From positions 138,523 through 202,522 of the forward strand of contig JAUSJO010000005.1 of the NCBI GenBank assembly GCA_030647205.1: DNA of 64,000 bases, read 5' to 3'. Under the pieces are notes generated by a model. That model was not told where the DNA came from. It ran no database searches and saw only the letters and a program-made list of their open reading frames with translations. Origin of the DNA: a bacterium. GTDB lineage: Bacteria > Patescibacteriota > CPR2 > UBA1875 > JAJYID01. Numbering within the stretch: the first letter of the stretch is position 1; each line of letters starts with the position of its first letter. Shown here in pieces: positions 1-64,000 of this stretch. The position numbers and the translations under genes were made by a program.

Positions 1-2
1 AT

Positions 3-266
3 GAGGGAGTTATTTTCGATACAATATTTGTCGATTATTTTGCCCAGAAGTTCCGGTTGCAGTTTTTTACAAAAAACAGAAAAAAGACAGTACATTTTTT
101 TCGTGAGATCAACAGACAGCTTATACTTCACAACCCGGCGAGCAGAAGAAGGGCGGCGAGTGAGGTTGTGGAAGAGCTGGAGAGTTTGGCGCAAGTTTTT
201 CACGAGAAGATTATCACGAAAGAAGAGTATGATCTTAAGAAAAAAGATTTGATGGATAAGCTTTAA
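3..266 (+). CDS. C-terminal fragment of a protein ending in a SHOCT-like motif; the 5' end is cut by the window edge
   Basis: Frame 3 is open from the window edge to the stop at 264-266. The C-terminus ...KIITKEEYDLKKKDLMDKL resembles the SHOCT short C-terminal domain. The overlapping frame-1 ORF 1..252 is low complexity. Confidence 0.4.
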   Translation, partial: EGVIFDTIFVDYFAQKFRLQFFTKNRKKTVHFFREINRQLILHNPASRRRAASEVVEELESLAQVFHEKIITKEEYDLKKKDLMDKL

Positions 267-271
267 GGCCG

Positions 272-545
272 CTCTTGTCATCCTGAGGTACGAAGGATCT
301 CAATTCCGTCATTCTGGCCTGACCAGAATAGATCATTGTTATAAATTATCCACTTTTTTAGAAAAAGTGGAGTAAAAATCGCGACTTATGGCGGCGACAA
401 AGTGTCGGATTTCAGTTCTCTCAGGTTTGAAAAAATGAACTCGCTAGAACGCTCAGACAACATTATTTTCAAATCTTCGTTCGCTTTATCCTCCCTTTGA
501 AAAAATCACGCCGGGCTAAAACAGAAGGGAGTTTTCTGTTTGACT
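272..545 (+). repeat. Copy 1 of a mosaic intergenic repeat: GTCATYC hairpin modules, a CCACTTTTTTAGAAAAAGTGG hairpin, and a tail sharing AAAATCACGCCG with copy 4
   Basis: Direct comparison with 2037-2455, 10318-10625, 16890-17222 and 46013-46310. Contains gtcatcctgaggtacgaaggatct, gtcattctggcctgaccagaat and ccacttttttagaaaaagtggagtaaaaatcgcgactta. Confidence 0.8.
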
Positions 546-562
546 GTGTTTGTGGTAAAATT

Positions 563-2029
563 ATGGCTATGCAAGAATATGAAACAACTATAGGCCTTGA
601 GATACATGTTCAACTGAAAACTAAGTCAAAAATGTTTTGCGGGTCGGATAATATGTCGGTCGACGCTAAGCCGAACACAAATGTCTGTCCTGTCTGTATG
701 GGATTCCCAGGAACTTTGCCGGTACCAAATGCTCAGGCAATTGAGTGGACAATACTGCTAGGTTTGGCGCTTGGCGCTGAAATTCCTGAAGAGTTTAATT
801 TTGAACGCAAAAACTACTTCTATCCCGATCTTCCAAAGGCATACCAGATAAGTTCAGCAACAAATCCGCCGGTTATCGGTGGGAGTTTGAAGGTATTTGC
901 CGGAGGAAAAGAAAAAGAGGTTCATCTGCATCATATACATCTAGAGGAAGATGCGGGGAAACTCGTTCATGATAAGAGCGATAATGCGCTTGTTGACTTG
1001 AACCGTGCCGGAACTCCCTTGGTCGAAATAGTTACTGAGCCGGATATGGCATCAGCCGAAGAAGCGAAGGTGTTTGCCCAGAGCTTGCGATCGTTAATCC
1101 GTCATCTTGGAATTTCTGATGCTAACATGGAGCAGGGGAATATGCGTTTTGATATCAATGTTTCCATCAGAAAAAATGGAGCAAAGGATTTGGGTACGAA
1201 GGTTGAAGTAAAAAATCTGAATTCATTTAAGATGCTTGAACGGGCGATTATTTTCGAAGAGCAAAGGCAAAAAGATTTGCTAGAAGATGGAAAGAAAATA
1301 TCCCAGGAAACACGTGGTTGGGACGACTCAAAAGGGAAAACCCTACCGCAGAGGAGCAAAGAAGAGGCAAATGATTACAGATATTTTCCTGAACCTGACA
1401 TCTCGTCTATCAGCACGCGAGAAATTGTAGAAAAGGTGAAAGATCAGCTTCCCGAACTCCCACAGGAAAAGGCAAAAAGATTTGAAGAAGAATACGGATT
1501 TGACAAAAGATTAGCCGAGAGTTTGTCTGATGATGTGGAAATGGCGGAATATTTTGAGAAAACCTTGGAACATATTGAAGCCTCGGCAAAGGATGATTAC
1601 GACAAAAAGAAATATGCCAAAAGGGTCGCAAACTGGATGACAACTGAGCTAATCGGAAAAGTCAATGAAACGGGGACAGAATTTTCTGAAATTAAAGTCG
1701 AGCCTGAGAATATGGCCGAGCTTACGGTCGCGATTGAAAACGGAGTCATCAGCGGCAAACAGGCAAAAGATGTTTTTGCCGAAATGTTTGAAACAGGTAA
1801 AAGCGCACTCGGGATTATTGAAGAAAAAGGCATGAAACAAATTACAGATACCGGCGCAATTGAACAGATTATTCAAGAAGTCTTAGACGCAAATCTGAAA
1901 GTAGTAGAGGATTATAAAGCAGGAAAAGAAAAAGCATTTGGATTTCTCATTGGACAAGTAATGGCAAAAACAAAGGGCCAAGCCAATCCAAAAGCAGTGA
2001 ATGAAGTTTTGAGAGAAAAACTAAAATAA
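563..2029 (+). CDS. gatB: Asp-tRNA(Asn)/Glu-tRNA(Gln) amidotransferase subunit B
   Basis: N-terminus MAMQEYETTIGLEIHVQL, a GatB-wide domain layout, and a C-terminal GatB/YqeY-like helical domain. The ORF-track start at 497 lies inside repeat copy 1, so the first ATG after the repeat (563) is preferred. Confidence 0.9.
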   Translation: MAMQEYETTIGLEIHVQLKTKSKMFCGSDNMSVDAKPNTNVCPVCMGFPGTLPVPNAQAIEWTILLGLALGAEIPEEFNFERKNYFYPDLPKAYQISSATNPPVIGGSLKVFAGGKEKEVHLHHIHLEEDAGKLVHDKSDNALVDLNRAGTPLVEIVTEPDMASAEEAKVFAQSLRSLIRHLGISDANMEQGNMRFDINVSIRKNGAKDLGTKVEVKNLNSFKMLERAIIFEEQRQKDLLEDGKKISQETRGWDDSKGKTLPQRSKEEANDYRYFPEPDISSISTREIVEKVKDQLPELPQEKAKRFEEEYGFDKRLAESLSDDVEMAEYFEKTLEHIEASAKDDYDKKKYAKRVANWMTTELIGKVNETGTEFSEIKVEPENMAELTVAIENGVISGKQAKDVFAEMFETGKSALGIIEEKGMKQITDTGAIEQIIQEVLDANLKVVEDYKAGKEKAFGFLIGQVMAKTKGQANPKAVNEVLREKLK

Positions 2030-2036
2030 CGTAGCT

Positions 2037-2455
2037 GTCATTCTGAGTTGTCTAGAATATACCTTAATGTCATCCTCGAGTGGAACGAAGGATCTATTTC
2101 TTTGTCATTCTGGACTTACTGCCCGACCTGAACGGTCGTTCGGGCGGGGATCCGGAATCCAGACTAATTAAATTTTCTAAAGCAGTCATATTTTTTATTT
2201 ATCCACTTTTTTAGAAAAAGTGGAGTAAAAATCGCGACTTAGACGGCTTCTCAAAAGTATCGTTCAAACATAATCTCAAATTTGAAAAATGACAACAAGC
2301 CGATTCCGGAAGCCATATTTTCAAAAGTTCACTTATGTTCTCACTCTCTTTTCGAACCGATAGTCGCAAGAGATCGTTTGCTTCCAAGCTTTCTTTATTA
2401 AAACCATGCCAGGAAGAAAGCTAAAAGTGAAGTTCTCCGTGATGTCGGGAATATT
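2037..2455 (+). repeat. Copy 2 of the mosaic intergenic repeat; the longest copy, with hairpin modules, CCACTTTTTTAGAAAAAGTGG and the tttgaaaaatgacaacaagccgattccggaag module
   Basis: Near-identical blocks to 10420-10600 (ccacttttttagaaaaagt.gag.aaaaatcgcg.cttagacgg..tctcaaag... tttgaaaaatgacaacaagccgattccggaag.cat.ttttcaaaagttc). It also shares ttctccgtgatgtcggga with copy 4. Confidence 0.85.
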
Positions 2456-2647
2456 CATTTTGATTTAAAATTAGCTTTCATCAAAAATAACAACAATTCA
2501 TAAAAAAACTCCAAGCTTTTTGGAAGTCTGCCAGAGGTAATACTCTGGTCTTTGTTTTATTGTGGGTTCAAGCAGCAGGAACTTTGGGTGAGACATTTGA
2601 AAGGATTGAGGGGAAAAATTCCATCTTGAGAAAGGAGGTGAGTTGTT

Positions 2648-3292
2648 ATGACAGATGATAAAGAAAAAAAAGTAGATAGTATCTCCGGGAAGGACGGCAA
2701 AACTTTCTATAGGTCCGTGGCAACGGGAACGATGAGTATGGATCTATCGGAGAGAGAAGCTATCGACAGAGGTTGGGGCTGGGCAGTCACTATGGGTATT
2801 GTAATGATAGTCCTTGGCGCGTTGGCTGTAGTCTATCCGATTGTAACATCAGTAGGTGTGACATTTCTTCTGGGTGTAGTCCTTGTGGTGGCAGGTGTGG
2901 CGCAGTTAGTACAGGCCTTTAGCGTTCGTGGATGGAGCGGCTTTTTCTGGCACACCTTGGTAGCTATAACTTATGCCGTCATCGGAGTGCTACTACTCAC
3001 ATATCCTCTGGGCGGACTTGTGACGCTTACATTTCTACTGGCTCTTTACCTCCTGATTTCCGGTGTTTTCAAGGTAGTAATTTCGCTCTCGTCAAGAGAA
3101 GTATCGGGTTGGGGATGGATGCTGACAAGCGGAATATTGTCGGTGATACTTGGAGTGCTAGTCTGGGCAAGCTGGCCGGTTGGGTCGCTATGGTTTATCG
3201 GCCTTTTGGTCGGTATCGATCTGGTGCTTGTAGGATTTTCGCTTTCTGCGATGGCGCTATCGGCGCATTCTCGTGAACAGGAGGAGATGTAA
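2648..3292 (+). CDS. HdeD/DUF308-like multi-pass membrane protein
   Basis: 214 aa with repeated GWGW...LGxLxxxxP transmembrane segments typical of the DUF308/HdeD family. The N-terminus is Lys-rich with GKDGKTFYR. The RBS is gaaaggaggtgag. Confidence 0.5.
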   Translation: MTDDKEKKVDSISGKDGKTFYRSVATGTMSMDLSEREAIDRGWGWAVTMGIVMIVLGALAVVYPIVTSVGVTFLLGVVLVVAGVAQLVQAFSVRGWSGFFWHTLVAITYAVIGVLLLTYPLGGLVTLTFLLALYLLISGVFKVVISLSSREVSGWGWMLTSGILSVILGVLVWASWPVGSLWFIGLLVGIDLVLVGFSLSAMALSAHSREQEEM

Positions 3293-3357
3293 AAAAAGTT
3301 AATTCGTAGTTAGCCTCGATAAAGCTCGGGGCTACCGCGGAGGGTAGAGGTGGAGAC

Positions 3358-3771
3358 ATGGAAGATAAAATTAAACGGGGAAATAACAAAAAGAAAAAGG
3401 GCGATACCTTCTATGAGGCAATACCTGCGACTGCAGTTGCGCCTCAGGAAATCCATTTGCCAAAGATTGGTGTAAAGACTGCAGATTTTCTAGAGAGTGT
3501 TGTAATATTTTTTGCCGGGACAGTAGAAGTGCTTCTTACGATAAGGGTTTTACTGATGCTTTTTGGTATAAACGGCGGGAACCTTCTGACATATCTCTTG
3601 TATGCAGCAAGCTATCCGTTTGTTCTACTCCTGAATTCTGGTCAGAGCCAAATACCGGAAATGACCAATAAGGTTTTGTATGAAAACATAGCACTTTTGT
3701 TCATTTACTTCGTAGTTTTCTACGGTCTGATAAAAGTAATCAACGCTTTTAGGGAAAGAAATAATAATTAA
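3358..3771 (+). CDS. Small membrane protein, paralog A (137 aa), unknown family
   Basis: Paralogous to 3827-4240: same length, N-terminal KKKKGDTFYE versus DGDIFYR, shared FG(I/A)NGGN and SYP(F/L)V motifs. The RBS is gaggtggagac. Confidence 0.55.
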   Translation: MEDKIKRGNNKKKKGDTFYEAIPATAVAPQEIHLPKIGVKTADFLESVVIFFAGTVEVLLTIRVLLMLFGINGGNLLTYLLYAASYPFVLLLNSGQSQIPEMTNKVLYENIALLFIYFVVFYGLIKVINAFRERNNN

Positions 3772-3826
3772 TTAAAGAAACTGCGTAAAAACGTGGTTCG
3801 CCCATGAGGGCGAGAGGTAGGGAAAA

Positions 3827-4240
3827 ATGGAAAAGGAAACAAAAAAGAAAAAGAAGAAAGAAGAAGAGGTAGATGGCGATATTTTCTATAGGGCTCATCC
3901 TATAGCTCAGCCGATAGCAAGGGTAGAACATCGTGAATCCACGCTTTCTCTTACTGTTGAGAGGGTTTTGTGGTGGGTACTTGGGATTTCTGAAGTTATC
4001 TTGCTTTTTAGAATGGTGTTTGCAGCGGTTGGTGCAAACGGTGGAAATATCATTACGTCATTCTTTTATGCAGTAAGCTATCCGCTGGTCTGGTTTTTCT
4101 TCTATCTTTTCAATACTTTGGGAAGAATACAGGTTTCGTCGCCGACATTTGAGATAGAAACGCTTGCAGCAATGGCATTCTACTACATTGTAGTCTACAT
4201 AGTTGTCGAGCTGATCAAAGGTTTTCGTAGTACAGACTAA
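3827..4240 (+). CDS. Small membrane protein, paralog B (137 aa), unknown family
   Basis: Tandem paralog of 3358-3771. The RBS is gaggtagggaaaa. Confidence 0.55.
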   Translation: MEKETKKKKKKEEEVDGDIFYRAHPIAQPIARVEHRESTLSLTVERVLWWVLGISEVILLFRMVFAAVGANGGNIITSFFYAVSYPLVWFFFYLFNTLGRIQVSSPTFEIETLAAMAFYYIVVYIVVELIKGFRSTD

Positions 4241-4278
4241 CTGTTTTTGTTATAATAATCCCGAAAGGGAGATTGTTT

Positions 4279-4887
4279 ATGGCGGACAAAAACAGTGATA
4301 TTTGGGCTGAAATAAACTCAGATTTAAAAGAGAAGACAGAGAGCGGCTATAAAATGGCTCTACTTGATAGCGACAAGCTTTTGCGCAATGTTTTGAAGGA
4401 AAAAGGCTATCCGGGGAAGGACCTCAAAAAACAGCTTTTTTGGGCAGGGATTAACTTAAGCGGTAGAGCTGATCTTAAAGATGCCATAAAGAAAAAAGAC
4501 GAAGTTTTAAATACTCAAGATTACAGGCTTTCTACATTTGAAATAGAAGATTTTTTAGCTGCTTACAAAAAAGCGATTGAATGGGTTTTGAGCGCCCAGA
4601 AACTTGGTTTTAAGCGCAAAATTGGACTATATTTTGAAAACTGTTTCTTTCTTAAAAATACATCTCTCACTAAGCTGATAGCTGCCATTTTGGTAGTATT
4701 TTTCGGTATTAAACTACTTTCCTCAACCGATACTGGGAAGAGTATAGTCACAAAGGTTGTAGACGTGGATAATTTGCTTTTTGACTGGCTAAAAGTTCTG
4801 ATTTTAATCGGACTAAGTGTGGCCGTAGTTGTGTTTATAAGTTTTCTTTATTTGGATAAGAAGAAAAAAATTAAGATTAAAGAATAA
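4279..4887 (+). CDS. Hypothetical protein with a C-terminal transmembrane anchor
   Basis: ORF with RBS aagggag placed 7 nt before the ATG at 4279. The ORF-track start at 4273 is a TTG two codons earlier. Soluble N-terminal domain and two C-terminal hydrophobic helices. Confidence 0.5.
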   Translation: MADKNSDIWAEINSDLKEKTESGYKMALLDSDKLLRNVLKEKGYPGKDLKKQLFWAGINLSGRADLKDAIKKKDEVLNTQDYRLSTFEIEDFLAAYKKAIEWVLSAQKLGFKRKIGLYFENCFFLKNTSLTKLIAAILVVFFGIKLLSSTDTGKSIVTKVVDVDNLLFDWLKVLILIGLSVAVVVFISFLYLDKKKKIKIKE

Positions 4888-4992
4888 TAATCGGCTTTCA
4901 AAGTCGATTTTACAATGCTAGAATAGTGACAAATAGTAGGAGGGGTTTGGCAACCCATTGTTTTGATTACTTAAAAAACGGAGTCTTAGACA

Positions 4993-7900
4993 TTGAGTAA
5001 AAAGTTTGTTCACTTACATGTTCATACGCAATATTCTCTTCTTGATGGGATGTGCAAGGTTCCTCAGCTTTTGGATAGGGCAAAAGAGTATGGGATGCCG
5101 GCTTGCGCGATTACCGATCATGGAGTGATGTATGGCATTGTTGACTTTTATAAGGAAGCGAAGGCAAGGGATATAAAGCCTTTGATCGGGTGCGAGGTAT
5201 ACGTAGCGCCGAGGAAGCTGACGGATAAAAGCGAAAAGGCAGACGGCAGGCCAAACCATCTCATCCTGATTGCCAAAAACAAAACCGGCTATCAAAACTT
5301 GATGAAGCTATCTACGATTGCTCATCTTGACGGATACTACTATAAACCGAGAATTGATAAGGAAATTTTGGCGAAATATGCGGAAGGTTTAATCGCATCA
5401 TCAGCTTGCTTTAAGGGTGAAATTGCCTCAAAACTCAGAGATGGCAATGAAAAGGGGGCGGAAGAAGCTTTGAAATTTTATAAAGGTCTCTTTGGCGATG
5501 ATTTCTACTTGGAGCTCCAATATTTGCCAGGATTCAAAGAACAAGAAGAGATGAACGAGCTCATAAAGGCATTTGCAAAAAAGCACAAGATGCCGATGGT
5601 GGTGACTAATGATGTCCACTATGTAGATAAAGAGGATCGTGAGGCGCATGATGCTCTTTTGTGCTTGCAAACAGGAAAGCTTGTGTCTGATGAGGATAGG
5701 ATGAAGATGAACTGCGACATATCGTTTACTTCCCCAGAGGAAATAATGGAAGCTTTTAAAGATGTACCTGAGGCGATAGAAAACACAGTAAAAATTGCCG
5801 AGAAATGTAACGTGGAGCTAGAGCTTGGCAAAATATTGATCCCGAACTTCGATGTGCCAGATGGAGAGACGGTGCAAAGTTATATGAGCAAGCTGGTTGA
5901 AGAAGGATTGAAGAAAAAATACGGGAAAATAACACCCGAGATACGCGAAAGAGTGGAATATGAAATGGGTGTTATAGAGAAAATGGGCTATGAATCATAC
6001 TTCCTGATTGTCTGGGATTTTGTGAACTGGGCGAAAGATCAGGGAATCATTGTCGGACCCGGTAGAGGTTCGGCGGCGGGATCAGTAGTATCGTATGCCC
6101 TAAATATTACAGAGCTTGAACCGATGCAGTTTGATCTTCTTTTTGAGCGTTTCCTAAATCCGGATCGTATCTCCATGCCTGATATAGATATGGACTTTGC
6201 TGATGACAGGCGTCATGAAGTGATTGAGTATGTAGCAGAGAAATATGGCAAAGATCATGTGGCGCAGATCATTACTTTTGGTACAATGGCAGCACGTAAT
6301 GCCATTCGTGATACCGGTAGGGTCTTGGGGATGACATATGGCGAAGTTGATAAAATAGCCAAAATGATACCCCAGTTTTCCGGTCTATCTGATGCTGTCC
6401 GGGACGTCCCGGAGTTAAGGGCGCTTTATAGCTCAGATGAAAAAGTAAAAAAACTGATCGATATCGCAAAGAGGCTTGAGGGAGTGTCGAGACATTCTTC
6501 TACTCATGCTGCAGGTGTGGTGATTTCAAAAGAGCCCCTCGTAAACTATACACCGCTCCAAAAAGCGACAAAGGGTGATATCGCAACGAACACGCAGTAT
6601 TCTATGTTTCCGCTTGAAGATCTCGGCATCCTGAAAATGGATTTCTTGGGACTTTCAAACCTTACTGTTTTAAAGAATGCTTTGAGGATTATTAAAAAAG
6701 TTTATGAAAAAGACATTAAGATAGAAGACATTAAACTGGATGACAAAAAAACTTTTGCGCTTTTAAAAAGGGCCGAAACAACAGGAGTGTTCCAGCTTGA
6801 GTCTGCCGGCATGAAAAGATATATCCGGGCGCTGAAACCGACTGTTTTTGAAGATATTGTGGCTATGGTGGCGCTATATAGACCCGGTCCTATGCAGTTT
6901 ATCGACGACTTTATTGCCCGAAAAGCCGGTAAGAAAAAGGTGACTTATACGCATCCTCTTATGGAAAATGCTCTCAAGAATACTTACGGCGTTATAGTTT
7001 ACCAGGAGCAAGTCATGCAGATTTCAAAGGAAATGGCAGGTTTTACGGGCGGTGAAGCTGATACTCTTCGTAAGGCAATGGGTAAAAAGATTGCCAAAAT
7101 GATGAAGAAAATGCGTGCGAAATTCATCGATGGCGCTGTTGAAAATGGGGTAAAGAAGGAAACGGCAGAAAAAGTCTTTGACGATTTTGAAAAGTTTGCG
7201 CAGTACGGTTTCGTGAAGGCTCATGCTGCCTGTTATGCGCTAATTGCATACTGGACGGCATATCTGAAAGCACACTATCCGGATGCCTTTATGGCGGCTC
7301 TCATGACAAGCGACTACTCAAATATGGACCGGATTGCGATAGAAATAGACGAGTGTAGAAAAATGGGTATCGAGGTTTTGCCACCGAGTGTAAATGAGTC
7401 CTATCAGGAGTTCGCAATAGTTAAGCAAACAGGCAATATCAGATTTGGACTACTTGCCGTGAAAAATGTTGGAACGGGTATCATCGAAGCGCTTGTAAAA
7501 GCGAGAAAAGAAGGCGGAGAGTTTAAGTCGGTAGAGGATTTTTGTAAAAGGGTAGATGCCCGTGAAATTAACAAAAAAGTGATGGAAGCTTTCATTAAAT
7601 CAGGTGCAATGGATGACTTTGGCGACCGCTCAACGTTGCTATTTAATCTAGAAAAAATTCTCGAGTTTGCCCAAAAAACGCAAAGAGATACGCTCAGCGG
7701 ACAAATAGATCTTTTTGGCGGACAGGGGATAGAAATGCCGGGGCTGAAGCTGGCAAAACCTGTTTTTGATGCTACATCAAAGGAAAAACTTGCATGGGAG
7801 AGAGAACTGCTCGGCATTTATATTTCTGAGCATCCGCTTGACGGCTATCAAGAGTATGTAGAAAAAGAAGGGCTTACTCAGCTTGCTCTTCTAGGCGAGA

Positions 7901-8409
7901 GCCAATCCTCACAAGAAGTTAGAGTAGCTTGTGTCGTTTCTACTATTCACAAAATCCTGACGAGGAAAAAGGAAAATATGATTTTTGTAAAAGTTGAGGA
8001 CAAAAGCGGAAGCGGCGAACTGGTAGTGTTCCCGAAAATCCTTGCTTCCTACAGCAGATTTTTTGAGGAAGGCAAACTCATACTAGTTAATGGTAAAGTT
8101 AATATGAAAGACGCTGACCCAAAGATACTTGTAGATAGTGTGAAGGATTTAGGGGAAATCGAAGATTTAAATATGGAAGAAGGCGGGGAAATAATCCGAT
8201 TTAGAGATAACTGTCTTGAAATATACGTGCCGAAATATACTGAAACGCAGAAGCTAGCAAAGTTAAAAAAGTCTCTGGCTGATGCGCCGGGGGAGAATGA
8301 TGTCATCATTCATCTTGAACTTAACGAGGTGAGCAAGAAAGTAAAAATGCCTCTAGGGGTAGATTTCTCTGAGGATTTGAAAAATGACATTGTATCCATT
8401 CTCGGCTAG
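4993..8409 (+). CDS. dnaE: DNA polymerase III alpha subunit
   Basis: 1138 aa. PHP domain N-terminus FVHLHVHTQYSLLDG, polymerase core, and a C-terminal OB fold. Apparent TTG start. Confidence 0.95.
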   Translation: MSKKFVHLHVHTQYSLLDGMCKVPQLLDRAKEYGMPACAITDHGVMYGIVDFYKEAKARDIKPLIGCEVYVAPRKLTDKSEKADGRPNHLILIAKNKTGYQNLMKLSTIAHLDGYYYKPRIDKEILAKYAEGLIASSACFKGEIASKLRDGNEKGAEEALKFYKGLFGDDFYLELQYLPGFKEQEEMNELIKAFAKKHKMPMVVTNDVHYVDKEDREAHDALLCLQTGKLVSDEDRMKMNCDISFTSPEEIMEAFKDVPEAIENTVKIAEKCNVELELGKILIPNFDVPDGETVQSYMSKLVEEGLKKKYGKITPEIRERVEYEMGVIEKMGYESYFLIVWDFVNWAKDQGIIVGPGRGSAAGSVVSYALNITELEPMQFDLLFERFLNPDRISMPDIDMDFADDRRHEVIEYVAEKYGKDHVAQIITFGTMAARNAIRDTGRVLGMTYGEVDKIAKMIPQFSGLSDAVRDVPELRALYSSDEKVKKLIDIAKRLEGVSRHSSTHAAGVVISKEPLVNYTPLQKATKGDIATNTQYSMFPLEDLGILKMDFLGLSNLTVLKNALRIIKKVYEKDIKIEDIKLDDKKTFALLKRAETTGVFQLESAGMKRYIRALKPTVFEDIVAMVALYRPGPMQFIDDFIARKAGKKKVTYTHPLMENALKNTYGVIVYQEQVMQISKEMAGFTGGEADTLRKAMGKKIAKMMKKMRAKFIDGAVENGVKKETAEKVFDDFEKFAQYGFVKAHAACYALIAYWTAYLKAHYPDAFMAALMTSDYSNMDRIAIEIDECRKMGIEVLPPSVNESYQEFAIVKQTGNIRFGLLAVKNVGTGIIEALVKARKEGGEFKSVEDFCKRVDAREINKKVMEAFIKSGAMDDFGDRSTLLFNLEKILEFAQKTQRDTLSGQIDLFGGQGIEMPGLKLAKPVFDATSKEKLAWERELLGIYISEHPLDGYQEYVEKEGLTQLALLGESQSSQEVRVACVVSTIHKILTRKKENMIFVKVEDKSGSGELVVFPKILASYSRFFEEGKLILVNGKVNMKDADPKILVDSVKDLGEIEDLNMEEGGEIIRFRDNCLEIYVPKYTETQKLAKLKKSLADAPGENDVIIHLELNEVSKKVKMPLGVDFSEDLKNDIVSILG

Positions 8410-8520
8410 CTTCTGATAAAGTTGCGATTATTTGATTTTTATGTTATGATTTAAACTTCAATTAAAGAACCTTGATAGATAAATTTTTTGACTAAAACCC
8501 AATTTGGAGGCTGAAATGCC

Positions 8521-8799
8521 ATGCAAATCGAGGTCTTGTATTACATAGATGAAAACGGTGATAAGAGGCTCAAAAGTGAGACTCTGAATGAATATGGTGA
8601 TATAGACGGGGCTGTAAAGTCTGTGGAAGATCGGATTTCTATGGGGCGTAAAATAGAGATTTTGGCAACGATAGTACATAATTCCAAGAAACATGAAAGT
8701 ATCTCTGACATTATAAAGAGGCTTTATGGCAACAACAAGCGTGCGCAAAAAAAAGCGCCGAGAATAGTGGAAGGGAGAAGCAAGGCTTACCGACACTAA
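8521..8799 (+). CDS. Small hypothetical protein (92 aa)
   Basis: RBS ggagg 10 nt upstream. Protein-like composition, whereas the overlapping minus-strand ORF 8458-8832 looks like junk. Confidence 0.4.
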   Translation: MQIEVLYYIDENGDKRLKSETLNEYGDIDGAVKSVEDRISMGRKIEILATIVHNSKKHESISDIIKRLYGNNKRAQKKAPRIVEGRSKAYRH

Positions 8800-8888
8800 A
8801 AACCTCGACAAAAGCAAGGAGGAGATTGGCAAAAGCTAGGTGTTTTGGGGAATGGGGGTTCCCGAGCTGGATGGATTCATGAGACATT

Positions 8889-9347
8889 ATGCCGGTTTCG
8901 AACAACAAGATTGGGGAAAACATGAGCAGGAAGATTAGCTTAGGGGATGGGAGATATAAAGTTTCCCATCGAGGCCTCGATTGTTCTGAAGCTCCCTCTC
9001 TGGATTCGATCAATGAGGACCTTCTGACGGCCGATGATGTAGTTCTTGGCTGTAATCTTTGTCATGAGCTTGGGCTGGCATTAAGAGCCCGACTTGCCAA
9101 AGAAAAAGGTATTCTCAAAAAGGTCTCTAGACTTGTTAGGGAACAAAGAAACATCTCTGACGACGAACTTTGTTGGTTCGTCGAGTGTACTGACGCTCAG
9201 ATTGAGTGCCAGGGATGTGGGCACAGCGCAGAGGCAATCACAGAAAGGATAGATGATATAGCAGATAATCGTGTAGTATATCCATCCTTTCGTCCGCCGG
9301 TTGTGGTGGGTGATGTTGGTTCCAGTTTCTGGAGCCCGGGGTCATAA
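8889..9347 (+). CDS. Cys-rich hypothetical protein (152 aa), GC-rich orphan
   Basis: CNLCHE, CWFVEC and CQGCGH motifs. Local GC is clearly above the neighbouring genes. Followed by the strong hairpin at 9393-9420. Confidence 0.45.
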   Translation: MPVSNNKIGENMSRKISLGDGRYKVSHRGLDCSEAPSLDSINEDLLTADDVVLGCNLCHELGLALRARLAKEKGILKKVSRLVREQRNISDDELCWFVECTDAQIECQGCGHSAEAITERIDDIADNRVVYPSFRPPVVVGDVGSSFWSPGS

Positions 9348-9392
9348 AGAGGAGTTAACTTCCTTGGGGGACGTTGAAGGTCAAAAGATTAA

Positions 9393-9420
9393 GTGGCTCG
9401 GGCAAGTCTGCCCGAGCCAC
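9393..9420 (+). terminator. GC-rich stem-loop downstream of the 8889 ORF (no clear U tract)
   Basis: gtggctcgggca agtc tgcccgagccac, a perfect 12-bp stem. Confidence 0.4.
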
Positions 9421-9505
9421 CTCAAAGCGGGATAAATATCTAAGATTACAGTTATAACATTTGAGAATTTTTATCTCGCTTTATTTATTTGTAATTAGAA
9501 TTCAA

Positions 9506-9534
9506 TTGACATTTATGAGATAATTTACTACAAT
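9506..9534 (+). promoter_or_regulatory. Consensus sigma70-type promoter for rplS
   Basis: ttgaca, 17 nt, tacaat. Confidence 0.55.
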
Positions 9535-9577
9535 CATAGAGTCGCTTTCGCGATTTTTTAAAATAATTAAACACATT

Positions 9578-10255
9578 ATGGATAGAATAAAAGATTTTGA
9601 CGTTAAAAATATGAAAAAAGTTCCCGATATAAAATCAGGGGATACTGTTCGTGTTCACACAAAAATTAAAGAAGGCAGCAAAGAGAGAATTCAAATTTTT
9701 GAAGGCGTTGTAATAAAGAAACAGGGTGGAAACAATGTCGGTGCTTCTATCACGGTTCGCAAAATGTCTTATGGCATTGGCGTAGAAAGAACATTTCTCA
9801 TGCACTCGCCATTACTTGAGAAAATTCAAGTTGTGAAAAGGGCAAGAGTACGAAGAGCAAACATCGGATACCTGCGGAATTTGACAGGTAAGTCAGCAAA
9901 ACTAAGAGAAAAGCAGTTTGATGCATTAGCCGTGAACGTGAAGGAAGAGGAACTTGCTCCTGCTGATCAGGCAGAGATAGATGAGCCGGTTGAAATCTCT
10001 GAAGATGTTTTAGCTCAGGCTGATACAGTGAGCGCGGAAGATGTTGCAAAAAGAGAAGAAAAAGAAGCCAAAGTTGAAGATACGGGTCCGGTTGCGGAGG
10101 ACGAGCAGGAAGCGCCCGAAGAAGAGATAGAAGAAGGCGTAGAGAAGGCAGAGAAAGACCTTGAGCATGGTAAAAGTACTGAAGGTGAACAGGCAGAGAA
10201 ATCTGAAGAAGATGCGGAGCCTGCAGAAAAAGAAGAAGAAACACCGGAAGCATAA
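9578..10255 (+). CDS. rplS: Ribosomal protein L19 with an acidic C-terminal extension
   Basis: GDTVRVH...[12 protein letters not shown]...[13 protein letters not shown] core, then about 100 aa of E/A-rich tail. Confidence 0.88.
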
Positions 10256-10278
10256 ATCTTAAAAATATAATTTATAAA

Positions 10279-10308
10279 AACCGACTCGTGATGAGTTGGT
10301 TTTTTGTT
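10279..10308 (+). terminator. Intrinsic terminator after rplS
   Basis: aaccgactc gtgat gagttggtt followed by ttttt. Confidence 0.6.
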
Positions 10309-10317
10309 GCTCTATCT

Positions 10318-10625
10318 GTCATTCCGACCGATACCACGTTAGTGGAAAGTGGAGGAATCCCTTTCCCTTGTCATTCCCGCGGAGGCGGGAATCCAGCCTT
10401 TCTTTAAATAATTTCCACTTTTTTAGAAAAAGTAGAGCAAAAATCGCGGCTTAGACGGCCTCTCAAAGTATAACTCAAAACTTCTCTCAAATTTGAAAAA
10501 TGACAACAAGCCGATTCCGGAAGTCATCTTTTCAAAAGTTCGTTCAGCTTTTCGTTCTCTTTTCGAGCCGATAGCCGCAAAGAGAGGCTTCTTTTCAAAA
10601 ACCATGCCAGAGGAGAGAGTGGAAA
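10318..10625 (+). repeat. Copy 3 of the mosaic intergenic repeat
   Basis: gtcattccgacc...ggaggaatccc, gtcattcccgcggaggcgggaatccag, ccacttttttagaaaaagtagagcaaaaatcgcggcttagacgg, tttgaaaaatgacaacaagccgattccggaag... The last 3 blocks match copy 2 and copy 5, and the first 2 blocks match copy 4. Confidence 0.85.
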
Positions 10626-10654
10626 AGTCCCGTGTTTTAGTTTACACTTGGTGC

Positions 10655-11257
10655 ATGAAACCGACACTCAAATATGAAAGAAAATACTGGGACGAGGGCA
10701 AAAATATTATTTGTGGTATTGATGAAGTTGGCAGAGGTTCGTGGGCAGGTCCGCTATATGTCGGAGCGGTTGTTTTTGATAAAAACCACAGGATGATAGA
10801 TGGTGTAAATGACTCGAAAAAGTTGACACCTCTAAAAAGGGAAACTCTCCATAAAGAAATTATAGAAAATGCGCTTGCTTACAGCATCGGAGCGGTTAAA
10901 TCATATGAAGTAGATAGCTACGGCCTAACTCTCGCAACAGAAATTGCCATCGAAAGGGCAATAGAAGGATTAGGGCTTACGGTTGATCTTCTTTTGATAG
11001 ATGCCATCAGCTATAAGAAACTTGATTGCCTGCCGATAATTAAAGGAGACCAAGTTTGCTATAGTATTTCTTGTGCTTCAATAATCGCCAAAGTAGAAAG
11101 AGACAAGTATATTTCAAGTATTCCGGAAGCTGAAGTCTATAGATTTGACAGAAATAAAGGCTATGGAACGATGGAACATGTGGAACTCATAAAAAAGCAT
11201 GGGATCTCCGATGTGCATCGTAAAAGTTTCAAACCCATAAGGATCCTTTGTGGTTAA
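10655..11257 (+). CDS. rnhB: Ribonuclease HII
   Basis: GIDEVGRGSWAGPLYVGAVV catalytic N-terminus, 200 aa from the ATG at 10655. The ORF-track start at 10493 would translate the repeat. Confidence 0.88.
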   Translation: MKPTLKYERKYWDEGKNIICGIDEVGRGSWAGPLYVGAVVFDKNHRMIDGVNDSKKLTPLKRETLHKEIIENALAYSIGAVKSYEVDSYGLTLATEIAIERAIEGLGLTVDLLLIDAISYKKLDCLPIIKGDQVCYSISCASIIAKVERDKYISSIPEAEVYRFDRNKGYGTMEHVELIKKHGISDVHRKSFKPIRILCG

Positions 11258-11612
11258 CACTCACATAATCGGTCAAACGGCCGAGGATATGGCGGCAGAA
11301 TATCTGATTGAAAACAAGCTCCGGATTATCGACCGGAACTATCGCACCAGATTTGGTGAGATTGACATTATCTCGAAAGAGAAAAAGAAATTTGTCTTTG
11401 TTGAGGTGAAGGCAAAAAATACTTCCAGATTCGGAAAACCTTATGAGATGGTAACGGCAAAGAAACAGAAAAAGCTTATTTCAACAGCAAAGGGATATCT
11501 AACTGAGATAGGTTTAGACATAGAAAAGATTGATTGGCGGATAGACGTTATCTCAATTGATTATGAAACAGGTACTATTGAATGGCTCAAAAACGCAGTC
11601 GAAGATATTTAA
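11250..11612 (+). CDS. yraN: YraN/UPF0102-family endonuclease
   Basis: GE(D)MAAEYL...GEIDIIS...VFVEVK motifs and the conserved position after rnhB. A GTG at 11250 or the ATG at 11289 could be the start. Confidence 0.75.
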   Translation: MVNTHIIGQTAEDMAAEYLIENKLRIIDRNYRTRFGEIDIISKEKKKFVFVEVKAKNTSRFGKPYEMVTAKKQKKLISTAKGYLTEIGLDIEKIDWRIDVISIDYETGTIEWLKNAVEDI

Positions 11613-11663
11613 ACTTTTATGCTATAATAAAGCCAATTAATAAAAAATAGCAGGGGTAAATAA

Positions 11664-12572
11664 ATGACAAAGATTGTTGTGTCGGAAGGATTAAGGTTGT
11701 CGCCAGAACAGGAGAAAAGGCTAAAGGCTCTTGGCAATTGTGCTATTTATAATGAAGCTGCAAAGTCAGACGAGGAAGCATTAAAAAGATTTAAAGAAGC
11801 TGATGTTATTTGTACCGAAAGTGCTCCGATAGAAAATGTCATTTATAGTTTGAAAGACAAACTTGTTTGCTTTCCGTTCGTCGGAATGGGTTGGCTAGAC
11901 CTAAAAAAACTCGATGCAAAAGGAGTAAAAGTTGCAAATGCTCCTGGGTGCAACAAATCGGCCGTGACAGAGTGGGTTATTTCTATGATGATAATGGCTG
12001 CAAGAGAACTGTATTCAGTTATAAATAAGCCCTCGGATTCATATGCTGGTTTTCCCATGGAAACCACAGGATTAGCATCTAAAAATGTGACTATTTTAGG
12101 TAAAGGGAATATTGGCAAGCAGGTTCACGGAGTATGTAACGCTTTGGGTATGAATGTTATGGTTTTTTCTCGAGGAGACGATATAAAAAAGAGCGTAGAA
12201 AATGCGGATTTTGTGATAAATTGTCTGGCTAGAAATAAAGAAACAGAAGGAATATTAGATGAGAATTTTTTTGGTGCCATGAAAGAAAGAGCGTATTTTA
12301 TAAGTGCTACAAGTTTGCAAATCTATGACATTGATGCGCTCAAAAAATCTTTAGATATAGGAAAGTTATCAGGTGCAGCTATTGATTTGGAAGGAGTGAA
12401 GGTTGGAGATAGCTCAGACCCTCTCTATAAAGGCTTGGCAAAACATCCGAAAATACTAGTTACCCCACATATAGCTTTTAACACCGATGTATCAATGAAG
12501 GTGGGTAATGACATTATGATAGATAATGCCGAAGCGTGGATAAATGGTAGGCCGATAAATATAGTTATCTAG
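11664..12572 (+). CDS. D-isomer-specific 2-hydroxyacid dehydrogenase family protein
   Basis: NAD-binding ILGKGNIGKQV and the catalytic C-terminal region with TPHIAF. Confidence 0.75.
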   Translation: MTKIVVSEGLRLSPEQEKRLKALGNCAIYNEAAKSDEEALKRFKEADVICTESAPIENVIYSLKDKLVCFPFVGMGWLDLKKLDAKGVKVANAPGCNKSAVTEWVISMMIMAARELYSVINKPSDSYAGFPMETTGLASKNVTILGKGNIGKQVHGVCNALGMNVMVFSRGDDIKKSVENADFVINCLARNKETEGILDENFFGAMKERAYFISATSLQIYDIDALKKSLDIGKLSGAAIDLEGVKVGDSSDPLYKGLAKHPKILVTPHIAFNTDVSMKVGNDIMIDNAEAWINGRPINIVI

Positions 12573-12583
12573 CAATTCCAGCT

Positions 12584-12611
12584 TGACATCCGTAAGGTAC
12601 ATAGCTATAAT
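12584..12611 (+). promoter_or_regulatory. Consensus promoter upstream of nusA
   Basis: ttgaca, 16 nt, tataat. It is followed by a leader hairpin gtcggaatttgttccggc plus a U run (see findings). Confidence 0.55.
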
Positions 12612-12771
12612 GAGAACGTAGTCGGAATTTGTTCCGGCTTTTATAGTCTTTTACGGCTGTTTTCAAGCAAAAGTATTATATTTATCTAAAATTAAGCATT
12701 ATTTTTGTTTGAATGCCAGATGTAAAAGAGAGCTATATGAGTTAAAAATTAAATAAGCCCAAAAGGGGGAG

Positions 12772-14301
12772 ATGGAGAATAAAATGCAAGCAAAGTTTAC
12801 ACAGGCGATCAACCAGATTTGCGACGAGAAAAACCTTTCTCGTGATGTTGTAATGGAAACAGTTAAGGCGGCACTGGCAAGCGCCTATAAAAAAGACTAC
12901 GGATCAAAAGATCAGGAAGTCAGAGTTGAAATAGATGAAGAAAGCGGAGCAATCCAAGTTTATGTTATAAAAGAAGTCGTCGATGAAGTTGAAGACAAAA
13001 TGCTTCAGATGAGCGTAGTTGACGCAAACAAAATCAAAAAAGGCGCAAAAGTTGGTGATACGGTTGAAATCCTGGATATTCCGGCAGATTTCGGCAGAAT
13101 TGCAGCTCAAACTGCAAAACAGGTGATAATCCAGAGAATTCGAGAAGCTGAACGTGATATGGTCTTTGAAGAGTTTAAAGATAAAGAAGGCGACATTATA
13201 AATGCGGTTGTTCAAAGAGTTGAGGGCGACACTGTAATCGTAGATCTTGGAAAAGCCACCGGAGTTTTATATAGAACCGAGCAAATGGCCGGAGAACATT
13301 ATTATACTGGTCAGAGACTGAAGGTTTTTGTTGTAAGAGTTGAAAGTGCCACAAGAGGTCCGCAGATAGTTCTTTCAAGGTCTCATCCGGATATGATTAG
13401 AAAACTTTTTGAAATGGAAGTACCGGAGATACTGGCAGGAACAATCGAGATCAAGTCAGTCGCTCGTGAAGGCGGCGAGAGAACAAAAATAGCCGTTTAT
13501 ACTGAAACAGCAGGCATCGATCCGGTTGGCGCGCTCGTTGGGCAAAGAGGCTCAAGGGTCCAGTCGGTTATGAGCGAAATTGGTGAAGAGAAAATTGATA
13601 TAATCCTTTGGGATCCTGATATTAAAACCTACATTATCAATGCTCTTTCACCGGCGAAAGTGATAGAAGTTGAGATAGACGAAAAAGAGAAGAAAGCAAC
13701 CGTGAAGGTTCCTGAGGATCAGCTATCTCTTGCAATCGGTAAAAAGGGTCAAAATGTCCGTCTTGCAGCTAAGCTTACTGGTTGGAACGTAGATATTGCA
13801 GGTACGGATGATGCAGGTATTGAGGGCATCCAAGCTGCGGCTGCTCCTGTAGAAACCAAGAAGGCGGCGGATCTAGAAGATGCGATTATCAAGAATATAG
13901 AGTCGCAAGAGTCGGCTGAGGTTGAGACGGAAGAAAAACCCGCTGATGATCAGCCAGCAGTCGAAGAGGAGCCTGTGAAAGAAGACAAGCCAGTCACAGA
14001 AGAAGCTAGTGCAGATTTAGACAGTAAACAAGAAACGGAAGATGATCTAGTTGCTGAGATTGGCGGAGAAGAAAAAGAAGTTGAGGCGCCAAAAATTATA
14101 AAAGATGAGAGAAAACAGATTGATGATGCACCAGAGACTCCTTATGCGGGAGAGTCGGTTGCCGGAAATGCACTAAAAGCTACAGAAGAAGAGAATAAAG
14201 AAGTTAAAGTTGAAAAAGCAGAAGAACCGGATGGTCCAAGCATTGAAGAGGTCTTAGAAGAAGAGGAAGAGGAAAACACAAAGGCGCAGCAAGCAAAGTA
14301 A
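12772..14301 (+). CDS. nusA: Transcription termination/antitermination factor NusA with an acidic C-terminal tail
   Basis: NusA N-terminal, S1 and KH1/KH2 regions (ILDIPADFGRIAAQTAKQVIIQRIREAERD; LAIGKKGQNVRLAAKLTGW). An alternative start is the ATG at 12784. Confidence 0.9.
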   Translation: MENKMQAKFTQAINQICDEKNLSRDVVMETVKAALASAYKKDYGSKDQEVRVEIDEESGAIQVYVIKEVVDEVEDKMLQMSVVDANKIKKGAKVGDTVEILDIPADFGRIAAQTAKQVIIQRIREAERDMVFEEFKDKEGDIINAVVQRVEGDTVIVDLGKATGVLYRTEQMAGEHYYTGQRLKVFVVRVESATRGPQIVLSRSHPDMIRKLFEMEVPEILAGTIEIKSVAREGGERTKIAVYTETAGIDPVGALVGQRGSRVQSVMSEIGEEKIDIILWDPDIKTYIINALSPAKVIEVEIDEKEKKATVKVPEDQLSLAIGKKGQNVRLAAKLTGWNVDIAGTDDAGIEGIQAAAAPVETKKAADLEDAIIKNIESQESAEVETEEKPADDQPAVEEEPVKEDKPVTEEASADLDSKQETEDDLVAEIGGEEKEVEAPKIIKDERKQIDDAPETPYAGESVAGNALKATEEENKEVKVEKAEEPDGPSIEEVLEEEEEENTKAQQAK

Positions 14302-14342
14302 GTATGTCCCGTAGAGACGGGATAAGCAAGGAAGGGGGAAAC

Positions 14343-16883
14343 ATGCAGGAATTTAATTTATTCGGCAGGTTTACAGGCAACGCCAAGCAATGTCTTTTGA
14401 ACGCGCAAAAGATTGCAAAGAAAAAGAACTCAGATATAGATACCGATGATATCTTGGTTGGGATATACCTGGTCACTGATTCTGTCGGTTCAAGACTTTT
14501 AAAAAGTGTTGGTTTTGAGAGTGATATTTCTGCTTATCCGTCAGTTCAGGAAAGTCTGGCAAATGCAAGGGAAGGCGGGAGTAATGTAGTTACGCTTACA
14601 GAATCTGCCAAAACATCTCTCGAAGTTGCCATGGGTCTCGGCAAAAGCTATCAGTCAAACTATATTGGCACTGAGCATATTTTAAGAGCGCTGCTTATGG
14701 GCAAGAAAACAAAGGCCTATGAAGTTTTGAAAAACGACAATATTCAGATCGTTTCGCTCACAAGCGAGCTTGATAAGTTTTTGCAGAGAGGCTCGGGCGA
14801 CAATATGGATATGTACAGCGATGATTTCGCTCAGGACAGTCCTATGGGTATACATAGGGATTTTGCACAAACGAGAGCAGGAAATGATAGTTCTAAAATA
14901 TTTGAAAGCTACAGCGTAGACTTTACCGAAAAAGCAAAGAAAAAAGAGTTCGATCCGATAATCGGCCGTGATAAGGAAATCGCGCGCGTTATATCTATTT
15001 TAAATCGAAGGACAAAAAATAATCCGGTCTTAATCGGCGAACCCGGCGTAGGGAAAACTGCTCTGGTTGAGGGTTTGGCTCAACGCATAGTTTCCGGAAA
15101 CGTGCCGGAGCAACTCTCTGGTAAAAAGATTTTGATGCTTGATATGGCAAATGTCATAGCCGGCACAAAATATCGAGGTGAGTTCGAGGAGCGTTTAAAG
15201 AAAATTGTTGAGGCGCTGAGAGAGAACAATAATATTATTCTGTTTATCGATGAGCTTCATACCATAGTTGGCGCCGGTGCTGCAGAAGGCGCGATAGATG
15301 CGGCAAATATCCTAAAGCCCACTCTTTCAAGGGGCGAAATCCAGGTTATAGGTGCAACGACATTTGATGATTACAGAAAATATATAGAAAAGGATGCTGC
15401 GCTTGAGAGGCGTTTCCAGCCGGTGACTTTAGCCGAGCCGACACCTGCAGAAACCATCGCGATACTCAAAGGCGTAAGGCCGAACTTTGAAGAGTATCAC
15501 AAGGTTAAAATTACTGATGAGTCGATAGAGGCAGCAGTAAAAATGTCGAAAAGATATATTTCAGATAGATTTTTACCTGATAAGGCTATTGACCTGATTG
15601 ACGAGGCAGCAAGTCTTTTGAAAATCAAAAAAGGTAAGAGTCCTTCAAAAACTTTGAAAGATTATGCAAAGGATCTCAAGAAAGTTATTCAAAAGAAAGA
15701 AGAGTCTGTGATAGCTGCGAAATATATCATGGCGGCTGAGTACAAACAGAAAGAAGAACTCCTTGAGGCAAAGATAAGAAATCTCAAGAAAATCACAAAA
15801 GACTACCACGAGCCGGAAATCACAGCGGAAAGCATTGCGGAAGTTATTTCTATTTCTACCGGTGTACCTGTAACTCGCTTGATCAAAAAAGAAAGCGAGA
15901 GCCTTCTAAATATGGAGAAAAACCTCAAAAAAAGAATTATAGGTCAAGATGAAGCGATCAATGAAATCTCCCGTGCGATAAGACGCTCAAGGACCGGTAT
16001 TTCAAACGAAAAAAGGCCCATTGGTACATTCATATTTCTTGGTCCGACCGGTGTCGGTAAAACAGAACTTGCCAAAGCTTTGGCTGCTGAAATGTTCAAC
16101 TCAGAAGATATGCTTGTGAAGCTTGATATGAGTGAGTTTATGGAAAAGCATAATGTGGCTCGGCTTGTTGGCGCGCCGGCAGGATATGTTGGATTTGAGG
16201 AAGGCGGACAACTAACCGAGATTGTCCGCAGAAAACCTTACTCTGTAATTCTTCTTGATGAGATAGAGAAGGCGCACTCTGATGTCTTCAATATGTTTTT
16301 GCAAATTTTGGAAGATGGTCATCTGACAGACGCAAAAGGCATAAAGGTAGACTTTAGAAATACGATTATCATTATGACTTCAAATATTGGTGCTGACAAA
16401 ATGTTTAAAACAGCGAAGCTCGGATTTAGCGCCGAAAATTCAACAGAAGAAAAAGAGTTTGAGTCTCTTCACAAGAAAATTTCAGAGGAAGTAATGGAAA
16501 ACGTGAAGACGCAGTTCAGACCCGAGTTTATAAACCGTGTTGATAAAATAATCGTCTTTAAGGCTCTGTCAAAGATTGACGTCAAAAAGATTGTAGGTCT
16601 TCAACTGAGAGAGTTACAGGATAGGTTAGATGAAAAGCATATCACCATCAAAGTGTCAGAAAGTGCCAAGAAGTTTCTCATGGAAAAGGGCTATGATATC
16701 GAAAACGGCGCAAGGCCGATGCGAAGAGCTATTGAAAACTATATCGAGTCGCCTTTGGCCGAAGGTATGCTCTCCGGTGAGTTTAACGAAGGTGATCTAA
16801 TATCTGTGATGAAAATGGAAGAAAATCTCCAGTTCTATGTTCTGCAAATAAAAGCGGATAAGAGGAAAATAAACAGTAAATAA
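14343..16883 (+). CDS. clpC: ClpC-like AAA+ chaperone ATPase (Clp_N, two AAA modules, short middle domain)
   Basis: Walker [10 protein letters not shown] and GPTGVGKTE, Clp N-domain repeats, an inter-domain linker of only about 80 aa (ClpC-like rather than ClpB-like), and RBS ggaaggggga before the ATG at 14343. Confidence 0.88.
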
Positions 16884-16889
16884 CTCTTT

Positions 16890-17222
16890 GTCATTCCGAC
16901 CGATTTCCTGAAAGGACGAGCGGAGGAATCCCTTTCCCCGTATGTCATTCCCGCGGAGGCGGGAATCCAGACTTTAAAATACTCTATCTACTTTTTTAGA
17001 AAAAGTAGAATCAAAAATCCCCGACTAGCACTATGAAATAGATAAAACTAATAAAAATTTATCATTCAAAACAGCAACCACTCCGTTTAATACTGCTTTT
17101 GTCCTTCGGAACATTCTAAATTTTTAAGTTTTATCCACTATTTCTCCGTGATGTCGGGAGAGAACAAAAATCACGCCGAGAAGAACCTCATTCCGTCATC
17201 CTGAGGCACGAAGGATCTCTCC
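16890..17222 (+). repeat. Copy 4 of the mosaic intergenic repeat
   Basis: gtcattccgaccgatttcctgaaaggacgagcggaggaatccc, gtcattcccgcggaggcgggaatccag, ctacttttttagaaaaagtagaatcaaaaatcc, and a tail ttctccgtgatgtcggga...aaaaatcacgccg...gtcatcctgaggcacgaaggatct that is shared with copies 1 and 2. Confidence 0.85.
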
Positions 17223-17291
17223 TTTTTCTTGCCCAAAAAAATAATTCAGTTTAAAATTGCTTAACTTTAGATATTCAACTAAACTTAATAG

Positions 17292-17564
17292 ATGGATAAG
17301 TTTCAAATTGTTGCGATGATTGCGGGGATAATGGTAGTTTTTAGTACCTTGCCGCAGGTTTCTAAGACCCTAAAAACAAAAAAAGTTGAGGAGCTGTCTC
17401 TAGCAATGTTTCTCCTGCTTCTAGGTGCTCAAACTATCTGGTTCTTCTACGGCTTTCATATCCACGATATAGCCATCATTCTGACGAATGGTATCTCGGC
17501 TCTGGTTGTGGCTACAAATGTCGGACTTATTTTAAAATATCGGAAAGTGCCGGTAAAAAAGTAA
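17292..17564 (+). CDS. SemiSWEET / PQ-loop sugar transporter (90 aa, 3 TM)
   Basis: Three predicted helices with the PQ motif (TLPQVSKTLKTKKVEELS) in helix 1. The size is typical of bacterial SemiSWEETs. Confidence 0.6.
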   Translation: MDKFQIVAMIAGIMVVFSTLPQVSKTLKTKKVEELSLAMFLLLLGAQTIWFFYGFHIHDIAIILTNGISALVVATNVGLILKYRKVPVKK

Positions 17565-17581
17565 TTTTGTCTACTTGTTTT
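17565..17581 (+). repeat. Left copy of a perfect 17-bp direct repeat TTTTGTCTACTTGTTTT
   Basis: Identical 17-mer at 18156-18172. A related copy lies at 38746-38762 (ttttgtatacttgtttt). Confidence 0.7.
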
Positions 17582-17665
17582 TCCTTTGGTGGTTATGATA
17601 ACATCTCTCTATCAATAAGCTATTCTATTCCAGTGTATTGACGCTCTTAAGGAGGTGATACTAAA

Positions 17666-18085
17666 ATGGCCAGAAAGTTAGCCGCTATTCTTGTTGCAGA
17701 TGTTTCGCCATGGCTTCAGACGAACAGTGCTGGAGGGGTTGAGGATAAGAAGGATTTTGCCGGTGAATTTGGCGTGGGAGAATACGTCGAGAAGTTCGGC
17801 CACTATGGTTTCTTTTGGCAGAACAAGGAATATGGGAAACATGTGCACCTAGTTATGTATTCCAAGACTGGCTTTACATCAAGGTTCTCAACGGATGTTA
17901 CTAGCGCTTTGATTGGTGATCTTCCTCATGCAACAGACAAGGTAATGGCACGGCTGGAACCTTGCTTCAAGAACGACGATGACGCAGTTCTTTTGGTGGA
18001 AGAAGGGGTACTTGAGCCTCTTCAGAAGCTATGCGAAAGAACCGGCGTTGACCTTGATTTGCTGGACGTTTCAGTCCACGCTTAA
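17666..18085 (+). CDS. Hypothetical protein (139 aa), GC-rich cassette ORF
   Basis: RBS aaggagg 7 nt upstream. GC is well above the neighbours. Followed by two hairpins at 18096-18152. Flanked by 17-bp direct repeats. Confidence 0.5.
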   Translation: MARKLAAILVADVSPWLQTNSAGGVEDKKDFAGEFGVGEYVEKFGHYGFFWQNKEYGKHVHLVMYSKTGFTSRFSTDVTSALIGDLPHATDKVMARLEPCFKNDDDAVLLVEEGVLEPLQKLCERTGVDLDLLDVSVHA

Positions 18086-18155
18086 TCAGAACAAAAGGGG
18101 GCTGGGCAAAGATGCCGCCCGGCCCTTTAGTGGACCTGAATTATCAGGTCCATAT

Positions 18156-18172
18156 TTTTGTCTACTTGTTTT
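18156..18172 (+). repeat. Right copy of the 17-bp direct repeat TTTTGTCTACTTGTTTT
   Basis: Perfect match to 17565-17581. Preceded by the hairpin tggacctga atta tcaggtcca (18131-18152). Confidence 0.7.
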
Positions 18173-18200
18173 AGGTTTTTGAATTATATATTCTTTAGAT

Positions 18201-19556
18201 ATGGCGAAAGTTAAAACACAATTCATATGCGGGAACTGCGGGGCATTTTATGACCGGTGGCAGGGGAAGTGTGTGCAATGCGGGGAATGGAATACTCTCA
18301 CAGAAACGCAGCTTAGCGTTGGCAAAAAATCCGGCACAAGAACTTCAAGCTCCTTGAGTAAGCCTGAGCCTCTTGGGAAAGCGGAGGATAATATCACAAG
18401 GCTAGCCACAGGTATTGGCGAGTTTGACAGGGTAGTCGGATCAGGGATAGTACCGGGTTCACTTATTCTTCTCGGCGGAGATCCGGGGATAGGAAAGTCG
18501 ACTTTAATACTCCAAGTTGCGGCAAAAGTTGCAAGCGGCAAAAAAGTTTTATATGTTAGCGGAGAGGAGTCGGCTCGGCAAGTATCTCTTAGAGCAAGCA
18601 GGCTAGAGCTACAGTCTGATAAATTGTTTGTTTTATCTGAAACAAATGTTGAGACGATTATCGACCAAATAAAGTCAGAAAAGCCATCATTCGTGGTTAT
18701 TGACTCTATCCAAACTGTCTACTCTGATGATGTGATGAGCACTTCAGGAAGTGTTGGGCAGGTGTCGCTGTGCGCGCAGAAACTGATGAATCTGGCAAAA
18801 AGCGAACACATCGCAATTGTACTTATTGGCCATGTTACAAAAGAAGGGAACTTGGCCGGTCCAAGACTTCTTGAGCATTTGGTGGATGTTGTCTTATATT
18901 TGGAAGGTGAGAGATACGGAGGATTTAGGGTTCTTCGCGGGATTAAAAACAGATTTGGTTCGACAAATGAAACGGGTATTTTTGATATGACGAAAGAGGG
19001 GATGACGGAGGTAGAGAATCCTTCGGAAATATTACTGTCAGAGAGGCTAAAGTCGGCCTCGGGAACGGCGATATTTGCGACCATGGAAGGAACAAGACCG
19101 CTGCTTGTCGAAATACAGGCGCTGACATCTATAACAAGCTTTGGTTATCCAAAAAGAACTGCCAGTGGGATGGACCTAAATAGATTGAATCTACTTATTG
19201 CGGTCCTTACAAAAAGAGCGGGTATCAATCTTACAAATCAGGATGTGTTTGTAAATATTGTTGGCGGGATGGCCATCCGTGAGCCGGCGGTTGATCTGGC
19301 TGTGGCGCTTGCGATTACATCCGCCTATAAAAATAAAGTTATACAAAACGACATGGCCGTTTTTGGAGAAATTGGTCTTGCAGGAGAGATAAGAAATGTG
19401 GATAATGTAGAGGAACGGATAAAGGAAATAGAGAAACTTGGTTTCAAGTCCGTTTTGATACCAAATGCCAGCAAGATTGGTGAAGTGAAGGGCGGAAAGA
19501 TAAAGTTAATCCGCGTTTCAAATATAAAAGAAGCCATAGACGCGGCGTTAATATAA
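18201..19556 (+). CDS. radA: DNA repair protein RadA/Sms
   Basis: N-terminal C4 zinc finger (CGNCGAFYDRWQGKCVQCGEW), RecA-like Walker A GGDPGIGKST, KNRFG motif, and a Lon-protease-like C-terminal domain. Confidence 0.92.
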   Translation: MAKVKTQFICGNCGAFYDRWQGKCVQCGEWNTLTETQLSVGKKSGTRTSSSLSKPEPLGKAEDNITRLATGIGEFDRVVGSGIVPGSLILLGGDPGIGKSTLILQVAAKVASGKKVLYVSGEESARQVSLRASRLELQSDKLFVLSETNVETIIDQIKSEKPSFVVIDSIQTVYSDDVMSTSGSVGQVSLCAQKLMNLAKSEHIAIVLIGHVTKEGNLAGPRLLEHLVDVVLYLEGERYGGFRVLRGIKNRFGSTNETGIFDMTKEGMTEVENPSEILLSERLKSASGTAIFATMEGTRPLLVEIQALTSITSFGYPKRTASGMDLNRLNLLIAVLTKRAGINLTNQDVFVNIVGGMAIREPAVDLAVALAITSAYKNKVIQNDMAVFGEIGLAGEIRNVDNVEERIKEIEKLGFKSVLIPNASKIGEVKGGKIKLIRVSNIKEAIDAALI

Positions 19557-19583
19557 AAGCACCTTTAAAAGAGGAAACAAAAG

Positions 19584-20543
19584 ATGACGACTAACACACT
19601 TTTGCTTTTGGTTTTAGTGGCCATATTTTTTGGAGGCATTTTTGCAACAAAACTTTTCCTAAAGTTACCTGCAAAAAGATTCTATATTGGTATACCAGCA
19701 ATTATTATTGGACTTATTATAGGGGCACTTATATCCCTACCTCTCCAAAAACTTCCGGGCGACTTTGCCATCTGGGTTCCGGTGACCGTTAGCGCTGTAT
19801 GCGTTGTTGCTTCTCTGTATCTTTTCTTCGCGAAAACTCAAGGAATAGAGAAGTTTTTCACCGATATCTTCAAACTTATCAGGCTACCGAAGCTGGAAGA
19901 CGCAGGCAAAAGCAAAGAAAAAAATAAAATAATCCTAGATACCTCGGCCATAATTGACGGGAGATTTTTGGATGTGGTCAAGACGGGTTTCATGACGGGT
20001 AATTTCCTGCTCTTCAGATTTGTTTTGCATGAACTTCAAAACATTGCAGACTCCAGCGAAAACCTAAGAAGAGAAAAGGGGAAAAAGGGTCTTGAGGTTT
20101 TGGATAAGCTGAAGAAAGAAAAAGGAGTGAAACTTGAAGTTTCAACTGAGGATGTTCCTGATATTCAGGAAGTTGATGCCAAGCTTGTGAAGCTTGCGAA
20201 ACAGAAGGGGGCAATCATCTTAACAACAGACTATAACCTGAACAAGGTAGCAAAGATTCAAGGCGTCAGGGTTTTAAATATCAACGAACTTTCCGAGGCA
20301 ATAAAGCCCATTATTATCCCGGGTGAAAAGATGACTCTTAAAATTATTCAAACCGGAAAAGACAAGACTCAAGGGGTGGCTTATCTGACTGACGGCACGA
20401 TGATAGTGGTGGAGCGAGGCGGAAAGTCCATCGGGAAGGAACTGGATGTAGTGATCACCAGAATACTCCAGACGCCGGCGGGGAAAATGTATTTTGCAAA
20501 AATAAACGGTTCTGATAATGGTGAAAATAGAAGAAAACATTGA
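19584..20543 (+). CDS. YacL-like PIN/TRAM-domain membrane protein
   Basis: N-terminal TM helices, a PIN-like core (ILDTSAIIDGRF...ILTTDYNL) and a C-terminal TRAM-like beta domain. It sits immediately after radA, as yacL does in Bacillus. Confidence 0.7.
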   Translation: MTTNTLLLLVLVAIFFGGIFATKLFLKLPAKRFYIGIPAIIIGLIIGALISLPLQKLPGDFAIWVPVTVSAVCVVASLYLFFAKTQGIEKFFTDIFKLIRLPKLEDAGKSKEKNKIILDTSAIIDGRFLDVVKTGFMTGNFLLFRFVLHELQNIADSSENLRREKGKKGLEVLDKLKKEKGVKLEVSTEDVPDIQEVDAKLVKLAKQKGAIILTTDYNLNKVAKIQGVRVLNINELSEAIKPIIIPGEKMTLKIIQTGKDKTQGVAYLTDGTMIVVERGGKSIGKELDVVITRILQTPAGKMYFAKINGSDNGENRRKH

Positions 20544-21423
20544 TCTAAAAAAATATAATACCTATGGTGTCGGCGGAAGCGCTAAGTATTTTGTATTGGC
20601 AAAAAGTGGGCAGGATTTGGTTGATGCTTTTAACTTTGCGAAAGAGAAACATATAAATTATTTGGTTCTTGGTGGTGGCAGCAATGTTTTGATTTCTGAT
20701 GACGGATATGACGGTATTGTGATAGTGAATAAGGCAAATGAAATTGAAAGAAGCGGAAACAAAGTCAAAGTATCATCCGGAGCAAGTTTGGCGAGAATTA
20801 TAAAATTATTGAGTGAAGAGGGATTAGCTGGAGGAGAGTTTTTGGCTGGGATCCCAGGGACTCTAGGCGGGGCAATTCTTGGAAATGCCGGAGCATGGGG
20901 AAAGTCAATTGAAAGTATTATCGAGTCGGTAGAGTTCCTGAATGAAACAGGCGTGCAAGAAATTCAGAGAAGTGAAATGGTCTTTAGCTACCGTGATAGC
21001 AGCTTCAAGAAAATGGAAGGGATTATTTTGAGTGCGACCATGGTTTTTTCTGAAGGTTCTAGTGAAAAAGTTGCCTCAGCCGTAAAAGAAATTTTATCAA
21101 AGAGAAGCGGGAAGCATCCGGCGGGGAAGTCTTGCGGGAGCTTTTTTAAAAATATTGAAACGGCAGATTTGTCTCCTGAAATTTATAATAAAATGCGCGA
21201 TTGGGAAGTTGGTGGTAAAGTTGCGGCAGGAAAGTTAATCGAAGAAGCAGGAGCCAAGGGCATGAAAGTTGGTGGGGCAGAAGTTTCGCAGATGCATGCG
21301 AATTTTCTGGTAAATATCAGCGATGCTACAGCGGGTGATATCAAGGAATTGGCCAAGCAAGTAAAGCAAAAAGTTTATGAAAAGTTTAGTGTAGAGCTGG
21401 AGCCGGAAGTAAGGTATCTTTAG
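20518..21423 (+). CDS. murB: UDP-N-acetylenolpyruvoylglucosamine reductase
   Basis: FAD-binding N-terminus (YNTYGVGGSAKYF...LVLGGGSNVLISD) and the MurB C-terminal domain. Overlaps the upstream gene by 26 nt. Confidence 0.88.
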   Translation: MVKIEENIDLKKYNTYGVGGSAKYFVLAKSGQDLVDAFNFAKEKHINYLVLGGGSNVLISDDGYDGIVIVNKANEIERSGNKVKVSSGASLARIIKLLSEEGLAGGEFLAGIPGTLGGAILGNAGAWGKSIESIIESVEFLNETGVQEIQRSEMVFSYRDSSFKKMEGIILSATMVFSEGSSEKVASAVKEILSKRSGKHPAGKSCGSFFKNIETADLSPEIYNKMRDWEVGGKVAAGKLIEEAGAKGMKVGGAEVSQMHANFLVNISDATAGDIKELAKQVKQKVYEKFSVELEPEVRYL

Positions 21424-21560
21424 CTTCCTGTCATCCTTGCAAAGGCAATAATTTCGTTTCCAAATAGTTGTTTACTTGTGGACTAATTTATTCTAATATT
21501 GTCTGGCGTTAGCACCTTGTTATTTTCCCATGCTTTAGAAAACCTAAGGAGGTTTGAGCA

Positions 21561-21761
21561 ATGTCCGAAGATAAGCCTTTGATATTGGCGAGGAATTCCA
21601 AAGGAACAATAGACGTTCGATTACCTGCCGCTTTTTATAAAAAGCTCTGGTCGGACGTAGCAACTGTAGAGGCAGAAGAACTAGTCCATAAAGGACTGAA
21701 AAGGAGGCGTCTCTCAGTCGGGCCGGACGGAAGGTTGATCCCAATTAACGAGGTGGTATAG
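21561..21761 (+). CDS. AbrB/MazE-like swapped-hairpin mini-protein, paralog 1 (66 aa)
   Basis: GTIDVRLPAAFYKKLW...GPDGRLIPI resembles the MazE/AbrB N-terminal fold (AVRIPATLMQAL...VDGKLIIEPV). Strong RBS aaggagg. Confidence 0.5.
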   Translation: MSEDKPLILARNSKGTIDVRLPAAFYKKLWSDVATVEAEELVHKGLKRRRLSVGPDGRLIPINEVV

Positions 21762-21764
21762 AAA

Positions 21765-21950
21765 ATGCCAAAACCTATCAAACTCGCAAAGCATTCAAGA
21801 GGGACAGTAGATGTTCGATTACCAGATGCTTTTTACAAAAAAATCTGGCATGATGTGGCGATGATTCAAGGTGAGGAAAGGACGTTCAGAGGACAGCGAA
21901 AGAAACGCCTATTTGCTGGACCGAACGGAGAATTCGTGGAGGTGATCTAA
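21765..21950 (+). CDS. AbrB/MazE-like mini-protein, paralog 2 (61 aa)
   Basis: GTVDVRLPDAFYKKIW...GPNGEFVEV. Clear paralog of 21561-21761, separated by 3 nt. Confidence 0.5.
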   Translation: MPKPIKLAKHSRGTVDVRLPDAFYKKIWHDVAMIQGEERTFRGQRKKRLFAGPNGEFVEVI

Positions 21951-22145
21951 ATGTGTGTACCAAAACCAAAAGAGCAGGTTGCTCTCAGGTATACAGTCAC
22001 ATTTAACCCGGATATTCCGACTGAACTTATCCAGAAAATCTGGGCTATGGTTGATGCGGTCGAAGGTAGGGAACGCGAACTGTTAGGGCGTAGAATGAGG
22101 AGATTCGAAATACTCCCCGACGGGAATTTCCACTACCTCAACTAG
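21951..22145 (+). CDS. AbrB/MazE-like mini-protein, paralog 3 (64 aa)
   Basis: VALRYTVTFNPDIPTELIQKIW...LPDGNFHYL. A divergent third paralog that starts immediately after the stop of paralog 2. Confidence 0.45.
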   Translation: MCVPKPKEQVALRYTVTFNPDIPTELIQKIWAMVDAVEGRERELLGRRMRRFEILPDGNFHYLN

Positions 22146-22153
22146 TACAGATC

Positions 22154-22190
22154 GGGGCGGGTTTCTAAAAGAAACCCGCCCCATTTCATT
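22154..22190. terminator. Bidirectional intrinsic terminator between the convergent paralog triplet and the 22206-23264 gene
   Basis: ggggcgggtttc taaaa gaaacccgcccc flanked by A/T runs on both sides. Confidence 0.7.
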
Positions 22191-22205
22191 TATACAATTA
22201 TTATT

Positions 22206-23264
22206 TTATTCTTTAGCAGACCCAGGTTCGTTAGTTGGTTCGGACTCTGGAGGAGTAGTCTCGGCTGGTTCGGACGCTTGAGGCTCGGGTATAGTTGTTG
22301 GCTCAGACGTTGGATAAGCGGTGGCAGCCGGATCGGTCTGAGGAGCCGGTGGTGTTGGTTGAGCCGGCTGTACAGGTGGCTGTGTATTTTGGATTGGTTG
22401 TTCGGGTTGTTGTGTCTGTGGGGTCTGTTGAGCAGGTGGGGCTGGTTGTGTTGGTGGTTGAGCTGTCGGATTTGTCATGGATGAGACCATACTTTCTAAA
22501 CCTCCTATGCCTCCCACGGCAGCGCCCATACCACCTCCAAAGTTAAAAACTTTCCCAATAAAGCCTTGTTTAATCTCATTGATCATTGTTTCGAGATTCG
22601 TGCCTTGCGGTAAAGTTTCTGCTAACTTCCGGCCGTCCTTTAAGATTTTCCAGCCATAAATAATACTAAGTAAACGAATAATAAAGGTTATAAGGCTAGA
22701 GATAATCATAAGTATGCCTATCCAAAAAAACGCTTGCAGAGCAATCCCAGTTGTTTTTGCATCCTTTGTCCAGGAAGCGGGGTTAGCCGGATCGTAATTG
22801 ATGGTAACGGTCTGTCCTTCTGACAATCCACAGTTACCCGACGAAGAGGTAGAGGCTTGTTTTGTGTATTCCTTACCATCAACTGTATAACGTGCTGTCA
22901 ACGAACAAGAAGGGCTGTTGTTTGATGATCTTGTACGACTTGTAGTATTTGTATTCGTATTTGTGTTCATGCCAACTGAAACAACCGTTGCTTGAGTTGT
23001 TGCCGTCATTTTGTTTATGCCGGACATATTTCCAAAAATTGTTGGGATAAAAAGAAAAAGGACTCCGAAAAGGACGCCCGCTACCGTACCAAATATCCCA
23101 GGGCGCTTTTTGCCGCCAAATGGGTTATCTATACCAATAAAACCATCTGTGATGAGAACGGCGCCGATTGCTTGTTCTGCGGCTGCATATGTTGCCGGTT
23201 CTTGTTGTTTATATGGTTCAAGAAAACTTTCCGCATGCTTTTTTAGGGTAGAAAAAATCTTCAT
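22206..23264 (-). CDS. DUF3592-like membrane protein with a long Pro/Gln/Thr-rich C-terminal tail
   Basis: Two TM helices flank a beta-rich domain with C...Y.VDG.EY...V.I.YDPANP (DUF3592 signature). About 110 aa of PTQPAPPAQQTPQTQQPEQP low-complexity tail. RBS aaaaggag before the ATG at 23264. The track start at 23291 is an upstream in-frame ATG. Confidence 0.55.
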   Translation of the reverse strand: MKIFSTLKKHAESFLEPYKQQEPATYAAAEQAIGAVLITDGFIGIDNPFGGKKRPGIFGTVAGVLFGVLFLFIPTIFGNMSGINKMTATTQATVVSVGMNTNTNTNTTSRTRSSNNSPSCSLTARYTVDGKEYTKQASTSSSGNCGLSEGQTVTINYDPANPASWTKDAKTTGIALQAFFWIGILMIISSLITFIIRLLSIIYGWKILKDGRKLAETLPQGTNLETMINEIKQGFIGKVFNFGGGMGAAVGGIGGLESMVSSMTNPTAQPPTQPAPPAQQTPQTQQPEQPIQNTQPPVQPAQPTPPAPQTDPAATAYPTSEPTTIPEPQASEPAETTPPESEPTNEPGSAKE

Positions 23265-23768
23265 TATCACTCCTTTTTCATTTGTTATCACTTATGTTTG
23301 ATTATATCAAAATAAAAAATAAAAGACCATCGAGCTCTAAACTAAAAAACAAGAAGCCGAGCGATCGGCCCTTCTAGAAGAACCTCACACCCGACCTCAG
23401 CTTCTCATCTAGGATTCGGATGCCTAAATTTTGGGCGGCTTCCGAAATAGAGAAACTTCTCCTTTGCATCGAACAGTAAGAATCGGATAGGGCTCGAACA
23501 ACCATTGAGTTTGTTCGGGTAGCGGTGCTTAAGTTTGATCAACTGATGCTCAAGTTCGTCTGACTTCTTTTTGTTCGCCAGAGCTCCCTCTCGCACTTTG
23601 CTGAAACTCCCTCTCACACTTCACCAAAACTCACTCTAGGTGAAGTCCTAACCATGGCATCTTCATCTCGCTGCCTAGCCGGGAGAATAAATATTACGAA
23701 TATTCATAAGATCAATCCCTCCGACTAAAATCTATTATTTCAAAAATAATGGGTTTTGACAAACAAAA

Positions 23769-26369
23769 CTAAGGCTTTACGGTAACATGAATTGTCTGTG
23801 ACTGTGTGCTTTTCGAAGCCTTGTCTTTCACTGTTGCATATAATGTGTGCTCGCCAACACTTCCAAGTGGCACATTTGCAGTATAACCATTGCCATTTGG
23901 CATAGCGGAAGCTTCATAACTTGTACCATTATCAACTGTTACTGTAACTTTATCGATACCGGCAGCAGCCTCGGCATTTATATTCACAACAACAGGAGTC
24001 TCAACATTATCACCTTCTGCCGGAGATGTGATACTGACTGTTGGCGCAGGTTTATTGATATCAGCGCAGTTGTCTTGTTCGGTTGGAATAGTTGTATCGC
24101 CAGCCACAAATCCATTGGCACTTGCCCATGCGGCTATTGGAGCGAACCATCTTGAGTAAGCTGGGTCTCCTTGAGGTATTTCAGCGGTGAGAGCATTTTT
24201 AGTAATGGTGGTAATTTGTGCCGGCGGGCAACTATCATTAACCAGTTTGCCTGTGGCCGGATTTACCTTGTATTCACTCCCGTCGGTGCCTAAAGGAATC
24301 TTGTACCAGCTTGGGAAAATATCAGTACGGGTTTGTTTGGAAGTAGCGGTAGGTTTTTTGCCTGTTACGGCGTCCAGTGTCACACTTTTGATACCGGAAG
24401 GCCGTGAAAACTGCTCAACTTTTGAGCCTGCAAGGGCACTCGTCATAAAGTCATGCCATATTGGAGCAGCAGCGATAGATCCGCCGGCGCTAGACATTGG
24501 TGTGCCGTCATTATTTCCGGCCCATACTCCGGCAACGAGCGATGGGGTATAGCCCATAGTCCATGCGTCTTTGTAGCTGTCGGTAGTACCGGTTTTTGCG
24601 GCAACGGGTCTGCCTTTTAGTGTCAGAGGTCCACCTGTACCAAATACCCTTGCTCTTGAAGCATCGTCCGAGAGTATGTTACTCATAATGTATGCCACCT
24701 GAGCATCCAAAACTCTTTTGCCAGGTTTTTCTTTGTATTCATCCAGAGTTTTACCGTTTGAGTCTTCAATTTTTGTAAACCAAGTTTGATCTTTTTTTAC
24801 TCCGCCATTTGCGAATACTCCGTAAGCTCCTGTCATATCCAGAAGTTTTACCTCGCCGGCACCCAGAACGAGTGATAGTCCATACTGGCTCGGGTCATTT
24901 AGTGTGGTTATACCCATATCATGGGCTGTTTTGATGGAGTTGCTCACGCCGCCTATATATAGAGCCTTAACCGCAGGTATGTTCTCTGATTGCTGAAGAG
25001 CCGATCTCATCGACATCGGTCCCTGGAATCCTCCGTTGTAGTTTCTGGGTACATAGCCGCCACCGAAGTCAGTTCGTACATCAAAGAAAGTGCTTCCAGC
25101 GCCCCAGTTTTCGCCTTTCAATATAGTAGAATATGCAAACGGTTTAAATGATGACCCCGGTTGTCGGTTGGCGATTGCCACATTCACATTTCCGTCAATA
25201 TTTTCATCAAAGAAGTCCCGGCTTCCGACCATGGCCAAGATTTGCCCTGTTTTCGGATCCATCGCAACCAGCGAGGCATTTGACGCTTTATATCTTCCTT
25301 TGTTTTTATCAACATTAGTTGCTACAGCTGCTTCTGCCATTTTCTGTTTTTCTATATCTAGTGTTGTGTAAACTTTAAGCCCGCCGGTATTCACGGTATT
25401 TTCGCCGTATTTTTCTATCAGCTGCTCTTTGACATACATGACAAAGTGGGGGGCAGTGATATTCCCATAAACATTTCCAGAGAAAGCAAGCTGCTCTTTC
25501 TTTGCGGCCTCAGCCTGGTCTTTTGTAATGTATTTCTGTTCGGCCATGAGATCTAGTATCATATCTTTTCGTTTCATCAACTCATCTTTGTGTTGACCGT
25601 ATGGAGAGTAGTATGTTGGTGCATTTGGGAGCGCAGCGAGTGTTGCCGCCTCCGCTAGGGTTAGATTTTTTGCGTCTTTGTTGAAATAAGTTTTTGAGGC
25701 TACTTGTATGCCGTAAGCGTTTGAGCCATAAGGTATTTCGTTCAAATACATCTTTAAAATGTCGTCTTTGGAGTACATTTGTTCAATCATCACGGAAAGC
25801 ATGAACTCTTTAATCTTTCTGGAAAATGATTTTTCATTAGTAAGAATTGCGTTCTTTACAAATTGCTGTGTGATGGTGCTGCCACCCTGACCTTTTTCAC
25901 GATGAACAACGTCATAAACTATACTTCCAACAATTCTCTTAAAGTCGAAACCATGATGTTTATAAAAACCCTTATCTTCGACTGCAACCGTGGCATCTTT
26001 GGCACTTTGTGGGATGTCTTTCATGTCGACAAGTATGCGGTTTTCATTTCCATGAACTTCATAGAGGATTTTACCGTTTCTATCAAATATCTGAGTTGAT
26101 TGAGCTGCAACTTTACTGTTTATTTTCGATGGAGAAGGTAGGTCTTTCGCATACCATGCGGCAAGAAGGATCATTAAACCCATGAAAACCCCAAAGGCAA
26201 TGCCGATCTTTTTCCAGCCGGATTTTGTAAAGAAAAGATTATGAAGAAACTCCTTTGAGCCGGCAACTAGGCCGTATTTCTTAAAGGGGTTTATCTTCTT
26301 TGATTTTCCGGATTTTCCTGAGTAGTTGCTTGCTGGCCGTCTTCTTTTTGTGTATCTTCGTTTAGCCAT
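23769..26369 (-). CDS. Class A penicillin-binding protein (bifunctional glycosyltransferase/transpeptidase) with a C-terminal Ig-like extension
   Basis: N-terminal TM, GT51 motifs (EDKGFYKHHGFD, GGSTITQQFVKN), transpeptidase SxxK/SxN/KTG (GSSFKP, KTGTTD), and about 120 extra C-terminal residues. Confidence 0.9.
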   Translation of the reverse strand: MAKRRYTKRRRPASNYSGKSGKSKKINPFKKYGLVAGSKEFLHNLFFTKSGWKKIGIAFGVFMGLMILLAAWYAKDLPSPSKINSKVAAQSTQIFDRNGKILYEVHGNENRILVDMKDIPQSAKDATVAVEDKGFYKHHGFDFKRIVGSIVYDVVHREKGQGGSTITQQFVKNAILTNEKSFSRKIKEFMLSVMIEQMYSKDDILKMYLNEIPYGSNAYGIQVASKTYFNKDAKNLTLAEAATLAALPNAPTYYSPYGQHKDELMKRKDMILDLMAEQKYITKDQAEAAKKEQLAFSGNVYGNITAPHFVMYVKEQLIEKYGENTVNTGGLKVYTTLDIEKQKMAEAAVATNVDKNKGRYKASNASLVAMDPKTGQILAMVGSRDFFDENIDGNVNVAIANRQPGSSFKPFAYSTILKGENWGAGSTFFDVRTDFGGGYVPRNYNGGFQGPMSMRSALQQSENIPAVKALYIGGVSNSIKTAHDMGITTLNDPSQYGLSLVLGAGEVKLLDMTGAYGVFANGGVKKDQTWFTKIEDSNGKTLDEYKEKPGKRVLDAQVAYIMSNILSDDASRARVFGTGGPLTLKGRPVAAKTGTTDSYKDAWTMGYTPSLVAGVWAGNNDGTPMSSAGGSIAAAPIWHDFMTSALAGSKVEQFSRPSGIKSVTLDAVTGKKPTATSKQTRTDIFPSWYKIPLGTDGSEYKVNPATGKLVNDSCPPAQITTITKNALTAEIPQGDPAYSRWFAPIAAWASANGFVAGDTTIPTEQDNCADINKPAPTVSITSPAEGDNVETPVVVNINAEAAAGIDKVTVTVDNGTSYEASAMPNGNGYTANVPLGSVGEHTLYATVKDKASKSTQSQTIHVTVKP

Positions 26370-26478
26370 ATATTTTGAAGTTGAAATTATTTTCCTATAG
26401 CGTTTGAATTATAGCAAAAAAGAAAGTATAATTGAACAGGTTTTTATTATCAACGATAACTGTTATCAAAAGGAAAAA

Positions 26479-27657
26479 ATGTCAAAAGCGATCGAAAAAC
26501 TTTTAAATAAAAATGTTGAAGAAGTTATTGTAAAGAAAGATTTAGAAAAGCTTCTTTTATCGGGCAAGAAACTTAGAATTTATATAGGGGTTGATCCGTC
26601 AAGTCCGGTTATCCATATTGGCCATGCGGTAGGCTTAAGGAAACTGAGGGAATTTCAGGATTTGGGGCATAAAGTCATTTTCTTAATAGGAGATTTCACT
26701 GGCAGAATCGGTGATCCATCGGGCAAGACCAATCAAAGGGTTCCTTTGACGGAAGAAGAAGTTCTGGAGAACGCTAAAACATATCTTGATCAAGCGTCTA
26801 AAATTATCGACATAAAAAAGGCGGAGATTCGTTACAACGCTGAGTGGCTGGACAAACTTACTTTCAAAGATGTCGTAATGCTTGCTTCAAACTTTACAGT
26901 TCAGCAAATGATTGAGCGTGACATGTTTAAGGAAAGATTAAAAACGAATAAACCAATCGGATTACACGAGTTTCTGTATCCTTTAATGGTGGGTTACGAC
27001 TCAGTTGCTTTAGATGTAGACATAGAAATGGGTGGCACCGACCAGACATTTAACATGCTGGCCGGCAGAACTCTGATGAAAACGATGAAAGGAAAAGAAA
27101 AACATGTCTTGAGCGTTCCGCTGCTTCTTGGTACTGATGGCCGGAAGATGAGCAAAAGTTACGGTAATGTCATAGGCGTAGATGATCCGGCCGATGATAT
27201 GTTTGGTAAGGTTATGAGTATAAAAGATGAGCTCATCATTCAATATTTTGAGCTTTGTACGGATAGAGATGATGAAGAGATAAAGGAAATTACCAAGAAG
27301 CTTAAAGGTGGAGAAAATCCTCGCAATCTAAAGTTTGAGTTAGCGAAAGATATTGTGACCACCTATCATAGTTCAAAAGCAGCAGAGACGGCAGGTCAAG
27401 AATTCGAGAAAATATTCAAAGACAAAGGCAAACCTACAGATATGCCGAAAGTCAGTTATTCAAAAGGCGACAAACTGGTTGATGTTTTGGTTGAGTCAAA
27501 GATAGTGGATTCAAAGTCAGAGGTTCGAAGATTGATCCAGCAAAATGGCGTGAAAGATAATGATGAAACAGTCACCGATATTGACTACACACTCGCAAAT
27601 GGAAAACATACGGTTCAAGTTGGGAAGAGACGGTTTGTAGAACTATCAGAAAAATAA
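26479..27657 (+). CDS. tyrS: Tyrosyl-tRNA synthetase
   Basis: Class I motifs (HIGHAVG, KMSKS), a TyrRS core and a C-terminal S4-like domain. RBS aaggaaaa before the ATG at 26479. The track start at 26404 lacks an RBS. Confidence 0.85.
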   Translation: MSKAIEKLLNKNVEEVIVKKDLEKLLLSGKKLRIYIGVDPSSPVIHIGHAVGLRKLREFQDLGHKVIFLIGDFTGRIGDPSGKTNQRVPLTEEEVLENAKTYLDQASKIIDIKKAEIRYNAEWLDKLTFKDVVMLASNFTVQQMIERDMFKERLKTNKPIGLHEFLYPLMVGYDSVALDVDIEMGGTDQTFNMLAGRTLMKTMKGKEKHVLSVPLLLGTDGRKMSKSYGNVIGVDDPADDMFGKVMSIKDELIIQYFELCTDRDDEEIKEITKKLKGGENPRNLKFELAKDIVTTYHSSKAAETAGQEFEKIFKDKGKPTDMPKVSYSKGDKLVDVLVESKIVDSKSEVRRLIQQNGVKDNDETVTDIDYTLANGKHTVQVGKRRFVELSEK

Positions 27658-27670
27658 TTTAATTTAAAAT

Positions 27671-29821
27671 ATGAATAGCCCTATAACGCTTAAAACTACA
27701 GTTTCGCAGCTTCAGGGGGTGGGCTCGGTATATCAAAAGAAACTGGAAAAACTTCACGTAGACACAGTTGAAGACTTGCTTTTGTATTTGCCGAGAACTT
27801 GGGAAGACTTTTCTAAGATTACGGAAATTGCCAAAGTCAGACCGCCGGGAACTTACTGTATACAGGGAAATATCTGGAGTATCGGTAACAAACGCTCGGT
27901 AAGAAGGCGGATGTCGATAACCGAGGCTATCATTGCCGATAAAACCGGAACCATGAAAGCAGTCTGGTTCAACCAGCCATTTCTCATAAAAAATATGAAG
28001 CAGGGTGATGAGATTTTACTTGCCGGAAGAGTAGAAAATGAATATGGCAAAATTCTCATGAAGTCGCCGGCGTATGAGAAAAAGTCCGATGAACAGACGC
28101 ATTTGGGAAAGATAGTCCCGACTTATAAAGAAACTGATGGCCTATCCTCTCGCTGGCTCAGATATCAGATAACTAAGCTGGTGAAGATCATTTACTCTTT
28201 CAAAGAGTACTTACCGGCTGATGTGATAAAAAACCAAAGTTTGATTAGCTACTCTGCCATGATTCGCCAGCTTCACTTCCCCGATAACTCATATCAGCTG
28301 GAAAAAGCGATAGATCGTCTAAACTTCGACGAGATGTTCCTCTTACAAGTTGCAGTCCAAAATCAGAGGAAGACACTCGATAAAAACCGAGCAATCTCAG
28401 TCCAGTTTAATGAGGAGTTGTCAAAAGAATTCGTCAAAAGCCTAGGATTTACGCTTACCACAGCTCAGAAAAAATCCATTTGGGAGATAATCAAAGATCT
28501 TGAAAAGCCCACTCCGATGAATAGACTTCTTGAGGGTGATGTTGGGTCAGGGAAAACCGTAGTGTCGGCAATGGCAACTTTGATGGTAGCTCGTAATGGA
28601 TTTCAAACGGTATTTTTGGCGCCCACAGAGATTCTCGCCAAACAGCACTATGAATCTTTGAAGAAAATGCTGGAACCATTTGGTGTAAGAGTTGCCTTAC
28701 TTACTGGCAAAAAAGCCCTCCTTCCTTCCGTCATTCCCGCCCCACCTTCTGTCATTCCCGCGGAGGCGGGAATCCAGTCATCACTGAAAGAGGAAAACGT
28801 GAAATCAAAAAAATCAGTGGAAGCCGAGGTTTTAAAACAGGCCAAAGAAGGGGAGATACAGGTTCTTGTCGGTACTCACGCAGTACTTAAAGAAGACATA
28901 GACTTTTGGAGCTTGGCATTCGTGATAGTTGATGAACAGCATAGATTTGGAGTAGGACAGCGCGCTAAATTACGCCAAAAATCAGGGTCAGATGGAACGA
29001 TGCCGCACTTCCTTTCAATGTCAGCAACACCAATCCCGCGGACTCTGACACTTTCGGTTTACGGTGATCTGGATATCTCGGTGATTGACGAGATGCCGCC
29101 GGGGAGGAAGAAAGTAGCGACATTCGTAATTCCACCAGAAAAGAAAGAAGATTCATATGAATTCATTCGCCAGACTGTGAAAAAGGGGAGACAGGTTTTT
29201 GTCATCTGTCCGCTGATAGATGACTCAGAAAATATGGAGCTTCGAAGCGTCACCGCAGAGTATGAGAGATTATCCAGAATGGTATTTACCGATCTCAAAA
29301 TCGCCATGATTCACGGGAAGATGAGACCGGAGGAAAAAGAAAGAATCATGAGCGACTTTGCGACCGGCAAGACAAACATCCTTGTTTCGACATCTTTGGT
29401 TGAGGTTGGTGTCGATGTGCCAAATGCGACTATCATGATTATCGAGGGCGCTGATAGATTTGGTTTGGCACAACTGCATCAGTTCCGCGGAAGAGTTGGT
29501 AGGGGAAAGTACCAGTCATATTGTTTCCTTTTCACCGACAACCAGTCTGAAACTGTTCAGAAAAGACTCGATGCGATAACTAAAACAAATGATGGGTTTA
29601 AAATTGCTGAGAAAGATCTGGAAATAAGAGGACCGGGTGAAGTTCTCGGCGAACGCCAGCACGGTCTGCCGGATATCAAGACTCAGAATCTAATGAATGT
29701 AGAGCTGATAAAAAGAACAAAAACCGAAGCCAAAAACTTCCTGAAGAAAAATGAAGTAAATGATTTCCCGTTACTCGCAGAGAAAATCTCTAAATATGAT
29801 GGGGTAGCAAATCTGGAGTAG
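27671..29821 (+). CDS. recG: ATP-dependent DNA helicase RecG, carrying an in-frame repeat insertion
   Basis: Wedge domain, helicase motifs (GDVGSGKT, DEQHRFG, SATPIPRT), and a C-terminal domain. About 25 extra residues (LLPSVIPAPPSVIPAEAGIQS...) are encoded by 28718-28780. Confidence 0.92.
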   Translation: MNSPITLKTTVSQLQGVGSVYQKKLEKLHVDTVEDLLLYLPRTWEDFSKITEIAKVRPPGTYCIQGNIWSIGNKRSVRRRMSITEAIIADKTGTMKAVWFNQPFLIKNMKQGDEILLAGRVENEYGKILMKSPAYEKKSDEQTHLGKIVPTYKETDGLSSRWLRYQITKLVKIIYSFKEYLPADVIKNQSLISYSAMIRQLHFPDNSYQLEKAIDRLNFDEMFLLQVAVQNQRKTLDKNRAISVQFNEELSKEFVKSLGFTLTTAQKKSIWEIIKDLEKPTPMNRLLEGDVGSGKTVVSAMATLMVARNGFQTVFLAPTEILAKQHYESLKKMLEPFGVRVALLTGKKALLPSVIPAPPSVIPAEAGIQSSLKEENVKSKKSVEAEVLKQAKEGEIQVLVGTHAVLKEDIDFWSLAFVIVDEQHRFGVGQRAKLRQKSGSDGTMPHFLSMSATPIPRTLTLSVYGDLDISVIDEMPPGRKKVATFVIPPEKKEDSYEFIRQTVKKGRQVFVICPLIDDSENMELRSVTAEYERLSRMVFTDLKIAMIHGKMRPEEKERIMSDFATGKTNILVSTSLVEVGVDVPNATIMIIEGADRFGLAQLHQFRGRVGRGKYQSYCFLFTDNQSETVQKRLDAITKTNDGFKIAEKDLEIRGPGEVLGERQHGLPDIKTQNLMNVELIKRTKTEAKNFLKKNEVNDFPLLAEKISKYDGVANLE
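28718..28780 (+). repeat. Fragment of the dispersed palindromic repeat inserted in frame within recG
   Basis: ccgtcattcccgccccaccttctgtcattcccgcggaggcgggaatccag. The 27-mer gtcattcccgcggaggcgggaatccag is identical to the intergenic copies at 10377-10403 and 16947-16973. Confidence 0.85.
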
Positions 29822-29834
29822 TTGCAAAAAACTC

Positions 29835-29864
29835 TTGTAACACGAACGAGACATATGTTATAAT
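29835..29864 (+). promoter_or_regulatory. Promoter for the HTH-doc operon
   Basis: ttgtaa, 18 nt, tataat. Confidence 0.5.
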
Positions 29865-29893
29865 CATTACATAAGTCAAAGGAATGTTATAAA

Positions 29894-30148
29894 ATGGAAA
29901 AATCAAAGTTCATTAGTGTCAAAGAGGCAATGGATATAACTGGATATTCTCGTGTTCATGTTATCCGGCTTATTAATGATGGGAAAATACAAGCAGAGAA
30001 AGTGGGCCATACCTATATGGTTGATAGGAATTCACTCGGCGGGATTTACAAGGAAATGACAGAAGCGGATAAGAAAAAAGTTACAGAGGCAGTAGATAGG
30101 ACTTTCAAGGAATATGGAGACGTTCTAAAAAGGTTGGGTAAAGAATAA
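29894..30148 (+). CDS. Helix-turn-helix (excisionase/MerR-like) putative antitoxin
   Basis: ISVKEAMDITGYSRVHVIRLINDGKI HTH motif. The stop overlaps the start of the Doc gene (ATGA). Confidence 0.6.
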   Translation: MEKSKFISVKEAMDITGYSRVHVIRLINDGKIQAEKVGHTYMVDRNSLGGIYKEMTEADKKKVTEAVDRTFKEYGDVLKRLGKE

Positions 30149-30564
30149 TGAAGCCGGTAACTATCCAGGAAGTAGAGCTGATAGCTCATAAGCTGGCCAA
30201 GAAAATGATGACTTGGAATGAACCGATTCCTGACTTTGGCACTCGCTATCCGGGTATCCTAGAAAGCTGTCTGGCAAATGCCTTTCAAACATATGCCAAA
30301 AAGGATCTATACCCGACGCTAGAAGATAAAGCGGCGATTATTTTCTATCAAATGATTAAAAACCATCCCTTTGTGAATGGCAACAAGCGCATTGCCGTAA
30401 CGACACTTTTTACCTTTTTGGTAATTAACGATAAGTGGCTAGACGTGCAAAGAGAGGATCTTTATCGTGTGGCGGTGTGGGTCGCAGAAAGCCCGGCGCC
30501 ACTTAAGGATGGGACACTCTTGGCGATAAAAGATTTAGTTAAGCTTACCATGGAGGATGCTTGA
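30148..30564 (+). CDS. doc: Doc (death-on-curing) / Fic-fold toxin
   Basis: Signature HPFVNGNKR (Doc motif HxFx(D/N)GNKR). 138 aa. Confidence 0.75.
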   Translation: MKPVTIQEVELIAHKLAKKMMTWNEPIPDFGTRYPGILESCLANAFQTYAKKDLYPTLEDKAAIIFYQMIKNHPFVNGNKRIAVTTLFTFLVINDKWLDVQREDLYRVAVWVAESPAPLKDGTLLAIKDLVKLTMEDA

Positions 30565-31682
30565 AAAATCAGGAAAATATAGAAGAAGAAAGCAACTCTA
30601 AGGGCATTACAATTGGTGTTGGAGGAATACCATTCCCTTATGTTGACTACCTTAAATCCTATCAGAGAAATATAGACCAAATATATGTCTCATCGGGAAT
30701 AAAGGCTATTAGCGATTTAAATAGGAGTATTTTACCCAATATCTCTAGTCCGCTGTATAAAGGTCTAAGGGATTCTTTGAGCATACAAGAGTCCTTAATT
30801 CAGGGGCTTCAAAGGGTGGGAAAGGACCTCACTCTGTCTTCGAATTTAATGCAGGAAACGTCAAAGAATCTAATTGTGCCTTTAGATAGGGCAATCAGTA
30901 ATTTGGGTGGGTTGGCAGATGCACTGGAGGGTACGCCGTATTTACGAGGCGTAAAATTGACCAGCTCTCTTGTTGGTTCTTTGGAAGTTCAGCAAAGTCA
31001 AATATTACATGGATTAAAAACTATTTCTACTAAGAATGACTTGACCAAGTTTACAAATGTAATAAATCCGGGTATTTCTTTATTTTCTTCAGGCATTTCT
31101 AAGATAGTGGACTCGACTTCCGTTTTTGAAAATACACTTGTAAAGGAAGAAAAATCAGAGAGAGCAGAAAGACCAGACAGCAAGGAACAACAGAAGCTTG
31201 ATGAAATATTGAACGGGATAAACACTAAATTTGTCGAACGAAGAAAGGCCTGTTGGGAGACATTTTCTAAAAAGGGCAACGATTATATAGGTCAGTCCGC
31301 AAGTTCAATGAGGAGACTAATAGATGGGTTACTTAGAGAACTGGCCCCAAGGGAAGCAGTCCAACAAACGGAATTTTACAAAAAAAGAATTCAAAATTAT
31401 AATGAAAAAACACTAGAAGAAAAATCGAAGGTTACGAGGAAAGATCGTATTTATTACATATTGGATTATGATAAGAATGAGAGAGACGATATTTTTAAGA
31501 GGGTTATCAAAGTTATTGAATCGATAGTGGAAACACTAGATCACCTAAATGCATGGGATCACGAACCCATTGATGAAGATGGGTTTGTGTGCGGAGTATT
31601 CATAACAATAGAAGGTCAGCTGCTTGCCTTATTATCGATGCGGGATAGTATTGCTATAGAAAAAGGGCAGAATAAGATATAA
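30561..31682 (+). CDS. Hypothetical 373-aa protein translationally coupled to doc
   Basis: A 4-nt overlap with the doc stop. Alpha-helical, with no membrane segments. The C-terminal half has ERRKACWETF...MRRLIDGLLRELAP. Confidence 0.5.
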   Translation: MKNQENIEEESNSKGITIGVGGIPFPYVDYLKSYQRNIDQIYVSSGIKAISDLNRSILPNISSPLYKGLRDSLSIQESLIQGLQRVGKDLTLSSNLMQETSKNLIVPLDRAISNLGGLADALEGTPYLRGVKLTSSLVGSLEVQQSQILHGLKTISTKNDLTKFTNVINPGISLFSSGISKIVDSTSVFENTLVKEEKSERAERPDSKEQQKLDEILNGINTKFVERRKACWETFSKKGNDYIGQSASSMRRLIDGLLRELAPREAVQQTEFYKKRIQNYNEKTLEEKSKVTRKDRIYYILDYDKNERDDIFKRVIKVIESIVETLDHLNAWDHEPIDEDGFVCGVFITIEGQLLALLSMRDSIAIEKGQNKI

Positions 31683-31713
31683 TAATTAATATAAGAATAA
31701 GAGGAGATAAAAA

Positions 31714-32001
31714 ATGAATCAACAACCACAACAACAAGTACAAATCAAGGCTGATGACCAGACGGCCAAAGGTGTATACACCAACAACTTAATCATTGGT
31801 CACACAAAAGAGGAGTTTGTGCTGGATTTTCTAAATGTGTTCCCACCACAGGGAGCACTGGTTTCTCGTGTATTCACAAGTCCGGGTCATGCAAAAAGAA
31901 TTGTAAAAGCGCTTGAAGAGAATGTAAAAAAATACGAAAAGCAGTTTGGTAAAATAGAAGAGTCGGAAGCTCCTGACGGCGATATCGGTTTTAAGGCCTA
32001 A
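31714..32001 (+). CDS. DUF3467-like small protein
   Basis: Q-rich N-terminus then GVYTNNLIIGHTKEEFVLDF, a pattern typical of DUF3467. RBS gaggag. Confidence 0.55.
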   Translation: MNQQPQQQVQIKADDQTAKGVYTNNLIIGHTKEEFVLDFLNVFPPQGALVSRVFTSPGHAKRIVKALEENVKKYEKQFGKIEESEAPDGDIGFKA

Positions 32002-32008
32002 TAAAAAG

Positions 32009-32035
32009 GCGCCCCTTGCGGGGGCGCCGAGTAGA
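32009..32035. terminator. Bidirectional terminator
   Basis: ggcgcccc ttgc ggggcgcc with flanking A/T runs, between convergent genes. Confidence 0.65.
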
Positions 32036-32048
32036 ACTCTGGAAATGG

Positions 32049-32447
32049 TTAGCAGGGGATAAAAGTGTAGATTCCTTCGCAGACCATTTCCGTTTGGTCA
32101 TACTTGTAAATCGTCACGTTTGCCCTGATACCGGTTGGGATATCCTTTGATTCTGAGAGAGACAGCGTTGTCCGAAGCTTATCTCCGGCAGAAATGAACT
32201 TGTAGAAATGGACGGATTCGATAGTTCCGAGCAGTAGTTTTTCTGCTTCCGTGGATGGGTCACTTTCGATAATGTGAGCTGCAATTCTTGCCATTAGTTC
32301 TACGAGAGGGAAAGCTCGCATTACCCCTTTTTCGGCATCAAGATAATGTGGATCTTCTCCTACAACCGTAAAAGCTTCTATACCACCATCATCAGTATGC
32401 ATGACAGTAGTAGTATCCATGAGATCCTGAATTCCTGTTACGTTCAT
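32049..32447 (-). CDS. Hotdog-fold (thioesterase/dehydratase-like) protein
   Basis: 132 aa. Secondary-structure pattern and size are consistent with a hotdog fold. The family assignment is uncertain. Confidence 0.4.
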   Translation of the reverse strand: MNVTGIQDLMDTTTVMHTDDGGIEAFTVVGEDPHYLDAEKGVMRAFPLVELMARIAAHIIESDPSTEAEKLLLGTIESVHFYKFISAGDKLRTTLSLSESKDIPTGIRANVTIYKYDQTEMVCEGIYTFIPC

Positions 32448-32571
32448 TAGGGGTCTCCTTATATAAGGTTACGTTGGCAGGGCCAAAATTTGAGATATTA
32501 TCTTACCATAAAAACGAGGTTTTATCAACATAATCCTTATAAAAAAAGGAATTTTAAGATATATTAAAATC

Positions 32572-33144
32572 ATGAGGCAAAAATACGGATATTATCATGG
32601 CAGATTCCAGCCGTTTCACAACGGTCACTTGGCGAATGTCAAAAAGATGCTAGAAAATCATGAAGAAATTATTATTGGTATTTCTAACCCATTTCGCTTG
32701 CCTGCAGTTTTTGAAGAAGGCGACTCGGCAGAACTGAGAGCAAGTGTGGAAAAAGGGAGAAAAAACGAGAATAATCCATACACATTTTGGCAGAGAATGA
32801 CCATGATCAGAAAGTCACTAGATAAAGAAGGAATAGACTTAGGCAGAGTCATGATCGTTCCAAATGCAACAAGGAATGGACTGCCTGCAGATGAGATGAT
32901 ACCTGCCAGAGATGACATGGTAATATACTCTGTCCCCAAGCAAGTTCACAACAAAGAAATTATAGAGAACCGCAAAAAGATGGGCTATGAAGTGGTAACT
33001 CTGGAAAAAGTTGATACGCCAACGGGAGGGAAGATAAGGGAAATGATAAAAGAGGGAGATGTAACCTGGAAAGAGTTTGTCCCTGAAGGAACAGTAGAAG
33101 TTGTAGAGTTGGCAGAGAAAAAGAGCTTAAGTAAAAATGGATAA
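32572..33144 (+). CDS. nadM: Nicotinamide-nucleotide adenylyltransferase, archaeal NadM type
   Basis: N-terminal GRFQPFHNGH (HxGH nucleotidyltransferase motif in the NadM arrangement). About 170-190 aa. Confidence 0.7.
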   Translation: MRQKYGYYHGRFQPFHNGHLANVKKMLENHEEIIIGISNPFRLPAVFEEGDSAELRASVEKGRKNENNPYTFWQRMTMIRKSLDKEGIDLGRVMIVPNATRNGLPADEMIPARDDMVIYSVPKQVHNKEIIENRKKMGYEVVTLEKVDTPTGGKIREMIKEGDVTWKEFVPEGTVEVVELAEKKSLSKNG

Positions 33145-33355
33145 TACTGATCTGTCATTCCGCTCGCCACTGCGCATAAGCCGGTCGAAATGACAAACTG
33201 TTGTATAATCTCAATTATGGAAAAGAAATGTAGTACTAGTTGCCCAGAGTAATGACTTGCAATATATAACCATTATGATATAATATAGTTATTCTAAAGC
33301 AGTGATGAGGGACTGCAAAGAGCGTTCTTTTTCAGTTTATCGACAGGAGGAGACT

Positions 33356-33964
33356 ATGATGGCTGACACAAAGGAACTTAAAGCAGAGGGAGACTACTGG
33401 TATGCCCTTCAGGGTTTAGGCGAAGAAGTGTACTCAATTCGTCATAGCGCTTATCATGCAGAGGTTGAAATTGGTACTGAGACGGAAGAGCACATTGATG
33501 ACATACGGGAGCTGAAACTCAAGCTTGTTAACGAGATAGTAGAAAAATTCAACGTTATATTCCCCGATCCAGGCGTGAAACGAGGAGAGGAAAAGCCTGC
33601 TCCTGAAGGAAAGGAACATTATTGGCACTGGTACGAAAGGGTGAAGGCACAGCTGAGCCGTGATGTTTTCAATGCGCTTGTTTGTTCTGGTTGCCCCTTT
33701 ACTAGCGGATATGAAGGCCATTATTTCCAAAGAGTTCCTTGCGGTATTTGCAGCGGCTATATCAACATTGATGTGGCCGAAGATGAGCCAAGGAGTAAAT
33801 GCCCAGCAGATAAGATGGGCGATGATGATAGTACATGGAGAGAGGTCGCTATATGCGAGAGGTCGGAAGAAACGCTGGATGACCAGATTCTAAGAGAGTT
33901 TGGTTTTGAGGAATATCTTGCTTTCAAGGACAAACAGGCCGAGATAGAAGCTAAGGCGGGGTAA
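33356..33964 (+). CDS. Cys-rich hypothetical protein, GC-rich orphan
   Basis: RBS aggagg 5 nt before the ATG at 33356. CSGCPF...CGICSGY...KCPADK cysteine cluster. Confidence 0.5.
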   Translation: MMADTKELKAEGDYWYALQGLGEEVYSIRHSAYHAEVEIGTETEEHIDDIRELKLKLVNEIVEKFNVIFPDPGVKRGEEKPAPEGKEHYWHWYERVKAQLSRDVFNALVCSGCPFTSGYEGHYFQRVPCGICSGYINIDVAEDEPRSKCPADKMGDDDSTWREVAICERSEETLDDQILREFGFEEYLAFKDKQAEIEAKAG

Positions 33965-34020
33965 CGTTAACATATGTCAGAAAGTGAGGAGGCGACATTG
34001 TATTCAAGGCAATTGTCCAC

Positions 34021-34179
34021 ATGCTTGGAGGCTTAATACTTGCCGTCGTAGCAACGATAGTACAAGGCCCAGTATTGATTTTCCTCGTTCCCGCTGCAAT
34101 ATTCTTCATCAAGGGAATACTCATGTTGTATTTCTCCAGAAGTGAAAGAAGAAAGGAAGTAGCAAAAAGCTATAGCTAA
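34021..34179 (+). CDS. Possible 52-aa single-pass membrane mini-protein
   Basis: Unlisted short ORF MLGGLILAVVATIVQGPVLIFLVPAAIFFIKGILMLYFSRSERRKEVAKSYS, followed by a hairpin plus T run at 34188-34240. The RBS is weak. Confidence 0.25.
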   Translation: MLGGLILAVVATIVQGPVLIFLVPAAIFFIKGILMLYFSRSERRKEVAKSYS

Positions 34180-34252
34180 ATTACAAACCCCTTTAGGGCG
34201 CTTTAAAAGAGAAGCCTCGAGAGGGGTTTTTCTTTTCTGCTATAATAAAGCC

Positions 34253-34636
34253 ATGGAAGATAAAGAAAACAAAAAACAGAAAATCTATAATCACATTGGC
34301 ATCCTCCTTGTCATTGGGATACTTGGCGGAGCGGGATTACTTTTAGTTAAGTATTCCGATGGGAAAAAAGAACCGATTAAGATTACTGAGCCGCCGAAAA
34401 CGCAGCAGGCGCAACCTGCAGAAGTGAAGGGCGAACAGGTCTCGGCGAAAGTGAATATCAACACTGCTAGCTTAGAAGACTTAGATAAATTAACAGGCAT
34501 CGGCCCGGCAACAGCTCAAAAAATTATCGACTACCGAACCCAAAACGGTCTATTTAAAACAATTGAAGACATTAAAAATGTTTCAGGTATTGGTGACTCT
34601 AAATTTGAAGCGATTAAAGATAGCATAAGTTTATAA
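34253..34636 (+). CDS. comEA: ComEA-like helix-hairpin-helix DNA-binding competence protein
   Basis: N-terminal TM, then VNINTASLEDLDKLTGIGPATAQKIIDYR...GIGDSKFEAIK (tandem HhH). Confidence 0.8.
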   Translation: MEDKENKKQKIYNHIGILLVIGILGGAGLLLVKYSDGKKEPIKITEPPKTQQAQPAEVKGEQVSAKVNINTASLEDLDKLTGIGPATAQKIIDYRTQNGLFKTIEDIKNVSGIGDSKFEAIKDSISL

Positions 34637-34644
34637 GGAGTGAA

Positions 34645-34986
34645 ATGTCATTTTATAAAAGCCACAGACAAGAGCCACACTTTTCTAATGTGAAGGAGGG
34701 AAAGAAAGTTATTGAAGTAAGGCTGAGAAAAGGAAAGTACGCGGAGGTTAAGGCTGGCGATATTTTTGAGGTTCAAAGGCCTGATGAGAGTGAAAGCTTT
34801 AGAGTGAAAGTTGTTGGAACGACCTACTATAATAGTTTCAAGAAAATGGCTGAGAATGAGAATTTCAAGGAAATTATTCCGGAGGCAAAAGATGTTAGCG
34901 ATGTAGTAAAGGCATGCAGGGAGTTTTACTCAGAAGAACAGGAAAAAGAGTTCGGAGTGGTCGCGTTAAGGGTGAAAGTTTTATGA
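34645..34986 (+). CDS. ASCH-domain protein
   Basis: 113 aa beta-barrel-type sequence with the ASCH-like motif positions (EVRLRKGKYAEVKAGDIFEV...). Confidence 0.6.
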   Translation: MSFYKSHRQEPHFSNVKEGKKVIEVRLRKGKYAEVKAGDIFEVQRPDESESFRVKVVGTTYYNSFKKMAENENFKEIIPEAKDVSDVVKACREFYSEEQEKEFGVVALRVKVL

Positions 34987-35423
34987 AATACTTTGCATAC
35001 GGTTCGAATATGAATTTCAAACAAATGGATGACCGATGTCCAGACGCTAAATTCTTGAAAAAAGTATATCTAGAGGATTATCGATTCATTTATGACAAGG
35101 GATGCGACTGGTGGAGAACTTGCGGGAATATCACTGAGTCAAAGGGCGATATTGTTTGGGGAGGGCTTTTTGAAATTAGCGATAATGATTTAAAAAATCT
35201 TGATGAGTATGAACAATATGACAAAGGCCTTTATGATAGGAAGATATTTGAGTTAAAAGACGAAGAAGGGGAGCTGACTAAGGCAATTTCTTATTTTCGA
35301 GAAACTGAGGTTGAAGCTGTTCCATGCGAAGAATATCAAAATATCGTAGTGCAGGGCGCAAAAGACTGTGGTTTACCGGAAGAGTACATCTCATTTTTAG
35401 CTAGCGAAAAGGTAAAAGTATAG
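34983..35423 (+). CDS. Gamma-glutamylcyclotransferase (AIG2/GGCT-like) family protein
   Basis: N-terminal YFAYGSNM motif. ATG at 34983 overlaps the upstream stop. Confidence 0.7.
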   Translation: MKYFAYGSNMNFKQMDDRCPDAKFLKKVYLEDYRFIYDKGCDWWRTCGNITESKGDIVWGGLFEISDNDLKNLDEYEQYDKGLYDRKIFELKDEEGELTKAISYFRETEVEAVPCEEYQNIVVQGAKDCGLPEEYISFLASEKVKV

Positions 35424-35532
35424 TTTTAAAATTCGTGATAATCTCCGATGTTTTTTAAACTTGTGGAGACTACTATTGTGCATAGCTGTACCTAATACGT
35501 TCGCCAAGTCTTCTTTCAAGGGGGAGATCGAA

Positions 35533-35892
35533 ATGACGCAAACAAAAACACCCAGGGAGTATGTCGAAAACTTTGTGAAGGTATCTCTGGGTATATGTGC
35601 AAAAGACATGGGTTTCCATGTCCATACAGAGAGAGAAGTAGAAGAAATAATGGATACGCTGGACGCACATCCATTCTTGAAGCTTTTCGGGGACAGGGAA
35701 ATCGTCTTTCGGGAATATCCGGACTCATCTAGATACGCCAAGAGGTTTGCTAATGACATATTGGCAGTTCGTTTGGGTAGAGGGGACGAAAAGACCATTG
35801 TTATTTTAGAAGCCTCTGCGCTTTTAGGACGTTGGTCGAAAGAGCTGGTTTCCCAGTTGAAAAATAGTGTTAGAGCCAAAGAGAATGCTTAG
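35533..35892 (+). CDS. Hypothetical protein (119 aa)
   Basis: RBS aagggggag before the ATG at 35533. The track start at 35461 lacks an RBS. Confidence 0.45.
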   Translation: MTQTKTPREYVENFVKVSLGICAKDMGFHVHTEREVEEIMDTLDAHPFLKLFGDREIVFREYPDSSRYAKRFANDILAVRLGRGDEKTIVILEASALLGRWSKELVSQLKNSVRAKENA

Positions 35893-35903
35893 GTGCGGTG
35901 GAA

Positions 35904-35948
35904 GCGGGAAACGGCCCATTAGGGCCGTTTCCCGCGAGGCTTTTTAAC
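35904..35948 (+). terminator. Intrinsic terminator
   Basis: gcgggaaacggccc atta gggccgtttcccgc followed by gaggcttttt. Confidence 0.7.
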
Positions 35949-35975
35949 TCTTATAACTTAATATATAATGAAAAT

Positions 35976-37703
35976 ATGCGCAAAATTATATTCACATTTT
36001 TTATAACCCTGTTCTTCATTCCATTTATTTCATTTGCCCAAAGTGAGAGAATTACTGATTTTACAGCCAGTATAGACATCCAAAAGGATGCCAGTTTTGA
36101 TGTGACTGAGGTGATAATGTATGATTTTGGAAGCCAAGAAAGGCATGGGATTTACAGAAATATACCGGTTAAATACAAAACAGAAGACGGGCGAACCCGT
36201 CTTATAAAAATCTCAGATATAAGGGTTCATGACGGCGGCTCATCCAATCCGAGCCTTAACAATTATCGATTTGAAAAAAGTAATGTAGGTAATGATCTTC
36301 AGATAAAAATAGGAGATCCGGACAAATATGTTACCGGTTTAAAAAAATACGTACTAAACTACACGGTTAAGGGGGCAATAAACAACTTTGATGATCATAC
36401 TGAGTTTTACTGGAACGTAACCGGTAATAACTGGAATGTACCTATAGAAAAGGCAAGAGCTTATATCGTTCTTCCCGGGGAAGTCGGAAAAGAAAGTTTA
36501 CAGGCAAGCTGTTATAAAGGTCCGGTTGGGGCAAACACCACTTGCGGTTCTTTAAAGATTGAAACGGAAATGGAAAAAACGTTTAACTATACTATTGCTG
36601 ATTCTCCAATAAATTCGCTAGGACCAAACGAGGGGCTAACCGTGGCACTGGGTTTCCCGAAAGGAGTAGTTGCTGAGAAAGAGTACTTATATGAAGTGCC
36701 GTTTTTAAGCACTTTTTGGGGCAAAGTTTGGTTGGTCGCAAATATTGTCTTGCCGATAGCCGCATTTATTATAATATTTGCTTTCTGGAGAAAAAAAGGC
36801 AGAGACCCTCGGGGGAGAGGGACCATCATTGCCGAGTATGACGCTCCGGATGGCGTAGATCCGGTGGCAGTCGGAACGCTGGTTGATGAAAAGGTTGATA
36901 AAAAAGATATATCTGCCGGCATCATAGATATGGCAGTGAAGGGATATCTGAAAATTAACAGGCTTGATGGCAAGGGAATATTCAAAACAAAAGATTATGA
37001 ATTAACAAAACTGAAGGGTTCTCAGGGGCTAGCTGACTATGAACGGAAAATATTTGACGCTCTTTTTGCAAGCGGGAATACAGTTAAACTAAAAGATCTG
37101 GATGCGAGCTTCGCTACAGATGTAAAAGAAGCGCAGAAGCTTGTGTTTGAGTCTCTGGTGGCCCAGGGGTACTTTGCAAAAAGTCCACAAAAGGTAAGAA
37201 ATATATACTTGGTAGTGGGATTTATTGTTCTGTTCGCAGGATTTGCAGCCATGATGCTCGCGCCATCTTTGATAGCTGTTGGAGTGATAATCCTGATTTT
37301 TAGCTTCTTTATGCCGGCAAGAACGCTAAAAGGCGTCTACGCGAAAGAGCATATTTTGGGGCTTAAAGAATACCTAAGTGTTGCTGAAAAAGACAGGATA
37401 AAGTTTCATAATGCGCCCGAGAAAAATCCGCAAACTTTTGAAAAATATCTGCCGTATGCTATGGCTCTTGGAGTAGAGAAAGAGTGGGCGAAACAGTTTG
37501 AAGGAATATTCAAAGAAAATCCAAGTTGGTATAACGATCCATCGATGAGTACGTTCTCGGCGGTGGCTTTTGCATCAAGTATGGATAACTTTTCTACCTC
37601 TGCCGGTGCTGTTTCTGTACCTGCTTCGAGCGGTGGAAGCGGTCTCGGGGGCGGCGGTTTCTCTGGAGGGGGTATGGGCGGTGGAGGCGGCGGAAGCTGG
37701 TAA
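35976..37703 (+). CDS. DUF2207-like membrane protein with a Gly-rich C-terminus
   Basis: Signal/TM at the N-terminus, a large extracytoplasmic domain, internal TM pairs, and a C-terminal GGSGLGGGGFSGGGMGGGGGGSW typical of the DUF2207 family. The track start at 35898 runs through the terminator hairpin. Confidence 0.65.
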   Translation: MRKIIFTFFITLFFIPFISFAQSERITDFTASIDIQKDASFDVTEVIMYDFGSQERHGIYRNIPVKYKTEDGRTRLIKISDIRVHDGGSSNPSLNNYRFEKSNVGNDLQIKIGDPDKYVTGLKKYVLNYTVKGAINNFDDHTEFYWNVTGNNWNVPIEKARAYIVLPGEVGKESLQASCYKGPVGANTTCGSLKIETEMEKTFNYTIADSPINSLGPNEGLTVALGFPKGVVAEKEYLYEVPFLSTFWGKVWLVANIVLPIAAFIIIFAFWRKKGRDPRGRGTIIAEYDAPDGVDPVAVGTLVDEKVDKKDISAGIIDMAVKGYLKINRLDGKGIFKTKDYELTKLKGSQGLADYERKIFDALFASGNTVKLKDLDASFATDVKEAQKLVFESLVAQGYFAKSPQKVRNIYLVVGFIVLFAGFAAMMLAPSLIAVGVIILIFSFFMPARTLKGVYAKEHILGLKEYLSVAEKDRIKFHNAPEKNPQTFEKYLPYAMALGVEKEWAKQFEGIFKENPSWYNDPSMSTFSAVAFASSMDNFSTSAGAVSVPASSGGSGLGGGGFSGGGMGGGGGGSW

Positions 37704-37768
37704 AAAAGACTATTTCATGATATAGTTTATCCCACTACGAGGGAGAACTTTAAATATAACTATCAATC

Positions 37769-38311
37769 ATGCATTCATGGAAGGATGTGATCTTTTTGTC
37801 ATCTTCAGATGCTCAAGGCAGTTCGAGGAAAGTGTTTGATGCGAAGACAGAAGCACGTTTAGTGGAATTTCAGCAAAAGCTCGATGAACATGGCTTTGCT
37901 GCCAAGGTCCCGAGGGTCGAATATTCGAACTTCACCCAAACTCTCTTTTTCTACGGCAAAGAGGATAGGTCTAAGTTCCTATGCGGCTCGATTCAACTCG
38001 AAGAGTTTCTTGAGGGGAACGTTCACTTCTCGGATGAAGAGGAAACCGAGATCAGGAGTTGGTACGAAGTCAGTCTGTACAAGCTATTTCGTGAAGGTGC
38101 CAAAATAGAGAGTAGGTTGAGGGATCCCGACATAAGTAAAGACGAAAGAGCGGCCTTGACGTCAAAACACGACGAGATGAAAGCCGTGATATCCGAAGAG
38201 GGATTAAAAGCAAAAAGGATGGATACTCTCGGCTACTATTTCGGAGAAACCGATCCTGTCCGGAAAGAGCTGCTGTACGAAATCCATCACAGTATTCTCC
38301 AAGAATCCTAG
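37769..38311 (+). CDS. Hypothetical protein (180 aa), GC-rich
   Basis: An ORF with elevated GC. No recognised motifs. Confidence 0.45.
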   Translation: MHSWKDVIFLSSSDAQGSSRKVFDAKTEARLVEFQQKLDEHGFAAKVPRVEYSNFTQTLFFYGKEDRSKFLCGSIQLEEFLEGNVHFSDEEETEIRSWYEVSLYKLFREGAKIESRLRDPDISKDERAALTSKHDEMKAVISEEGLKAKRMDTLGYYFGETDPVRKELLYEIHHSILQES

Positions 38312-38328
38312 AGCGAAGGAGGGATGAC

Positions 38329-38703
38329 ATGAATGATCTGACCGAAGATGACTTTATCTGTCCAAAGTGCAAAACGCCTCTGCTCCAGAAAAATCTGGAA
38401 AAAAGCGGCATCCTAAGCCAAGGATACAACAAGTGCGGGAAATGCGGCAAAGGGCAGGAAGAAAAGTATGTAACTCGGTCCATTGACCTTGAAGTCATGA
38501 TTAGACACTGGCTGTCTAGGCTTCTACACGGAGATGATGAAAAAGAGATCTGTCATTTCTGGGGACATGTTAATGGGGAAATGGTCTCGAGCAACAACTT
38601 CAAAACCGAGTGTATCAAGAATGATGTCGAGATAATGGGTGAGGCCTTTGTGGTCGAAAAGATCTTTCTCAACATTATTCGGGATCTTCATGGAGGTGAC
38701 TGA
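38329..38703 (+). CDS. Zinc-ribbon hypothetical protein, GC-rich
   Basis: CPKCKT...CGKCGKG tetracysteine ribbon. RBS gaaggaggg. Confidence 0.5.
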   Translation: MNDLTEDDFICPKCKTPLLQKNLEKSGILSQGYNKCGKCGKGQEEKYVTRSIDLEVMIRHWLSRLLHGDDEKEICHFWGHVNGEMVSSNNFKTECIKNDVEIMGEAFVVEKIFLNIIRDLHGGD

Positions 38704-38715
38704 AGTAAATAAATG

Positions 38716-38770
38716 TGGGCGCGCCAAAAGGCGCGCCCATTTACTTTTTGTATACTTGTTTTGGTTTTTT
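38716..38770 (+). terminator. Intrinsic terminator followed by the TTTTGTATACTTGTTTTGGTTTTTT motif
   Basis: tgggcgcgcc aaaa ggcgcgccca then tttactttttgtatacttgttttggtttttt. Confidence 0.75.
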
Positions 38771-38924
38771 AGATCCATTAGAATTGATATGTAACAAATA
38801 TCAGGCAGTGGAAAACATTTATCTTGAGCTTATCTTTTTATAAGCGGGCCAGCCACTGCCAAAGTGGAAAGACACGGCGACCCCGTGTCTTTTAAATTAT
38901 TTTAATTTAGGTTAATATATTTTC

Positions 38925-40289
38925 ATGAAAAGAAATCGCTATTTTCTCTTTATTACACTGTTCTTCTTACCATCCGTGTCATTTGCAGGGGAGGGAAACA
39001 TAGTTATTCTTGGACTTTTTAGCTTAATTTATTTTTTTGGCTCATTTTTGGCTCTTGTCGCTCTTTTTGCGGCAGCTATATTTTGGCATGTAAAAAATAA
39101 AGACAAACTAAGGTTTTCTTCCTTTTTCAAGTCGAGGATGTTTCTGATTCTTAGCGGTCTTTTTGTTGGCGGCATATTTCTGGAATTTGTAGGGCTTGGT
39201 ATTTTGTATAAAATACTAGTCTCCATTTATGGGAAGGACGAGCCAAGTATGTTGGTGATTCTGGGTATTTGGGCAGTTATGAATCTGTTAGTCTATGGGA
39301 TTTTAATTGTTCCGACTTTATATTTCAAAAGAAAAGAACCGGGTACCAAGGGAGCGGTGATGAAGGTTATAGCTATACCTTTTGTTATTATTGCAGCCTG
39401 GATTTTGCTGGTTAGTGCATTTAACTTATATTATCTTTTCCTAGGTAAAGCGGTTAAAGAAAAAAATGTTACAGAGTCATGTGAAAATTTGCTAGCAGAC
39501 GCTCAAGAAAAAATTTCCGGGATGATGAGTGATAATTTGGACTCGCCACAGAGAGTTGTGATCTACGGAGACTCAAGAACTGGGATAGATACTCATAAGA
39601 AAATTATTTCTTTGATCATGAAAGCCCGTCCGGAAGCTGTCTTTAATGTTGGCGATATCGTCGAGGACGGAAGAAAGCCGGAGGAGTGGCCCGTTTTCAA
39701 TGAAATCACCAAAGATTTACGGGCAAATACAAACTTCTACCCGGTTTTGGGCAATCATGAGGAAGATTCACCTCTTTTCTATAATAACTTCGAGTTACCC
39801 GGAAATGAGCAGTGGTACTCGATCAACTTTAACAAAATACATTTTACCGTATTAAACAGCAACAAGGATCTAAGCGTGGGATCCGAGCAGTATAAGTGGC
39901 TGGAAAATGATCTTGCAAATGTCGGGAAAGATATAAGGTTCAAAGTTGTGACCTTTCATCACCCGCCGTTTTCATCAGGAAAACATGGCGGGGATGAGAT
40001 TAGCTCGGATCTACAGAAGAGTGTAGTTCCGCTTTTCGAAAAATATAAGGTGAGCGCAGTTTTTAACGGACATGACCATGACTATGAAAGATCCGAAGTG
40101 AACGGAATTTCTTATTTTGTTACTGGTGGCGGTGGCGCACCCCTATATCCGCCGGTCAGGAAAAATGAGGTTAGTAAGAAATTTGAAATGGCTTATCATT
40201 ATAGCGTTCTTGAGCGGACAAAAAATGCGCTTAAGGTCAGCGTATATGATGTTGATGATAAGCTGATAGACGAAGCCTCTATTAAGTAG
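38925..40289 (+). CDS. Membrane-anchored calcineurin-like metallophosphoesterase
   Basis: About 5 N-terminal TM helices, then GDSR, GDIVEDG, GNHE, and GHDHDYER phosphoesterase motifs. Confidence 0.8.
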   Translation: MKRNRYFLFITLFFLPSVSFAGEGNIVILGLFSLIYFFGSFLALVALFAAAIFWHVKNKDKLRFSSFFKSRMFLILSGLFVGGIFLEFVGLGILYKILVSIYGKDEPSMLVILGIWAVMNLLVYGILIVPTLYFKRKEPGTKGAVMKVIAIPFVIIAAWILLVSAFNLYYLFLGKAVKEKNVTESCENLLADAQEKISGMMSDNLDSPQRVVIYGDSRTGIDTHKKIISLIMKARPEAVFNVGDIVEDGRKPEEWPVFNEITKDLRANTNFYPVLGNHEEDSPLFYNNFELPGNEQWYSINFNKIHFTVLNSNKDLSVGSEQYKWLENDLANVGKDIRFKVVTFHHPPFSSGKHGGDEISSDLQKSVVPLFEKYKVSAVFNGHDHDYERSEVNGISYFVTGGGGAPLYPPVRKNEVSKKFEMAYHYSVLERTKNALKVSVYDVDDKLIDEASIK

Positions 40290-40353
40290 AAGGAAACCGT
40301 TTATTGTTGAAAGACGGACCAAAAAATGATATAGTTTCCTGGTATTTGGTGGT

Positions 40354-40442
40354 GCGCCGCGGTGGCTGAATTGGTATACGCGCGAGTCTTATTAACTAGT
40401 TCCCTAACAGGATGTGGAGTTCGACTATCCCCCGCGGCCCCA
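40354..40442 (+). other. Degenerate tRNA-like element (acceptor stem, T-loop and encoded CCA present; D and anticodon arms defective)
   Basis: gccgcgg (40356-62) pairs with ccgcggc (40432-38). U8-like tg follows. ttcgact T-loop at 40420-26. Discriminator c plus cca at 40439-42. The internal arms do not fold canonically. Confidence 0.25.
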
Positions 40443-40482
40443 GATATAATTAAAAACTCGAATTAGTGTAAGAGGGTATAAT

Positions 40483-40971
40483 ATGAAAATTTTAGAAGGG
40501 AACGAGCTAAAAGAAGCGGCAAAGTATGTAAAGAAGGCTGCTGATGCTTCGAAGAAATCAATTTGTTCGGTTTCAAAAGTCGGAGTTGTTCTGGTCAAGG
40601 ACGGCAAGGTTATAGGAGAGGCAAATAATGGTCCTTCCAGGAAAGCATGCAACCCATGTCTCATGGAGCTACTTGACCGAGGAGTGAAAACGGAACTTTG
40701 CTTCGCTATGCATGCTGAAGAAAGAGCGGTTCTGGATGCTTTGGAAAAAGGCAATGATATAGAAGGTGCGACAATTTATTCTGCGAAGGTAGTTGGCGGG
40801 GAAATGATACCGTATAAAAATGGTTTTTGCGCCGCTTGCGCCAGAGTTTTCTTGGAGGCCGGACTAGACAAGGTAGTTATTCCAAAAGAAGATGGACTTA
40901 CGCAGTACGATCCGGAAGAATACTATGACGTAAGCTTTGACAGATTTGTACAAAAAAAGTTCATAATGTAG
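40483..40971 (+). CDS. CMP/dCMP-type cytidine/deoxycytidylate deaminase family protein
   Basis: Zinc motifs HAEE (CFAMHAEERAV) and C..C (GFCAACARV) in the canonical order and spacing. Confidence 0.65.
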   Translation: MKILEGNELKEAAKYVKKAADASKKSICSVSKVGVVLVKDGKVIGEANNGPSRKACNPCLMELLDRGVKTELCFAMHAEERAVLDALEKGNDIEGATIYSAKVVGGEMIPYKNGFCAACARVFLEAGLDKVVIPKEDGLTQYDPEEYYDVSFDRFVQKKFIM

Positions 40972-41090
40972 GTATTCAAATTTTGATTGCTTGATGTTTC
41001 GTTTTGATATAAAATCGTGACTAGTAAGATAAAGGCCAACTGGAGAGGGTTGGTCTTTACTTTTGCACTTAAAATTCAACTGAAGAGAGG

Positions 41091-41840
41091 ATGGGTGAGG
41101 TGATGCAGATTTATCCGGGTGATCCGCTCAAAACGCTAGCATCAGTGAATGGGTATTATGAATGTCCGAAGGATGAGAGCGGGAGGCGTCTCGGTCCGCT
41201 TGTCGGATACGCAGGCACTTATAAGGATGAAAGTGGCATAAAGAGGCAAAAGGTCGGCGAGATATACTGTAACTTTGCAAAGGCAGATAACTATCCGCGG
41301 ATGCTTGATCAGTTCGCGCGCGACTTGCAACTTAACGGCTATATAGGAGGAACCATCCAAGCGTTTTGCGGTGCTCCCCTTGGCGGCTACTCCTTCTCGA
41401 CTGTTCTCGGGCTTGTTTACGATATTCCCGTGATAAAGGCCGAGAAAAAGGTGGTCGCACTGGCGACCCAAGGGTCTCGCGAGATGACGGATCTGGTTTT
41501 TGCTCGCGATCAAGTGGAGCCGGGAGTCAACTATGCGATCGTCGAGGATGTCTGTAACAACTTCTCTACAGTCGAGAAACTAGTTCCGTTGATATTTGAC
41601 GCGGGTGCATCTGTGAGCCAGATCATCTGTTTGCTTAATCGTTCAGCATTGGTGGATGACTACTACCAGATGAAAAATATGAACTTAAGTATTGCAGTGA
41701 ATAATCTTGTTCGTATAAAGATGCGGGACTTCCGTCAGGACGATCCTTATGTGCGGGAAGACATCGAGGTTGGTAATGTGGTCTGGAAACCGAAGGACGA
41801 TTGGGGCCGCCTCGAGAAAGCTATGGCGGAAGTGGCGTAA
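41091..41840 (+). CDS. Phosphoribosyltransferase-fold protein, GC-rich
   Basis: PRT-type nucleotide-binding motif YAIVEDVCNNFSTVEK (hydrophobic stretch, acidic pair, then small residues). The start is ambiguous between 41091 and 41103. Confidence 0.4.
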   Translation: MGEVMQIYPGDPLKTLASVNGYYECPKDESGRRLGPLVGYAGTYKDESGIKRQKVGEIYCNFAKADNYPRMLDQFARDLQLNGYIGGTIQAFCGAPLGGYSFSTVLGLVYDIPVIKAEKKVVALATQGSREMTDLVFARDQVEPGVNYAIVEDVCNNFSTVEKLVPLIFDAGASVSQIICLLNRSALVDDYYQMKNMNLSIAVNNLVRIKMRDFRQDDPYVREDIEVGNVVWKPKDDWGRLEKAMAEVA

Positions 41841-42010
41841 AACCCTCAAAATGAACAGTTAAAAATCAGGGCTCGGGATCCGAAAGGAACCCGAGCCCTT
41901 AAACATTGAAAGTAGAATTGACAGTAAGAGCGTTTTGAGGTAAAATCCATTCACCGAAAGTTCACTACTGAAAGCTACTCGGAGTACTCTAAGGAGGTGA
42001 AGTCTTTAAA

Positions 42011-42358
42011 ATGTGCGGTGAAACCCAGAAAATCAGTATGCCCGGTGCAGCCAGAAAGGTGACTCTTAGTAACATCAAGGAGTCACAACTTAAGGACCCC
42101 CGTTTTGGGATCTATAAAGTTGAGGCCGGTAGGCACGAAGGTGACTATGTCGTAGCCGACTCTGATGGTAATATGGTCGTCCTGGATCGCAAGAAGTATA
42201 ACAAGGAAAGACCGTTTGCCGTTGTGAAGGAAAACGGGTTCTATGTTCTCGAGGACCAGGAAAGCGGCAAAGTTTGGCTCACTCAAAGCGAGTGGGAGAT
42301 GCTAAACATGACGTCAAGAGGCAGTAAACGCAAGCGGCAGGCAGCCGTGCACAACTAA
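42011..42358 (+). CDS. Hypothetical protein (115 aa), GC-rich
   Basis: RBS aaggaggtg. Followed by the terminator at 42385-42420. Confidence 0.45.
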   Translation: MCGETQKISMPGAARKVTLSNIKESQLKDPRFGIYKVEAGRHEGDYVVADSDGNMVVLDRKKYNKERPFAVVKENGFYVLEDQESGKVWLTQSEWEMLNMTSRGSKRKRQAAVHN

Positions 42359-42384
42359 AAGTCTCATATTTTCGTTCTTTTGAA

Positions 42385-42420
42385 GCGCCCCGAGCACTTA
42401 TCTACCGGGGCGCTTTTTCA
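42385..42420 (+). terminator. Intrinsic terminator
   Basis: gcgccccg agcacttatctac cggggcgc tttttc. Confidence 0.7.
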
Positions 42421-42530
42421 TTGTTTAAGGTATATTTAAGTATAAAGATATTGACAAATGCATCATGATATGGTATTATGTCAGAGTTATTTTTTTGATA
42501 AAATAAAGCAACTTGAGAGGATGATGATTT

Positions 42531-43031
42531 ATGATTATTGCAATTATTTTGGCGGCAGTTGCTCTCTTTGTTATTCCCCAGGTTTTTCGGGAAAAAGAAA
42601 AAGATGATGGACTGAATGTCGCCGCCGGCATTTTTGCTGCCGCTGTGATTGTAGTCATCGGTGCGTTGGTAGGTGACGTGGTTAAAGATCACTTGTCAAG
42701 TGAAGTGGTTGTCAGCGAAATAAACATTGCTTCTGACCCAGGTAACCCAAACAACTTTATTCTCGACAAGTATTATGTTCCGGGCAAGCGCGGTAGTGGT
42801 AGAACTTATTACACATTGCTGACTGCTGAGGGTGATGGCTCCTACAAGCCAACATCTTTTGACTCTTCCCATTTCGCTGTCATTCCGGAAGATAGGCAGG
42901 ACGCAGTACTTCTTGTAAAAACACGGAGTTGTACGGCTGGTCCTTGGGCGAGTTTCATTTCCACCTGTTTCCATGATGAAAAACCAGATTTCGAGTTGCA
43001 TCAGCCAGCCAGTTCTTCAGGAGAGGCATGA
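42531..43031 (+). CDS. Hypothetical membrane protein
   Basis: Two N-terminal TM helices. A consensus promoter (ttgaca, 17 nt, tattat) lies at 42455-42483. Terminator at 43063-43089. Confidence 0.5.
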   Translation: MIIAIILAAVALFVIPQVFREKEKDDGLNVAAGIFAAAVIVVIGALVGDVVKDHLSSEVVVSEINIASDPGNPNNFILDKYYVPGKRGSGRTYYTLLTAEGDGSYKPTSFDSSHFAVIPEDRQDAVLLVKTRSCTAGPWASFISTCFHDEKPDFELHQPASSSGEA

Positions 43032-43153
43032 AATAATTCATCTTTTGTTATTGGCACCTAAAAGCCCGGATATACTCCGGGCTTTTTCATTGATAAAAAT
43101 CGAAATTTGCGGTATAGTTTTATGACTGTTTATATATTTAAGAAAGGGAATAA

Positions 43154-44437
43154 ATGCAAGTAAAAAGGGAAGATTTATCTAAGGTAAAAGTAAAACTAAC
43201 TATTGATTTGGCTGAGGCAGAACTAAAACCTCACATCGAGAAAGTCTATAAGGAACTGGCGAAGAATTTAAAGATTGCGGGTTTTCGTCCCGGGAAAGCT
43301 CCTCAGTTCGTTGTGGAAAAAGAAGTCGGTCAGGAAAAGTTCTATGCTGAAGTTCTGGATGCCGTTTTGCCGGACGCATACTATAACGCAATCACCCAAG
43401 AGAAGTTAGTTACTGTTAGCCGACCTGACATAAAAGTTGTAAAATATGCACCGACTGGAGGATTAACTTTCGAAGCGGAAATAGAAATCCTGCCGGAGTT
43501 CACATTGCCTGACTTCAAAAAGATAAAAGTTTCTAAAAAAGAAGCGAAAGTTACAGACAAAGATATCCAGGATGAAATCAAGGGTTTGCAGGAGAGCTAC
43601 GTCGAGTTTAAGCCGGTTGAGAGAAAAGCTAAGAAAGAGGATAGGGTAGAAATAAACTTTGAGGGAACGCGAAAAGGCTTGCCGGTTGAAGGTGCGAAAG
43701 GTGAGAAACACCAGATTGTGATCGGTGGTGGCATGTTTATCCCCGGTTTTGAAGAAAACCTGATCGGCATGAGCAAAGGAGAAGAGAAAACATTTGATGT
43801 TACGTTCCCAAAGGATTATCACGAACAGAGGTTACAAAGCGAGAAAGTGACATTTAAAGTAAATATAATCTCTATTTCTGAAAAAGTTTTGCCCGAGATT
43901 AACGATGAGTTTGCAAAGAAATTTGGGATATTTAAAAATGTCGAGGAACTCAAAAAGGGTGTAGAAAAAAATCTAGGCGAAGTTAAGGAAGCGGAAGAGA
44001 AACGAAGATTGGAAGAAGAGATAATGACAAAAATAGCAGATCATACTAAAGTTGAACTGCCTGAAGCGCTTGTGCATCAGGAAATCCACCGCATGTGGCA
44101 TGACGCTGAGGCAAACCTTGCCCAGTCCGGCGTAACCATGGAAAAATACCTGGAAATGACGAAAAAGACGCGCGAAGAGCTTGAGAAAGAAATGGAACCT
44201 GACGCAGAAAAAAGAGTTAAGTATGGTTTGATCCTGTCAAAAATCGCTGAAACTGAAAAAGTAAAAGCGACAGAAAAAGAGATTGAGACAGAAAAAGCGG
44301 TGATTTTGATACGAGCCGGAGAACATGCCGAGGAAATGAAGAAAAGGCTTAATGATCATGAAGCCTTACACCAGATTGAAAATGGAATTATTTCCAAAAA
44401 GACAATCGAGAAACTTTTCGAATATTGCGTAAAATAA
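43154..44437 (+). CDS. tig: Trigger factor
   Basis: Ribosome-binding N-terminal domain (GFRPGKAP), a PPIase-like middle domain and a C-terminal arm. 427 aa. Confidence 0.92.
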
Positions 44438-44447
44438 AGGAGGCAAT

Positions 44448-45056
44448 ATGAATCCAAAAAACCAAATTTTAATCCCGACGGTTATAGAAAAAACTCACAT
44501 GGGTGAGCGGGCTTATGATATTTACTCAAGGCTTTTAAAAGACAGGATCGTATTCCTGGGAACGGCCATTGATGATACGGTGGCAAACATTATTATTGCT
44601 CAGCTCTTGTTTCTGGAAAGTGAAGATCCAAAAAAAGACATCCATCTCTACATAAACTCACCGGGTGGGTCTGTCTACTCGGGTCTAGCTATTTATGACA
44701 CGATGCAGTATATCAAACCAAATGTTGTTACAACTTGCGTGGGTATAGCGATGAGTATGGGAGCTTTGATCTTGGCAGGAGGCGCGAAAGGCAAAAGACA
44801 CTCCTTACCAAACTCAAGGATTATGATCCATCAGCTTTCAGGCGGATTTCAGGGGCCGGCTGCGGATATCGAAATCCAAGCTAAAGAAGCCCTATCACTC
44901 CGAAGCAGACTGGATGAAATTCTCGCAAAACATACCGGACAAAGCCTAAAAAAAGTATCAGCCGATACGGACCGCGACTACTTTATGACGGCAAAAGAAG
45001 CTAAGGCTTATGGCATAATTGATAAGATAATAGAAGAAAGAAAGCAGGAAAAATGA
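44448..45056 (+). CDS. clpP: ATP-dependent Clp protease proteolytic subunit
   Basis: Catalytic-triad context [14 protein letters not shown], and DTDRDYFM. 202 aa. Confidence 0.95.
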
Positions 45057-46006
45057 AACTAGGCGAAATATATGATCTTTTTGTAAAGAAGGGGATAGAT
45101 GCTGATCCGCGCGGCAGAAAAGAAATTGAAAAAAATCTAAAGAAAGCAAAAGAAAAGTACGACAAACTGGATAAGAAAAAGAAAGACGAGTTTGATGCAG
45201 AGAAGCTATCAAATCCTTTTGCTGATACCCGGGTTTTGTTTGGCGGCTTAAAGACAGAGGTGAAAACGGTGCTGGTTGGCATCGATATGGAGGTGCCGGA
45301 AATTTTACTTGCGGATAGATTGAATGAAAAAGGGCAGAAAATTGATCTTGTTATAGCGCATCATCCAGAAGGAAAGGCTTTGGCAGGTTTGGGAGGTGTA
45401 ATGAATGTTCAGGCTGATATTTTTTATCATTACGGTGTGCCAATAAATGTTGCCGAAGGGGTTATGGCAGGAAGAATCGGAGAAATCTCAAGAGCAGTAG
45501 CACCGGCAAATCATGATAGGGCTGTTGATGCAGCAAGGATTCTCGACATTCCGTTTATGTGTACTCATACAGTCGCAGATAATCATGTTCATACTTTCGT
45601 TGAAAAATTTTTAGAGAAAAAGAAGCCGGAAACAGTTGGGGATGTTATAGAAGCTCTAAAAGAGATTCCAGAGTACAAAGCCGCGGCGAAGATTGGTGCT
45701 GGTCCTAAAATATTCGCAGGAAGTTCGAGCAAGAGAGCGGGAAGAGTTGCTGTCACGGGTATGACAGGCGGCACGGAGGGTGGCAAAGGGATTTATGCAA
45801 AGATGGCACAGGCCGGTGTCGGAACTATCATCGTTATGCATATATCTGAAGACCATAAAAAAGAGGCAGAGAAGTGTCACGTGAATGTTGTAGTTGCGGG
45901 GCATATGGCCTCTGACTCTTTGGGTATGAATTTGCTTCTTGATGAGATAGAGAAAAAAGGCGTGAAAGTTATCCCGACATCAGGACTTATTCGGGTAAAA
46001 AGGTAA
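45053..46006 (+). CDS. Nif3-family dinuclear metal-centre protein
   Basis: LVIAHHP and later HxxSE/GH metal-ligand motifs. Overlaps the clpP stop (ATGA). Confidence 0.7.
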
Positions 46007-46012
46007 TATTTC

Positions 46013-46310
46013 GTCATTCTGGTTTGGTCAGAATCGTATTTGTCATCCTGATGTACGAAGGATCTCATCCTCTCATTCCCACTTTCATCTGTCATTCCCG
46101 CGGAGACGGGAACCCAGTTTTGAATTATTTCCACTTTTTTAGAAAAAGTGGAGCAAAAATCGCGGCTTAGACGGTCTCTCAAAGTATCGTCTGGTTCGCT
46201 CTCTCATCTTTAAAAAAATTAACTCGCTTCTCTCAAACAAAATTCTTTTTAAAGGTTCGTTCACTCCCAGACTTTCTTTTCGAGCCGATAGCCGCAAGAG
46301 ATGCCCTAGA
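46013..46310 (+). repeat. Copy 5 of the mosaic intergenic repeat
   Basis: gtcattctggtttggtcagaat, gtcatcctgatgtacgaaggatct, gtcattcccgcggagacgggaacccag, ccacttttttagaaaaagtggagcaaaaatcgcggcttagacgg, and a module ending ttttcgagccgatagccgcaagag as in copy 3. Confidence 0.85.
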
Positions 46311-46359
46311 CCCAATGAATATTTGAAATGAGGATTATTAGTTGTATTATTGGTGTAAT

Positions 46360-46662
46360 ATGATTTTAGTTTACATAACAAACCCCACAAAAGAAGAGGC
46401 GAAAAAGATAGCGGAGCATTTAATCGAAAAGAAGCTAATCGCCTGTGCTAATATTTTTCCGATGGAGAGCCTTTGTATGTGGGAAGGCAAACTAGCCGAT
46501 GAAGAAGAATTTGTTCTTTTGGGAAAAACTAAAGAAGAAAATTATAAGAAGATTGCAGATGAGGTAGAAAAGATACACTCTTATGATGTTCCGTGTATTC
46601 TGAAAATCTCAATGGAAGCAAACGGGAAATATCAGAACTGGCTGGAATCCGAGCTGAGTTAG
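46360..46662 (+). CDS. cutA: Divalent-cation tolerance protein CutA
   Basis: 100 aa from MILVYITNPTKEEAKKIA. A CutA1-like pattern with a conserved C-terminal half. Confidence 0.7.
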   Translation: MILVYITNPTKEEAKKIAEHLIEKKLIACANIFPMESLCMWEGKLADEEEFVLLGKTKEENYKKIADEVEKIHSYDVPCILKISMEANGKYQNWLESELS

Positions 46663-46751
46663 CGCCGAGTTCTCAAAAAAGTATTGTCAGAAATAGTCTT
46701 TTGTGATATAGTATTTATCGACATTATTCAATCGACCCATGGGAGGGACAC

Positions 46752-47342
46752 ATGCGTTTTCCGGGTTTTAACCTGTACAAGGAAATGGGTGTCCCACAGG
46801 GGGCATCGAATGATGAGATTAAGAGGACATACAGACAGCTCGTAAAGAAGTACCATCCCGATGTAAACAATACGGTTGACGGCGAGGAACGTTTCAAGAG
46901 GATATCGACTGCCTATGAGATACTTGGCAACTCAGAGAAAAGATCTGCGTATGATTCTTTTTTGATAATGAGTGGGGGAGTTTCTCCAAATTACTCACCG
47001 CGGACAACACAATCACGACCGATGCCATTTAGTTTTAATCTCGAGGAGCTAGAGGAGCTCCTTGAGAAAATGTGTCGTGATAAGTTTGGGGATAACTGGC
47101 GGGAGGAGCTTAAAAAACAAGGAGTAGACCCGGAAGATATACCTCGGGAGCCTCGCACTTCTAGTAGCAGGACATCCACTGATGAACCTACTGCTAACAG
47201 AACTGCTTATCGTAGCGGATTTCCTCGTAGTAAAGCTACCCCCAGCAAGGTCAAGTACTATAGGTATCCGAGGGTTAGTATGCCTCCAGGTTTGTACCTT
47301 ATAGCTGTGGCCCTAATCCTCCTGTACCTCTATCAGTCGTAA
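46752..47342 (+). CDS. J-domain (DnaJ-like) protein with a C-terminal membrane anchor
   Basis: J domain NLYKEMGV...YRQLVKKYHPDVN (HPD motif), a Pro/Ser-rich linker, and a terminal hydrophobic helix. Confidence 0.7.
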   Translation: MRFPGFNLYKEMGVPQGASNDEIKRTYRQLVKKYHPDVNNTVDGEERFKRISTAYEILGNSEKRSAYDSFLIMSGGVSPNYSPRTTQSRPMPFSFNLEELEELLEKMCRDKFGDNWREELKKQGVDPEDIPREPRTSSSRTSTDEPTANRTAYRSGFPRSKATPSKVKYYRYPRVSMPPGLYLIAVALILLYLYQS

Positions 47343-47351
47343 GACAAAAAA

Positions 47352-47421
47352 GCTGGCTCAAAAAGCCAGCCGGACGAAAGTCCCAGAGCCCCGCTTTAGT
47401 TAAGCGGGGCTTTATTTTTTA
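47352..47421 (+). terminator. Tandem hairpin terminator
   Basis: gctggct caaaaa gccagc, then agccccgct ttagtt aagcggggct plus tttatttttt. Confidence 0.7.
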
Positions 47422-47429
47422 AAAAACTG

Positions 47430-47459
47430 TTGACAGTTTTTGCCAAAAAGAGTATATTG
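47430..47459 (+). promoter_or_regulatory. Promoter upstream of rpoB
   Basis: ttgaca, 18 nt, tatatt. Confidence 0.5.
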
Positions 47460-47591
47460 TTTTTTACAGTCTTTATTTATACGAAAAGGGAATAAATTGA
47501 CCAAGACTAATTCCCAACAATAATGGAAAAAAAGAAAACTCCTACTCGAAGAGAGAAGTTGATTTAATTTATTTAAGGAGCAAGTGTTTTT

Positions 47592-50500
47592 ATGTCAAAA
47601 AACGATTCTTCGCCCGCGCTGAAACAAAGGAAGTATTTTAACAAAACTCAGGAGGTATTGCCTTTACCGGACCTTTTAGAGATTCAAGCAAGAAGCTATA
47701 AATGGTTTGTCAAAGAGGGTATAGCCGAAATCTTTGAAGAACTTTCCCCGATAGAGGATTTTACAAAACAAAATTTGGAACTATCTTTTAAAGACTACTA
47801 TTTAGAAGAAGAGAAACATTCAGAAAAGACCGCCAAAGAAAAGAAGATGACCTATGAAGCTCCTATTAGGGTCAATGTAGAGCTTAAAAATAAAATTACA
47901 GGGAAAACCAAGTCTCAAGAGATATTCTTGGGTGACCTTCCCCTTATGACAGATAGAGGCACTTTTATTATCAATGGTGTCGAAAGAGTAATAATCAGTC
48001 AGCTTATGCGCTCCCCGGGTGCGTTTTTTACTAATGAAATAAATGCCGGCCGGAAGCTTTTCGGGGCAAAAATGATACCGGTATATGGCGCTTGGCTTGA
48101 GATGGAGACATCTTTGCAAGATGTCATTTACGTAAAAATAGATCGAAAGAGAAAATTCCCGGTAACAACATTGCTTAGGGCATTTGGGTATGACAGTGAT
48201 GAAGATATAAAGAAAGCATTTTCTTCTATCAACACAGATAAAGAACATGACTATATAGGCGCAACACTTGAGAAAGACCCGTCTTCAAACAGACAAGAAG
48301 CATACATTGAAACATATAAAAGAATTCGTCCTGGTGACTTAGCAACTGCAGACAACTCGAAATCTTTAATTGATGGGATGTTTTTTGATCATAGAAAATA
48401 TGATCTTTCCAAGGTCGGCCGATATAAAATCAACCAGAGATTAGGATTAAATCTTCCGGAAACAAGAGAAAATAGAATTTTCAGACTAGAAGATTTAGTA
48501 GAAGTTATAAAAGAAATTATCAAGCTCAACAACGAACAGGGTGAGGCAGATGATATAGACCATCTTGGAAACAGGCGCTTAAGAACTATGGGTGAGCTTT
48601 TGCAACAGAGATTTAGAGTCGGGATGCTTCGAACTGAGAGAATTATCAAAGACAGAATGAGTACAAATGAACCTGAAACTGTTACGCCGAGTCAACTTGT
48701 AAATGTTCGACCGGTTGTTGCGGCTATCAAAGAGTTTTTTGCCTCATCCCAGCTTTCTCAGTTTATGGATCAGACAAATCCGCTAGCTGAACTTGCAAAC
48801 AAAAGAAGATTATCAGCTCTTGGGCCCGGAGGTTTAACCCGTGAAAGAGCCGGCTTTGAAGTTCGTGACGTTCACAGAACTCATTATGGAAGAATTTGTC
48901 CTATTGAAACCCCTGAAGGTCCAAATATCGGACTTGTAAACGCACTTGCATCATATGCGTCAGTAAATGAATATGGATTTTTAGAAGCACCATATAGAAA
49001 AGTGCTTAAAGAAGTTAAAAATGACGGTAAGTCTGCGATTGGCGAAATAGCAAATGACACATACAAAGATGGCAGCAAAAAAATAGTCGCAATTGGAGAA
49101 GAAATTAAAGCACCGGCCGCAAAAGCACTAATGAAGGTTGACGCGAAAACTATCAAGGTAAAGCCAAAAGTAACAAAAGAAATAGTTTATCTTGATGCTC
49201 TGGAAGAAGATAAGTCAGTTATTGCTCAGGCAAAGGTAAAGATGGACGAAAAAGGATATTTTACCGATAGAATAATGTCTGTCAGACGAAATATGGAAGC
49301 TGATGAAGCAACGGCAGATGAGATCGATTATGTAGACGTTTCGAGTAAACAGGCGGTCAGTGTTTCGACAGCCCTTATACCATTTTTAGAGCATGACGCG
49401 GCAAACCGTGCACTTATGGGTGCAAACATGCAGCGTCAGGCAGTCTCGCTTGTAAAACCGGAGTCACCTGTTGTAGGAACCGGTGTAGAAGCTAACGCAG
49501 CTGAAGCTTCCGGCCAGACAATTAGGGCTAAGGCAAGCGGTGAAGTGACTTCAGCGACCTCAGATTCCGTCACAATAAAGTATGCCGGCGGAAAAGAAGA
49601 AATTTATGTATTAGAGAAATTTAGAATGTCCAACCAGGGAACTTGTATCAACCAGAAGACGGTTGTTGAAAAAGGCCAGAAAGTTAACAAGGGTGACCTT
49701 ATTATCGATGGTACGGCTACTCAAGATGGAGAAATCGCTTTAGGCCAAAATGTTCTTGTCGCTTATATGAACTGGCAGGGTGGTAACTATGAAGATGCCA
49801 TCATTATTTCAGAAAGGCTTGTTCAGGATGATAGATACACCTCAATCCATTTGGAAGAGTTCCCCATAGATATCCGTGATACAAAACTTGGCCCAGAAGT
49901 GATAACCCGTGATATTCCAAACGTTGGAGAAGAAGCTCTAAGAGATTTGGATGAAGACGGTATTATTAGAGTCGGTGCTGAAGTAACATCAGGCGATATC
50001 TTGGTTGGTAAGATTACAGCAAAGGGCGAAACAGAGCTTACTGCAGAAGAAAGACTGCTTCGGGCAATCTTTGGTGAGAAAGCCAGAGATGTAAAAGATT
50101 CCTCGCTAAAACTTCCGCCAAGAGGTCACGGAAAAGTTACAGATATTCGGATTAAATCCAGAGATAAAGGTGACGAGCTACCGGTTGGAGTTATAAAACA
50201 AGTATTTGTGACTGTCGCGCAGATGAGAAAAGTTTCCGTTGGAGACAAAATGGCAGGACGCCATGGTAACAAGGGTGTTATTGCCAAAATTCTTCCTGTA
50301 GAGGACTTACCTCATTTGGAAGATGGCACGCCGGTTGATATTGTTTTAAATCCGCTCGGTGTTATCTCTCGTTTGAATATCGGTCAGGTTTTGGAAACCC
50401 ATCTTGGATGGGCGGCAAAAGCGCTTGGTTATAAGGTTGCATCGCCGGTTTTTGAAGGAGTTAAGATTGAGAAAATAGAAGAAGAACTCGGGAAAGCCGG

Positions 50501-51083
50501 ACTTCCAAAGAGTGGAACCGTAAGACTTTATGATGGACGAACCGGTGAACAGTTTGACCACGAAACTACAGTTGGTATTAACTACATGTTAAAACTTTTA
50601 CACTTAGTTGACGATAAGGTTCATGCACGTTCTATCGGACCATACGCTATGGTTACACAGCAGCCGCTTGGAGGAAAAGCTCAAAATGGTGGACAGAGAT
50701 TTGGTGAGATGGAAGTTTGGGCGCTTGAAGCTTATGGCGCAGCGCATACATTGCAAGAAATGCTTACTGTTAAGTCAGATGATGTTATCGGCAGAAGCAA
50801 GGTTTATGAGTCAACCATTAAAGGTGAAGAGATAAAAGAACCGGGCATACCTGAGTCATTCAATGTTTTGACTAAAGAGCTTCAAGGATTGGGGCTTAAT
50901 GTAGAACTTCTGCAGAAAGACTCTCATGATAGGATCAAAAAAGAAGTAGATGCTGAAGAAGTTATTGAAAGCGAATATGAAGAAGATATAGAAGAACTGA
51001 AGGACGCAAAGATAATAGAAGGAAAAGGCGTTGATCTTCCTGAAGTAGACGTAACTTCAGACGCAGAGACAGAAGAAGAATAA
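47592..51083 (+). CDS. rpoB: DNA-directed RNA polymerase beta subunit
   Basis: 1163 aa with conserved beta-subunit blocks throughout ([18 protein letters not shown] etc.). Confidence 0.97.
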
Positions 51084-51129
51084 ATTTATAGATTATTTAA
51101 GTAGATAACTTGAATGTAAGGAAAACCAA

Positions 51130-54100
51130 ATGATAAAGACTGACGATAAAAATCAAATATTCAACGCCGTAAAGATTTCCGTGGCTTCACCGGAGCAGAT
51201 TTTAAAATGGTCTCATGGAGAAGTGACAAAACCGGAAACTATAAACTACAGAACTCAGAAACCGGAAAAAGACGGTCTTTTCTGCGAGAAGATTTTCGGT
51301 CCGACAAAAGACTGGGAATGCTACTGCGGAAAATATAAAAAGATCAGATACAAGGGCATCATCTGTGACAAGTGTGGTGTTGAAGTCACAAGAAGCTTGG
51401 TCCGAAGAGAAAGAATGGGTCATATCAAACTTGCTGTTCCCGTTGCTCACATTTGGTTTTTGAAAGGTATCCCAAGTTCAGTTGGTCTCCTTCTTGAAAT
51501 AGGGGTTAAGGATCTTGAAAGAATAGTCTACTTCGCAAACTACGTAGTCACTGAAGTGGATGAGAGCGCAAAGAAGGGAATGATAGCTTCACTCGATGAT
51601 GAGCTAAAATCAAAAAAGAAAGTTATTCTCTCAGATGAAAAAGATGCAAAAGTGGCACAAAAAGAAATAGAAGATCTTGAGAACTCCAGAAACTCAGCTA
51701 AAAAAGAGATTGAAGAACTGAAAGAGAAAACTATCCTTACGGAGATGAAATACCGTGAATATTCTATGAAATACGGTCATCTTTTCAAGGCCGGTATCGG
51801 AGCTGAAGCAGTTTTGGAATTACTCAAAAAAATTGACATTGATAAACTTGTAAAAGAGTTGAGAGCTGAAGTTGACTCTGCTCATGGTCAGAAAAGAAAG
51901 AAATCTCTAAAGAGGTTGAAATGGGCTGAAGGATTTAAAATGGCCGGCCTCAAACCTGAGTGGATGATCTTTAGTGCGCTTCCTGTCATACCGCCGGATC
52001 TTCGTCCGATGGTTCAACTTGATGGTGGAAGGTTTGCCGCAAGTGACTTAAATGACCTTTATCGAAGGGTTATTAACCGAAACAATCGTTTAAAGAAACT
52101 TCTAGCTATGGATGCACCTGGCGTTATCTGCAGAAATGAAAAAAGAATGCTTCAGGAAGCAGTTGACTCTTTGATTGATTCAAGTTCAAAAAGAGAAAAA
52201 GTTTCTCAAGGTGCCGGGCAGAAGAAAAAACTTAGATCTTTGGCTGATATGTTAAAAGGGAAACACGGTCGTTTCAGACAGAACCTTCTTGGTAAACGTG
52301 TTGACTACTCCGGTCGTTCAGTAATCGTTGTCGGGCCTGACCTAAAGCTTCATCAGTGCGGTCTTCCAAAGATGATGGCTCTTGAACTTTTCAAACCTTT
52401 TGTAATCAGTAAGCTTATAATCGGCGGATTTGCTCATAATATTAAGAATGCTTCCAAGATGATAGAAATGGGAACAAGCGAAGTTTGGGACGCACTTGAT
52501 GAGATTATTAAGAACAAGTATGTTCTTTTAAACCGTGCACCGACCCTTCACCGTTTGGGTATTCAAGCATTCCAACCGGTTCTAATTGAGGGTAAAGCTA
52601 TCCAGATACATCCTTTAGTTTGTACGGCTTTCAACGCCGACTTTGACGGAGACCAAATGGCGGTTCATGTTCCTCTTTCGGCAAAAGCTCAGGAAGAAGC
52701 ACGGGATATCATGCTTTCTACGAAAAACATTCTAAAACCTGCAGCTGGTGAGCCCGTGATGAATCCGAGCCAAGATATTGTTTTGGGATGTTACTTCATG
52801 ACTTCTATCCGTGAAGGAGAAAAAGGCGAAGGCAAAATATTCGCTGATAATGACGAGGCTGTCTATGCATATCAAATGGGAGAAGTTGGACTGCTTGCTA
52901 AGATAAAAGTGAAAATCAATGGCGATGTATACGAAACAAGCGTTGGCCGTTTGAAGTTCAACGACATAATGCCAAAGGGTACTCCTTTTATCAACGAAGT
53001 GTTGAACAAAAAGAGGCTAGGAGAGATCATCAAGTCTGTGTTTGACGGCTTTGGTCAGGAAGAAACAGCAAAACTTGTAAACAACATTAAAGATGTAGGT
53101 TTCCACTTCGCGACTTTATCCGGCATATCCTTTGCCATGGGAGATCTTCAGACACCTAAAGCTAAAGCAGCGATTATCCTTGAGGCTGAGGAAAGAGTTG
53201 ATAAACTTAGTACGATGGCAGCTCAGGGTCTGATTACTGAAAATGAAAAATATGTAAAAAGTTTGGATCTTTGGGATAAAACTAAGACAAAAATCCAAGA
53301 AGAAATGATGAACGAAATAGACAAAAGCAGTCCTTTGTATATGATGATGGACTCCGGTGCCAGAGGTGAGGTCGGTCAGCTTACTCAGCTTTCAGGAATG
53401 AAGGGAAATGTGGTAAACGCAACCGGTAGAACTATTGAACTGCCTATTAAATCCAACTATAAAGAAGGATTTGACTCACTTGAATACTTCATCTCTACGC
53501 ATGGTGCTAGAAAAGGTCTTTCTGATACGGCTATCAAAACTGCAGATGCAGGGTATCTAACAAGAAGACTTGTTGATGTCTCACAAGATGTGATTGTTAC
53601 CGAGCAAGACTGTAAAGATACTGAAGGGATGGTTATATCAAGAGAGGAGAGCCAGGAAATTGGTGAGGACTTCTCAGCTAGAATTATCGGACGTGTGCTG
53701 GCTGAAAATGCAGTAAACACAAAAACCGGTGAAATAGTTGTCAAGAAAGGTGCGCTCGTAACGGAAGATGATTTTAGCAAAATTGAAGAAGCAGATATCA
53801 ATGAGTTAAAAATCCGTTCTATTCTAACATGTAAAGTTCACTGGGGAGTTTGCCAAAAGTGCTATGGTACAGATCTGGCAAGAGGCGGAATCATAAAAAT
53901 GGGTGAAGCTATCGGTATTATTGCAGCTCAAAGTATTGGTGAGCCGGGCACACAGCTTACTATGAGAACTTTCAAATCAGGTGGTGTTGCCGGAGCTGAT
54001 ATTACTCAAGGTTTGCCTCGAGTTGAGGAAATCTTTGAGGCTAGACCTCCAAAAGGTCAGGCATTCTTGGCCGAGATTGCAGGGAAAGTAGCTGTGACTA

Positions 54101-54867
54101 CCGAAGGTAACAATAAAGTTGTCAGGGTTGCATCTATGGTTCTTGAAAAAGATGAGTATGAGATGCAAGGATGTGAAATTATCGCAAAGCACAACAGCGT
54201 TGTCGAGGCTAAAGACGTGATTGCTAAAAATGCCAAAGGCAAAGCCATCAGAGCTAAAAATAGCGGTATTATCAAGATCTCAAAAGATAAAAACACGATG
54301 GATATAGTTAAGGAAGCTGAAGTCAAAGAGTATACAGTGCCGAAGAATGTTGGAGTTTTGGTACAAGATGGAGAAGAGGTCGTACTTGGCCAGCAGCTCA
54401 CAGAAGGTTCTTGGAATCTTCAAGATGCGCTTGCTCTCTTGGGTGAAAATGCAGTACAGAGATATATCACCACAGAAGTTCAACAGATTTATGCTTCACA
54501 AGGGCAGACTATCAATGATAAGCACATCGAGGTTATCATTAGACAGATGTTCTCAAGGCTTAAAGTGGAAGAACCCGGCGATACAACATTTGTTTCAGGA
54601 AACATAGTGTCACGTACAAGCTTCTTGGTAGAGAACAAAAGAGTCAAGAAACAAGGCGGCAAGATTGCAACAGCAACAAACCTTCTGCTTTCTATCACAA
54701 AAGTTTCACTTTCAACCGACAGCTTCCTTTCTGCAGCTTCATTTATGGAGACAAACAGAATTCTAATAGATGCTGCTACAAAGGGTAAAGTTGACAACCT
54801 TCGTGGTCTTAAAGAAAATGTAATTATCGGTAAACTTGTACCGGTAGGAACAGGATTCAAGGGGTAG
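51130..54867 (+). CDS. rpoC: DNA-directed RNA polymerase beta-prime subunit
   Basis: 1245 aa. Zn-binding CxxC...CxxC N-terminus and NADFDGD catalytic motif. Confidence 0.97.
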
Positions 54868-54944
54868 TAAAAGAGAAAGCATTGATTTTTCACCTCCAAA
54901 ATGATAAAATCAGAAAGTTGCAAATAAATTAAAGAAAATAAAAA

Positions 54945-55352
54945 ATGCCAACAATAAACCAGTTAGTTAAAAACCCAAGAAAGAGTAAGATTAGAAAGAC
55001 AAAGTCACCAGCTTTGGCTAGATCTTATAATGCCCTGAAGTCAAGGAACGTGAACGCGAACTCTCCACAAAAAAGAGGGGTTTGTATCAAAGTTTCTACG
55101 ACTACACCAAAAAAGCCAAACTCAGCTCTTCGAAAGATCGCAAGAGTAAGGCTCACTAACGGTATGGAAGTCACAGCTTATATTCCGGGGATTGGTCACA
55201 ATCTTCAGGAGCATAGTGTGGTTATGATTCGTGGCGGCAGAGTAAAAGACTTACCTGGTGTCAGATATCATATTGTTCGAGGGGCGCTGGATACTGCCGG
55301 GGTTCAGAACAGAAAACAAGGCAGAAGTAAGTATGGTGCCAAGAAAAGTTAA
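54945..55352 (+). CDS. rpsL: Ribosomal protein S12 (with a roughly 13-aa N-proximal insertion)
   Basis: [10 protein letters not shown] and [10 protein letters not shown]...[14 protein letters not shown] motifs. 135 aa versus about 124 aa typically. Confidence 0.95.
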
Positions 55353-55365
55353 TTAGGAATTTAAA

Positions 55366-55842
55366 ATGCCAAGAGATCCAAGAAAAGTAGAGAAGAGAAT
55401 TATAGAGCCTGATGCACGTTATAACAGTGTATTGGTTTCGCAGTTTATAAACAAAACTATGTTAAATGGTAAAAAATCTGTTTCGACAAAGCTAGTTTAT
55501 GGAGCATTCGATATTATGCAGGAAACATTGAAGACTGATCCTTTGGAAGTTTTTGAAACTGCCATAAAAAATGTATCGCCTCAAGTTCAGATTAAATCAA
55601 GAAGAATCGGTGGCGCCACATATCAAGTCCCGATCGAAGTTAAAGGAAACAGAAAAACCCACTATGCATTTGCATGGATCAGAGATGCCGCACGGGCTCG
55701 CAAAGGCAAGCCATACGATAAATGTTTGGCTGAGGAAATCATGGATGCATATAACGCAACAGGAACTGCAATAAAGAAAAAAGAAGATACTCACAGGATG
55801 GCCGAAGCGAACAAAGCATTTGCTCACTTCGCCAGATACTAG
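55366..55842 (+). CDS. rpsG: Ribosomal protein S7
   Basis: Conserved S7 sequence ([10 protein letters not shown]...[10 protein letters not shown]). Confidence 0.95.
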
Positions 55843-55928
55843 TTTAAAGTCATGAGACCCGTTAACTAGGAATTGGAGAGTTAATAAAATTCGTAGACTA
55901 ATTTGATTTTATAAGAAAGGGAAATATC

Positions 55929-58016
55929 GTGCCAAGGAAATATTCACTGGAGAAAATGAGAAATATCGGGATTATCGCCCACATTGACGCAGGGAAAACC
56001 ACTGTTACTGAGGGTATTTTGTATACCACTGGCCGAACCCACAAAATCGGTGAAGTTCACGAAGGTGAAGCGACTATGGACTGGATGGAGCAGGAAAAAG
56101 AACGTGGTATTACTATTACCTCTGCTGCCACAACTTGTTTCTGGAGAGATCATAACATAAACATTATTGATACTCCGGGCCATGTAGACTTTACGGTTGA
56201 GGTTGAGAGATCTCTGCGTGTTCTAGACGGCGCGGTTGTTATTTTTGATGGAAAAATGGGTGTAGAACCTCAGAGTGAAACTGTTTGGAGGCAAGCCGAT
56301 AAATACAACGTTCCGAGAATTTGCTTCATTAACAAGATCAATCAAACTGGTGGTGATTTCTATAAAAGTCTTGATTCTATTAAAGAGAGATTAAACAGAA
56401 ACGCTTATCCGGTTCAGCTCCCAATCGGTTTTGAACAGGCGATAAACGGTATCATCGATCTTGTAACCATGAAAGCTTACTCATACAAAGACTATACCGA
56501 CAAGACACTCACAGAGATAGAAGTGCCGGCAGACATGAAAGAGAAATGCGATAAATACAGAGAAGAGCTTCTCGAGAAAGTTGTCGAAGCAGATGATGCG
56601 CTAATGGAGAAATACCTTGGCGGAGAAGAGCTAACAGAAAAAGAGTTTATTCTAGCTATAAGAAAGAGTGTTTTGGCGGGAGGATTTTTCCCGGTATTCG
56701 GTGGAGACGGAAGAGGTGTTATCGTTCGATCTCTCCTCGATGCAGTTGTTGACTATTTGCCATCACCGCTCGAAGTTCCTCAAGCGCAAGGTGAAGATCC
56801 AAAGACCGGTGAAAAGATAGAAATTCAGTCAAACGACGAAGAGCCGTTAGCTGCTTTAGTTTTCAAAATTGCTACAGATCCATTTGTTGGTAAGCTTGCA
56901 TTTTTCCGTGTTTATAGAGGCAAACTTACAAGTGGAAGTTATGTCTATAACTCAATAACGAATTCAAAAGAAAGAATCGGCCGAATCCTAAAGATGCATG
57001 CAAACTCCCGTGAAGAAGTGAAGGAAGTTTATGCCGGCGAAATCGCTGCTGCAGTTGGCCTAAAGGGGACAACGACAGGTGATACTATTTGTGATGTTGC
57101 AAAACCGGTAATCCTTGAAAGAATTACATTCCCAGAGCCTGTTATCCAGGTTGCTATCGAGCCAAAGACAAAAGCAGACCAAGAGAAAATGGGTATCGCA
57201 TTATCCAGGCTTGGTGAGGAAGACCCAACCTTTAGGATTAAAACTAACGAAGAAACCGGTCAGACTTTGATTGAAGGTATGGGCGAGCTTCATCTTGAAA
57301 TTATCGTTGATAGGATGAAACGTGAGTTCAAGGTTGAGGCAAATGTTGGTAAGCCCCAAGTTGCATACAAAGAAACTATTAAATCAACTGCGAAGGTTGA
57401 AGGTAAATTCATCCGTCAGTCAGGTGGTAGGGGTCAGTATGGTCATGTTTGGCTTGAACTTGAACCGCTTGAGAGTGGTACAGGATTTGAGTTCGTAAAC
57501 AAGATTGTTGGTGGTTCCATTCCAAAAGAGTATATCAACCCGGTTGAAAATGGTGTGAAAGAAGCGATGACAAATGGTGTTGTCGCCGGATATCCGGTAG
57601 TTGATATGAAAGTAACTCTTTATGATGGTTCTTTCCACGAAGTTGACTCATCTGAAATGGCGTTTAAAATCGCCGGTTCTATGGCTCTTCAAGAAGGTGT
57701 TCGAAAAGCAACTCCTATTATTCTCGAACCTATTATGAAGATAGAAGTTATCACTCCGGAAGACTTTATGGGTGATGTCATGGGTGACATCAACTCCAAA
57801 CGCGGAAGAATTCAGAAAATGGAAGACAAATTCGGTTCAAAAGTCATCGATGCTCATGTACCGCTTGCCGAGATGTTCGGTTATGCTACAACTCTTCGTT
57901 CAATGTCACAGGGGAGAGCTTCATACTCAATGGAATTTGACCATTATGAAGAAGTACCTGGGAATGTTGCTGAGGAGATTAAGTCGAAAAGGGGCAAAGC
58001 AACACCAGAAAGCTAA
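55929..58016 (+). CDS. fusA: Elongation factor G
   Basis: G domain [17 protein letters not shown], and NKID. 695 aa. GTG start. Confidence 0.95.
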
Positions 58017-58123
58017 AAAGCCACTTGCAAATAAATCTAAATTCAAGTAAAATAGTTCGGTAACAAAAAATTTAAAATCTAAAAAAATAAACACAGCCAA
58101 AGGCTAAAAAAAGGAGAAGAAAT

Positions 58124-59305
58124 ATGGCAGAAAAATTTGACAGAACAAAACCGCATATCAATGTAGGTACCATCGGACACGTTGATCATGGTAAAACTAC
58201 TTTGACAGCAGCAATAACTTCAGTTCTTGCTAAAGAAGGTAAAGCAGAGGCAAGAAAGTTTGATCAGATAGACAATGCCCCAGAAGAAAGAGATCGTGGT
58301 ATTACTATCGCGACTTCTCATGTTGAGTATGAAACAGACAAAAGGCACTATGCTCACGTTGACTGTCCTGGACATGCTGACTATGTAAAGAACATGATTA
58401 CCGGTGCCGCTCAGATGGACGGAGCTATTTTGGTAGTTTCAGCTGCTGACGGACCAATGCCACAAACCAGAGAGCACATCTTGCTCGCAAGACAGGTTGG
58501 TGTTCCTTATATCGTTGTTTTCATGAACAAAACTGATCAGGTTGATGACGCTGACATGCTTGATCTTGTTGAAGAGGAAATCAGAGAACTTCTTACAAAA
58601 TATGAATTCCCTGGAAAAGACACACCTATCATCAGAGGTTCAGCACTTAAGGCGCTTGAAGGTGATGCAGACGCAGAAAAGGCAATTGGCGAACTTATGG
58701 ACGCTCTTGACTCATACATCCCTGAACCAAAAAGAGACATCGACAAACCTTTCCTAATGCCTGTTGAAGACGTTTTCTCTATCAAAGGAAGAGGAACTGT
58801 TGCAACCGGTAGAATCGAAAGAGGTTCAGTAAAAGTTGGTGACGAAATAGAAATCGTTGGTATTAAACCAACCAAGAAAACAGTTGTTACAGGTATTGAA
58901 ATGTTCAAGAAATCACTTGACTCTGGTCAAGCTGGTGACAATGCCGGTGTACTTCTTCGAGGTATTGAAAAGACTGGTATTGAAAGAGGACAAGTCTTGG
59001 CGAAACCAGGAACTATCACACCTCATACAGAGTTTGAAGCTGAAGCATACATTTTAAACAAAGAAGAGGGCGGACGACACACACCATTCTTCAAGGGATA
59101 TAAACCTCAGTTCTACATCAGAACAACTGACGTTACAGGTGAGGTAATCCTTCCTGATAAGGTAGAGATGGTTATGCCTGGTGACAAAATCGACATGAAC
59201 GTTAAACTTATCCAACCGGTTGCTTGCGAAGAAGGTTTGAGATTCGCTATCCGTGAGGGTGGACGAACAGTTGGTGCAGGAGTTGTTACAAAAATTACAA
59301 AATAA
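58124..59305 (+). CDS. tuf: Elongation factor Tu
   Basis: [18 protein letters not shown], and NKTD. 393 aa. Confidence 0.97.
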
Positions 59306-59331
59306 ACTAACAGATAAAGCACATTAAAAAC

Positions 59332-59652
59332 ATGGCAGAAGAAAAACCAAAGCAAAGAATACGAATCAAGCTAAAATCATACGACCACAAGCTAATCGAT
59401 CAGTCGGCAAAGCAGATTATAGAAACGGCTGAGAGAAGCGGTGCGAATGTGTGCGGGCCCATCCCGCTTCCTACAGAGCGAAAGTCAATGACGGTTATCC
59501 GTGCATCAAACATCGACAAAAACTCAAGGGAGCAGTTTGAGATGAGAACACACAAGAGATTGATTGATATTACAGAGCCGACTCCAAAGACGATTGATAC
59601 TCTTATGGAGCTTTCACTGCCATCGTGTGTGAACATCGAAATCAAAATGTAG
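59332..59652 (+). CDS. rpsJ: Ribosomal protein S10
   Basis: [25 protein letters not shown]...GPIPLPT is canonical S10. Confidence 0.95.
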
Positions 59653-59673
59653 TTAGATCCAACTTATAAAATA

Positions 59674-59705
59674 AAGAACCCACAGAAATGTGGGTTCTTT
59701 TGTGC
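59674..59705 (+). terminator. Intrinsic terminator immediately after rpsJ
   Basis: aagaacccaca gaaa tgtgggttctt ttgtg. Confidence 0.7.
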
Positions 59706-59726
59706 TTAGGAAATACAAGAAAACCA

Positions 59727-59755
59727 TTGACAAAATATATAACTTATGATAGAAT
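59727..59755 (+). promoter_or_regulatory. Consensus promoter of the inserted 59816 gene
   Basis: ttgaca, 17 nt, tagaat, then the leader hairpin ggttatc aaaag ggtaacc and RBS aggagg. Confidence 0.55.
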
Positions 59756-59815
59756 ATCACATTCGGTTATCAAAAGGGTAACCGTGTTCGTCAAAATCGA
59801 CAATAGGAGGTTGCT

Positions 59816-60508
59816 ATGAGCAACAGCACAAAAAACACAACAGATCGCCACGTGAAAACGCGTGGGTTCACTATTCCCGCAGCCGGTTTCGCCCTCGGTG
59901 ACAGGAAAACCGGGATCGTATACATAAGGAATCACTCGGGAGAGGTCATCAAGCCCAAGACCAGGATTCTGGTCCGAGTCAGCGGTCCGAGTGCGATAGA
60001 TGTGGTAGTTTTCAAGCAGGAGAGCGGCCAGAAGAAAGGCGGCTGCGTAGTCGTCAACACGGTCGAGGATCTGTGTGCGCTTATGGGTATCAAACCCACT
60101 AAGCCGAGTGCTCCGAAGAGGCAGAGCAGCAGCAGGCCGAAAAGTATCAAAACGGCCTTCATGAATCTGTCCATAGACCACCAGTCACCCAGTGGAGCTA
60201 TCATGGGTATGGCTGTGGTTGACTGCGGCGAAGCAGGAGAGACCCCGATTTACTTCGTTTCTCACACGAACGAAGAGATCAAAAAGGGAACTTCGGTTGA
60301 GGTGACCTGGCTTAGCGGCAAGACTTTTGTCGTGAAGCCGGTGGATGAGGAAGTAGACAGTGTTACCACTGATGCTTCCACGATCCCGTCACTTCTTGGT
60401 GTGAATGTCGCCAAGTATGCGACCCCCAAGACCCTTCCCGTTTCTACCGAAAGATTGGCCACGAAGTATGGCGCTCGCAGGGGCGATAAGGTCGAGGTTT
60501 CGGCGTAG
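59816..60508 (+). CDS. Hypothetical protein (230 aa), strongly GC-rich, with AbrB/SpoVT-like motifs at both ends
   Basis: GC is far above the flanking ribosomal genes. N-terminal RGFTIPAAGFALGD and C-terminal TLPVSTERLATKYGARRGDKVEV resemble swapped-hairpin DNA-binding segments. Confidence 0.55.
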   Translation: MSNSTKNTTDRHVKTRGFTIPAAGFALGDRKTGIVYIRNHSGEVIKPKTRILVRVSGPSAIDVVVFKQESGQKKGGCVVVNTVEDLCALMGIKPTKPSAPKRQSSSRPKSIKTAFMNLSIDHQSPSGAIMGMAVVDCGEAGETPIYFVSHTNEEIKKGTSVEVTWLSGKTFVVKPVDEEVDSVTTDASTIPSLLGVNVAKYATPKTLPVSTERLATKYGARRGDKVEVSA

Positions 60509-60532
60509 TTCGGGGATATCCCCCAAGAAGAG

Positions 60533-60563
60533 GGCCGGCGCAAATGCGCGCTGGCCCTTTTTT
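60533..60563 (+). terminator. Intrinsic terminator
   Basis: gggccggcgc aaat gcgcgctggccc tttttt. Confidence 0.75.
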
Positions 60564-60657
60564 CTATGGTAATTTTTTAATAATAAATTGATTGACATGG
60601 TATTTTTTATGCTATACATTGAGGGAAACAAAAACATAAGCGTAAAAAGGAGTAAAA

Positions 60658-61137
60658 ATGAAAAAAGAAAATATATTTGGAATTTTAAGGATAGTAATGG
60701 GGTGGATATTCTTGTGGCCGTTTTTGGATAAACTTTTCGGTCTGGGATATTCTACGAAATCCGGAAAAGCATGGCTTGATGGTGTTTCGCCAACGGCAGG
60801 CTTTCTAAAAAGCGCTCAAGGACCATTTGGAAATTTCTTCCATAGTTTGGCGGGAAATACGGCAGTTGACTGGCTTTTTATGCTCGGTCTGCTTCTAGTC
60901 GGTTCTGCACTAATTCTTGGAATCGGAGTAAGGATTGCGGCATATTCAGGATCAGTAATGGTGATCTTAATGTGGCTAGCTTCAATGCCGATAAAAACGA
61001 ACCCTATTATAGACGATCATATAGTTTATCTTCTAGTTTTCTTAATGCTTGCAAGTGTTGGTGCCGGCCAATATCTTGGTCTTGGCAACTGGTGGAAGAA
61101 ACAAAAGATAGTAAAAAAGAACTCAATCTTAGAATAA
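60658..61137 (+). CDS. DoxX-family membrane protein
   Basis: Four predicted TM helices. N-terminus ...GILRIVMGWIFLWPFLDKL is typical of DoxX. RBS aaaaggag. Confidence 0.5.
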   Translation: MKKENIFGILRIVMGWIFLWPFLDKLFGLGYSTKSGKAWLDGVSPTAGFLKSAQGPFGNFFHSLAGNTAVDWLFMLGLLLVGSALILGIGVRIAAYSGSVMVILMWLASMPIKTNPIIDDHIVYLLVFLMLASVGAGQYLGLGNWWKKQKIVKKNSILE

Positions 61138-61271
61138 AAAATTATTTGACCGGTAATCTTGGTTGTGTTAGATTGAGATTACAAACAATTTGACAAGGGG
61201 GAGGGGTGATCCTTCCTTTTTGTGTGTACTTTTTACAAATTTCCCAATTTTCTTAGAGAAAGGCGGACAAA

Positions 61272-61628
61272 ATGGAGAATCAAGCAGAAGCCGTAGATGT
61301 GGCTGGTAAGGTAGAGATATCCGAATTCTACTGTCCTAGCTGTGGCGCTGATCTGGCAAAATCAATAAGGTTTGCTTATATAGTTGAGGAGGCCGGATCT
61401 ATCATTATGGTTGATGGACAACCTAGGGTTGTGCCCAAAAAGTTCCCATTTCAAAACCAGACAGGAAATCACATTGTTCATCGAGTAAACTGTGCTCGCT
61501 GCGGCCACTCTGTTTCTGACTTAATAAGAAACAGAAAATTCTACATATCCAGTGTTGAAGAGCCGCCTCTCGATGATGAATCTGACCAGGAATCGTCGTT
61601 CGATTTTTTGACAAAAAATAAGCACTGA
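61272..61628 (+). CDS. Zinc-ribbon hypothetical protein, GC-rich
   Basis: CPSCGADL...CARCGHS tetracysteine ribbon. Terminator at 61643-61680. Confidence 0.5.
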   Translation: MENQAEAVDVAGKVEISEFYCPSCGADLAKSIRFAYIVEEAGSIIMVDGQPRVVPKKFPFQNQTGNHIVHRVNCARCGHSVSDLIRNRKFYISSVEEPPLDDESDQESSFDFLTKNKH

Positions 61629-61642
61629 TCTTTCCTAGTAAT

Positions 61643-61680
61643 GCCCCGGGACTAACGTTGTCCCGGGGCACAACATTTTA
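61643..61680 (+). terminator. Hairpin terminator
   Basis: gccccgggac taacgtt gtcccggggc followed by an A/T-rich stretch. Confidence 0.6.
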
Positions 61681-61693
61681 GCTTAAAAATTTG

Positions 61694-61722
61694 TTGACTT
61701 TAGCTCACATTTAGCTTATAAT
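61694..61722 (+). promoter_or_regulatory. Consensus promoter that re-initiates the rplC-rplD-rplW-rplB operon
   Basis: ttgact, 17 nt, tataat. Confidence 0.6.
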
Positions 61723-61832
61723 CTTTTAAGTTATTTAAATATAACGGAATAATAACTAAAATCAACGGGGTACAGGTAAGTCCTTAAGGAAACTATTTGT
61801 ATGTCGGAAAAGTTTTTTTTGCGCCAAAAAAT

Positions 61833-62432
61833 ATGAAAGCAATATTAGCCAAAAAAATAGGTATGACCAACTATTTCAACGATAAGGGTGAGATGGTTCC
61901 TGTTACATTGGTTGAGGCCGGTCCATGCGTAATTACACAGATTAAAACCAAAGAAAAAGACGGTTATGAGGCAGTCCAGATTGGATTTGGCGAAAAAAAG
62001 AAGCTTGGTAAAGCTCTAGCGGGACATCTCGGTAAAGCAAAATCAAGGCACCTAAAAGAAGTAGAAATGGATGTAACGGACGTAAAAGTTGGTGGCACCA
62101 TAACATGTGAAGTTTTTGCAGAAGGCGAAAAGGTACATGTTACAGGTCTCAGCAAAGGTAAAGGTTTCGCCGGGACAATAAAAAGGCATAATTTCCATCG
62201 TGGTCCCATGACTCATGGTTCTCGCAACCACAGAGCGCCTGGTTCTATCGGAGCGATGTATCCTCAGCATGTTTTCAAAGGAAGAAAGCTTCCGGGACAG
62301 ATGGGTCATGCTCAAGTTACGGTAAAAAATCTGAAGATTGAAAAAGTTGATGCCGGTAAAAACATTTTAGCGGTTAAGGGTGCTATACCGGGACCTAGAA
62401 AATCATTAATTCTAATTAAAAGCGTAGGATAA
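61833..62432 (+). CDS. rplC: Ribosomal protein L3
   Basis: MKAILAKKIGMTNYF start and a conserved L3 core. The track start at 61797 is an in-frame upstream ATG with no support. Confidence 0.93.
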   Translation: MKAILAKKIGMTNYFNDKGEMVPVTLVEAGPCVITQIKTKEKDGYEAVQIGFGEKKKLGKALAGHLGKAKSRHLKEVEMDVTDVKVGGTITCEVFAEGEKVHVTGLSKGKGFAGTIKRHNFHRGPMTHGSRNHRAPGSIGAMYPQHVFKGRKLPGQMGHAQVTVKNLKIEKVDAGKNILAVKGAIPGPRKSLILIKSVG

Positions 62433-62435
62433 AAG

Positions 62436-63053
62436 ATGAAAGTAGCAGTTTACGACAAAGCGGGTAAAAAAGCGGAGACTTCAGTTACGACGAAGCTTTT
62501 TGACGGAAAGGCAAACGAAGCATTGCTTGCTGAAGCTATTTATATTTTATCTTCAAATAAACGGCAAGCACCGGCAAGTACGCTTGATAGATCAGAAGTT
62601 TCGGGTGGGGGCAAAAAGCCATGGAGACAAAAAGGTACAGGACGAGCAAGAGCCGGATCTTCAAGATCACCAATCTGGAGAAGTGGTGGCGTGACATTTG
62701 GTCCAAGACAGGAGCAGAACTTCAAGCTTGATATGCCAAAGAAGAAGAGACAAGCAGCTCTTAAGGCTGCGCTTACAACCAAAAAGGAAGAAGATGTCAT
62801 TGTTTTAAAAGATTTAAAACTCGAAAAACCAAGTACAAAGTTGTTTGCAGGTCTTTTTAAAAAACTGGATTTAAACAGAAACGTGTTGGTTGTGACAGAA
62901 AAGCCGGATGTAAATGTTTATAAAAGCGTAAGAAACTTAAGCTGTGGTGTGAAAATATACAGCTACAAAGAAATGAATGCATATGATGTTCTTTGGGCAA
63001 AGAAGCTTGTATTTTTAGGTGACAGCTTGAAGCTGGCCGGAGGAGATAAATAA
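62436..63053 (+). CDS. rplD: Ribosomal protein L4
   Basis: GGGKKPWRQKGTGRAR and an L4 core. Confidence 0.93.
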   Translation: MKVAVYDKAGKKAETSVTTKLFDGKANEALLAEAIYILSSNKRQAPASTLDRSEVSGGGKKPWRQKGTGRARAGSSRSPIWRSGGVTFGPRQEQNFKLDMPKKKRQAALKAALTTKKEEDVIVLKDLKLEKPSTKLFAGLFKKLDLNRNVLVVTEKPDVNVYKSVRNLSCGVKIYSYKEMNAYDVLWAKKLVFLGDSLKLAGGDK

Positions 63054-63337
63054 TGGAAATGCTTAAGATCCTAAAAAGGCCGGTAATAAGCGAGAAAAGT
63101 TTTGCCCATGCAGAAAATGGGAAATATGTTTTTGTTGTTTCGACTGAGTCAAACAAGATCGAAATCAAAAAAGCGATAGAGAAACTTTTCAAGGTCACAG
63201 TTTTGGAAGTCAGAACGGTTGTAATGAAGGGAAAAGTCAAAAGAGTAGGGCGAAAATTCGGTAAGAGAAGCGACTTCAAAAAAGCCTATGTAACGCTTAA
63301 AGAAGGCGACAAAATAGAGGAGTTCAAAGGGATTTAA
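63053..63337 (+). CDS. rplW: Ribosomal protein L23
   Basis: ILKRPVISEKS...KKAIEKLFKVTVLEVRT. Confidence 0.93.
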   Translation: MEMLKILKRPVISEKSFAHAENGKYVFVVSTESNKIEIKKAIEKLFKVTVLEVRTVVMKGKVKRVGRKFGKRSDFKKAYVTLKEGDKIEEFKGI

Positions 63338-64000
63338 ATGGCAGTAAAACTAGTAAAACCAACATCAAACGCACGTCGCAAGATGAGTATGGACGATTTT
63401 CTTGATATTACAAAGAAAAAGCCAGAGAAGTCTTTGACTGTTCCTTTGAAGAAAAAAGCGGGCCGAAACGCTCAAGGAAAGATCACGGTTCGTCACAGAG
63501 GCGGTGGAGCAAAAAGAATGTACCGTATTATCGACTTTCGAATGGCCGGTAATGTTGAAGGAACTATCACTGCTATTGAGTACGATCCAAACAGAAATGC
63601 ACGAATTGCGCTAGTTCAGAAAAAAGAAGGCGGTAAATTTTATATGATAGCTCCAAAGGGCGCGCGAGTTGGCAAAAAAATCATTGCCGGCGAAAAAGCA
63701 GACCCAAGAAGCGGAAACAGGATGATATTAAAAGATATTCCTGTTGGAACAGTAATTTACAATGTTGAGTTGACACCGGGCAAGGGCGGACAGATAGCTC
63801 GAGGTGCCGGAACAAAAGCGCAGCTTATGGCAAAAGAAGGAAAATATGTACAGGTTAAGCTTCCTTCCGGAGAACAAAGATTAGTCGATGAAAACTGTCT
63901 GGCATCAATCGGAGAAGTTTCAAATTCAGAGCATAAGAATATAAAAGTTGGTAAAGCCGGAAGAAAAAGACACATGGGTATAAGACCGACCGTTCGAGGT
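63338..64000 (+). CDS. rplB: Ribosomal protein L2 (3' end cut by the window)
   Basis: MAVKLVKPTSNARR...RHRGGGAKR...GAGTKAQL, open to the window edge. Confidence 0.93.
   Translation, partial: MAVKLVKPTSNARRKMSMDDFLDITKKKPEKSLTVPLKKKAGRNAQGKITVRHRGGGAKRMYRIIDFRMAGNVEGTITAIEYDPNRNARIALVQKKEGGKFYMIAPKGARVGKKIIAGEKADPRSGNRMILKDIPVGTVIYNVELTPGKGGQIARGAGTKAQLMAKEGKYVQVKLPSGEQRLVDENCLASIGEVSNSEHKNIKVGKAGRKRHMGIRPTVRG

Follow-up and report, generated by a model that had tools for sequence, protein, structure and literature searches.

The locus considered here raises the question of whether a set of small, relatively GC-rich ORFs, scattered among the housekeeping genes of a bacterial chromosome, was recently acquired from a foreign source or belongs to the resident gene pool of its lineage. 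The ORFs lie in a window, the whole stretch of 64,000 nucleotides that was analysed, of the chromosome of an uncultured, ultra-small bacterium of the Patescibacteria (CPR), with a GC content of 41.6%. The initial annotation had presented ten of them as orphans, each with a private promoter and a strong intrinsic terminator, and had proposed that they were horizontally acquired mini-cassettes, analogous to phage morons and possibly derived from a higher-GC donor such as a host organism. We consider it probable, with moderate confidence, that they constitute a mixed set of genuine lineage- or CPR-restricted genes occupying slots, and that their GC3 content is stable and does not reflect import from a host. 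ORFs are denoted by their first position in the window and all features lie on the plus strand unless marked otherwise.

Gene content and composition of the window

All ten ORFs, beginning at 8889, 17666, 33356, 35533, 37769, 38329, 41091, 42011, 59816 and 61272, were found where they had been placed, and the expectation that they encode small soluble proteins was borne out by solubility predictions for 10 of 10. Each is annotated as hypothetical in the corresponding GenBank MAG. Shine-Dalgarno sequences occur upstream of the ORF starts and dN/dS values, in the reading frames used here, range from 0.09 to 0.24 for seven ORFs with orthologues. Judged from their sequences, the ten ORFs are genuine genes, the dN/dS basis covering the seven with orthologues. 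Nine gave no significant match in Pfam, NCBIfam, PHROG or PADLOC, in line with the earlier view that they lack a recognisable function, but 41091 proved to be a homologue of phosphoribosyltransferases (PRTases). Two CxxC pairs are present in exactly four of the ten (8889, 33356, 38329 and 61272), as previously noted, but the zinc-ribbon matches in Pfam and NCBIfam all fall below threshold. Interpretations as defence systems (PADLOC) or toxin-antitoxin systems were dropped for want of matches. Scans of the window with Rfam and ARAGORN were negative and an exact look-up of the dCMP deaminase gave no match. The closest relatives of a DUF2207 neighbour are all from Patescibacteria MAGs, and a contig scan with this neighbour yielded 80 Patescibacteria loci, of at most 50% identity and lacking synteny, which are uninformative for presence or absence of the ORFs.

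The GC content of the ORFs ranges from 42.9 to 53.7%, with a mean of 47.3%, whereas the other genes average 41.7% (sd 2.9) and intergenic DNA has 36.2%. Thus, the ORFs are richer on average but the contrast originally drawn, of 46–54% versus 38–40%, was overstated, and 61272, 35533 and 38329 reach only 43–44%. A group-wise comparison of the ten ORFs with the others (Mann-Whitney p=6e-5) is circular because the ORFs were picked by eye for their GC. GC3 z-scores were therefore considered per gene, relative to an expectation from each amino acid sequence and the codon usage of the window, with a background sd of 1.64 and a maximum of 3.8. Five of the ten ORFs are anomalous, namely 59816 (z=+8.2), 41091 (+5.4), 42011 (+4.2), 37796, the alternative start of 37769 (+3.9), and 38329 (+3.0). 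The remaining five, with z-scores of 2.1 or less, lie inside the background, and codon usage within the genome's normal range for half of the set counts in part against the initial proposal. GC3 skew is near zero in the GC3-rich ORFs versus about +0.15 in typical plus-strand genes.

Two general causes of high GC3 were rejected. Relaxed selection, with drift to mutational equilibrium, was discounted because intergenic GC is only 36%, and ordinary translational selection because tuf, rpoB and ribosomal protein genes prefer AT-ending codons. These highly expressed genes have GC3 values of, for example, 0.31 (tuf) and 0.33 (rpoB).

The two-gene unit at 37769–38740

ORF A (37769–38311) encodes 180 aa from an ATG and has a GC content of 45.7% and a GC3 of 52%. 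Alternative starts are a GTG at 37787 and a TTG at 37796, the latter yielding the 171-aa form that both the Logan gene call and the orthologue in the sister use, and an exact look-up of the 180-aa form gave no match. Upstream, a putative extended -10-like element, TGaTATAGT (37718–37726), was read from the sequence; it has no -35 match and was not picked up in a two-hexamer promoter scan. ORF B (38329–38703, 124 aa, GC3 52%) starts 17 nt past ORF A, after a AAGGAGGG Shine-Dalgarno sequence, and would encode an N-terminal zinc ribbon (CPKC...CGKC) followed by a helical C-terminal part. The unit is closed by a predicted intrinsic terminator (38715–38740), with a GC stem of 10–11 bp, a 4-nt loop and the tail TTTACTTTTT (dG -26), the stem of which is identical in the sister L093. 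Further downstream, a second hairpin with a T-tract (38867–38893) is located at the left edge of a segment that is absent from the sister and holds a metallophosphoesterase gene (38925–40289). 37796/37769 and 38329 would thus constitute a predicted two-gene operon.

ORF A shows a dN/dS of 0.235 relative to the sister, and ORF B shares 94% amino acid identity with its sister counterpart at a dN/dS of 0.139. For ORF A, 12 remote homologues with conserved motifs were detected among 1.84e9 representatives and the named family members are from CPR bacteria (Saccharibacteria, CG2_30_37_16); by sequence homology, 37769 is a member of a rare CPR-restricted family. A 49%-identical homologue occurs at the matching position in the distant relative L096, where it carries its own GC hairpin, and no homologue of ORF B was found beside it. 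The AF2 model of ORF A is confident (pLDDT 87.4, pTM 0.80) and its predicted fold has no structural analogue in PDB or BFVD, while the model of ORF B was unusable (pLDDT 42). The products of the unit are accordingly described as a predicted acidic alpha/beta protein, for which no analogue was detected, together with a zinc-ribbon protein, and most likely they are small cytosolic proteins with putative binding or regulatory roles. This small CPR-only family, with its confident predicted fold, merits determination of a structure and of a binding partner.

The other units, their hairpins and promoters

A hairpin with a dG of -20 kcal/mol or lower occurs within 120 nt of the stop codon for 8 of the 10 ORFs and for 5 of 49 other genes (Fisher p=2e-5, or p=1.6e-4 with the count restricted to genes whose gap measures 40 nt or more). 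The claim that a strong GC hairpin follows every ORF thus holds for eight; 33356 has none and 37769 uses the hairpin of 38329. Predicted terminators, consisting of a GC stem-loop and a U-tract after the stop codon, are located at 18131–18152, 35904–35935, 38715–38740, 42382–42416 and 60526–60563, and the U-tract is weak or missing at 9393–9420, 41868–41899 and 61642–61670. The stems are conserved among relatives with compensatory changes and the hairpin sequences are mutually unrelated across the units. Private promoters, also claimed for each ORF, are predicted for about half of them. Sigma-70-like sites matching at least 9/12 positions lie 5' of 33356, 42011, 59816 and 61272, and also of 8521, but a sequence scan found no promoter-like site upstream of 35533, 17666 or 41091, and 37796 has the extended -10 element only. 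By these predictions, both promoter and terminator are present for 42011, 59816 and 61272, a promoter only for 33356, and a terminator only for 35533, 17666 and 41091.

The ORF at 8889–9347 (152 aa, two CxxC pairs) is followed by a 12-bp hairpin (9393–9420) without a U-tract on this strand. It is possibly co-transcribed with a 92-aa ORF (8521–8799), sharing the promoter-like site upstream of 8521. Its product is 96% identical to that of the sister, with a dN/dS of 0.128 and a normal GC3 (z +1.4), and the same gap in the Hainich relative L086 contains an unrelated 127-aa ORF with 53% GC. ORF 17666–18085 (139 aa) precedes tandem hairpins at 18096–18128 and 18131–18152, followed by a T-tract; in a Hainich groundwater relative of about 80% ANI it shows 91% amino acid identity, a dN/dS of 0.095 and compensatory stem changes in the hairpin, and its GC3 z-score is +2.1.

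A promoter-like site at 33257–33284 (10/12, TG) precedes ORF 33356–33964 (202 aa, two CxxC pairs), which lacks a terminator hairpin, has a GC3 z-score of +1.6 and is missing from the sister genome. ORF 35533–35892 (119 aa, with longer TTG starts possible) comes at the end of a series, following ComEA-ASCH-GGACT without a detected promoter of its own, and is closed by a 14-bp GC terminator (35904–35935); in the sister an unrelated 106-aa ORF takes its place. ORF 42011–42358, encoding a basic protein of 115 aa, is flanked by a promoter-like site at 41918–41946 (11/12) and a terminator with a T-tract at 42382–42416. It is 94% identical in amino acid sequence to the sister version (dN/dS 0.092, GC3 z +4.2) and weakly similar (E=0.01) to an ORF of 99 aa that fills the corresponding gap in L097.

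ORF 59816–60508 (230 aa) is situated between rpsJ and rplC, with a promoter-like site at 59727–59755 (11/12, TG) and a 16-bp terminator at 60526–60563. Its product would comprise two halves rich in beta structure with a basic linker between them, and its GC (53.7%) and GC3 (63.6%, z +8.2) are both high. The gene is found in L002 and L003 and is missing from L001. dN/dS is low in both halves (0.18 and 0.11), so that truncation of the gene call in GenBank, of 141 aa, is probable. ORF 61272–61628 (118 aa, two CxxC pairs) follows a promoter-like site at 61146–61174 (9/12, TG) and precedes a hairpin with a weak U-tract (61642–61670). It shows 93% amino acid identity to its counterpart in L002 and has a 28%-identical, 100-aa relative in L001, with a normal GC3 z-score of +0.4.

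ORF 41091, encoding 249 aa, extends together with its hairpin (41868–41899) over 41091–41899 and has a GC3 z-score of +5.4. Far from being an orphan, it belongs to a Patescibacteria-wide family of 836 homologous clusters, the named ones all being from Patescibacteria and some carrying PF00156. It matches the orotate phosphoribosyltransferase (OPRT) structure 2wns in PDB (E=7.5e-5) and, below cutoff, TIGR01367 (E=7.5e-4), and it contains a PRPP-loop-like acidic-hydrophobic motif, VEDVCNNFST. In L097 the orthologue follows pyrF and again shows high GC and an identical GGGCTCGGGA stem. Thus, 41091 resembles type I PRTases and PyrE in sequence homology, in the PRPP-loop-like motif and in the adjacency to pyrF in a relative, but it differs in length (about 250 aa versus about 180–215 aa) and in that most members of its family fall under the Pfam PF00156 threshold. 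We assign it, from these sequence features, as a PyrE-like type I phosphoribosyltransferase, an ordinary nucleotide-salvage enzyme, and consider that it merits re-annotation as a PyrE-like enzyme. Separately, the adjacency of its relatives to pyrF in L097 and L098, together with JGI names, suggests orotate as a possible substrate.

Turnover, origin and comparison with known systems

A sister genome of about 88–95% identity lacks 33356 and 35533 and carries a canonical Pfam PRTase in place of 41091, and a relative of 85–88% identity lacks 59816 and has 61272 replaced. Presence or absence in relatives, which had been suggested as a check, therefore gave a divided answer: five ORFs (33356, 35533, 41091, 59816 and 61272) are missing or replaced and five (8889, 17666, 37796, 38329 and 42011) are conserved, with 17666 retaining 91% amino acid identity at about 80% ANI. 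The same gaps in relatives hold unrelated small GC-rich ORFs and other slots hold AT-rich accessory genes. The absence or replacement of 33356, 35533 and 59816 in sister genomes shows, at the level of sequence comparison, that turnover of genes does take place in fixed inter-operon gaps. Divergence between the sisters is mosaic, with dS ranging from 0.15 to 2.9, and around the 8889 and 37796–38703 units high identity continues into the adjoining intergenic sequence.

In the reading that we favour, this streamlined Patescibacteria chromosome would carry the ORFs either at the termini of its conserved core operons or in the spaces that separate them, with every gap serving as a slot for one to three short genes. 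Transcription of these would start at a promoter of their own, of the sigma-70-like or extended -10 type, or reach them as read-through of the preceding operon, and the slots would be closed by a GC-rich intrinsic terminator. Some occupants (17666, 37769, its zinc-ribbon partner 38329, and 42011) would be inherited vertically within the clade, while others (33356, 35533, 59816 and 61272) would come and go between close relatives, most likely, as the mosaic divergence suggests, by homologous recombination in flanking core genes with a pool inside Patescibacteria. Horizontal gene transfer into Patescibacteria is mostly intra-phylum, and of the genes in regions gained in this way 61.6% lack a functional assignment (PMC12455944). 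The raised GC3 of five ORFs would be a stable gene-specific property, retained where synonymous sites of the homologues are saturated, and maintained by a persistent force, either selection on mRNA or codons or a recombination-linked GC bias.

The initial reading, that these are recent, moron-like promoter-ORF-terminator cassettes from a higher-GC donor such as a host cell and still unameliorated, appears unlikely. It would account for the GC3 z-scores of +3 to +8 and near-zero GC3 skew in five ORFs, for the presence-absence pattern of 33356, 35533, 41091, 59816 and 61272, for dS values that are low relative to many neighbours and for the predicted promoters and terminators of 42011, 59816 and 61272, or promoter without terminator of 33356. 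However, homologues of 37769, 41091 and 17666 with saturated synonymous sites keep a high GC3 at matching positions: 62.5% in L096 (49% amino acid identity to 37769; neighbours 31–47%), 0.518 in L097 (71% amino acid identity to 41091) and 0.45 in L086 (17666; neighbours 0.29–0.39). That the L096 homologue is again GC3-rich and hairpin-bearing argues that high GC3 is a stable property and not a scar of fresh import, and its retention at saturated sites argues, in turn, for a persistent force. Moreover, half of the ORFs have normal codon usage and some other slots are filled by accessory genes that are AT-rich. The family of 41091 spans the Patescibacteria, its named homologues all being from that phylum, and those of 37769 are from CPR bacteria, namely Saccharibacteria and a CG2_30 entry labelled 'bacterium'; there is no sign of a high-GC host donor. 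No non-CPR donor emerged from deep homology searches, which covered 37769 and 41091; for the other eight ORFs the search consisted of 90%-identity cluster look-ups and of phage, plasmid, IMG/VR and JGI scans reaching close or moderately close relatives. Phage relatives were absent, both among PHROG matches at E<0.008 and by tblastn in 50,697 phage records, as were matches in IMG/VR (59816, 38329 and 42011), in plasmids and in metagenome contigs (37769 family and 59816). Neither transposases, integrases, other mobility genes nor repeat boundaries were seen around the ORFs. The reading is already weakened for 37769, 38329, 41091 and 17666, and what survives of the mini-cassette proposal is that some of the genes are replaceable units. 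59816, with its z-score of +8.2, patchy distribution and flat GC3 skew, may have been acquired recently from a genome of higher GC.

Alternatively, the inter-operon slots may be hot spots of homologous recombination in which GC-biased gene conversion lifts the GC3 of resident genes. A published study reportedly addresses how recombination relates to GC3 in bacteria, and the mosaic sister divergence, the high identity continuing past the ORFs and the tendency of GC3-rich genes to low dS would all fit. Yet the intergenic DNA flanking the ORFs is AT-rich (33–41% GC), unexpected under a purely regional bias, and rpoB and ribosomal protein genes combine low dS with low GC3, and we regard this explanation as improbable. 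Synonymous-site selection, in which the stability or structure of the mRNA, or the tuning of translation of small genes, would favour retention of GC-ending codons, we consider quite doubtful. It is consistent with the reduced dS, with GC3-richness being kept across deep homologues among AT-rich neighbours and with a weak association of strong hairpins with GC3-richer genes in 63 unrelated Patescibacteria loci, the background set being drawn from the DUF2207-neighbour scan (mean z +0.85 versus -0.09; within-locus permutation p=0.0015), but the AT-ending codons of tuf and rpoB argue against ordinary translational selection. Finally, it is extremely improbable that the ORFs are fortuitous reading frames in stretches of raised GC and not genes. 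Long ORFs on both strands of the GC-rich stretches, such as 38070–38498 and 35397–35879 on the minus strand, are outweighed by the dN/dS values, Shine-Dalgarno sequences, conserved homologues and the confident model of 37769. This reading no longer stands for the seven ORFs that have orthologues, while 33356 and 35533 have no comparison sequence.

A bolder extension of the favoured reading, which we consider speculative and unlikely as it stands, is that Patescibacteria maintain a class of terminator-capped slot genes that are swapped for unrelated occupants and whose GC3 is actively maintained, by mRNA selection or recombination-linked bias, against an AT-biased background. As proposed, the class would include one to three genes per inter-operon gap, including within the split S10 ribosomal operon. 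If true, it could represent a symbiont's fast-evolving repertoire for host interaction or defence, with the 37769 family as one module. In CPR bacteria, about one gene in two lacks a known function, and telling stable clade genes from strain-swapped ones narrows the search for factors of the symbiotic lifestyle. In this genome, an elevated GC content is by itself an unreliable indicator of foreign descent, and current views of Patescibacteria genome dynamics are not overturned.

Among known systems, phage morons are matched in architecture by some units only: 42011, 59816 and 61272 each combine a promoter-like site, a single ORF, a terminator and a deviating composition, and 33356 has the promoter-like site without the terminator. 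Unlike morons, the ORFs lie outside any prophage, next to the core genes dnaE, rplS, recG, tig, rpoB and rpsJ, they have no phage relatives and several are without their own promoter. Integron cassettes, with an ORF and an attC hairpin, are similar in consisting of a small promoter-poor ORF followed by an inverted repeat, imperfect or perfect, and in having replaceable contents; the units here, in contrast, are scattered and not arrayed, their hairpins share no sequence and mostly carry terminator-like U-tracts, and the roughly 40 annotated ORFs that were scanned included no integrase. ORFans are usually reported to be AT-richer, whereas several of the present genes are GC3-richer than the core and retain this composition in deep homologues, and they occupy single-gene slots as opposed to multi-gene islands. 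In other respects they resemble the ORFans and flexible 'islets' of streamlined genomes, being short, restricted genes without functional annotation that lie between conserved core genes, vary in presence between close relatives and draw on a mostly intra-phylum gene pool (PMC12455944).

The flagged ORFs and their genomic setting

Nearly all genes of the window (GC content 41.6%) lie on the plus strand throughout its 64 kb, the core genes being dnaE, rplS, nusA, clpB, recG, tig, clpP, rpoB, rpoC, rpsL, rpsG, fusA, tuf, rpsJ and rplC-D-W, and all ten flagged ORFs, named by start coordinate as 8889, 17666, 33356, 35533, 37769 (alternative start 37796), 38329, 41091, 42011, 59816 and 61272, are hypothetical in the GenBank annotation (locus tags Q7S53_03830 onward). 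The DUF2207 neighbour of the focal genes has matches exclusively in Patescibacteria/CPR MAGs, at no more than 50% identity. The DNA therefore belongs to a CPR lineage that has been sampled poorly and where genes without annotation are normal. If this DUF2207 gene began at its longest-ORF start (GTG 35898; region 35898-36000), it would overlap the preceding ORF's 14-bp terminator (35904-35935); since the sister's product has 567 aa, the true start probably lies about 100 nt downstream. Related contigs were found via exact-protein look-ups and comprise a sister (SRR22388055 contigs L002, L093, L094 and L095; nucleotide identity roughly 88-95%), L001 (85-88%), a Hainich groundwater relative, L086 (about 80% identity, ~80% ANI), and two deeper relatives, L096 and L097 (GCA_021787535.1).

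The flagged ORFs are real genes, with dN/dS values of 0.09-0.24 for the seven with orthologues and Shine-Dalgarno motifs upstream of the starts. For 59816-60508, compared with the sister genome, both halves are constrained (dN/dS 0.18 and 0.11) and the full 230-aa frame is kept (93% aa identity), so that the GenBank call of only 141 aa is probably too short.

The initial annotation had described ORFs more GC-rich than the housekeeping genes, and their GC contents of 42.9-53.7% do exceed the means for other genes (41.7%) and intergenic DNA (36.2%). However, when GC3 was judged against each gene's own amino acid sequence and the window codon usage, only half of them were outliers (59816, z=+8.2; 41091, +5.4; 42011, +4.2; 37796, +3.9; 38329, +3.0). 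The other five fall inside the background (z<=2.1; background sd 1.64, maximum 3.8) and carry their surplus GC at codon positions 1 and 2, which thus reflects amino acid composition. A stem-loop of dG <= -20 kcal/mol within 120 nt past the stop follows eight of the ten, compared with 5 of 49 other genes (Fisher p=2e-5), and the stems are kept in relatives with compensatory changes; the hairpin proposed for every ORF is nevertheless absent, at this threshold and distance, from 33356, while 37769 relies on that of 38329. The private promoters fared similarly: predicted promoter-like sites are convincing upstream of 33356, 42011, 59816 and 61272, 37796 has a predicted extended -10, and 8889 possibly shares a site upstream of 8521, but the scan yielded none for 35533, 17666 or 41091. 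All ten proteins are hydrophilic and exactly four carry two CxxC pairs, as initially described, and nine lack a significant family match, the exception to the claimed lack of recognisable function being the PyrE-like 41091. Genes outside the flagged list show the same features (21561-22145, 42531-43031 and 46752-47342). The GC-rich, hairpin-capped set as first observed is therefore partly confirmed.

Turnover at operon boundaries

The ten flagged ORFs are not one kind of thing. ORF 17666 is 91% identical in the Hainich relative, and conserved above several of its neighbours. For 61272 there is a relative of 28% identity in L001, and for 42011 the corresponding slot of L097 holds a weak one (E=0.01). 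ORFs 33356 and 35533 are missing from the close sister and 59816 from L001 and L004, another relative's locus. The equivalent gaps in relatives are filled by other small ORFs without detectable similarity. Some slot occupants in these relatives are AT-rich (30-34% GC), so accessory status does not imply a GC-rich gene.

More generally, the core-operon backbone is conserved among relatives, with insertions and replacements at operon boundaries. Variable regions beyond the flagged list include a 2-hydroxyacid dehydrogenase gene (11664), murB with three tiny paralogues and a DUF3592 protein (20518-23291), an HTH/Doc/nuclease islet (29894-31682) and a metallophosphoesterase gene (38925-40289). The paralogues (21561-22145) are tandem ORFs of 61-66 aa with 31-50% mutual identity, ending in a 13-bp GC terminator, and at this position the Hainich relative lacks the 2.8-kb segment that holds them, murB and the DUF3592 gene. 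The islet encodes an HTH_17 protein, a Doc/Fic toxin and a protein with a pPIWI-associated-nuclease-like domain; it is not in the close sister, which carries a DUF6941 protein and an AT-rich 248-aa membrane protein at that position.

The most striking slot splits the S10 ribosomal operon between rpsJ and rplC (59653-61796). Here rpsJ has a terminator hairpin of its own in the window and likewise in L001, L002 and L004; the stem sequence differs in L001 and L004, which are more distant. A predicted 11/12 promoter for rplC lies at 61694-61722. Within the gap a DoxX-like membrane protein gene (60658-61137) is conserved and variable small ORFs flank it, encoding 230 and 118 aa in the window and 92, 120 and 100 aa in L001, with a minus-strand ORF in L004.

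The indel edges showed neither direct repeats nor a transposase or integrase. Divergence from the sister is mosaic (dS 0.15-2.9), with an abrupt identity change inside the DUF2207 gene, and the genome encodes ComEA; slots would be replaced via homologous recombination in flanking core genes.

Two further elements were seen in intergenic DNA. A dispersed repeat of about 70-190 nt, built round the palindrome TCCACTTTTTTAGAAAAAGTGGA followed by GTAAAAATCGCGACTTAGACGGC, occurs at 338-406, 2191-2369, 10403-10580, 16987-17009 and 46119-46300, and in the Hainich relative at L086 3703-3875 and 9290-9550; every copy lies upstream of a plus-strand gene and none matches Rfam. At ~40352-40443 a tRNA-like sequence, GCCGCGG..TGGCTGAATTGGTA..GGAGTTCGACT..CCGCGGC-C-CCA, preceded by a promoter-like site (40307-40335) and conserved in sister contig L093, yielded no ARAGORN call and no Rfam model even at E<=1, and may represent either a small RNA or a tRNA of degenerate or unusual form.

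Elevated GC3 and the question of origin

High GC3 recurs in homologues of three flagged genes. The L096 homologue of 37769 (49% identical), at the matching position in the order RecG-ComEA-ASCH-GGACT-X-metallophosphoesterase, has a GC3 of 62.5% compared with 31-47% for its neighbours and is followed by a GC hairpin; the L097 orthologue of 41091 (71% aa identity) has 52% against 37-45% for surrounding core genes, and the L086 orthologue of 17666 has 45% against 29-39%. Synonymous sites are saturated at these distances, so that a composition brought in from outside would be expected to have drifted to that of the AT-rich background by now, and this persistence is the decisive observation against a scar of fresh import. 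With intergenic GC at only 36%, GC3 in these particular genes must therefore be held up by some force. It may be selection on mRNA or a recombination-linked GC bias; the GC3-rich genes tend to low dS and near-zero GC3 skew, which fits either, and also recent exchange among close relatives. Across 63 unrelated Patescibacteria loci there is a weak association with hairpins: mean GC3 z is +0.85 for genes followed by a hairpin of dG <= -20 and -0.09 for others (within-locus permutation p=0.0015), and z exceeds 3 in 16% and 6%, respectively.

The higher-GC donor, such as a host organism, that had been proposed gains nothing from the searches: the nine ORFs without a family match gave no significant PHROG, PADLOC, Pfam or NCBIfam match, their concatenated proteins gave no tblastn match in 50,697 phage or 72,556 plasmid records, and IMG/VR scans with 38329, 42011 and 59816, like the JGI scans, found no relatives. 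Transfers into Patescibacteria are reported to come mostly from other Patescibacteria, with 61.6% of the genes in regions acquired horizontally lacking an assigned function (PMC12455944). An origin from the host thus has no support. Deep homology searches covered 37769 and 41091; for the other eight proteins such an origin may still apply, and among them 59816 stands out as the strongest candidate for recent import. The initial interpretation is thus partly supported, and the flagged set is ordinary for a CPR genome. Three modest results emerge: 41091 is re-annotated, ORF A yields a new family, and genes capped by terminators show a maintained GC3 bias that would merit a proper pangenome test.

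The PyrE-like gene and the focal unit

ORF 41091-41840, which had been taken for an orphan, is not one: 836 clusters are homologous to it at E<=1e-3, the named matches being all from Patescibacteria and many labelled orotate phosphoribosyltransferase (OPRT), and the PDB entry that it matches best is an OPRT structure, 2wns (E=7.5e-5). In L097 and the related locus L098, a 71%-identical orthologue lies directly after pyrF and before tig, with the same tig order in the window, and the close sister's slot is filled by a canonical 204-aa PF00156 enzyme. We propose re-annotation as putatively PyrE-like. Its terminator stem, GGGCTCGGGA, is retained in the L097 orthologue. The leader (40972-41090) carries a promoter-like TTGATT...TGATATAAA and then, just before the Shine-Dalgarno motif, a hairpin with a T-tract (about 41024-41068), which may simply terminate the dCMP deaminase gene upstream or may act as an attenuator for the pyrE-like gene.

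In the focal unit (37769-38770) a predicted extended -10-like TGaTATAGT (37718-37726) comes first. ORF A (37769-38311), whose start is uncertain (37769, 37787 or 37796), is separated by a 17-nt spacer carrying AAGGAGGG from ORF B (38329-38703), which has a putative N-terminal CPKC/CGKC ribbon. A predicted GC terminator of 10-11 bp with a T-tract follows (38715-38740), and a second hairpin (38867-38893) marks the edge of a 1.4-kb segment, with the metallophosphoesterase gene, that is missing from the sister. L096 holds ORF A without ORF B, so their pairing is not obligatory.

A search of 5.8 billion clusters returned only ORF A itself and its sister, and an exhaustive HMMER search of 1.84 billion representatives gave 12 relatives at E<=1e-3, of which the named ones are "bacterium CG2_30_37_16" and a Saccharibacteria MAG. 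Three motifs are common to the relatives (LDxxGF...PRAEWSNF, WYxxSxYRLG and LAYxYxETDPER..LLY) and, as far as these searches extend, the family is rare and CPR-restricted. The AlphaFold model from the family alignment (pLDDT 87.4, pTM 0.80) consists of a helix, a three-stranded sheet and six helices; Foldseek gave best values of E=0.29 in PDB and E=0.046 in BFVD. ORF A would represent a new family of small proteins whose fold is predicted with confidence. ORF A and ORF B are probably both small proteins of the cytosol with a binding or regulatory role, part of a repertoire specific to CPR and passed on within the clade.

A remote ORF A relative of 335 aa (24% identity), on the unrelated contig L099 (262-7269), adjoins genes for MazE-like, ThiF (E1-like) and JAB-domain proteins. 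For ORF A this neighbourhood, which recalls loci for ubiquitin-like conjugation or defence, is only a hint.

Follow-up and report, generated by a model that had tools for sequence, protein, structure and literature searches.

The open rpsJ–rplC junction of a Patescibacteria (CPR) genome: a probable lineage-typical operon architecture and a candidate ribosomal-protein leader

Gene order and age of the open junction

In the window, which here denotes the whole analyzed stretch of 64,000 nucleotides, three genes lie between rpsJ and rplC, and this locus raises the question of whether they are foreign DNA that recently entered a ribosomal operon or an ordinary feature of the lineage. The ORF list gave the gene order fusA, tuf, rpsJ, ORF1–ORF3, rplC, rplD, and rplW on the + strand, where all features described below are located. 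Pfam matches identified rpsJ (S10, 59332..59652; Ribosomal_S10, 3.2e-36) and rplC (L3, 61833..62432; Ribosomal_L3, 3e-16), and with the ORF order they bear out the claim of an earlier sequence-only reading of this DNA that the S10 string is broken between these two genes. The interval 59653–61832 extends exactly from the rpsJ stop codon to the rplC ATG.

tuf (EF-Tu; 58124..59305), placed by the ORF list and tblastn synteny, ends 26 nt upstream of rpsJ. Promoter and terminator scans revealed neither a terminator nor a convincing promoter between tuf and rpsJ, and tblastn synteny showed the two genes to be adjacent in all relatives. Instead of heading an S10 operon, rpsJ closes the str/tuf unit. 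Its product shares 100% amino-acid identity with that of the relative L081 (dS 0.24). An intrinsic-terminator-like hairpin with a 12-bp stem, a 4-nt loop, and a T-rich tail is located 3' of rpsJ (59673..59705), its stem being a perfect 12-bp inverted repeat (59673–59684/59689–59700; MFE −20 kcal/mol). One compensatory change from A-T to G-C was found in L081, and equivalent hairpins were present 3' of rpsJ in every split relative (L002, L003, L005, L007, L008, L010, and L065). The terminator that had been proposed at this position is thus upheld as a prediction by the hairpin and tail, the compensatory change, and the analogues in seven split relatives. On the other side of the interval, rplC is the first gene of the L3-L4-L23 operon, in which L4 is encoded at 62436–63053, and in L081 the cluster runs from L3 to SecY without interruption.

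The synteny comparison suggested as a check was performed on 74 loci holding both genes. rpsJ and rplC were contiguous, with a gap of 15–324 nt, in 67 of them; the other seven had gaps of 853–3861 nt, and all seven were MAGs labelled Patescibacteria, Saccharibacteria, or unclassified. These wide-gap loci include the closest relatives of the window that have both genes on one contig (L002, L003, and L005). The junction is open in all close relatives that carry both genes on a single contig, and within this clade the arrangement therefore does not deserve the description "unusual" that it had received.

The contents of the slot were compared among relatives. The DoxX gene (ORF2) was found in L002–L006, L081, and L086 and is a constant resident of the near clade, ORF1 was found in L081, L086, L005, and L006/L091, and ORF3 in L081, L086, and L006/L091. 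In L005 and L006/L091, the slot genes of the window recur in the same order, at an L3 identity of only 68–70%. L002 and L003/L004 lack both ORF1 and ORF3, yet their L3 is more similar to that of the window than the L3 of L005 and L006 is; at least two losses, or a transfer inside the clade, must therefore be assumed to explain the distribution of the two genes. The slot of relatives also holds a TrpR-like gene, a NUDIX gene, a class IV aminotransferase gene, an IS fragment, and others. The distant relatives L007, L008, L010, and L065 have no gap genes in common with the window, and some MAGs labelled Saccharibacteria are contiguous (L031, gap 71 nt; L079, gap 123 nt); the split may therefore have had more than one origin.

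Between the window and L081, dS was 0.24 for ORF1, 0.18 for ORF3, 0.24 for rpsJ, and 0.25 for rplC. The earlier proposal of a recent foreign insertion was to be abandoned if relatives carried the same genes at this position with similar composition. This is essentially what was found, the dS of ORF1 being equal to that of its flanks and its GC anomaly being shared by relatives.

The three genes of the interval and their signals

The interval had been described as a GC-rich block. This does not hold for the block overall, since ORF2 (0.40) and ORF3 (0.43) are close to the window GC of 0.416; in the GC and codon profile, only ORF1 was an outlier and the other two genes were at background. All three genes are under purifying selection, with dN/dS values against L081 of 0.13, 0.10, and 0.18 for ORF1, ORF2, and ORF3, respectively.

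ORF1 (59816..60508) encodes a 230-aa orphan protein and has a strong AGGAGG Shine-Dalgarno (SD) sequence. As had been noted, it is clearly more GC-rich, with a GC of 0.54 and a GC3 of 0.64 against a background of approximately 0.33, the highest among the approximately 55 ORFs and the compositional outlier of the window. An islet composition test likewise marked ORF1 as the only atypical gene (0.54/0.64 versus approximately 0.42/0.33). Distant homologues share this anomaly, which therefore cannot serve as a sign of transfer. GC3 was 0.64, 0.66, and 0.54 in the three lineages that were compared (0.64 in the window), and synonymous sites between the window and L005 were saturated (pS 0.69–0.74). 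Since the homologues remained GC-rich despite this saturation, the bias appears to have been maintained, not imported.

Only two clusters of ORF1 were found among 1.84e9 representatives, with no homologues outside the clade, and searches of viral contigs revealed no relatives. Pfam, NCBIfam, PHROG, PADLOC, and PDB profile searches gave no match. The AbrB-like motifs attributed to this protein were not substantiated: no Pfam SpoVT_AbrB or MazE match was obtained at E-values up to 10 for four family members, and NCBIfam and PDB profiles gave no AbrB/SpoVT-type domain. An AF2 model built from a three-sequence alignment had a pLDDT of 32 and was unusable.

Differences between ORF1 of the window and of L081 were distributed 10/5/35 over the three codon positions, and constraint was observed on both halves of the gene. 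This codon-position pattern and the dN/dS of 0.13 in the + frame speak against ORF1 being a structured RNA or an antisense gene in disguise, and we rejected that reading. The long antisense ORFs were also rejected, their frames differing between the window and L005/L006 and containing stops. The folding MFE of the ORF1 mRNA gave z scores of −3.2, −3.3, and −3.4 in the three lineages, compared with −0.5 to +1.5 for DoxX and tuf. A consensus structure of the ORF1 RNA shared across lineages was not found (alifold z −0.44 versus column shuffles). Codon usage in ORF1 runs counter to that in the ribosomal genes. Judged from these alignments, the high GC of ORF1, chiefly at third positions, is a maintained property of the gene that accompanies unusually stable predicted mRNA folding. 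Because GC-rich synonymous sites and folding were held over saturating divergence, a role at the RNA level or an unusual form of expression control is possible for ORF1.

Promoter matches within the single sequence occurred at chance frequency (17 found versus 15.5 expected), and predicted promoters are therefore credible only because of their conservation across species. Upstream of ORF1, a promoter-like site (59727..59755; TTGACA, 17 nt, TG-n-TAGAAT) matched the consensus at 11/12 positions with an extended −10 element, and its −35 box and TATG..TA −10 region were kept in L081, L005, and L006. It is followed by a 5'UTR palindrome (59764..59784) consisting of CGGTTA, the loop TCAAAAGGG, and TAACCG; in L005 and L006, a T-A pair is replaced by C-G and the loop CAAAAGG is kept (alignment A6). 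This palindrome may be either an RNA hairpin or a DNA operator, which the sequences do not distinguish. Downstream of ORF1, a terminator-like hairpin (GGGCCGGCGC...GCGCGCTGGCCC) followed by T6 (60532..60563) was recognized from the sequence and as the terminal helix of the MFE fold; it is identical in L081 and was not listed by the terminator scan.

ORF2 (60658..61137) encodes a 159-aa small membrane protein of the DoxX family. The Pfam DoxX score of 22.7 bits was 0.9 bit below the cut-off of 23.6 and covered 78/85 model positions. NCBI lists the identical protein under the name "DoxX family protein", and PF07681 is carried by many of its more than 2500 relatives, the carriers being 59–85% identical. 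Kyte-Doolittle hydropathy indicated approximately four hydrophobic segments (approximately 5–24, 68–88, 89–107, and 118–140), as in a small multi-pass membrane protein. The earlier identification of a DoxX-like membrane protein is thus supported by naming, by relatives, and by hydropathy, at a Pfam score just under the cut-off. ORF2 resembles DoxX (PF07681) in its match to the model, just below the cut-off, and in its approximately four hydrophobic segments; it differs in having no partner gene such as DoxA and in that, outside the clade, the gene is not beside ribosomal genes. DoxX was considered as a wider marker of the slot and rejected, since CPR homologues at approximately 60% identity are not beside ribosomal genes. 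A promoter-like site (60592..60620; TTGACA, 17 nt, TACATT; 10/12) precedes ORF2 and is identical in L081, and the DoxX gene of L002 is also preceded by TTGACA...TATAAA. The terminator scan detected a terminator-like hairpin with a T run in the ORF2–ORF3 spacer (61193..61233; hairpin 61193–61223), and this spacer (IG3) is 95.5% identical to that of L081.

ORF3 (61272..61628) encodes a 118-aa Zn-ribbon-like protein with two CxxC pairs (C21/C24 and C74/C77). A homologue at 37–39% identity is present in L006/L091 and weak relatives in L002 and L005; the L006 homologue retains both CxxC pairs, and that of L002 retains the second. A word-index search found no further relatives. All Zn-ribbon HMM matches were below their cut-offs, and the S27 and L37e models scored far below, matching the CxxC motif only. 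The designation of ORF3 as a zinc-ribbon protein thus stands for the two conserved CxxC pairs and lacks an HMM match above cut-off. The hairpin 3' of ORF3 (GCCCCGGGAC...GTCCCGGGGC; 61643..61679) has a weak T tail and was not flagged by the scan; it is kept in L081, and a corresponding GC hairpin in L002 is followed by a better T run. The promoter candidate of ORF3 (61146–61174) is located upstream of the ORF2 terminator hairpin (61193–61223), and a promoter belonging to ORF3 itself is doubtful. Of the three genes that had been called independently promoted and terminated, ORF1 and ORF2 conform as predictions, each with a promoter-like site, a strong SD, and a terminator hairpin of its own; the promoter of ORF3 does not.

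The rplC promoter and leader

A sigma-70-type promoter of the rplC operon is predicted at 61694..61722 (TTGACT(TT), 17 nt, TATAAT). It matches the consensus at 11/12 positions and is not "perfect", as had been stated. The −35 and −10 boxes are invariant and the 17-nt spacer is fixed in length, with variable spacer sequence, in the window and six relatives (L081, L001, L002, L003, L005, and L006). This pattern strengthens the proposed re-wiring of the operon to a predicted promoter of its own. From these signals, we infer that transcription stops after rpsJ and restarts at approximately 61723–61729.

Alignments A1–A3 revealed a conserved 110-nt leader (61723..61832) consisting of a 15-bp hairpin (61766–61806), GAAAAG, a U8 run (61813–20), GCGCC, an A-rich run, and the ATG. 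The leader contains no SD sequence. Conservation of promoter and leader extends over the clade, even to members without ORF1 and ORF3. The start of rplC is ATG 61833; an N-terminal extension of L3 from TTG 61797 was rejected because leader lengths in relatives (107, 109, 110, 114, and 127 nt) differ by non-multiples of 3.

Across eight sequences, 98.3% of cells of the 15 hairpin pairs were paired, compared with 22–48% when partners were slid. Both sides had changed in four pairs, and none of 500 shuffles reached the covariation score, for a set of eight sequences that share ancestry and have an effective number of 1.75. The leader of the window by itself folds no better than shuffles (z −1.2). 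In L004, the basal helix is kept despite an insertion of approximately 170 nt in the loop. Leader model R1 matched the near clade only. No Rfam family matched the leader of the window or of seven relatives at the gathering threshold, and searches in E-value mode gave only terminator-like noise. A pattern scan of metagenomes for the leader returned four loci, of which one was a duplicate of L002, two were identical to each other, and one was a chance match.

With a conserved, covarying 5'UTR structure, the rplC leader is a candidate ribosomal-protein leader (r-leader). Through its hairpin, a product of the L3 operon would exert autogenous control over that operon, and by analogy with the L4 leader of Escherichia coli and the L4 leader candidate of Archaeoglobi, L4 would be the likeliest ligand. 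A bolder reading, which we regard as a tentative and on the whole doubtful possibility, is that the hairpin at 61766–61806 is an undescribed clade-specific autoregulatory RNA, that the ORF1 transcript has an RNA-level role or an unusual need for expression control, or both. If true, a leader RNA would have evolved after the split of the S10 operon as a new feedback sensor for the orphaned L3-L4 operon, with L4 or L3 as its ligand.

Interpretation and comparison with known systems

We consider it likely that the layout is the lineage-typical operon architecture of a small Patescibacteria (CPR) clade and not a recent insertion. rpsJ has come to stand last in the str/tuf transcription unit, with a terminator-like hairpin 3' of it, and the remaining S10 operon (rplC-rplD-rplW to secY) has its own conserved, predicted sigma-70-type promoter and a conserved, structured 110-nt leader. 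The rpsJ–rplC interval is an old accessory-gene slot in which DoxX is constant, ORF1 and ORF3 are fast-evolving orphans, and other genes turn over.

An improbable alternative is that ORF1, ORF3, or both encode lineage-specific factors that act in translation or associate with the ribosome and stay at this site for co-expression, the folded, GC3-rich ORF1 mRNA tuning expression. The genes do persist at the site under purifying selection, ORF1 combines a strong promoter-like site with an AGGAGG SD and a conserved 5'UTR hairpin, and its GC3 and folding stability are maintained. Small Zn-ribbon proteins are, moreover, common among ribosomal proteins. However, L002, L003, and L004 do without ORF1 and ORF3, and unrelated metabolic genes fill the slot in relatives. 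The matches of ORF3 to S27 and L37e are confined to the CxxC motif and far below threshold, and for ORF1 the structure prediction was unusable and the codon usage is opposite to that of ribosomal genes.

A recent horizontal insertion, in which GC-rich foreign DNA entered the rpsJ–rplC junction as a cassette and made a new rplC promoter necessary, is very unlikely. It would account for ORF1 as the GC and GC3 outlier of the window and for the orphan status of ORF1 and ORF3 and their lack in L002 and L003. An IS-type transposase fragment adjoins the ORF1 homologue in L091, and the dS of DoxX between the window and L081, threefold above that of its flanks, suggests recombination at the site. However, the same order and GC anomaly recur at 68–70% L3 identity, where synonymous sites are saturated; the dS of ORF1 equals that of its flanks, and a high GC content is confined to one of the three genes. 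The clade shares the rplC promoter and leader even where ORF1 and ORF3 are missing, and ORF1 has no homologues outside the clade among the 1.84e9 representatives or in viral contigs. Searches revealed no mobility genes or integrase, no tRNA in the whole window, and no flanking direct repeats, short repeats being at chance level; PADLOC and PHROG gave no defence or phage families. A chimeric contig from assembly or binning has a negligible probability even though the window derives from a MAG, because the identical arrangement occurs in the independent Logan assemblies L086 (100% identical proteins) and L081 (approximately 93% nucleotide identity) and the same layout in five further species-level relatives, L002/L085 also being independent assemblies. 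SRR13727527 and SRR22388055 yielded assembled sequence of this species or of one closely related to it.

The lineage-typical architecture corrects an inference, in that GC-rich genes inside a ribosomal operon need not mean recent foreign DNA. Although the rpsJ–rplC junction is held to vary hardly at all among bacteria, part of the CPR routinely has it open, in convergence with the archaeal layout. ORF1 is flagged as a small orphan gene with a maintained anomaly of codons and structure, and the leader with its promoter provides a testable candidate for the rebuilding of feedback control after operon breakage. The value of these findings lies mainly in CPR genome annotation and in catalogues of ribosomal leaders; no major concept is changed.

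The str operon of cyanobacteria and plastids ends in tufA-rps10. In Archaea, S10 follows EF-1alpha and is always apart from L3-L4-L23, the str/L30e cluster being S12-S7-EF-2-EF-1alpha-S10 and uL3-uL4-uL23 a separate cluster (PMC10833476). The window is similar in that S10 directly follows the EF-Tu gene and ends its unit, and L3-L4-L23 starts independently. It differs in that the two units have stayed close together, on the same strand at a distance of 2.2 kb and with lineage-specific genes between them, and the lineage is bacterial (CPR); common descent of the two layouts is not implied.

The leader of the E. coli S10 operon mediates attenuation and translational repression by L4 (PMC3616713), and a candidate L4 leader is located upstream of rplC in Archaeoglobi (PMC7247131). 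These leaders and that of the window are all structured 5' leaders before an operon encoding L4, the one in Archaeoglobi also lying directly upstream of rplC. The leader of the window differs in that it matches no Rfam family and is limited to one small clade. Because 6 nt separate its U8 run from the hairpin, it is not a canonical attenuator terminator.

Insertion of a few unrelated genes into a conserved cluster of translation genes, with vertical inheritance within a clade and subsequent turnover, has been described (PMC8046335), and the slot of the window likewise holds vertically inherited, unrelated genes with turnover. Those insertions lie between operons, whereas in the window the canonical S10 operon itself is interrupted behind its first gene, and a new predicted promoter and leader come with the break.

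Gene order and predicted signals between rpsJ and rplC

At the window end, fusA (55929-58016), tuf (58124-59305) and, after 26 nt, rpsJ (59332-59652; S10 confirmed by Pfam) are followed on the forward strand by ORF1 (59816-60508, 230 aa), ORF2 (60658-61137, 159 aa), ORF3 (61272-61628, 118 aa) and rplC (ATG 61833-62432; L3 confirmed by Pfam), then by rplD and rplW. The ORF starting at 54945 was judged to be rpsL from its position and sequence; no search identified it. Shine-Dalgarno sites were absent and upstream sequences A/U-rich at this ORF, rpsJ (59332) and rplC (61833), and AGGAGG-type sites were present at tuf (58124), ORF1 (59816) and ORF2 (60658).

A hairpin with a perfect 12-bp stem and T-rich tail lies 3' of rpsJ (59673-59705). 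GC-rich hairpins with T runs lie 3' of ORF1 (60532-60563) and ORF2 (61193-61233); the T tail of the hairpin found 3' of ORF3 (61643-61679) is weak. Promoter-like sites precede ORF1 (59727-59755; 11/12 match, extended -10), ORF2 (60592-60620) and rplC (61694-61722; TTGACT-17-TATAAT, 11/12 match). Promoter matches in the window alone occurred at chance frequency (17 found vs 15.5 expected); the sites are credible because of comparisons across relatives (synteny and conservation of the rplC promoter), not because of single-sequence matches. The sequence-only reading had all three genes independently promoted and terminated. This holds as a prediction for ORF1 and ORF2, whereas independent transcription of ORF3 is doubtful because its sole candidate promoter sits upstream of the ORF2 terminator.

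The ORF2-ORF3 spacer (61138-61271) was 95.5% identical to that of the close relative L081, above synonymous-site conservation. A promoter-like site in it (61146-61174) precedes the G-rich hairpin and T run at 61193-61233, and the spacer is possibly an attenuator-type leader for ORF3.

The three interposed genes

L081, a closely related assembly (~93% nucleotide identity), shares the five-gene order, and a second assembly, L086, encodes proteins 100% identical to those of the window. Between the window and L081, dN/dS was 0.13, 0.10 and 0.18 for ORF1, ORF2 and ORF3, respectively, and 0.06 for rplC. The ORF1 differences fell 10/5/35 by codon position, and only the annotated frame combined zero stops with a low ratio. 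Judged from these comparisons, ORF1, ORF2 and ORF3 are real genes. The NCBI 141-aa call for ORF1 (P0002, Q7S53_04080), without the first 89 codons (59816-60082), is truncated, because these codons are constrained (dN/dS 0.18; remainder 0.11); the 230-aa form is further backed by conservation and a conserved AGGAGG-ATG start.

The proposed DoxX-like membrane protein was supported. ORF2 is assigned to the DoxX family from four hydrophobic segments, a Pfam score of 22.7 bits (cut-off 23.6) and the NCBI name of an identical protein. Its more than 2500 relatives are spread across CPR and DPANN, and many carry PF07681; outside the near clade (the closest relatives, L3 identity 68-94%), homologues are unlinked to ribosomal genes. 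Close homologues (58-62% identity) occur in many CPR phyla and also in MAGs of DPANN and other archaea (P0036, P0051 and P0121; labelled Aenigmarchaeota, 'archaeon' and Nitrosocosmicus), which suggests that the protein is shared between domains. The DoxX coding sequence (60658-61137 vs L081 1424-1903) had a dS of 0.73, compared to 0.18-0.32 for six neighbouring genes, and its flanking intergenic regions were ~95% identical. It looks as if recombination exchanged this gene alone for a more divergent allele.

For the supposed zinc-ribbon protein, ORF3, two conserved CxxC pairs were found, but profile and sequence searches recognised nothing else. ORF1 had no detectable family; the AbrB-like motifs ascribed to it received no HMM support, and the AF2 model was unusable. 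The predicted ORF1 promoter is conserved and its Shine-Dalgarno site strong. Just 3' of this promoter, in the 5'UTR, a palindrome or hairpin (59764-59784; CGGTTA, loop TCAAAAGGG, TAACCG) shows a compensatory T-A to C-G change in the relatives L005 and L006 with the loop kept, and could be an operator or RNA element.

Elsewhere in the window, three consecutive small ORFs (2648-4240; 214, 137 and 137 aa) resemble one another in their Lys-rich N-termini, after which comes a G(D/K)xFY(R/E)(A/S) motif, and may form a paralogous family. The 214-aa ORF, first of the three, is moderately GC-rich (0.49).

Occupancy of the interval in relatives and the question of recent transfer

An L3 scan covering a single genome for each GTDB species gave 80 loci, onto which nine window proteins were mapped. 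Both rpsJ and rplC were present in 74. The gap between them was 15-324 nt in 67, from Firmicutes, other phyla and many Patescibacteria, and 853-3861 nt in seven (L002, L003, L005, L007, L008, L010 and L065). These seven are all MAGs labelled Patescibacteria, Saccharibacteria or unclassified 'bacterium', and they take in all closest window relatives whose rpsJ and rplC share a contig. All split relatives (gap of at least 853 nt) had a strong hairpin plus T run 3' of rpsJ.

Across the near clade, a DoxX gene was always present in the interval (65-82% amino-acid identity). ORF1 homologues (41-47% identity) lie immediately 3' of rpsJ in L005; in L006/L091 they adjoin the DoxX gene on its upstream side, and the contig breaks off in a transposase fragment with no rpsJ in view. 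ORF3 homologues were found in L006/L091 (37-39% identity), and L002 and L005 each have a weak relative in that position. Other occupants vary: TrpR-like, NUDIX, class IV aminotransferase, a conserved 178-aa protein, PGA_cap and PHP. An IS-type DDE (rve-type) transposase fragment (L091 2-544; ...YNTYRPHQSLGMKTPLEYL) adjoins the ORF1 homologue upstream at the contig end; therefore, IS elements also use this interval. The L081 cluster 3' of rplC is unbroken to secY, without L30, whose absence is a CPR trait.

The interval had been described as an inserted GC-rich block, which implied a recent gain of foreign DNA. The description as GC-rich fits ORF1, which had the highest GC among ~55 window ORFs (0.537; GC1/GC2/GC3 0.51/0.46/0.64) beside neighbours with GC3 of 0.31-0.39 (except rpsJ, 0.50, and rplW, 0.43), but not ORF2 (0.40) or ORF3 (0.43), which are at the window mean (0.416). 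The ORF1 homologues of L005 (6767-7372; GC 0.54 vs genome 0.41, GC3 0.66) and L006 (209-844; GC 0.50 vs genome 0.39, GC3 0.54) are similarly biased within AT-rich genomes, giving ORF1 a GC3 of 0.54-0.66 in genomes with GC3 of ~0.35. Synonymous sites were saturated in all genes between the window and L005 (pS 0.69-0.74). Because foreign composition would have decayed over this distance, the ORF1 bias, to judge by composition, must be maintained and is not a mark of recent transfer.

The ORF1 dS between the window and L081 (0.24) is that of rpsJ, rplC, rplD and rplW (0.24-0.32). Exhaustive HMMER searching of 1.84 billion representatives confined the family to this clade, in two clusters only, and no relatives were found in viral contigs. 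Searches of the window and interval for tRNA, for meaningful flanking repeats and for phage or defence families were all negative. Recent foreign insertion is thus contradicted by the same genes and order in distant relatives, the kept GC3, the flank-like dS and the lack of mobility signs. ORF1 coding sequences from three lineages folded far below dinucleotide shuffles (z -3.2, -3.3 and -3.4), compared to -0.5 to +1.5 for DoxX and tuf and -1.8 for rplC; no consensus RNA structure common to these three lineages was found.

The rplC leader and comparison with known layouts

The promoter said to restart rplC is not a perfect consensus (11/12), but its predicted -35 (TTGACTTT) and -10 (TATAAT) boxes and 17-nt spacing were invariant, with a variable spacer sequence, in seven genomes (window, L081, L001, L002, L003, L005 and L006). 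The conserved leader that follows is 107-127 nt long. An N-terminal extension of L3 from TTG-61797 was rejected as non-coding because leader lengths differ by non-multiples of three.

The leader contains an interrupted 15-bp hairpin (61766-61806). Among eight related sequences, 98.3% of cells were paired, vs 22-48% with partners slid, both sides had changed in four pairs, and the covariation score was reached by 0/500 shuffles. Taken by itself, the window leader shows no unusual stability (z -1.2). The hairpin is followed by GAAAAG, a U8 run, GCGCC, an A-rich stretch and an ATG without Shine-Dalgarno. A covariance-model search placed the element upstream of rplC in the near clade only and did not detect it in L007-L010 or contiguous-operon genomes; Rfam gave no match.

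In the relative L004 (2366-2612), the apical loop holds a ~170-nt insertion and the basal helix is kept. The insertion pairs strongly with itself (MFE -85.6 kcal/mol, z -8.1) and may be a small mobile element with palindromic sequence. In L082 (~150-250; reverse-complement duplicate L084), the promoter-proximal leader is swapped for GC-rich sequence in which CGGGAATGAC units recur and a CCCGCTTTCGCGGG palindrome is present.

From the analogies of the L4-S10 leader in E. coli (PMC3616713) and of the L4 leader candidate ahead of rplC in Archaeoglobi (PMC7247131), we infer possible autogenous control through the rplC leader. New at this locus are a candidate rplC leader specific to the clade and the orphan gene ORF1, with its maintained GC3 and folding anomaly.

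In the window, S10 ends the EF-Tu unit and L3-L4-L23 begins its own. The cyanobacterial and plastid arrangement is the same, with S10 ending the EF-Tu unit. This is also the standard archaeal layout (PMC10833476). In Gammaproteobacteria and Bacilli, insertions of several genes into the translation-gene cluster are known to have passed down vertically (PMC8046335). Rather than a recent insertion, the split is therefore a variant, typical of this lineage, of a rearrangement type already known.
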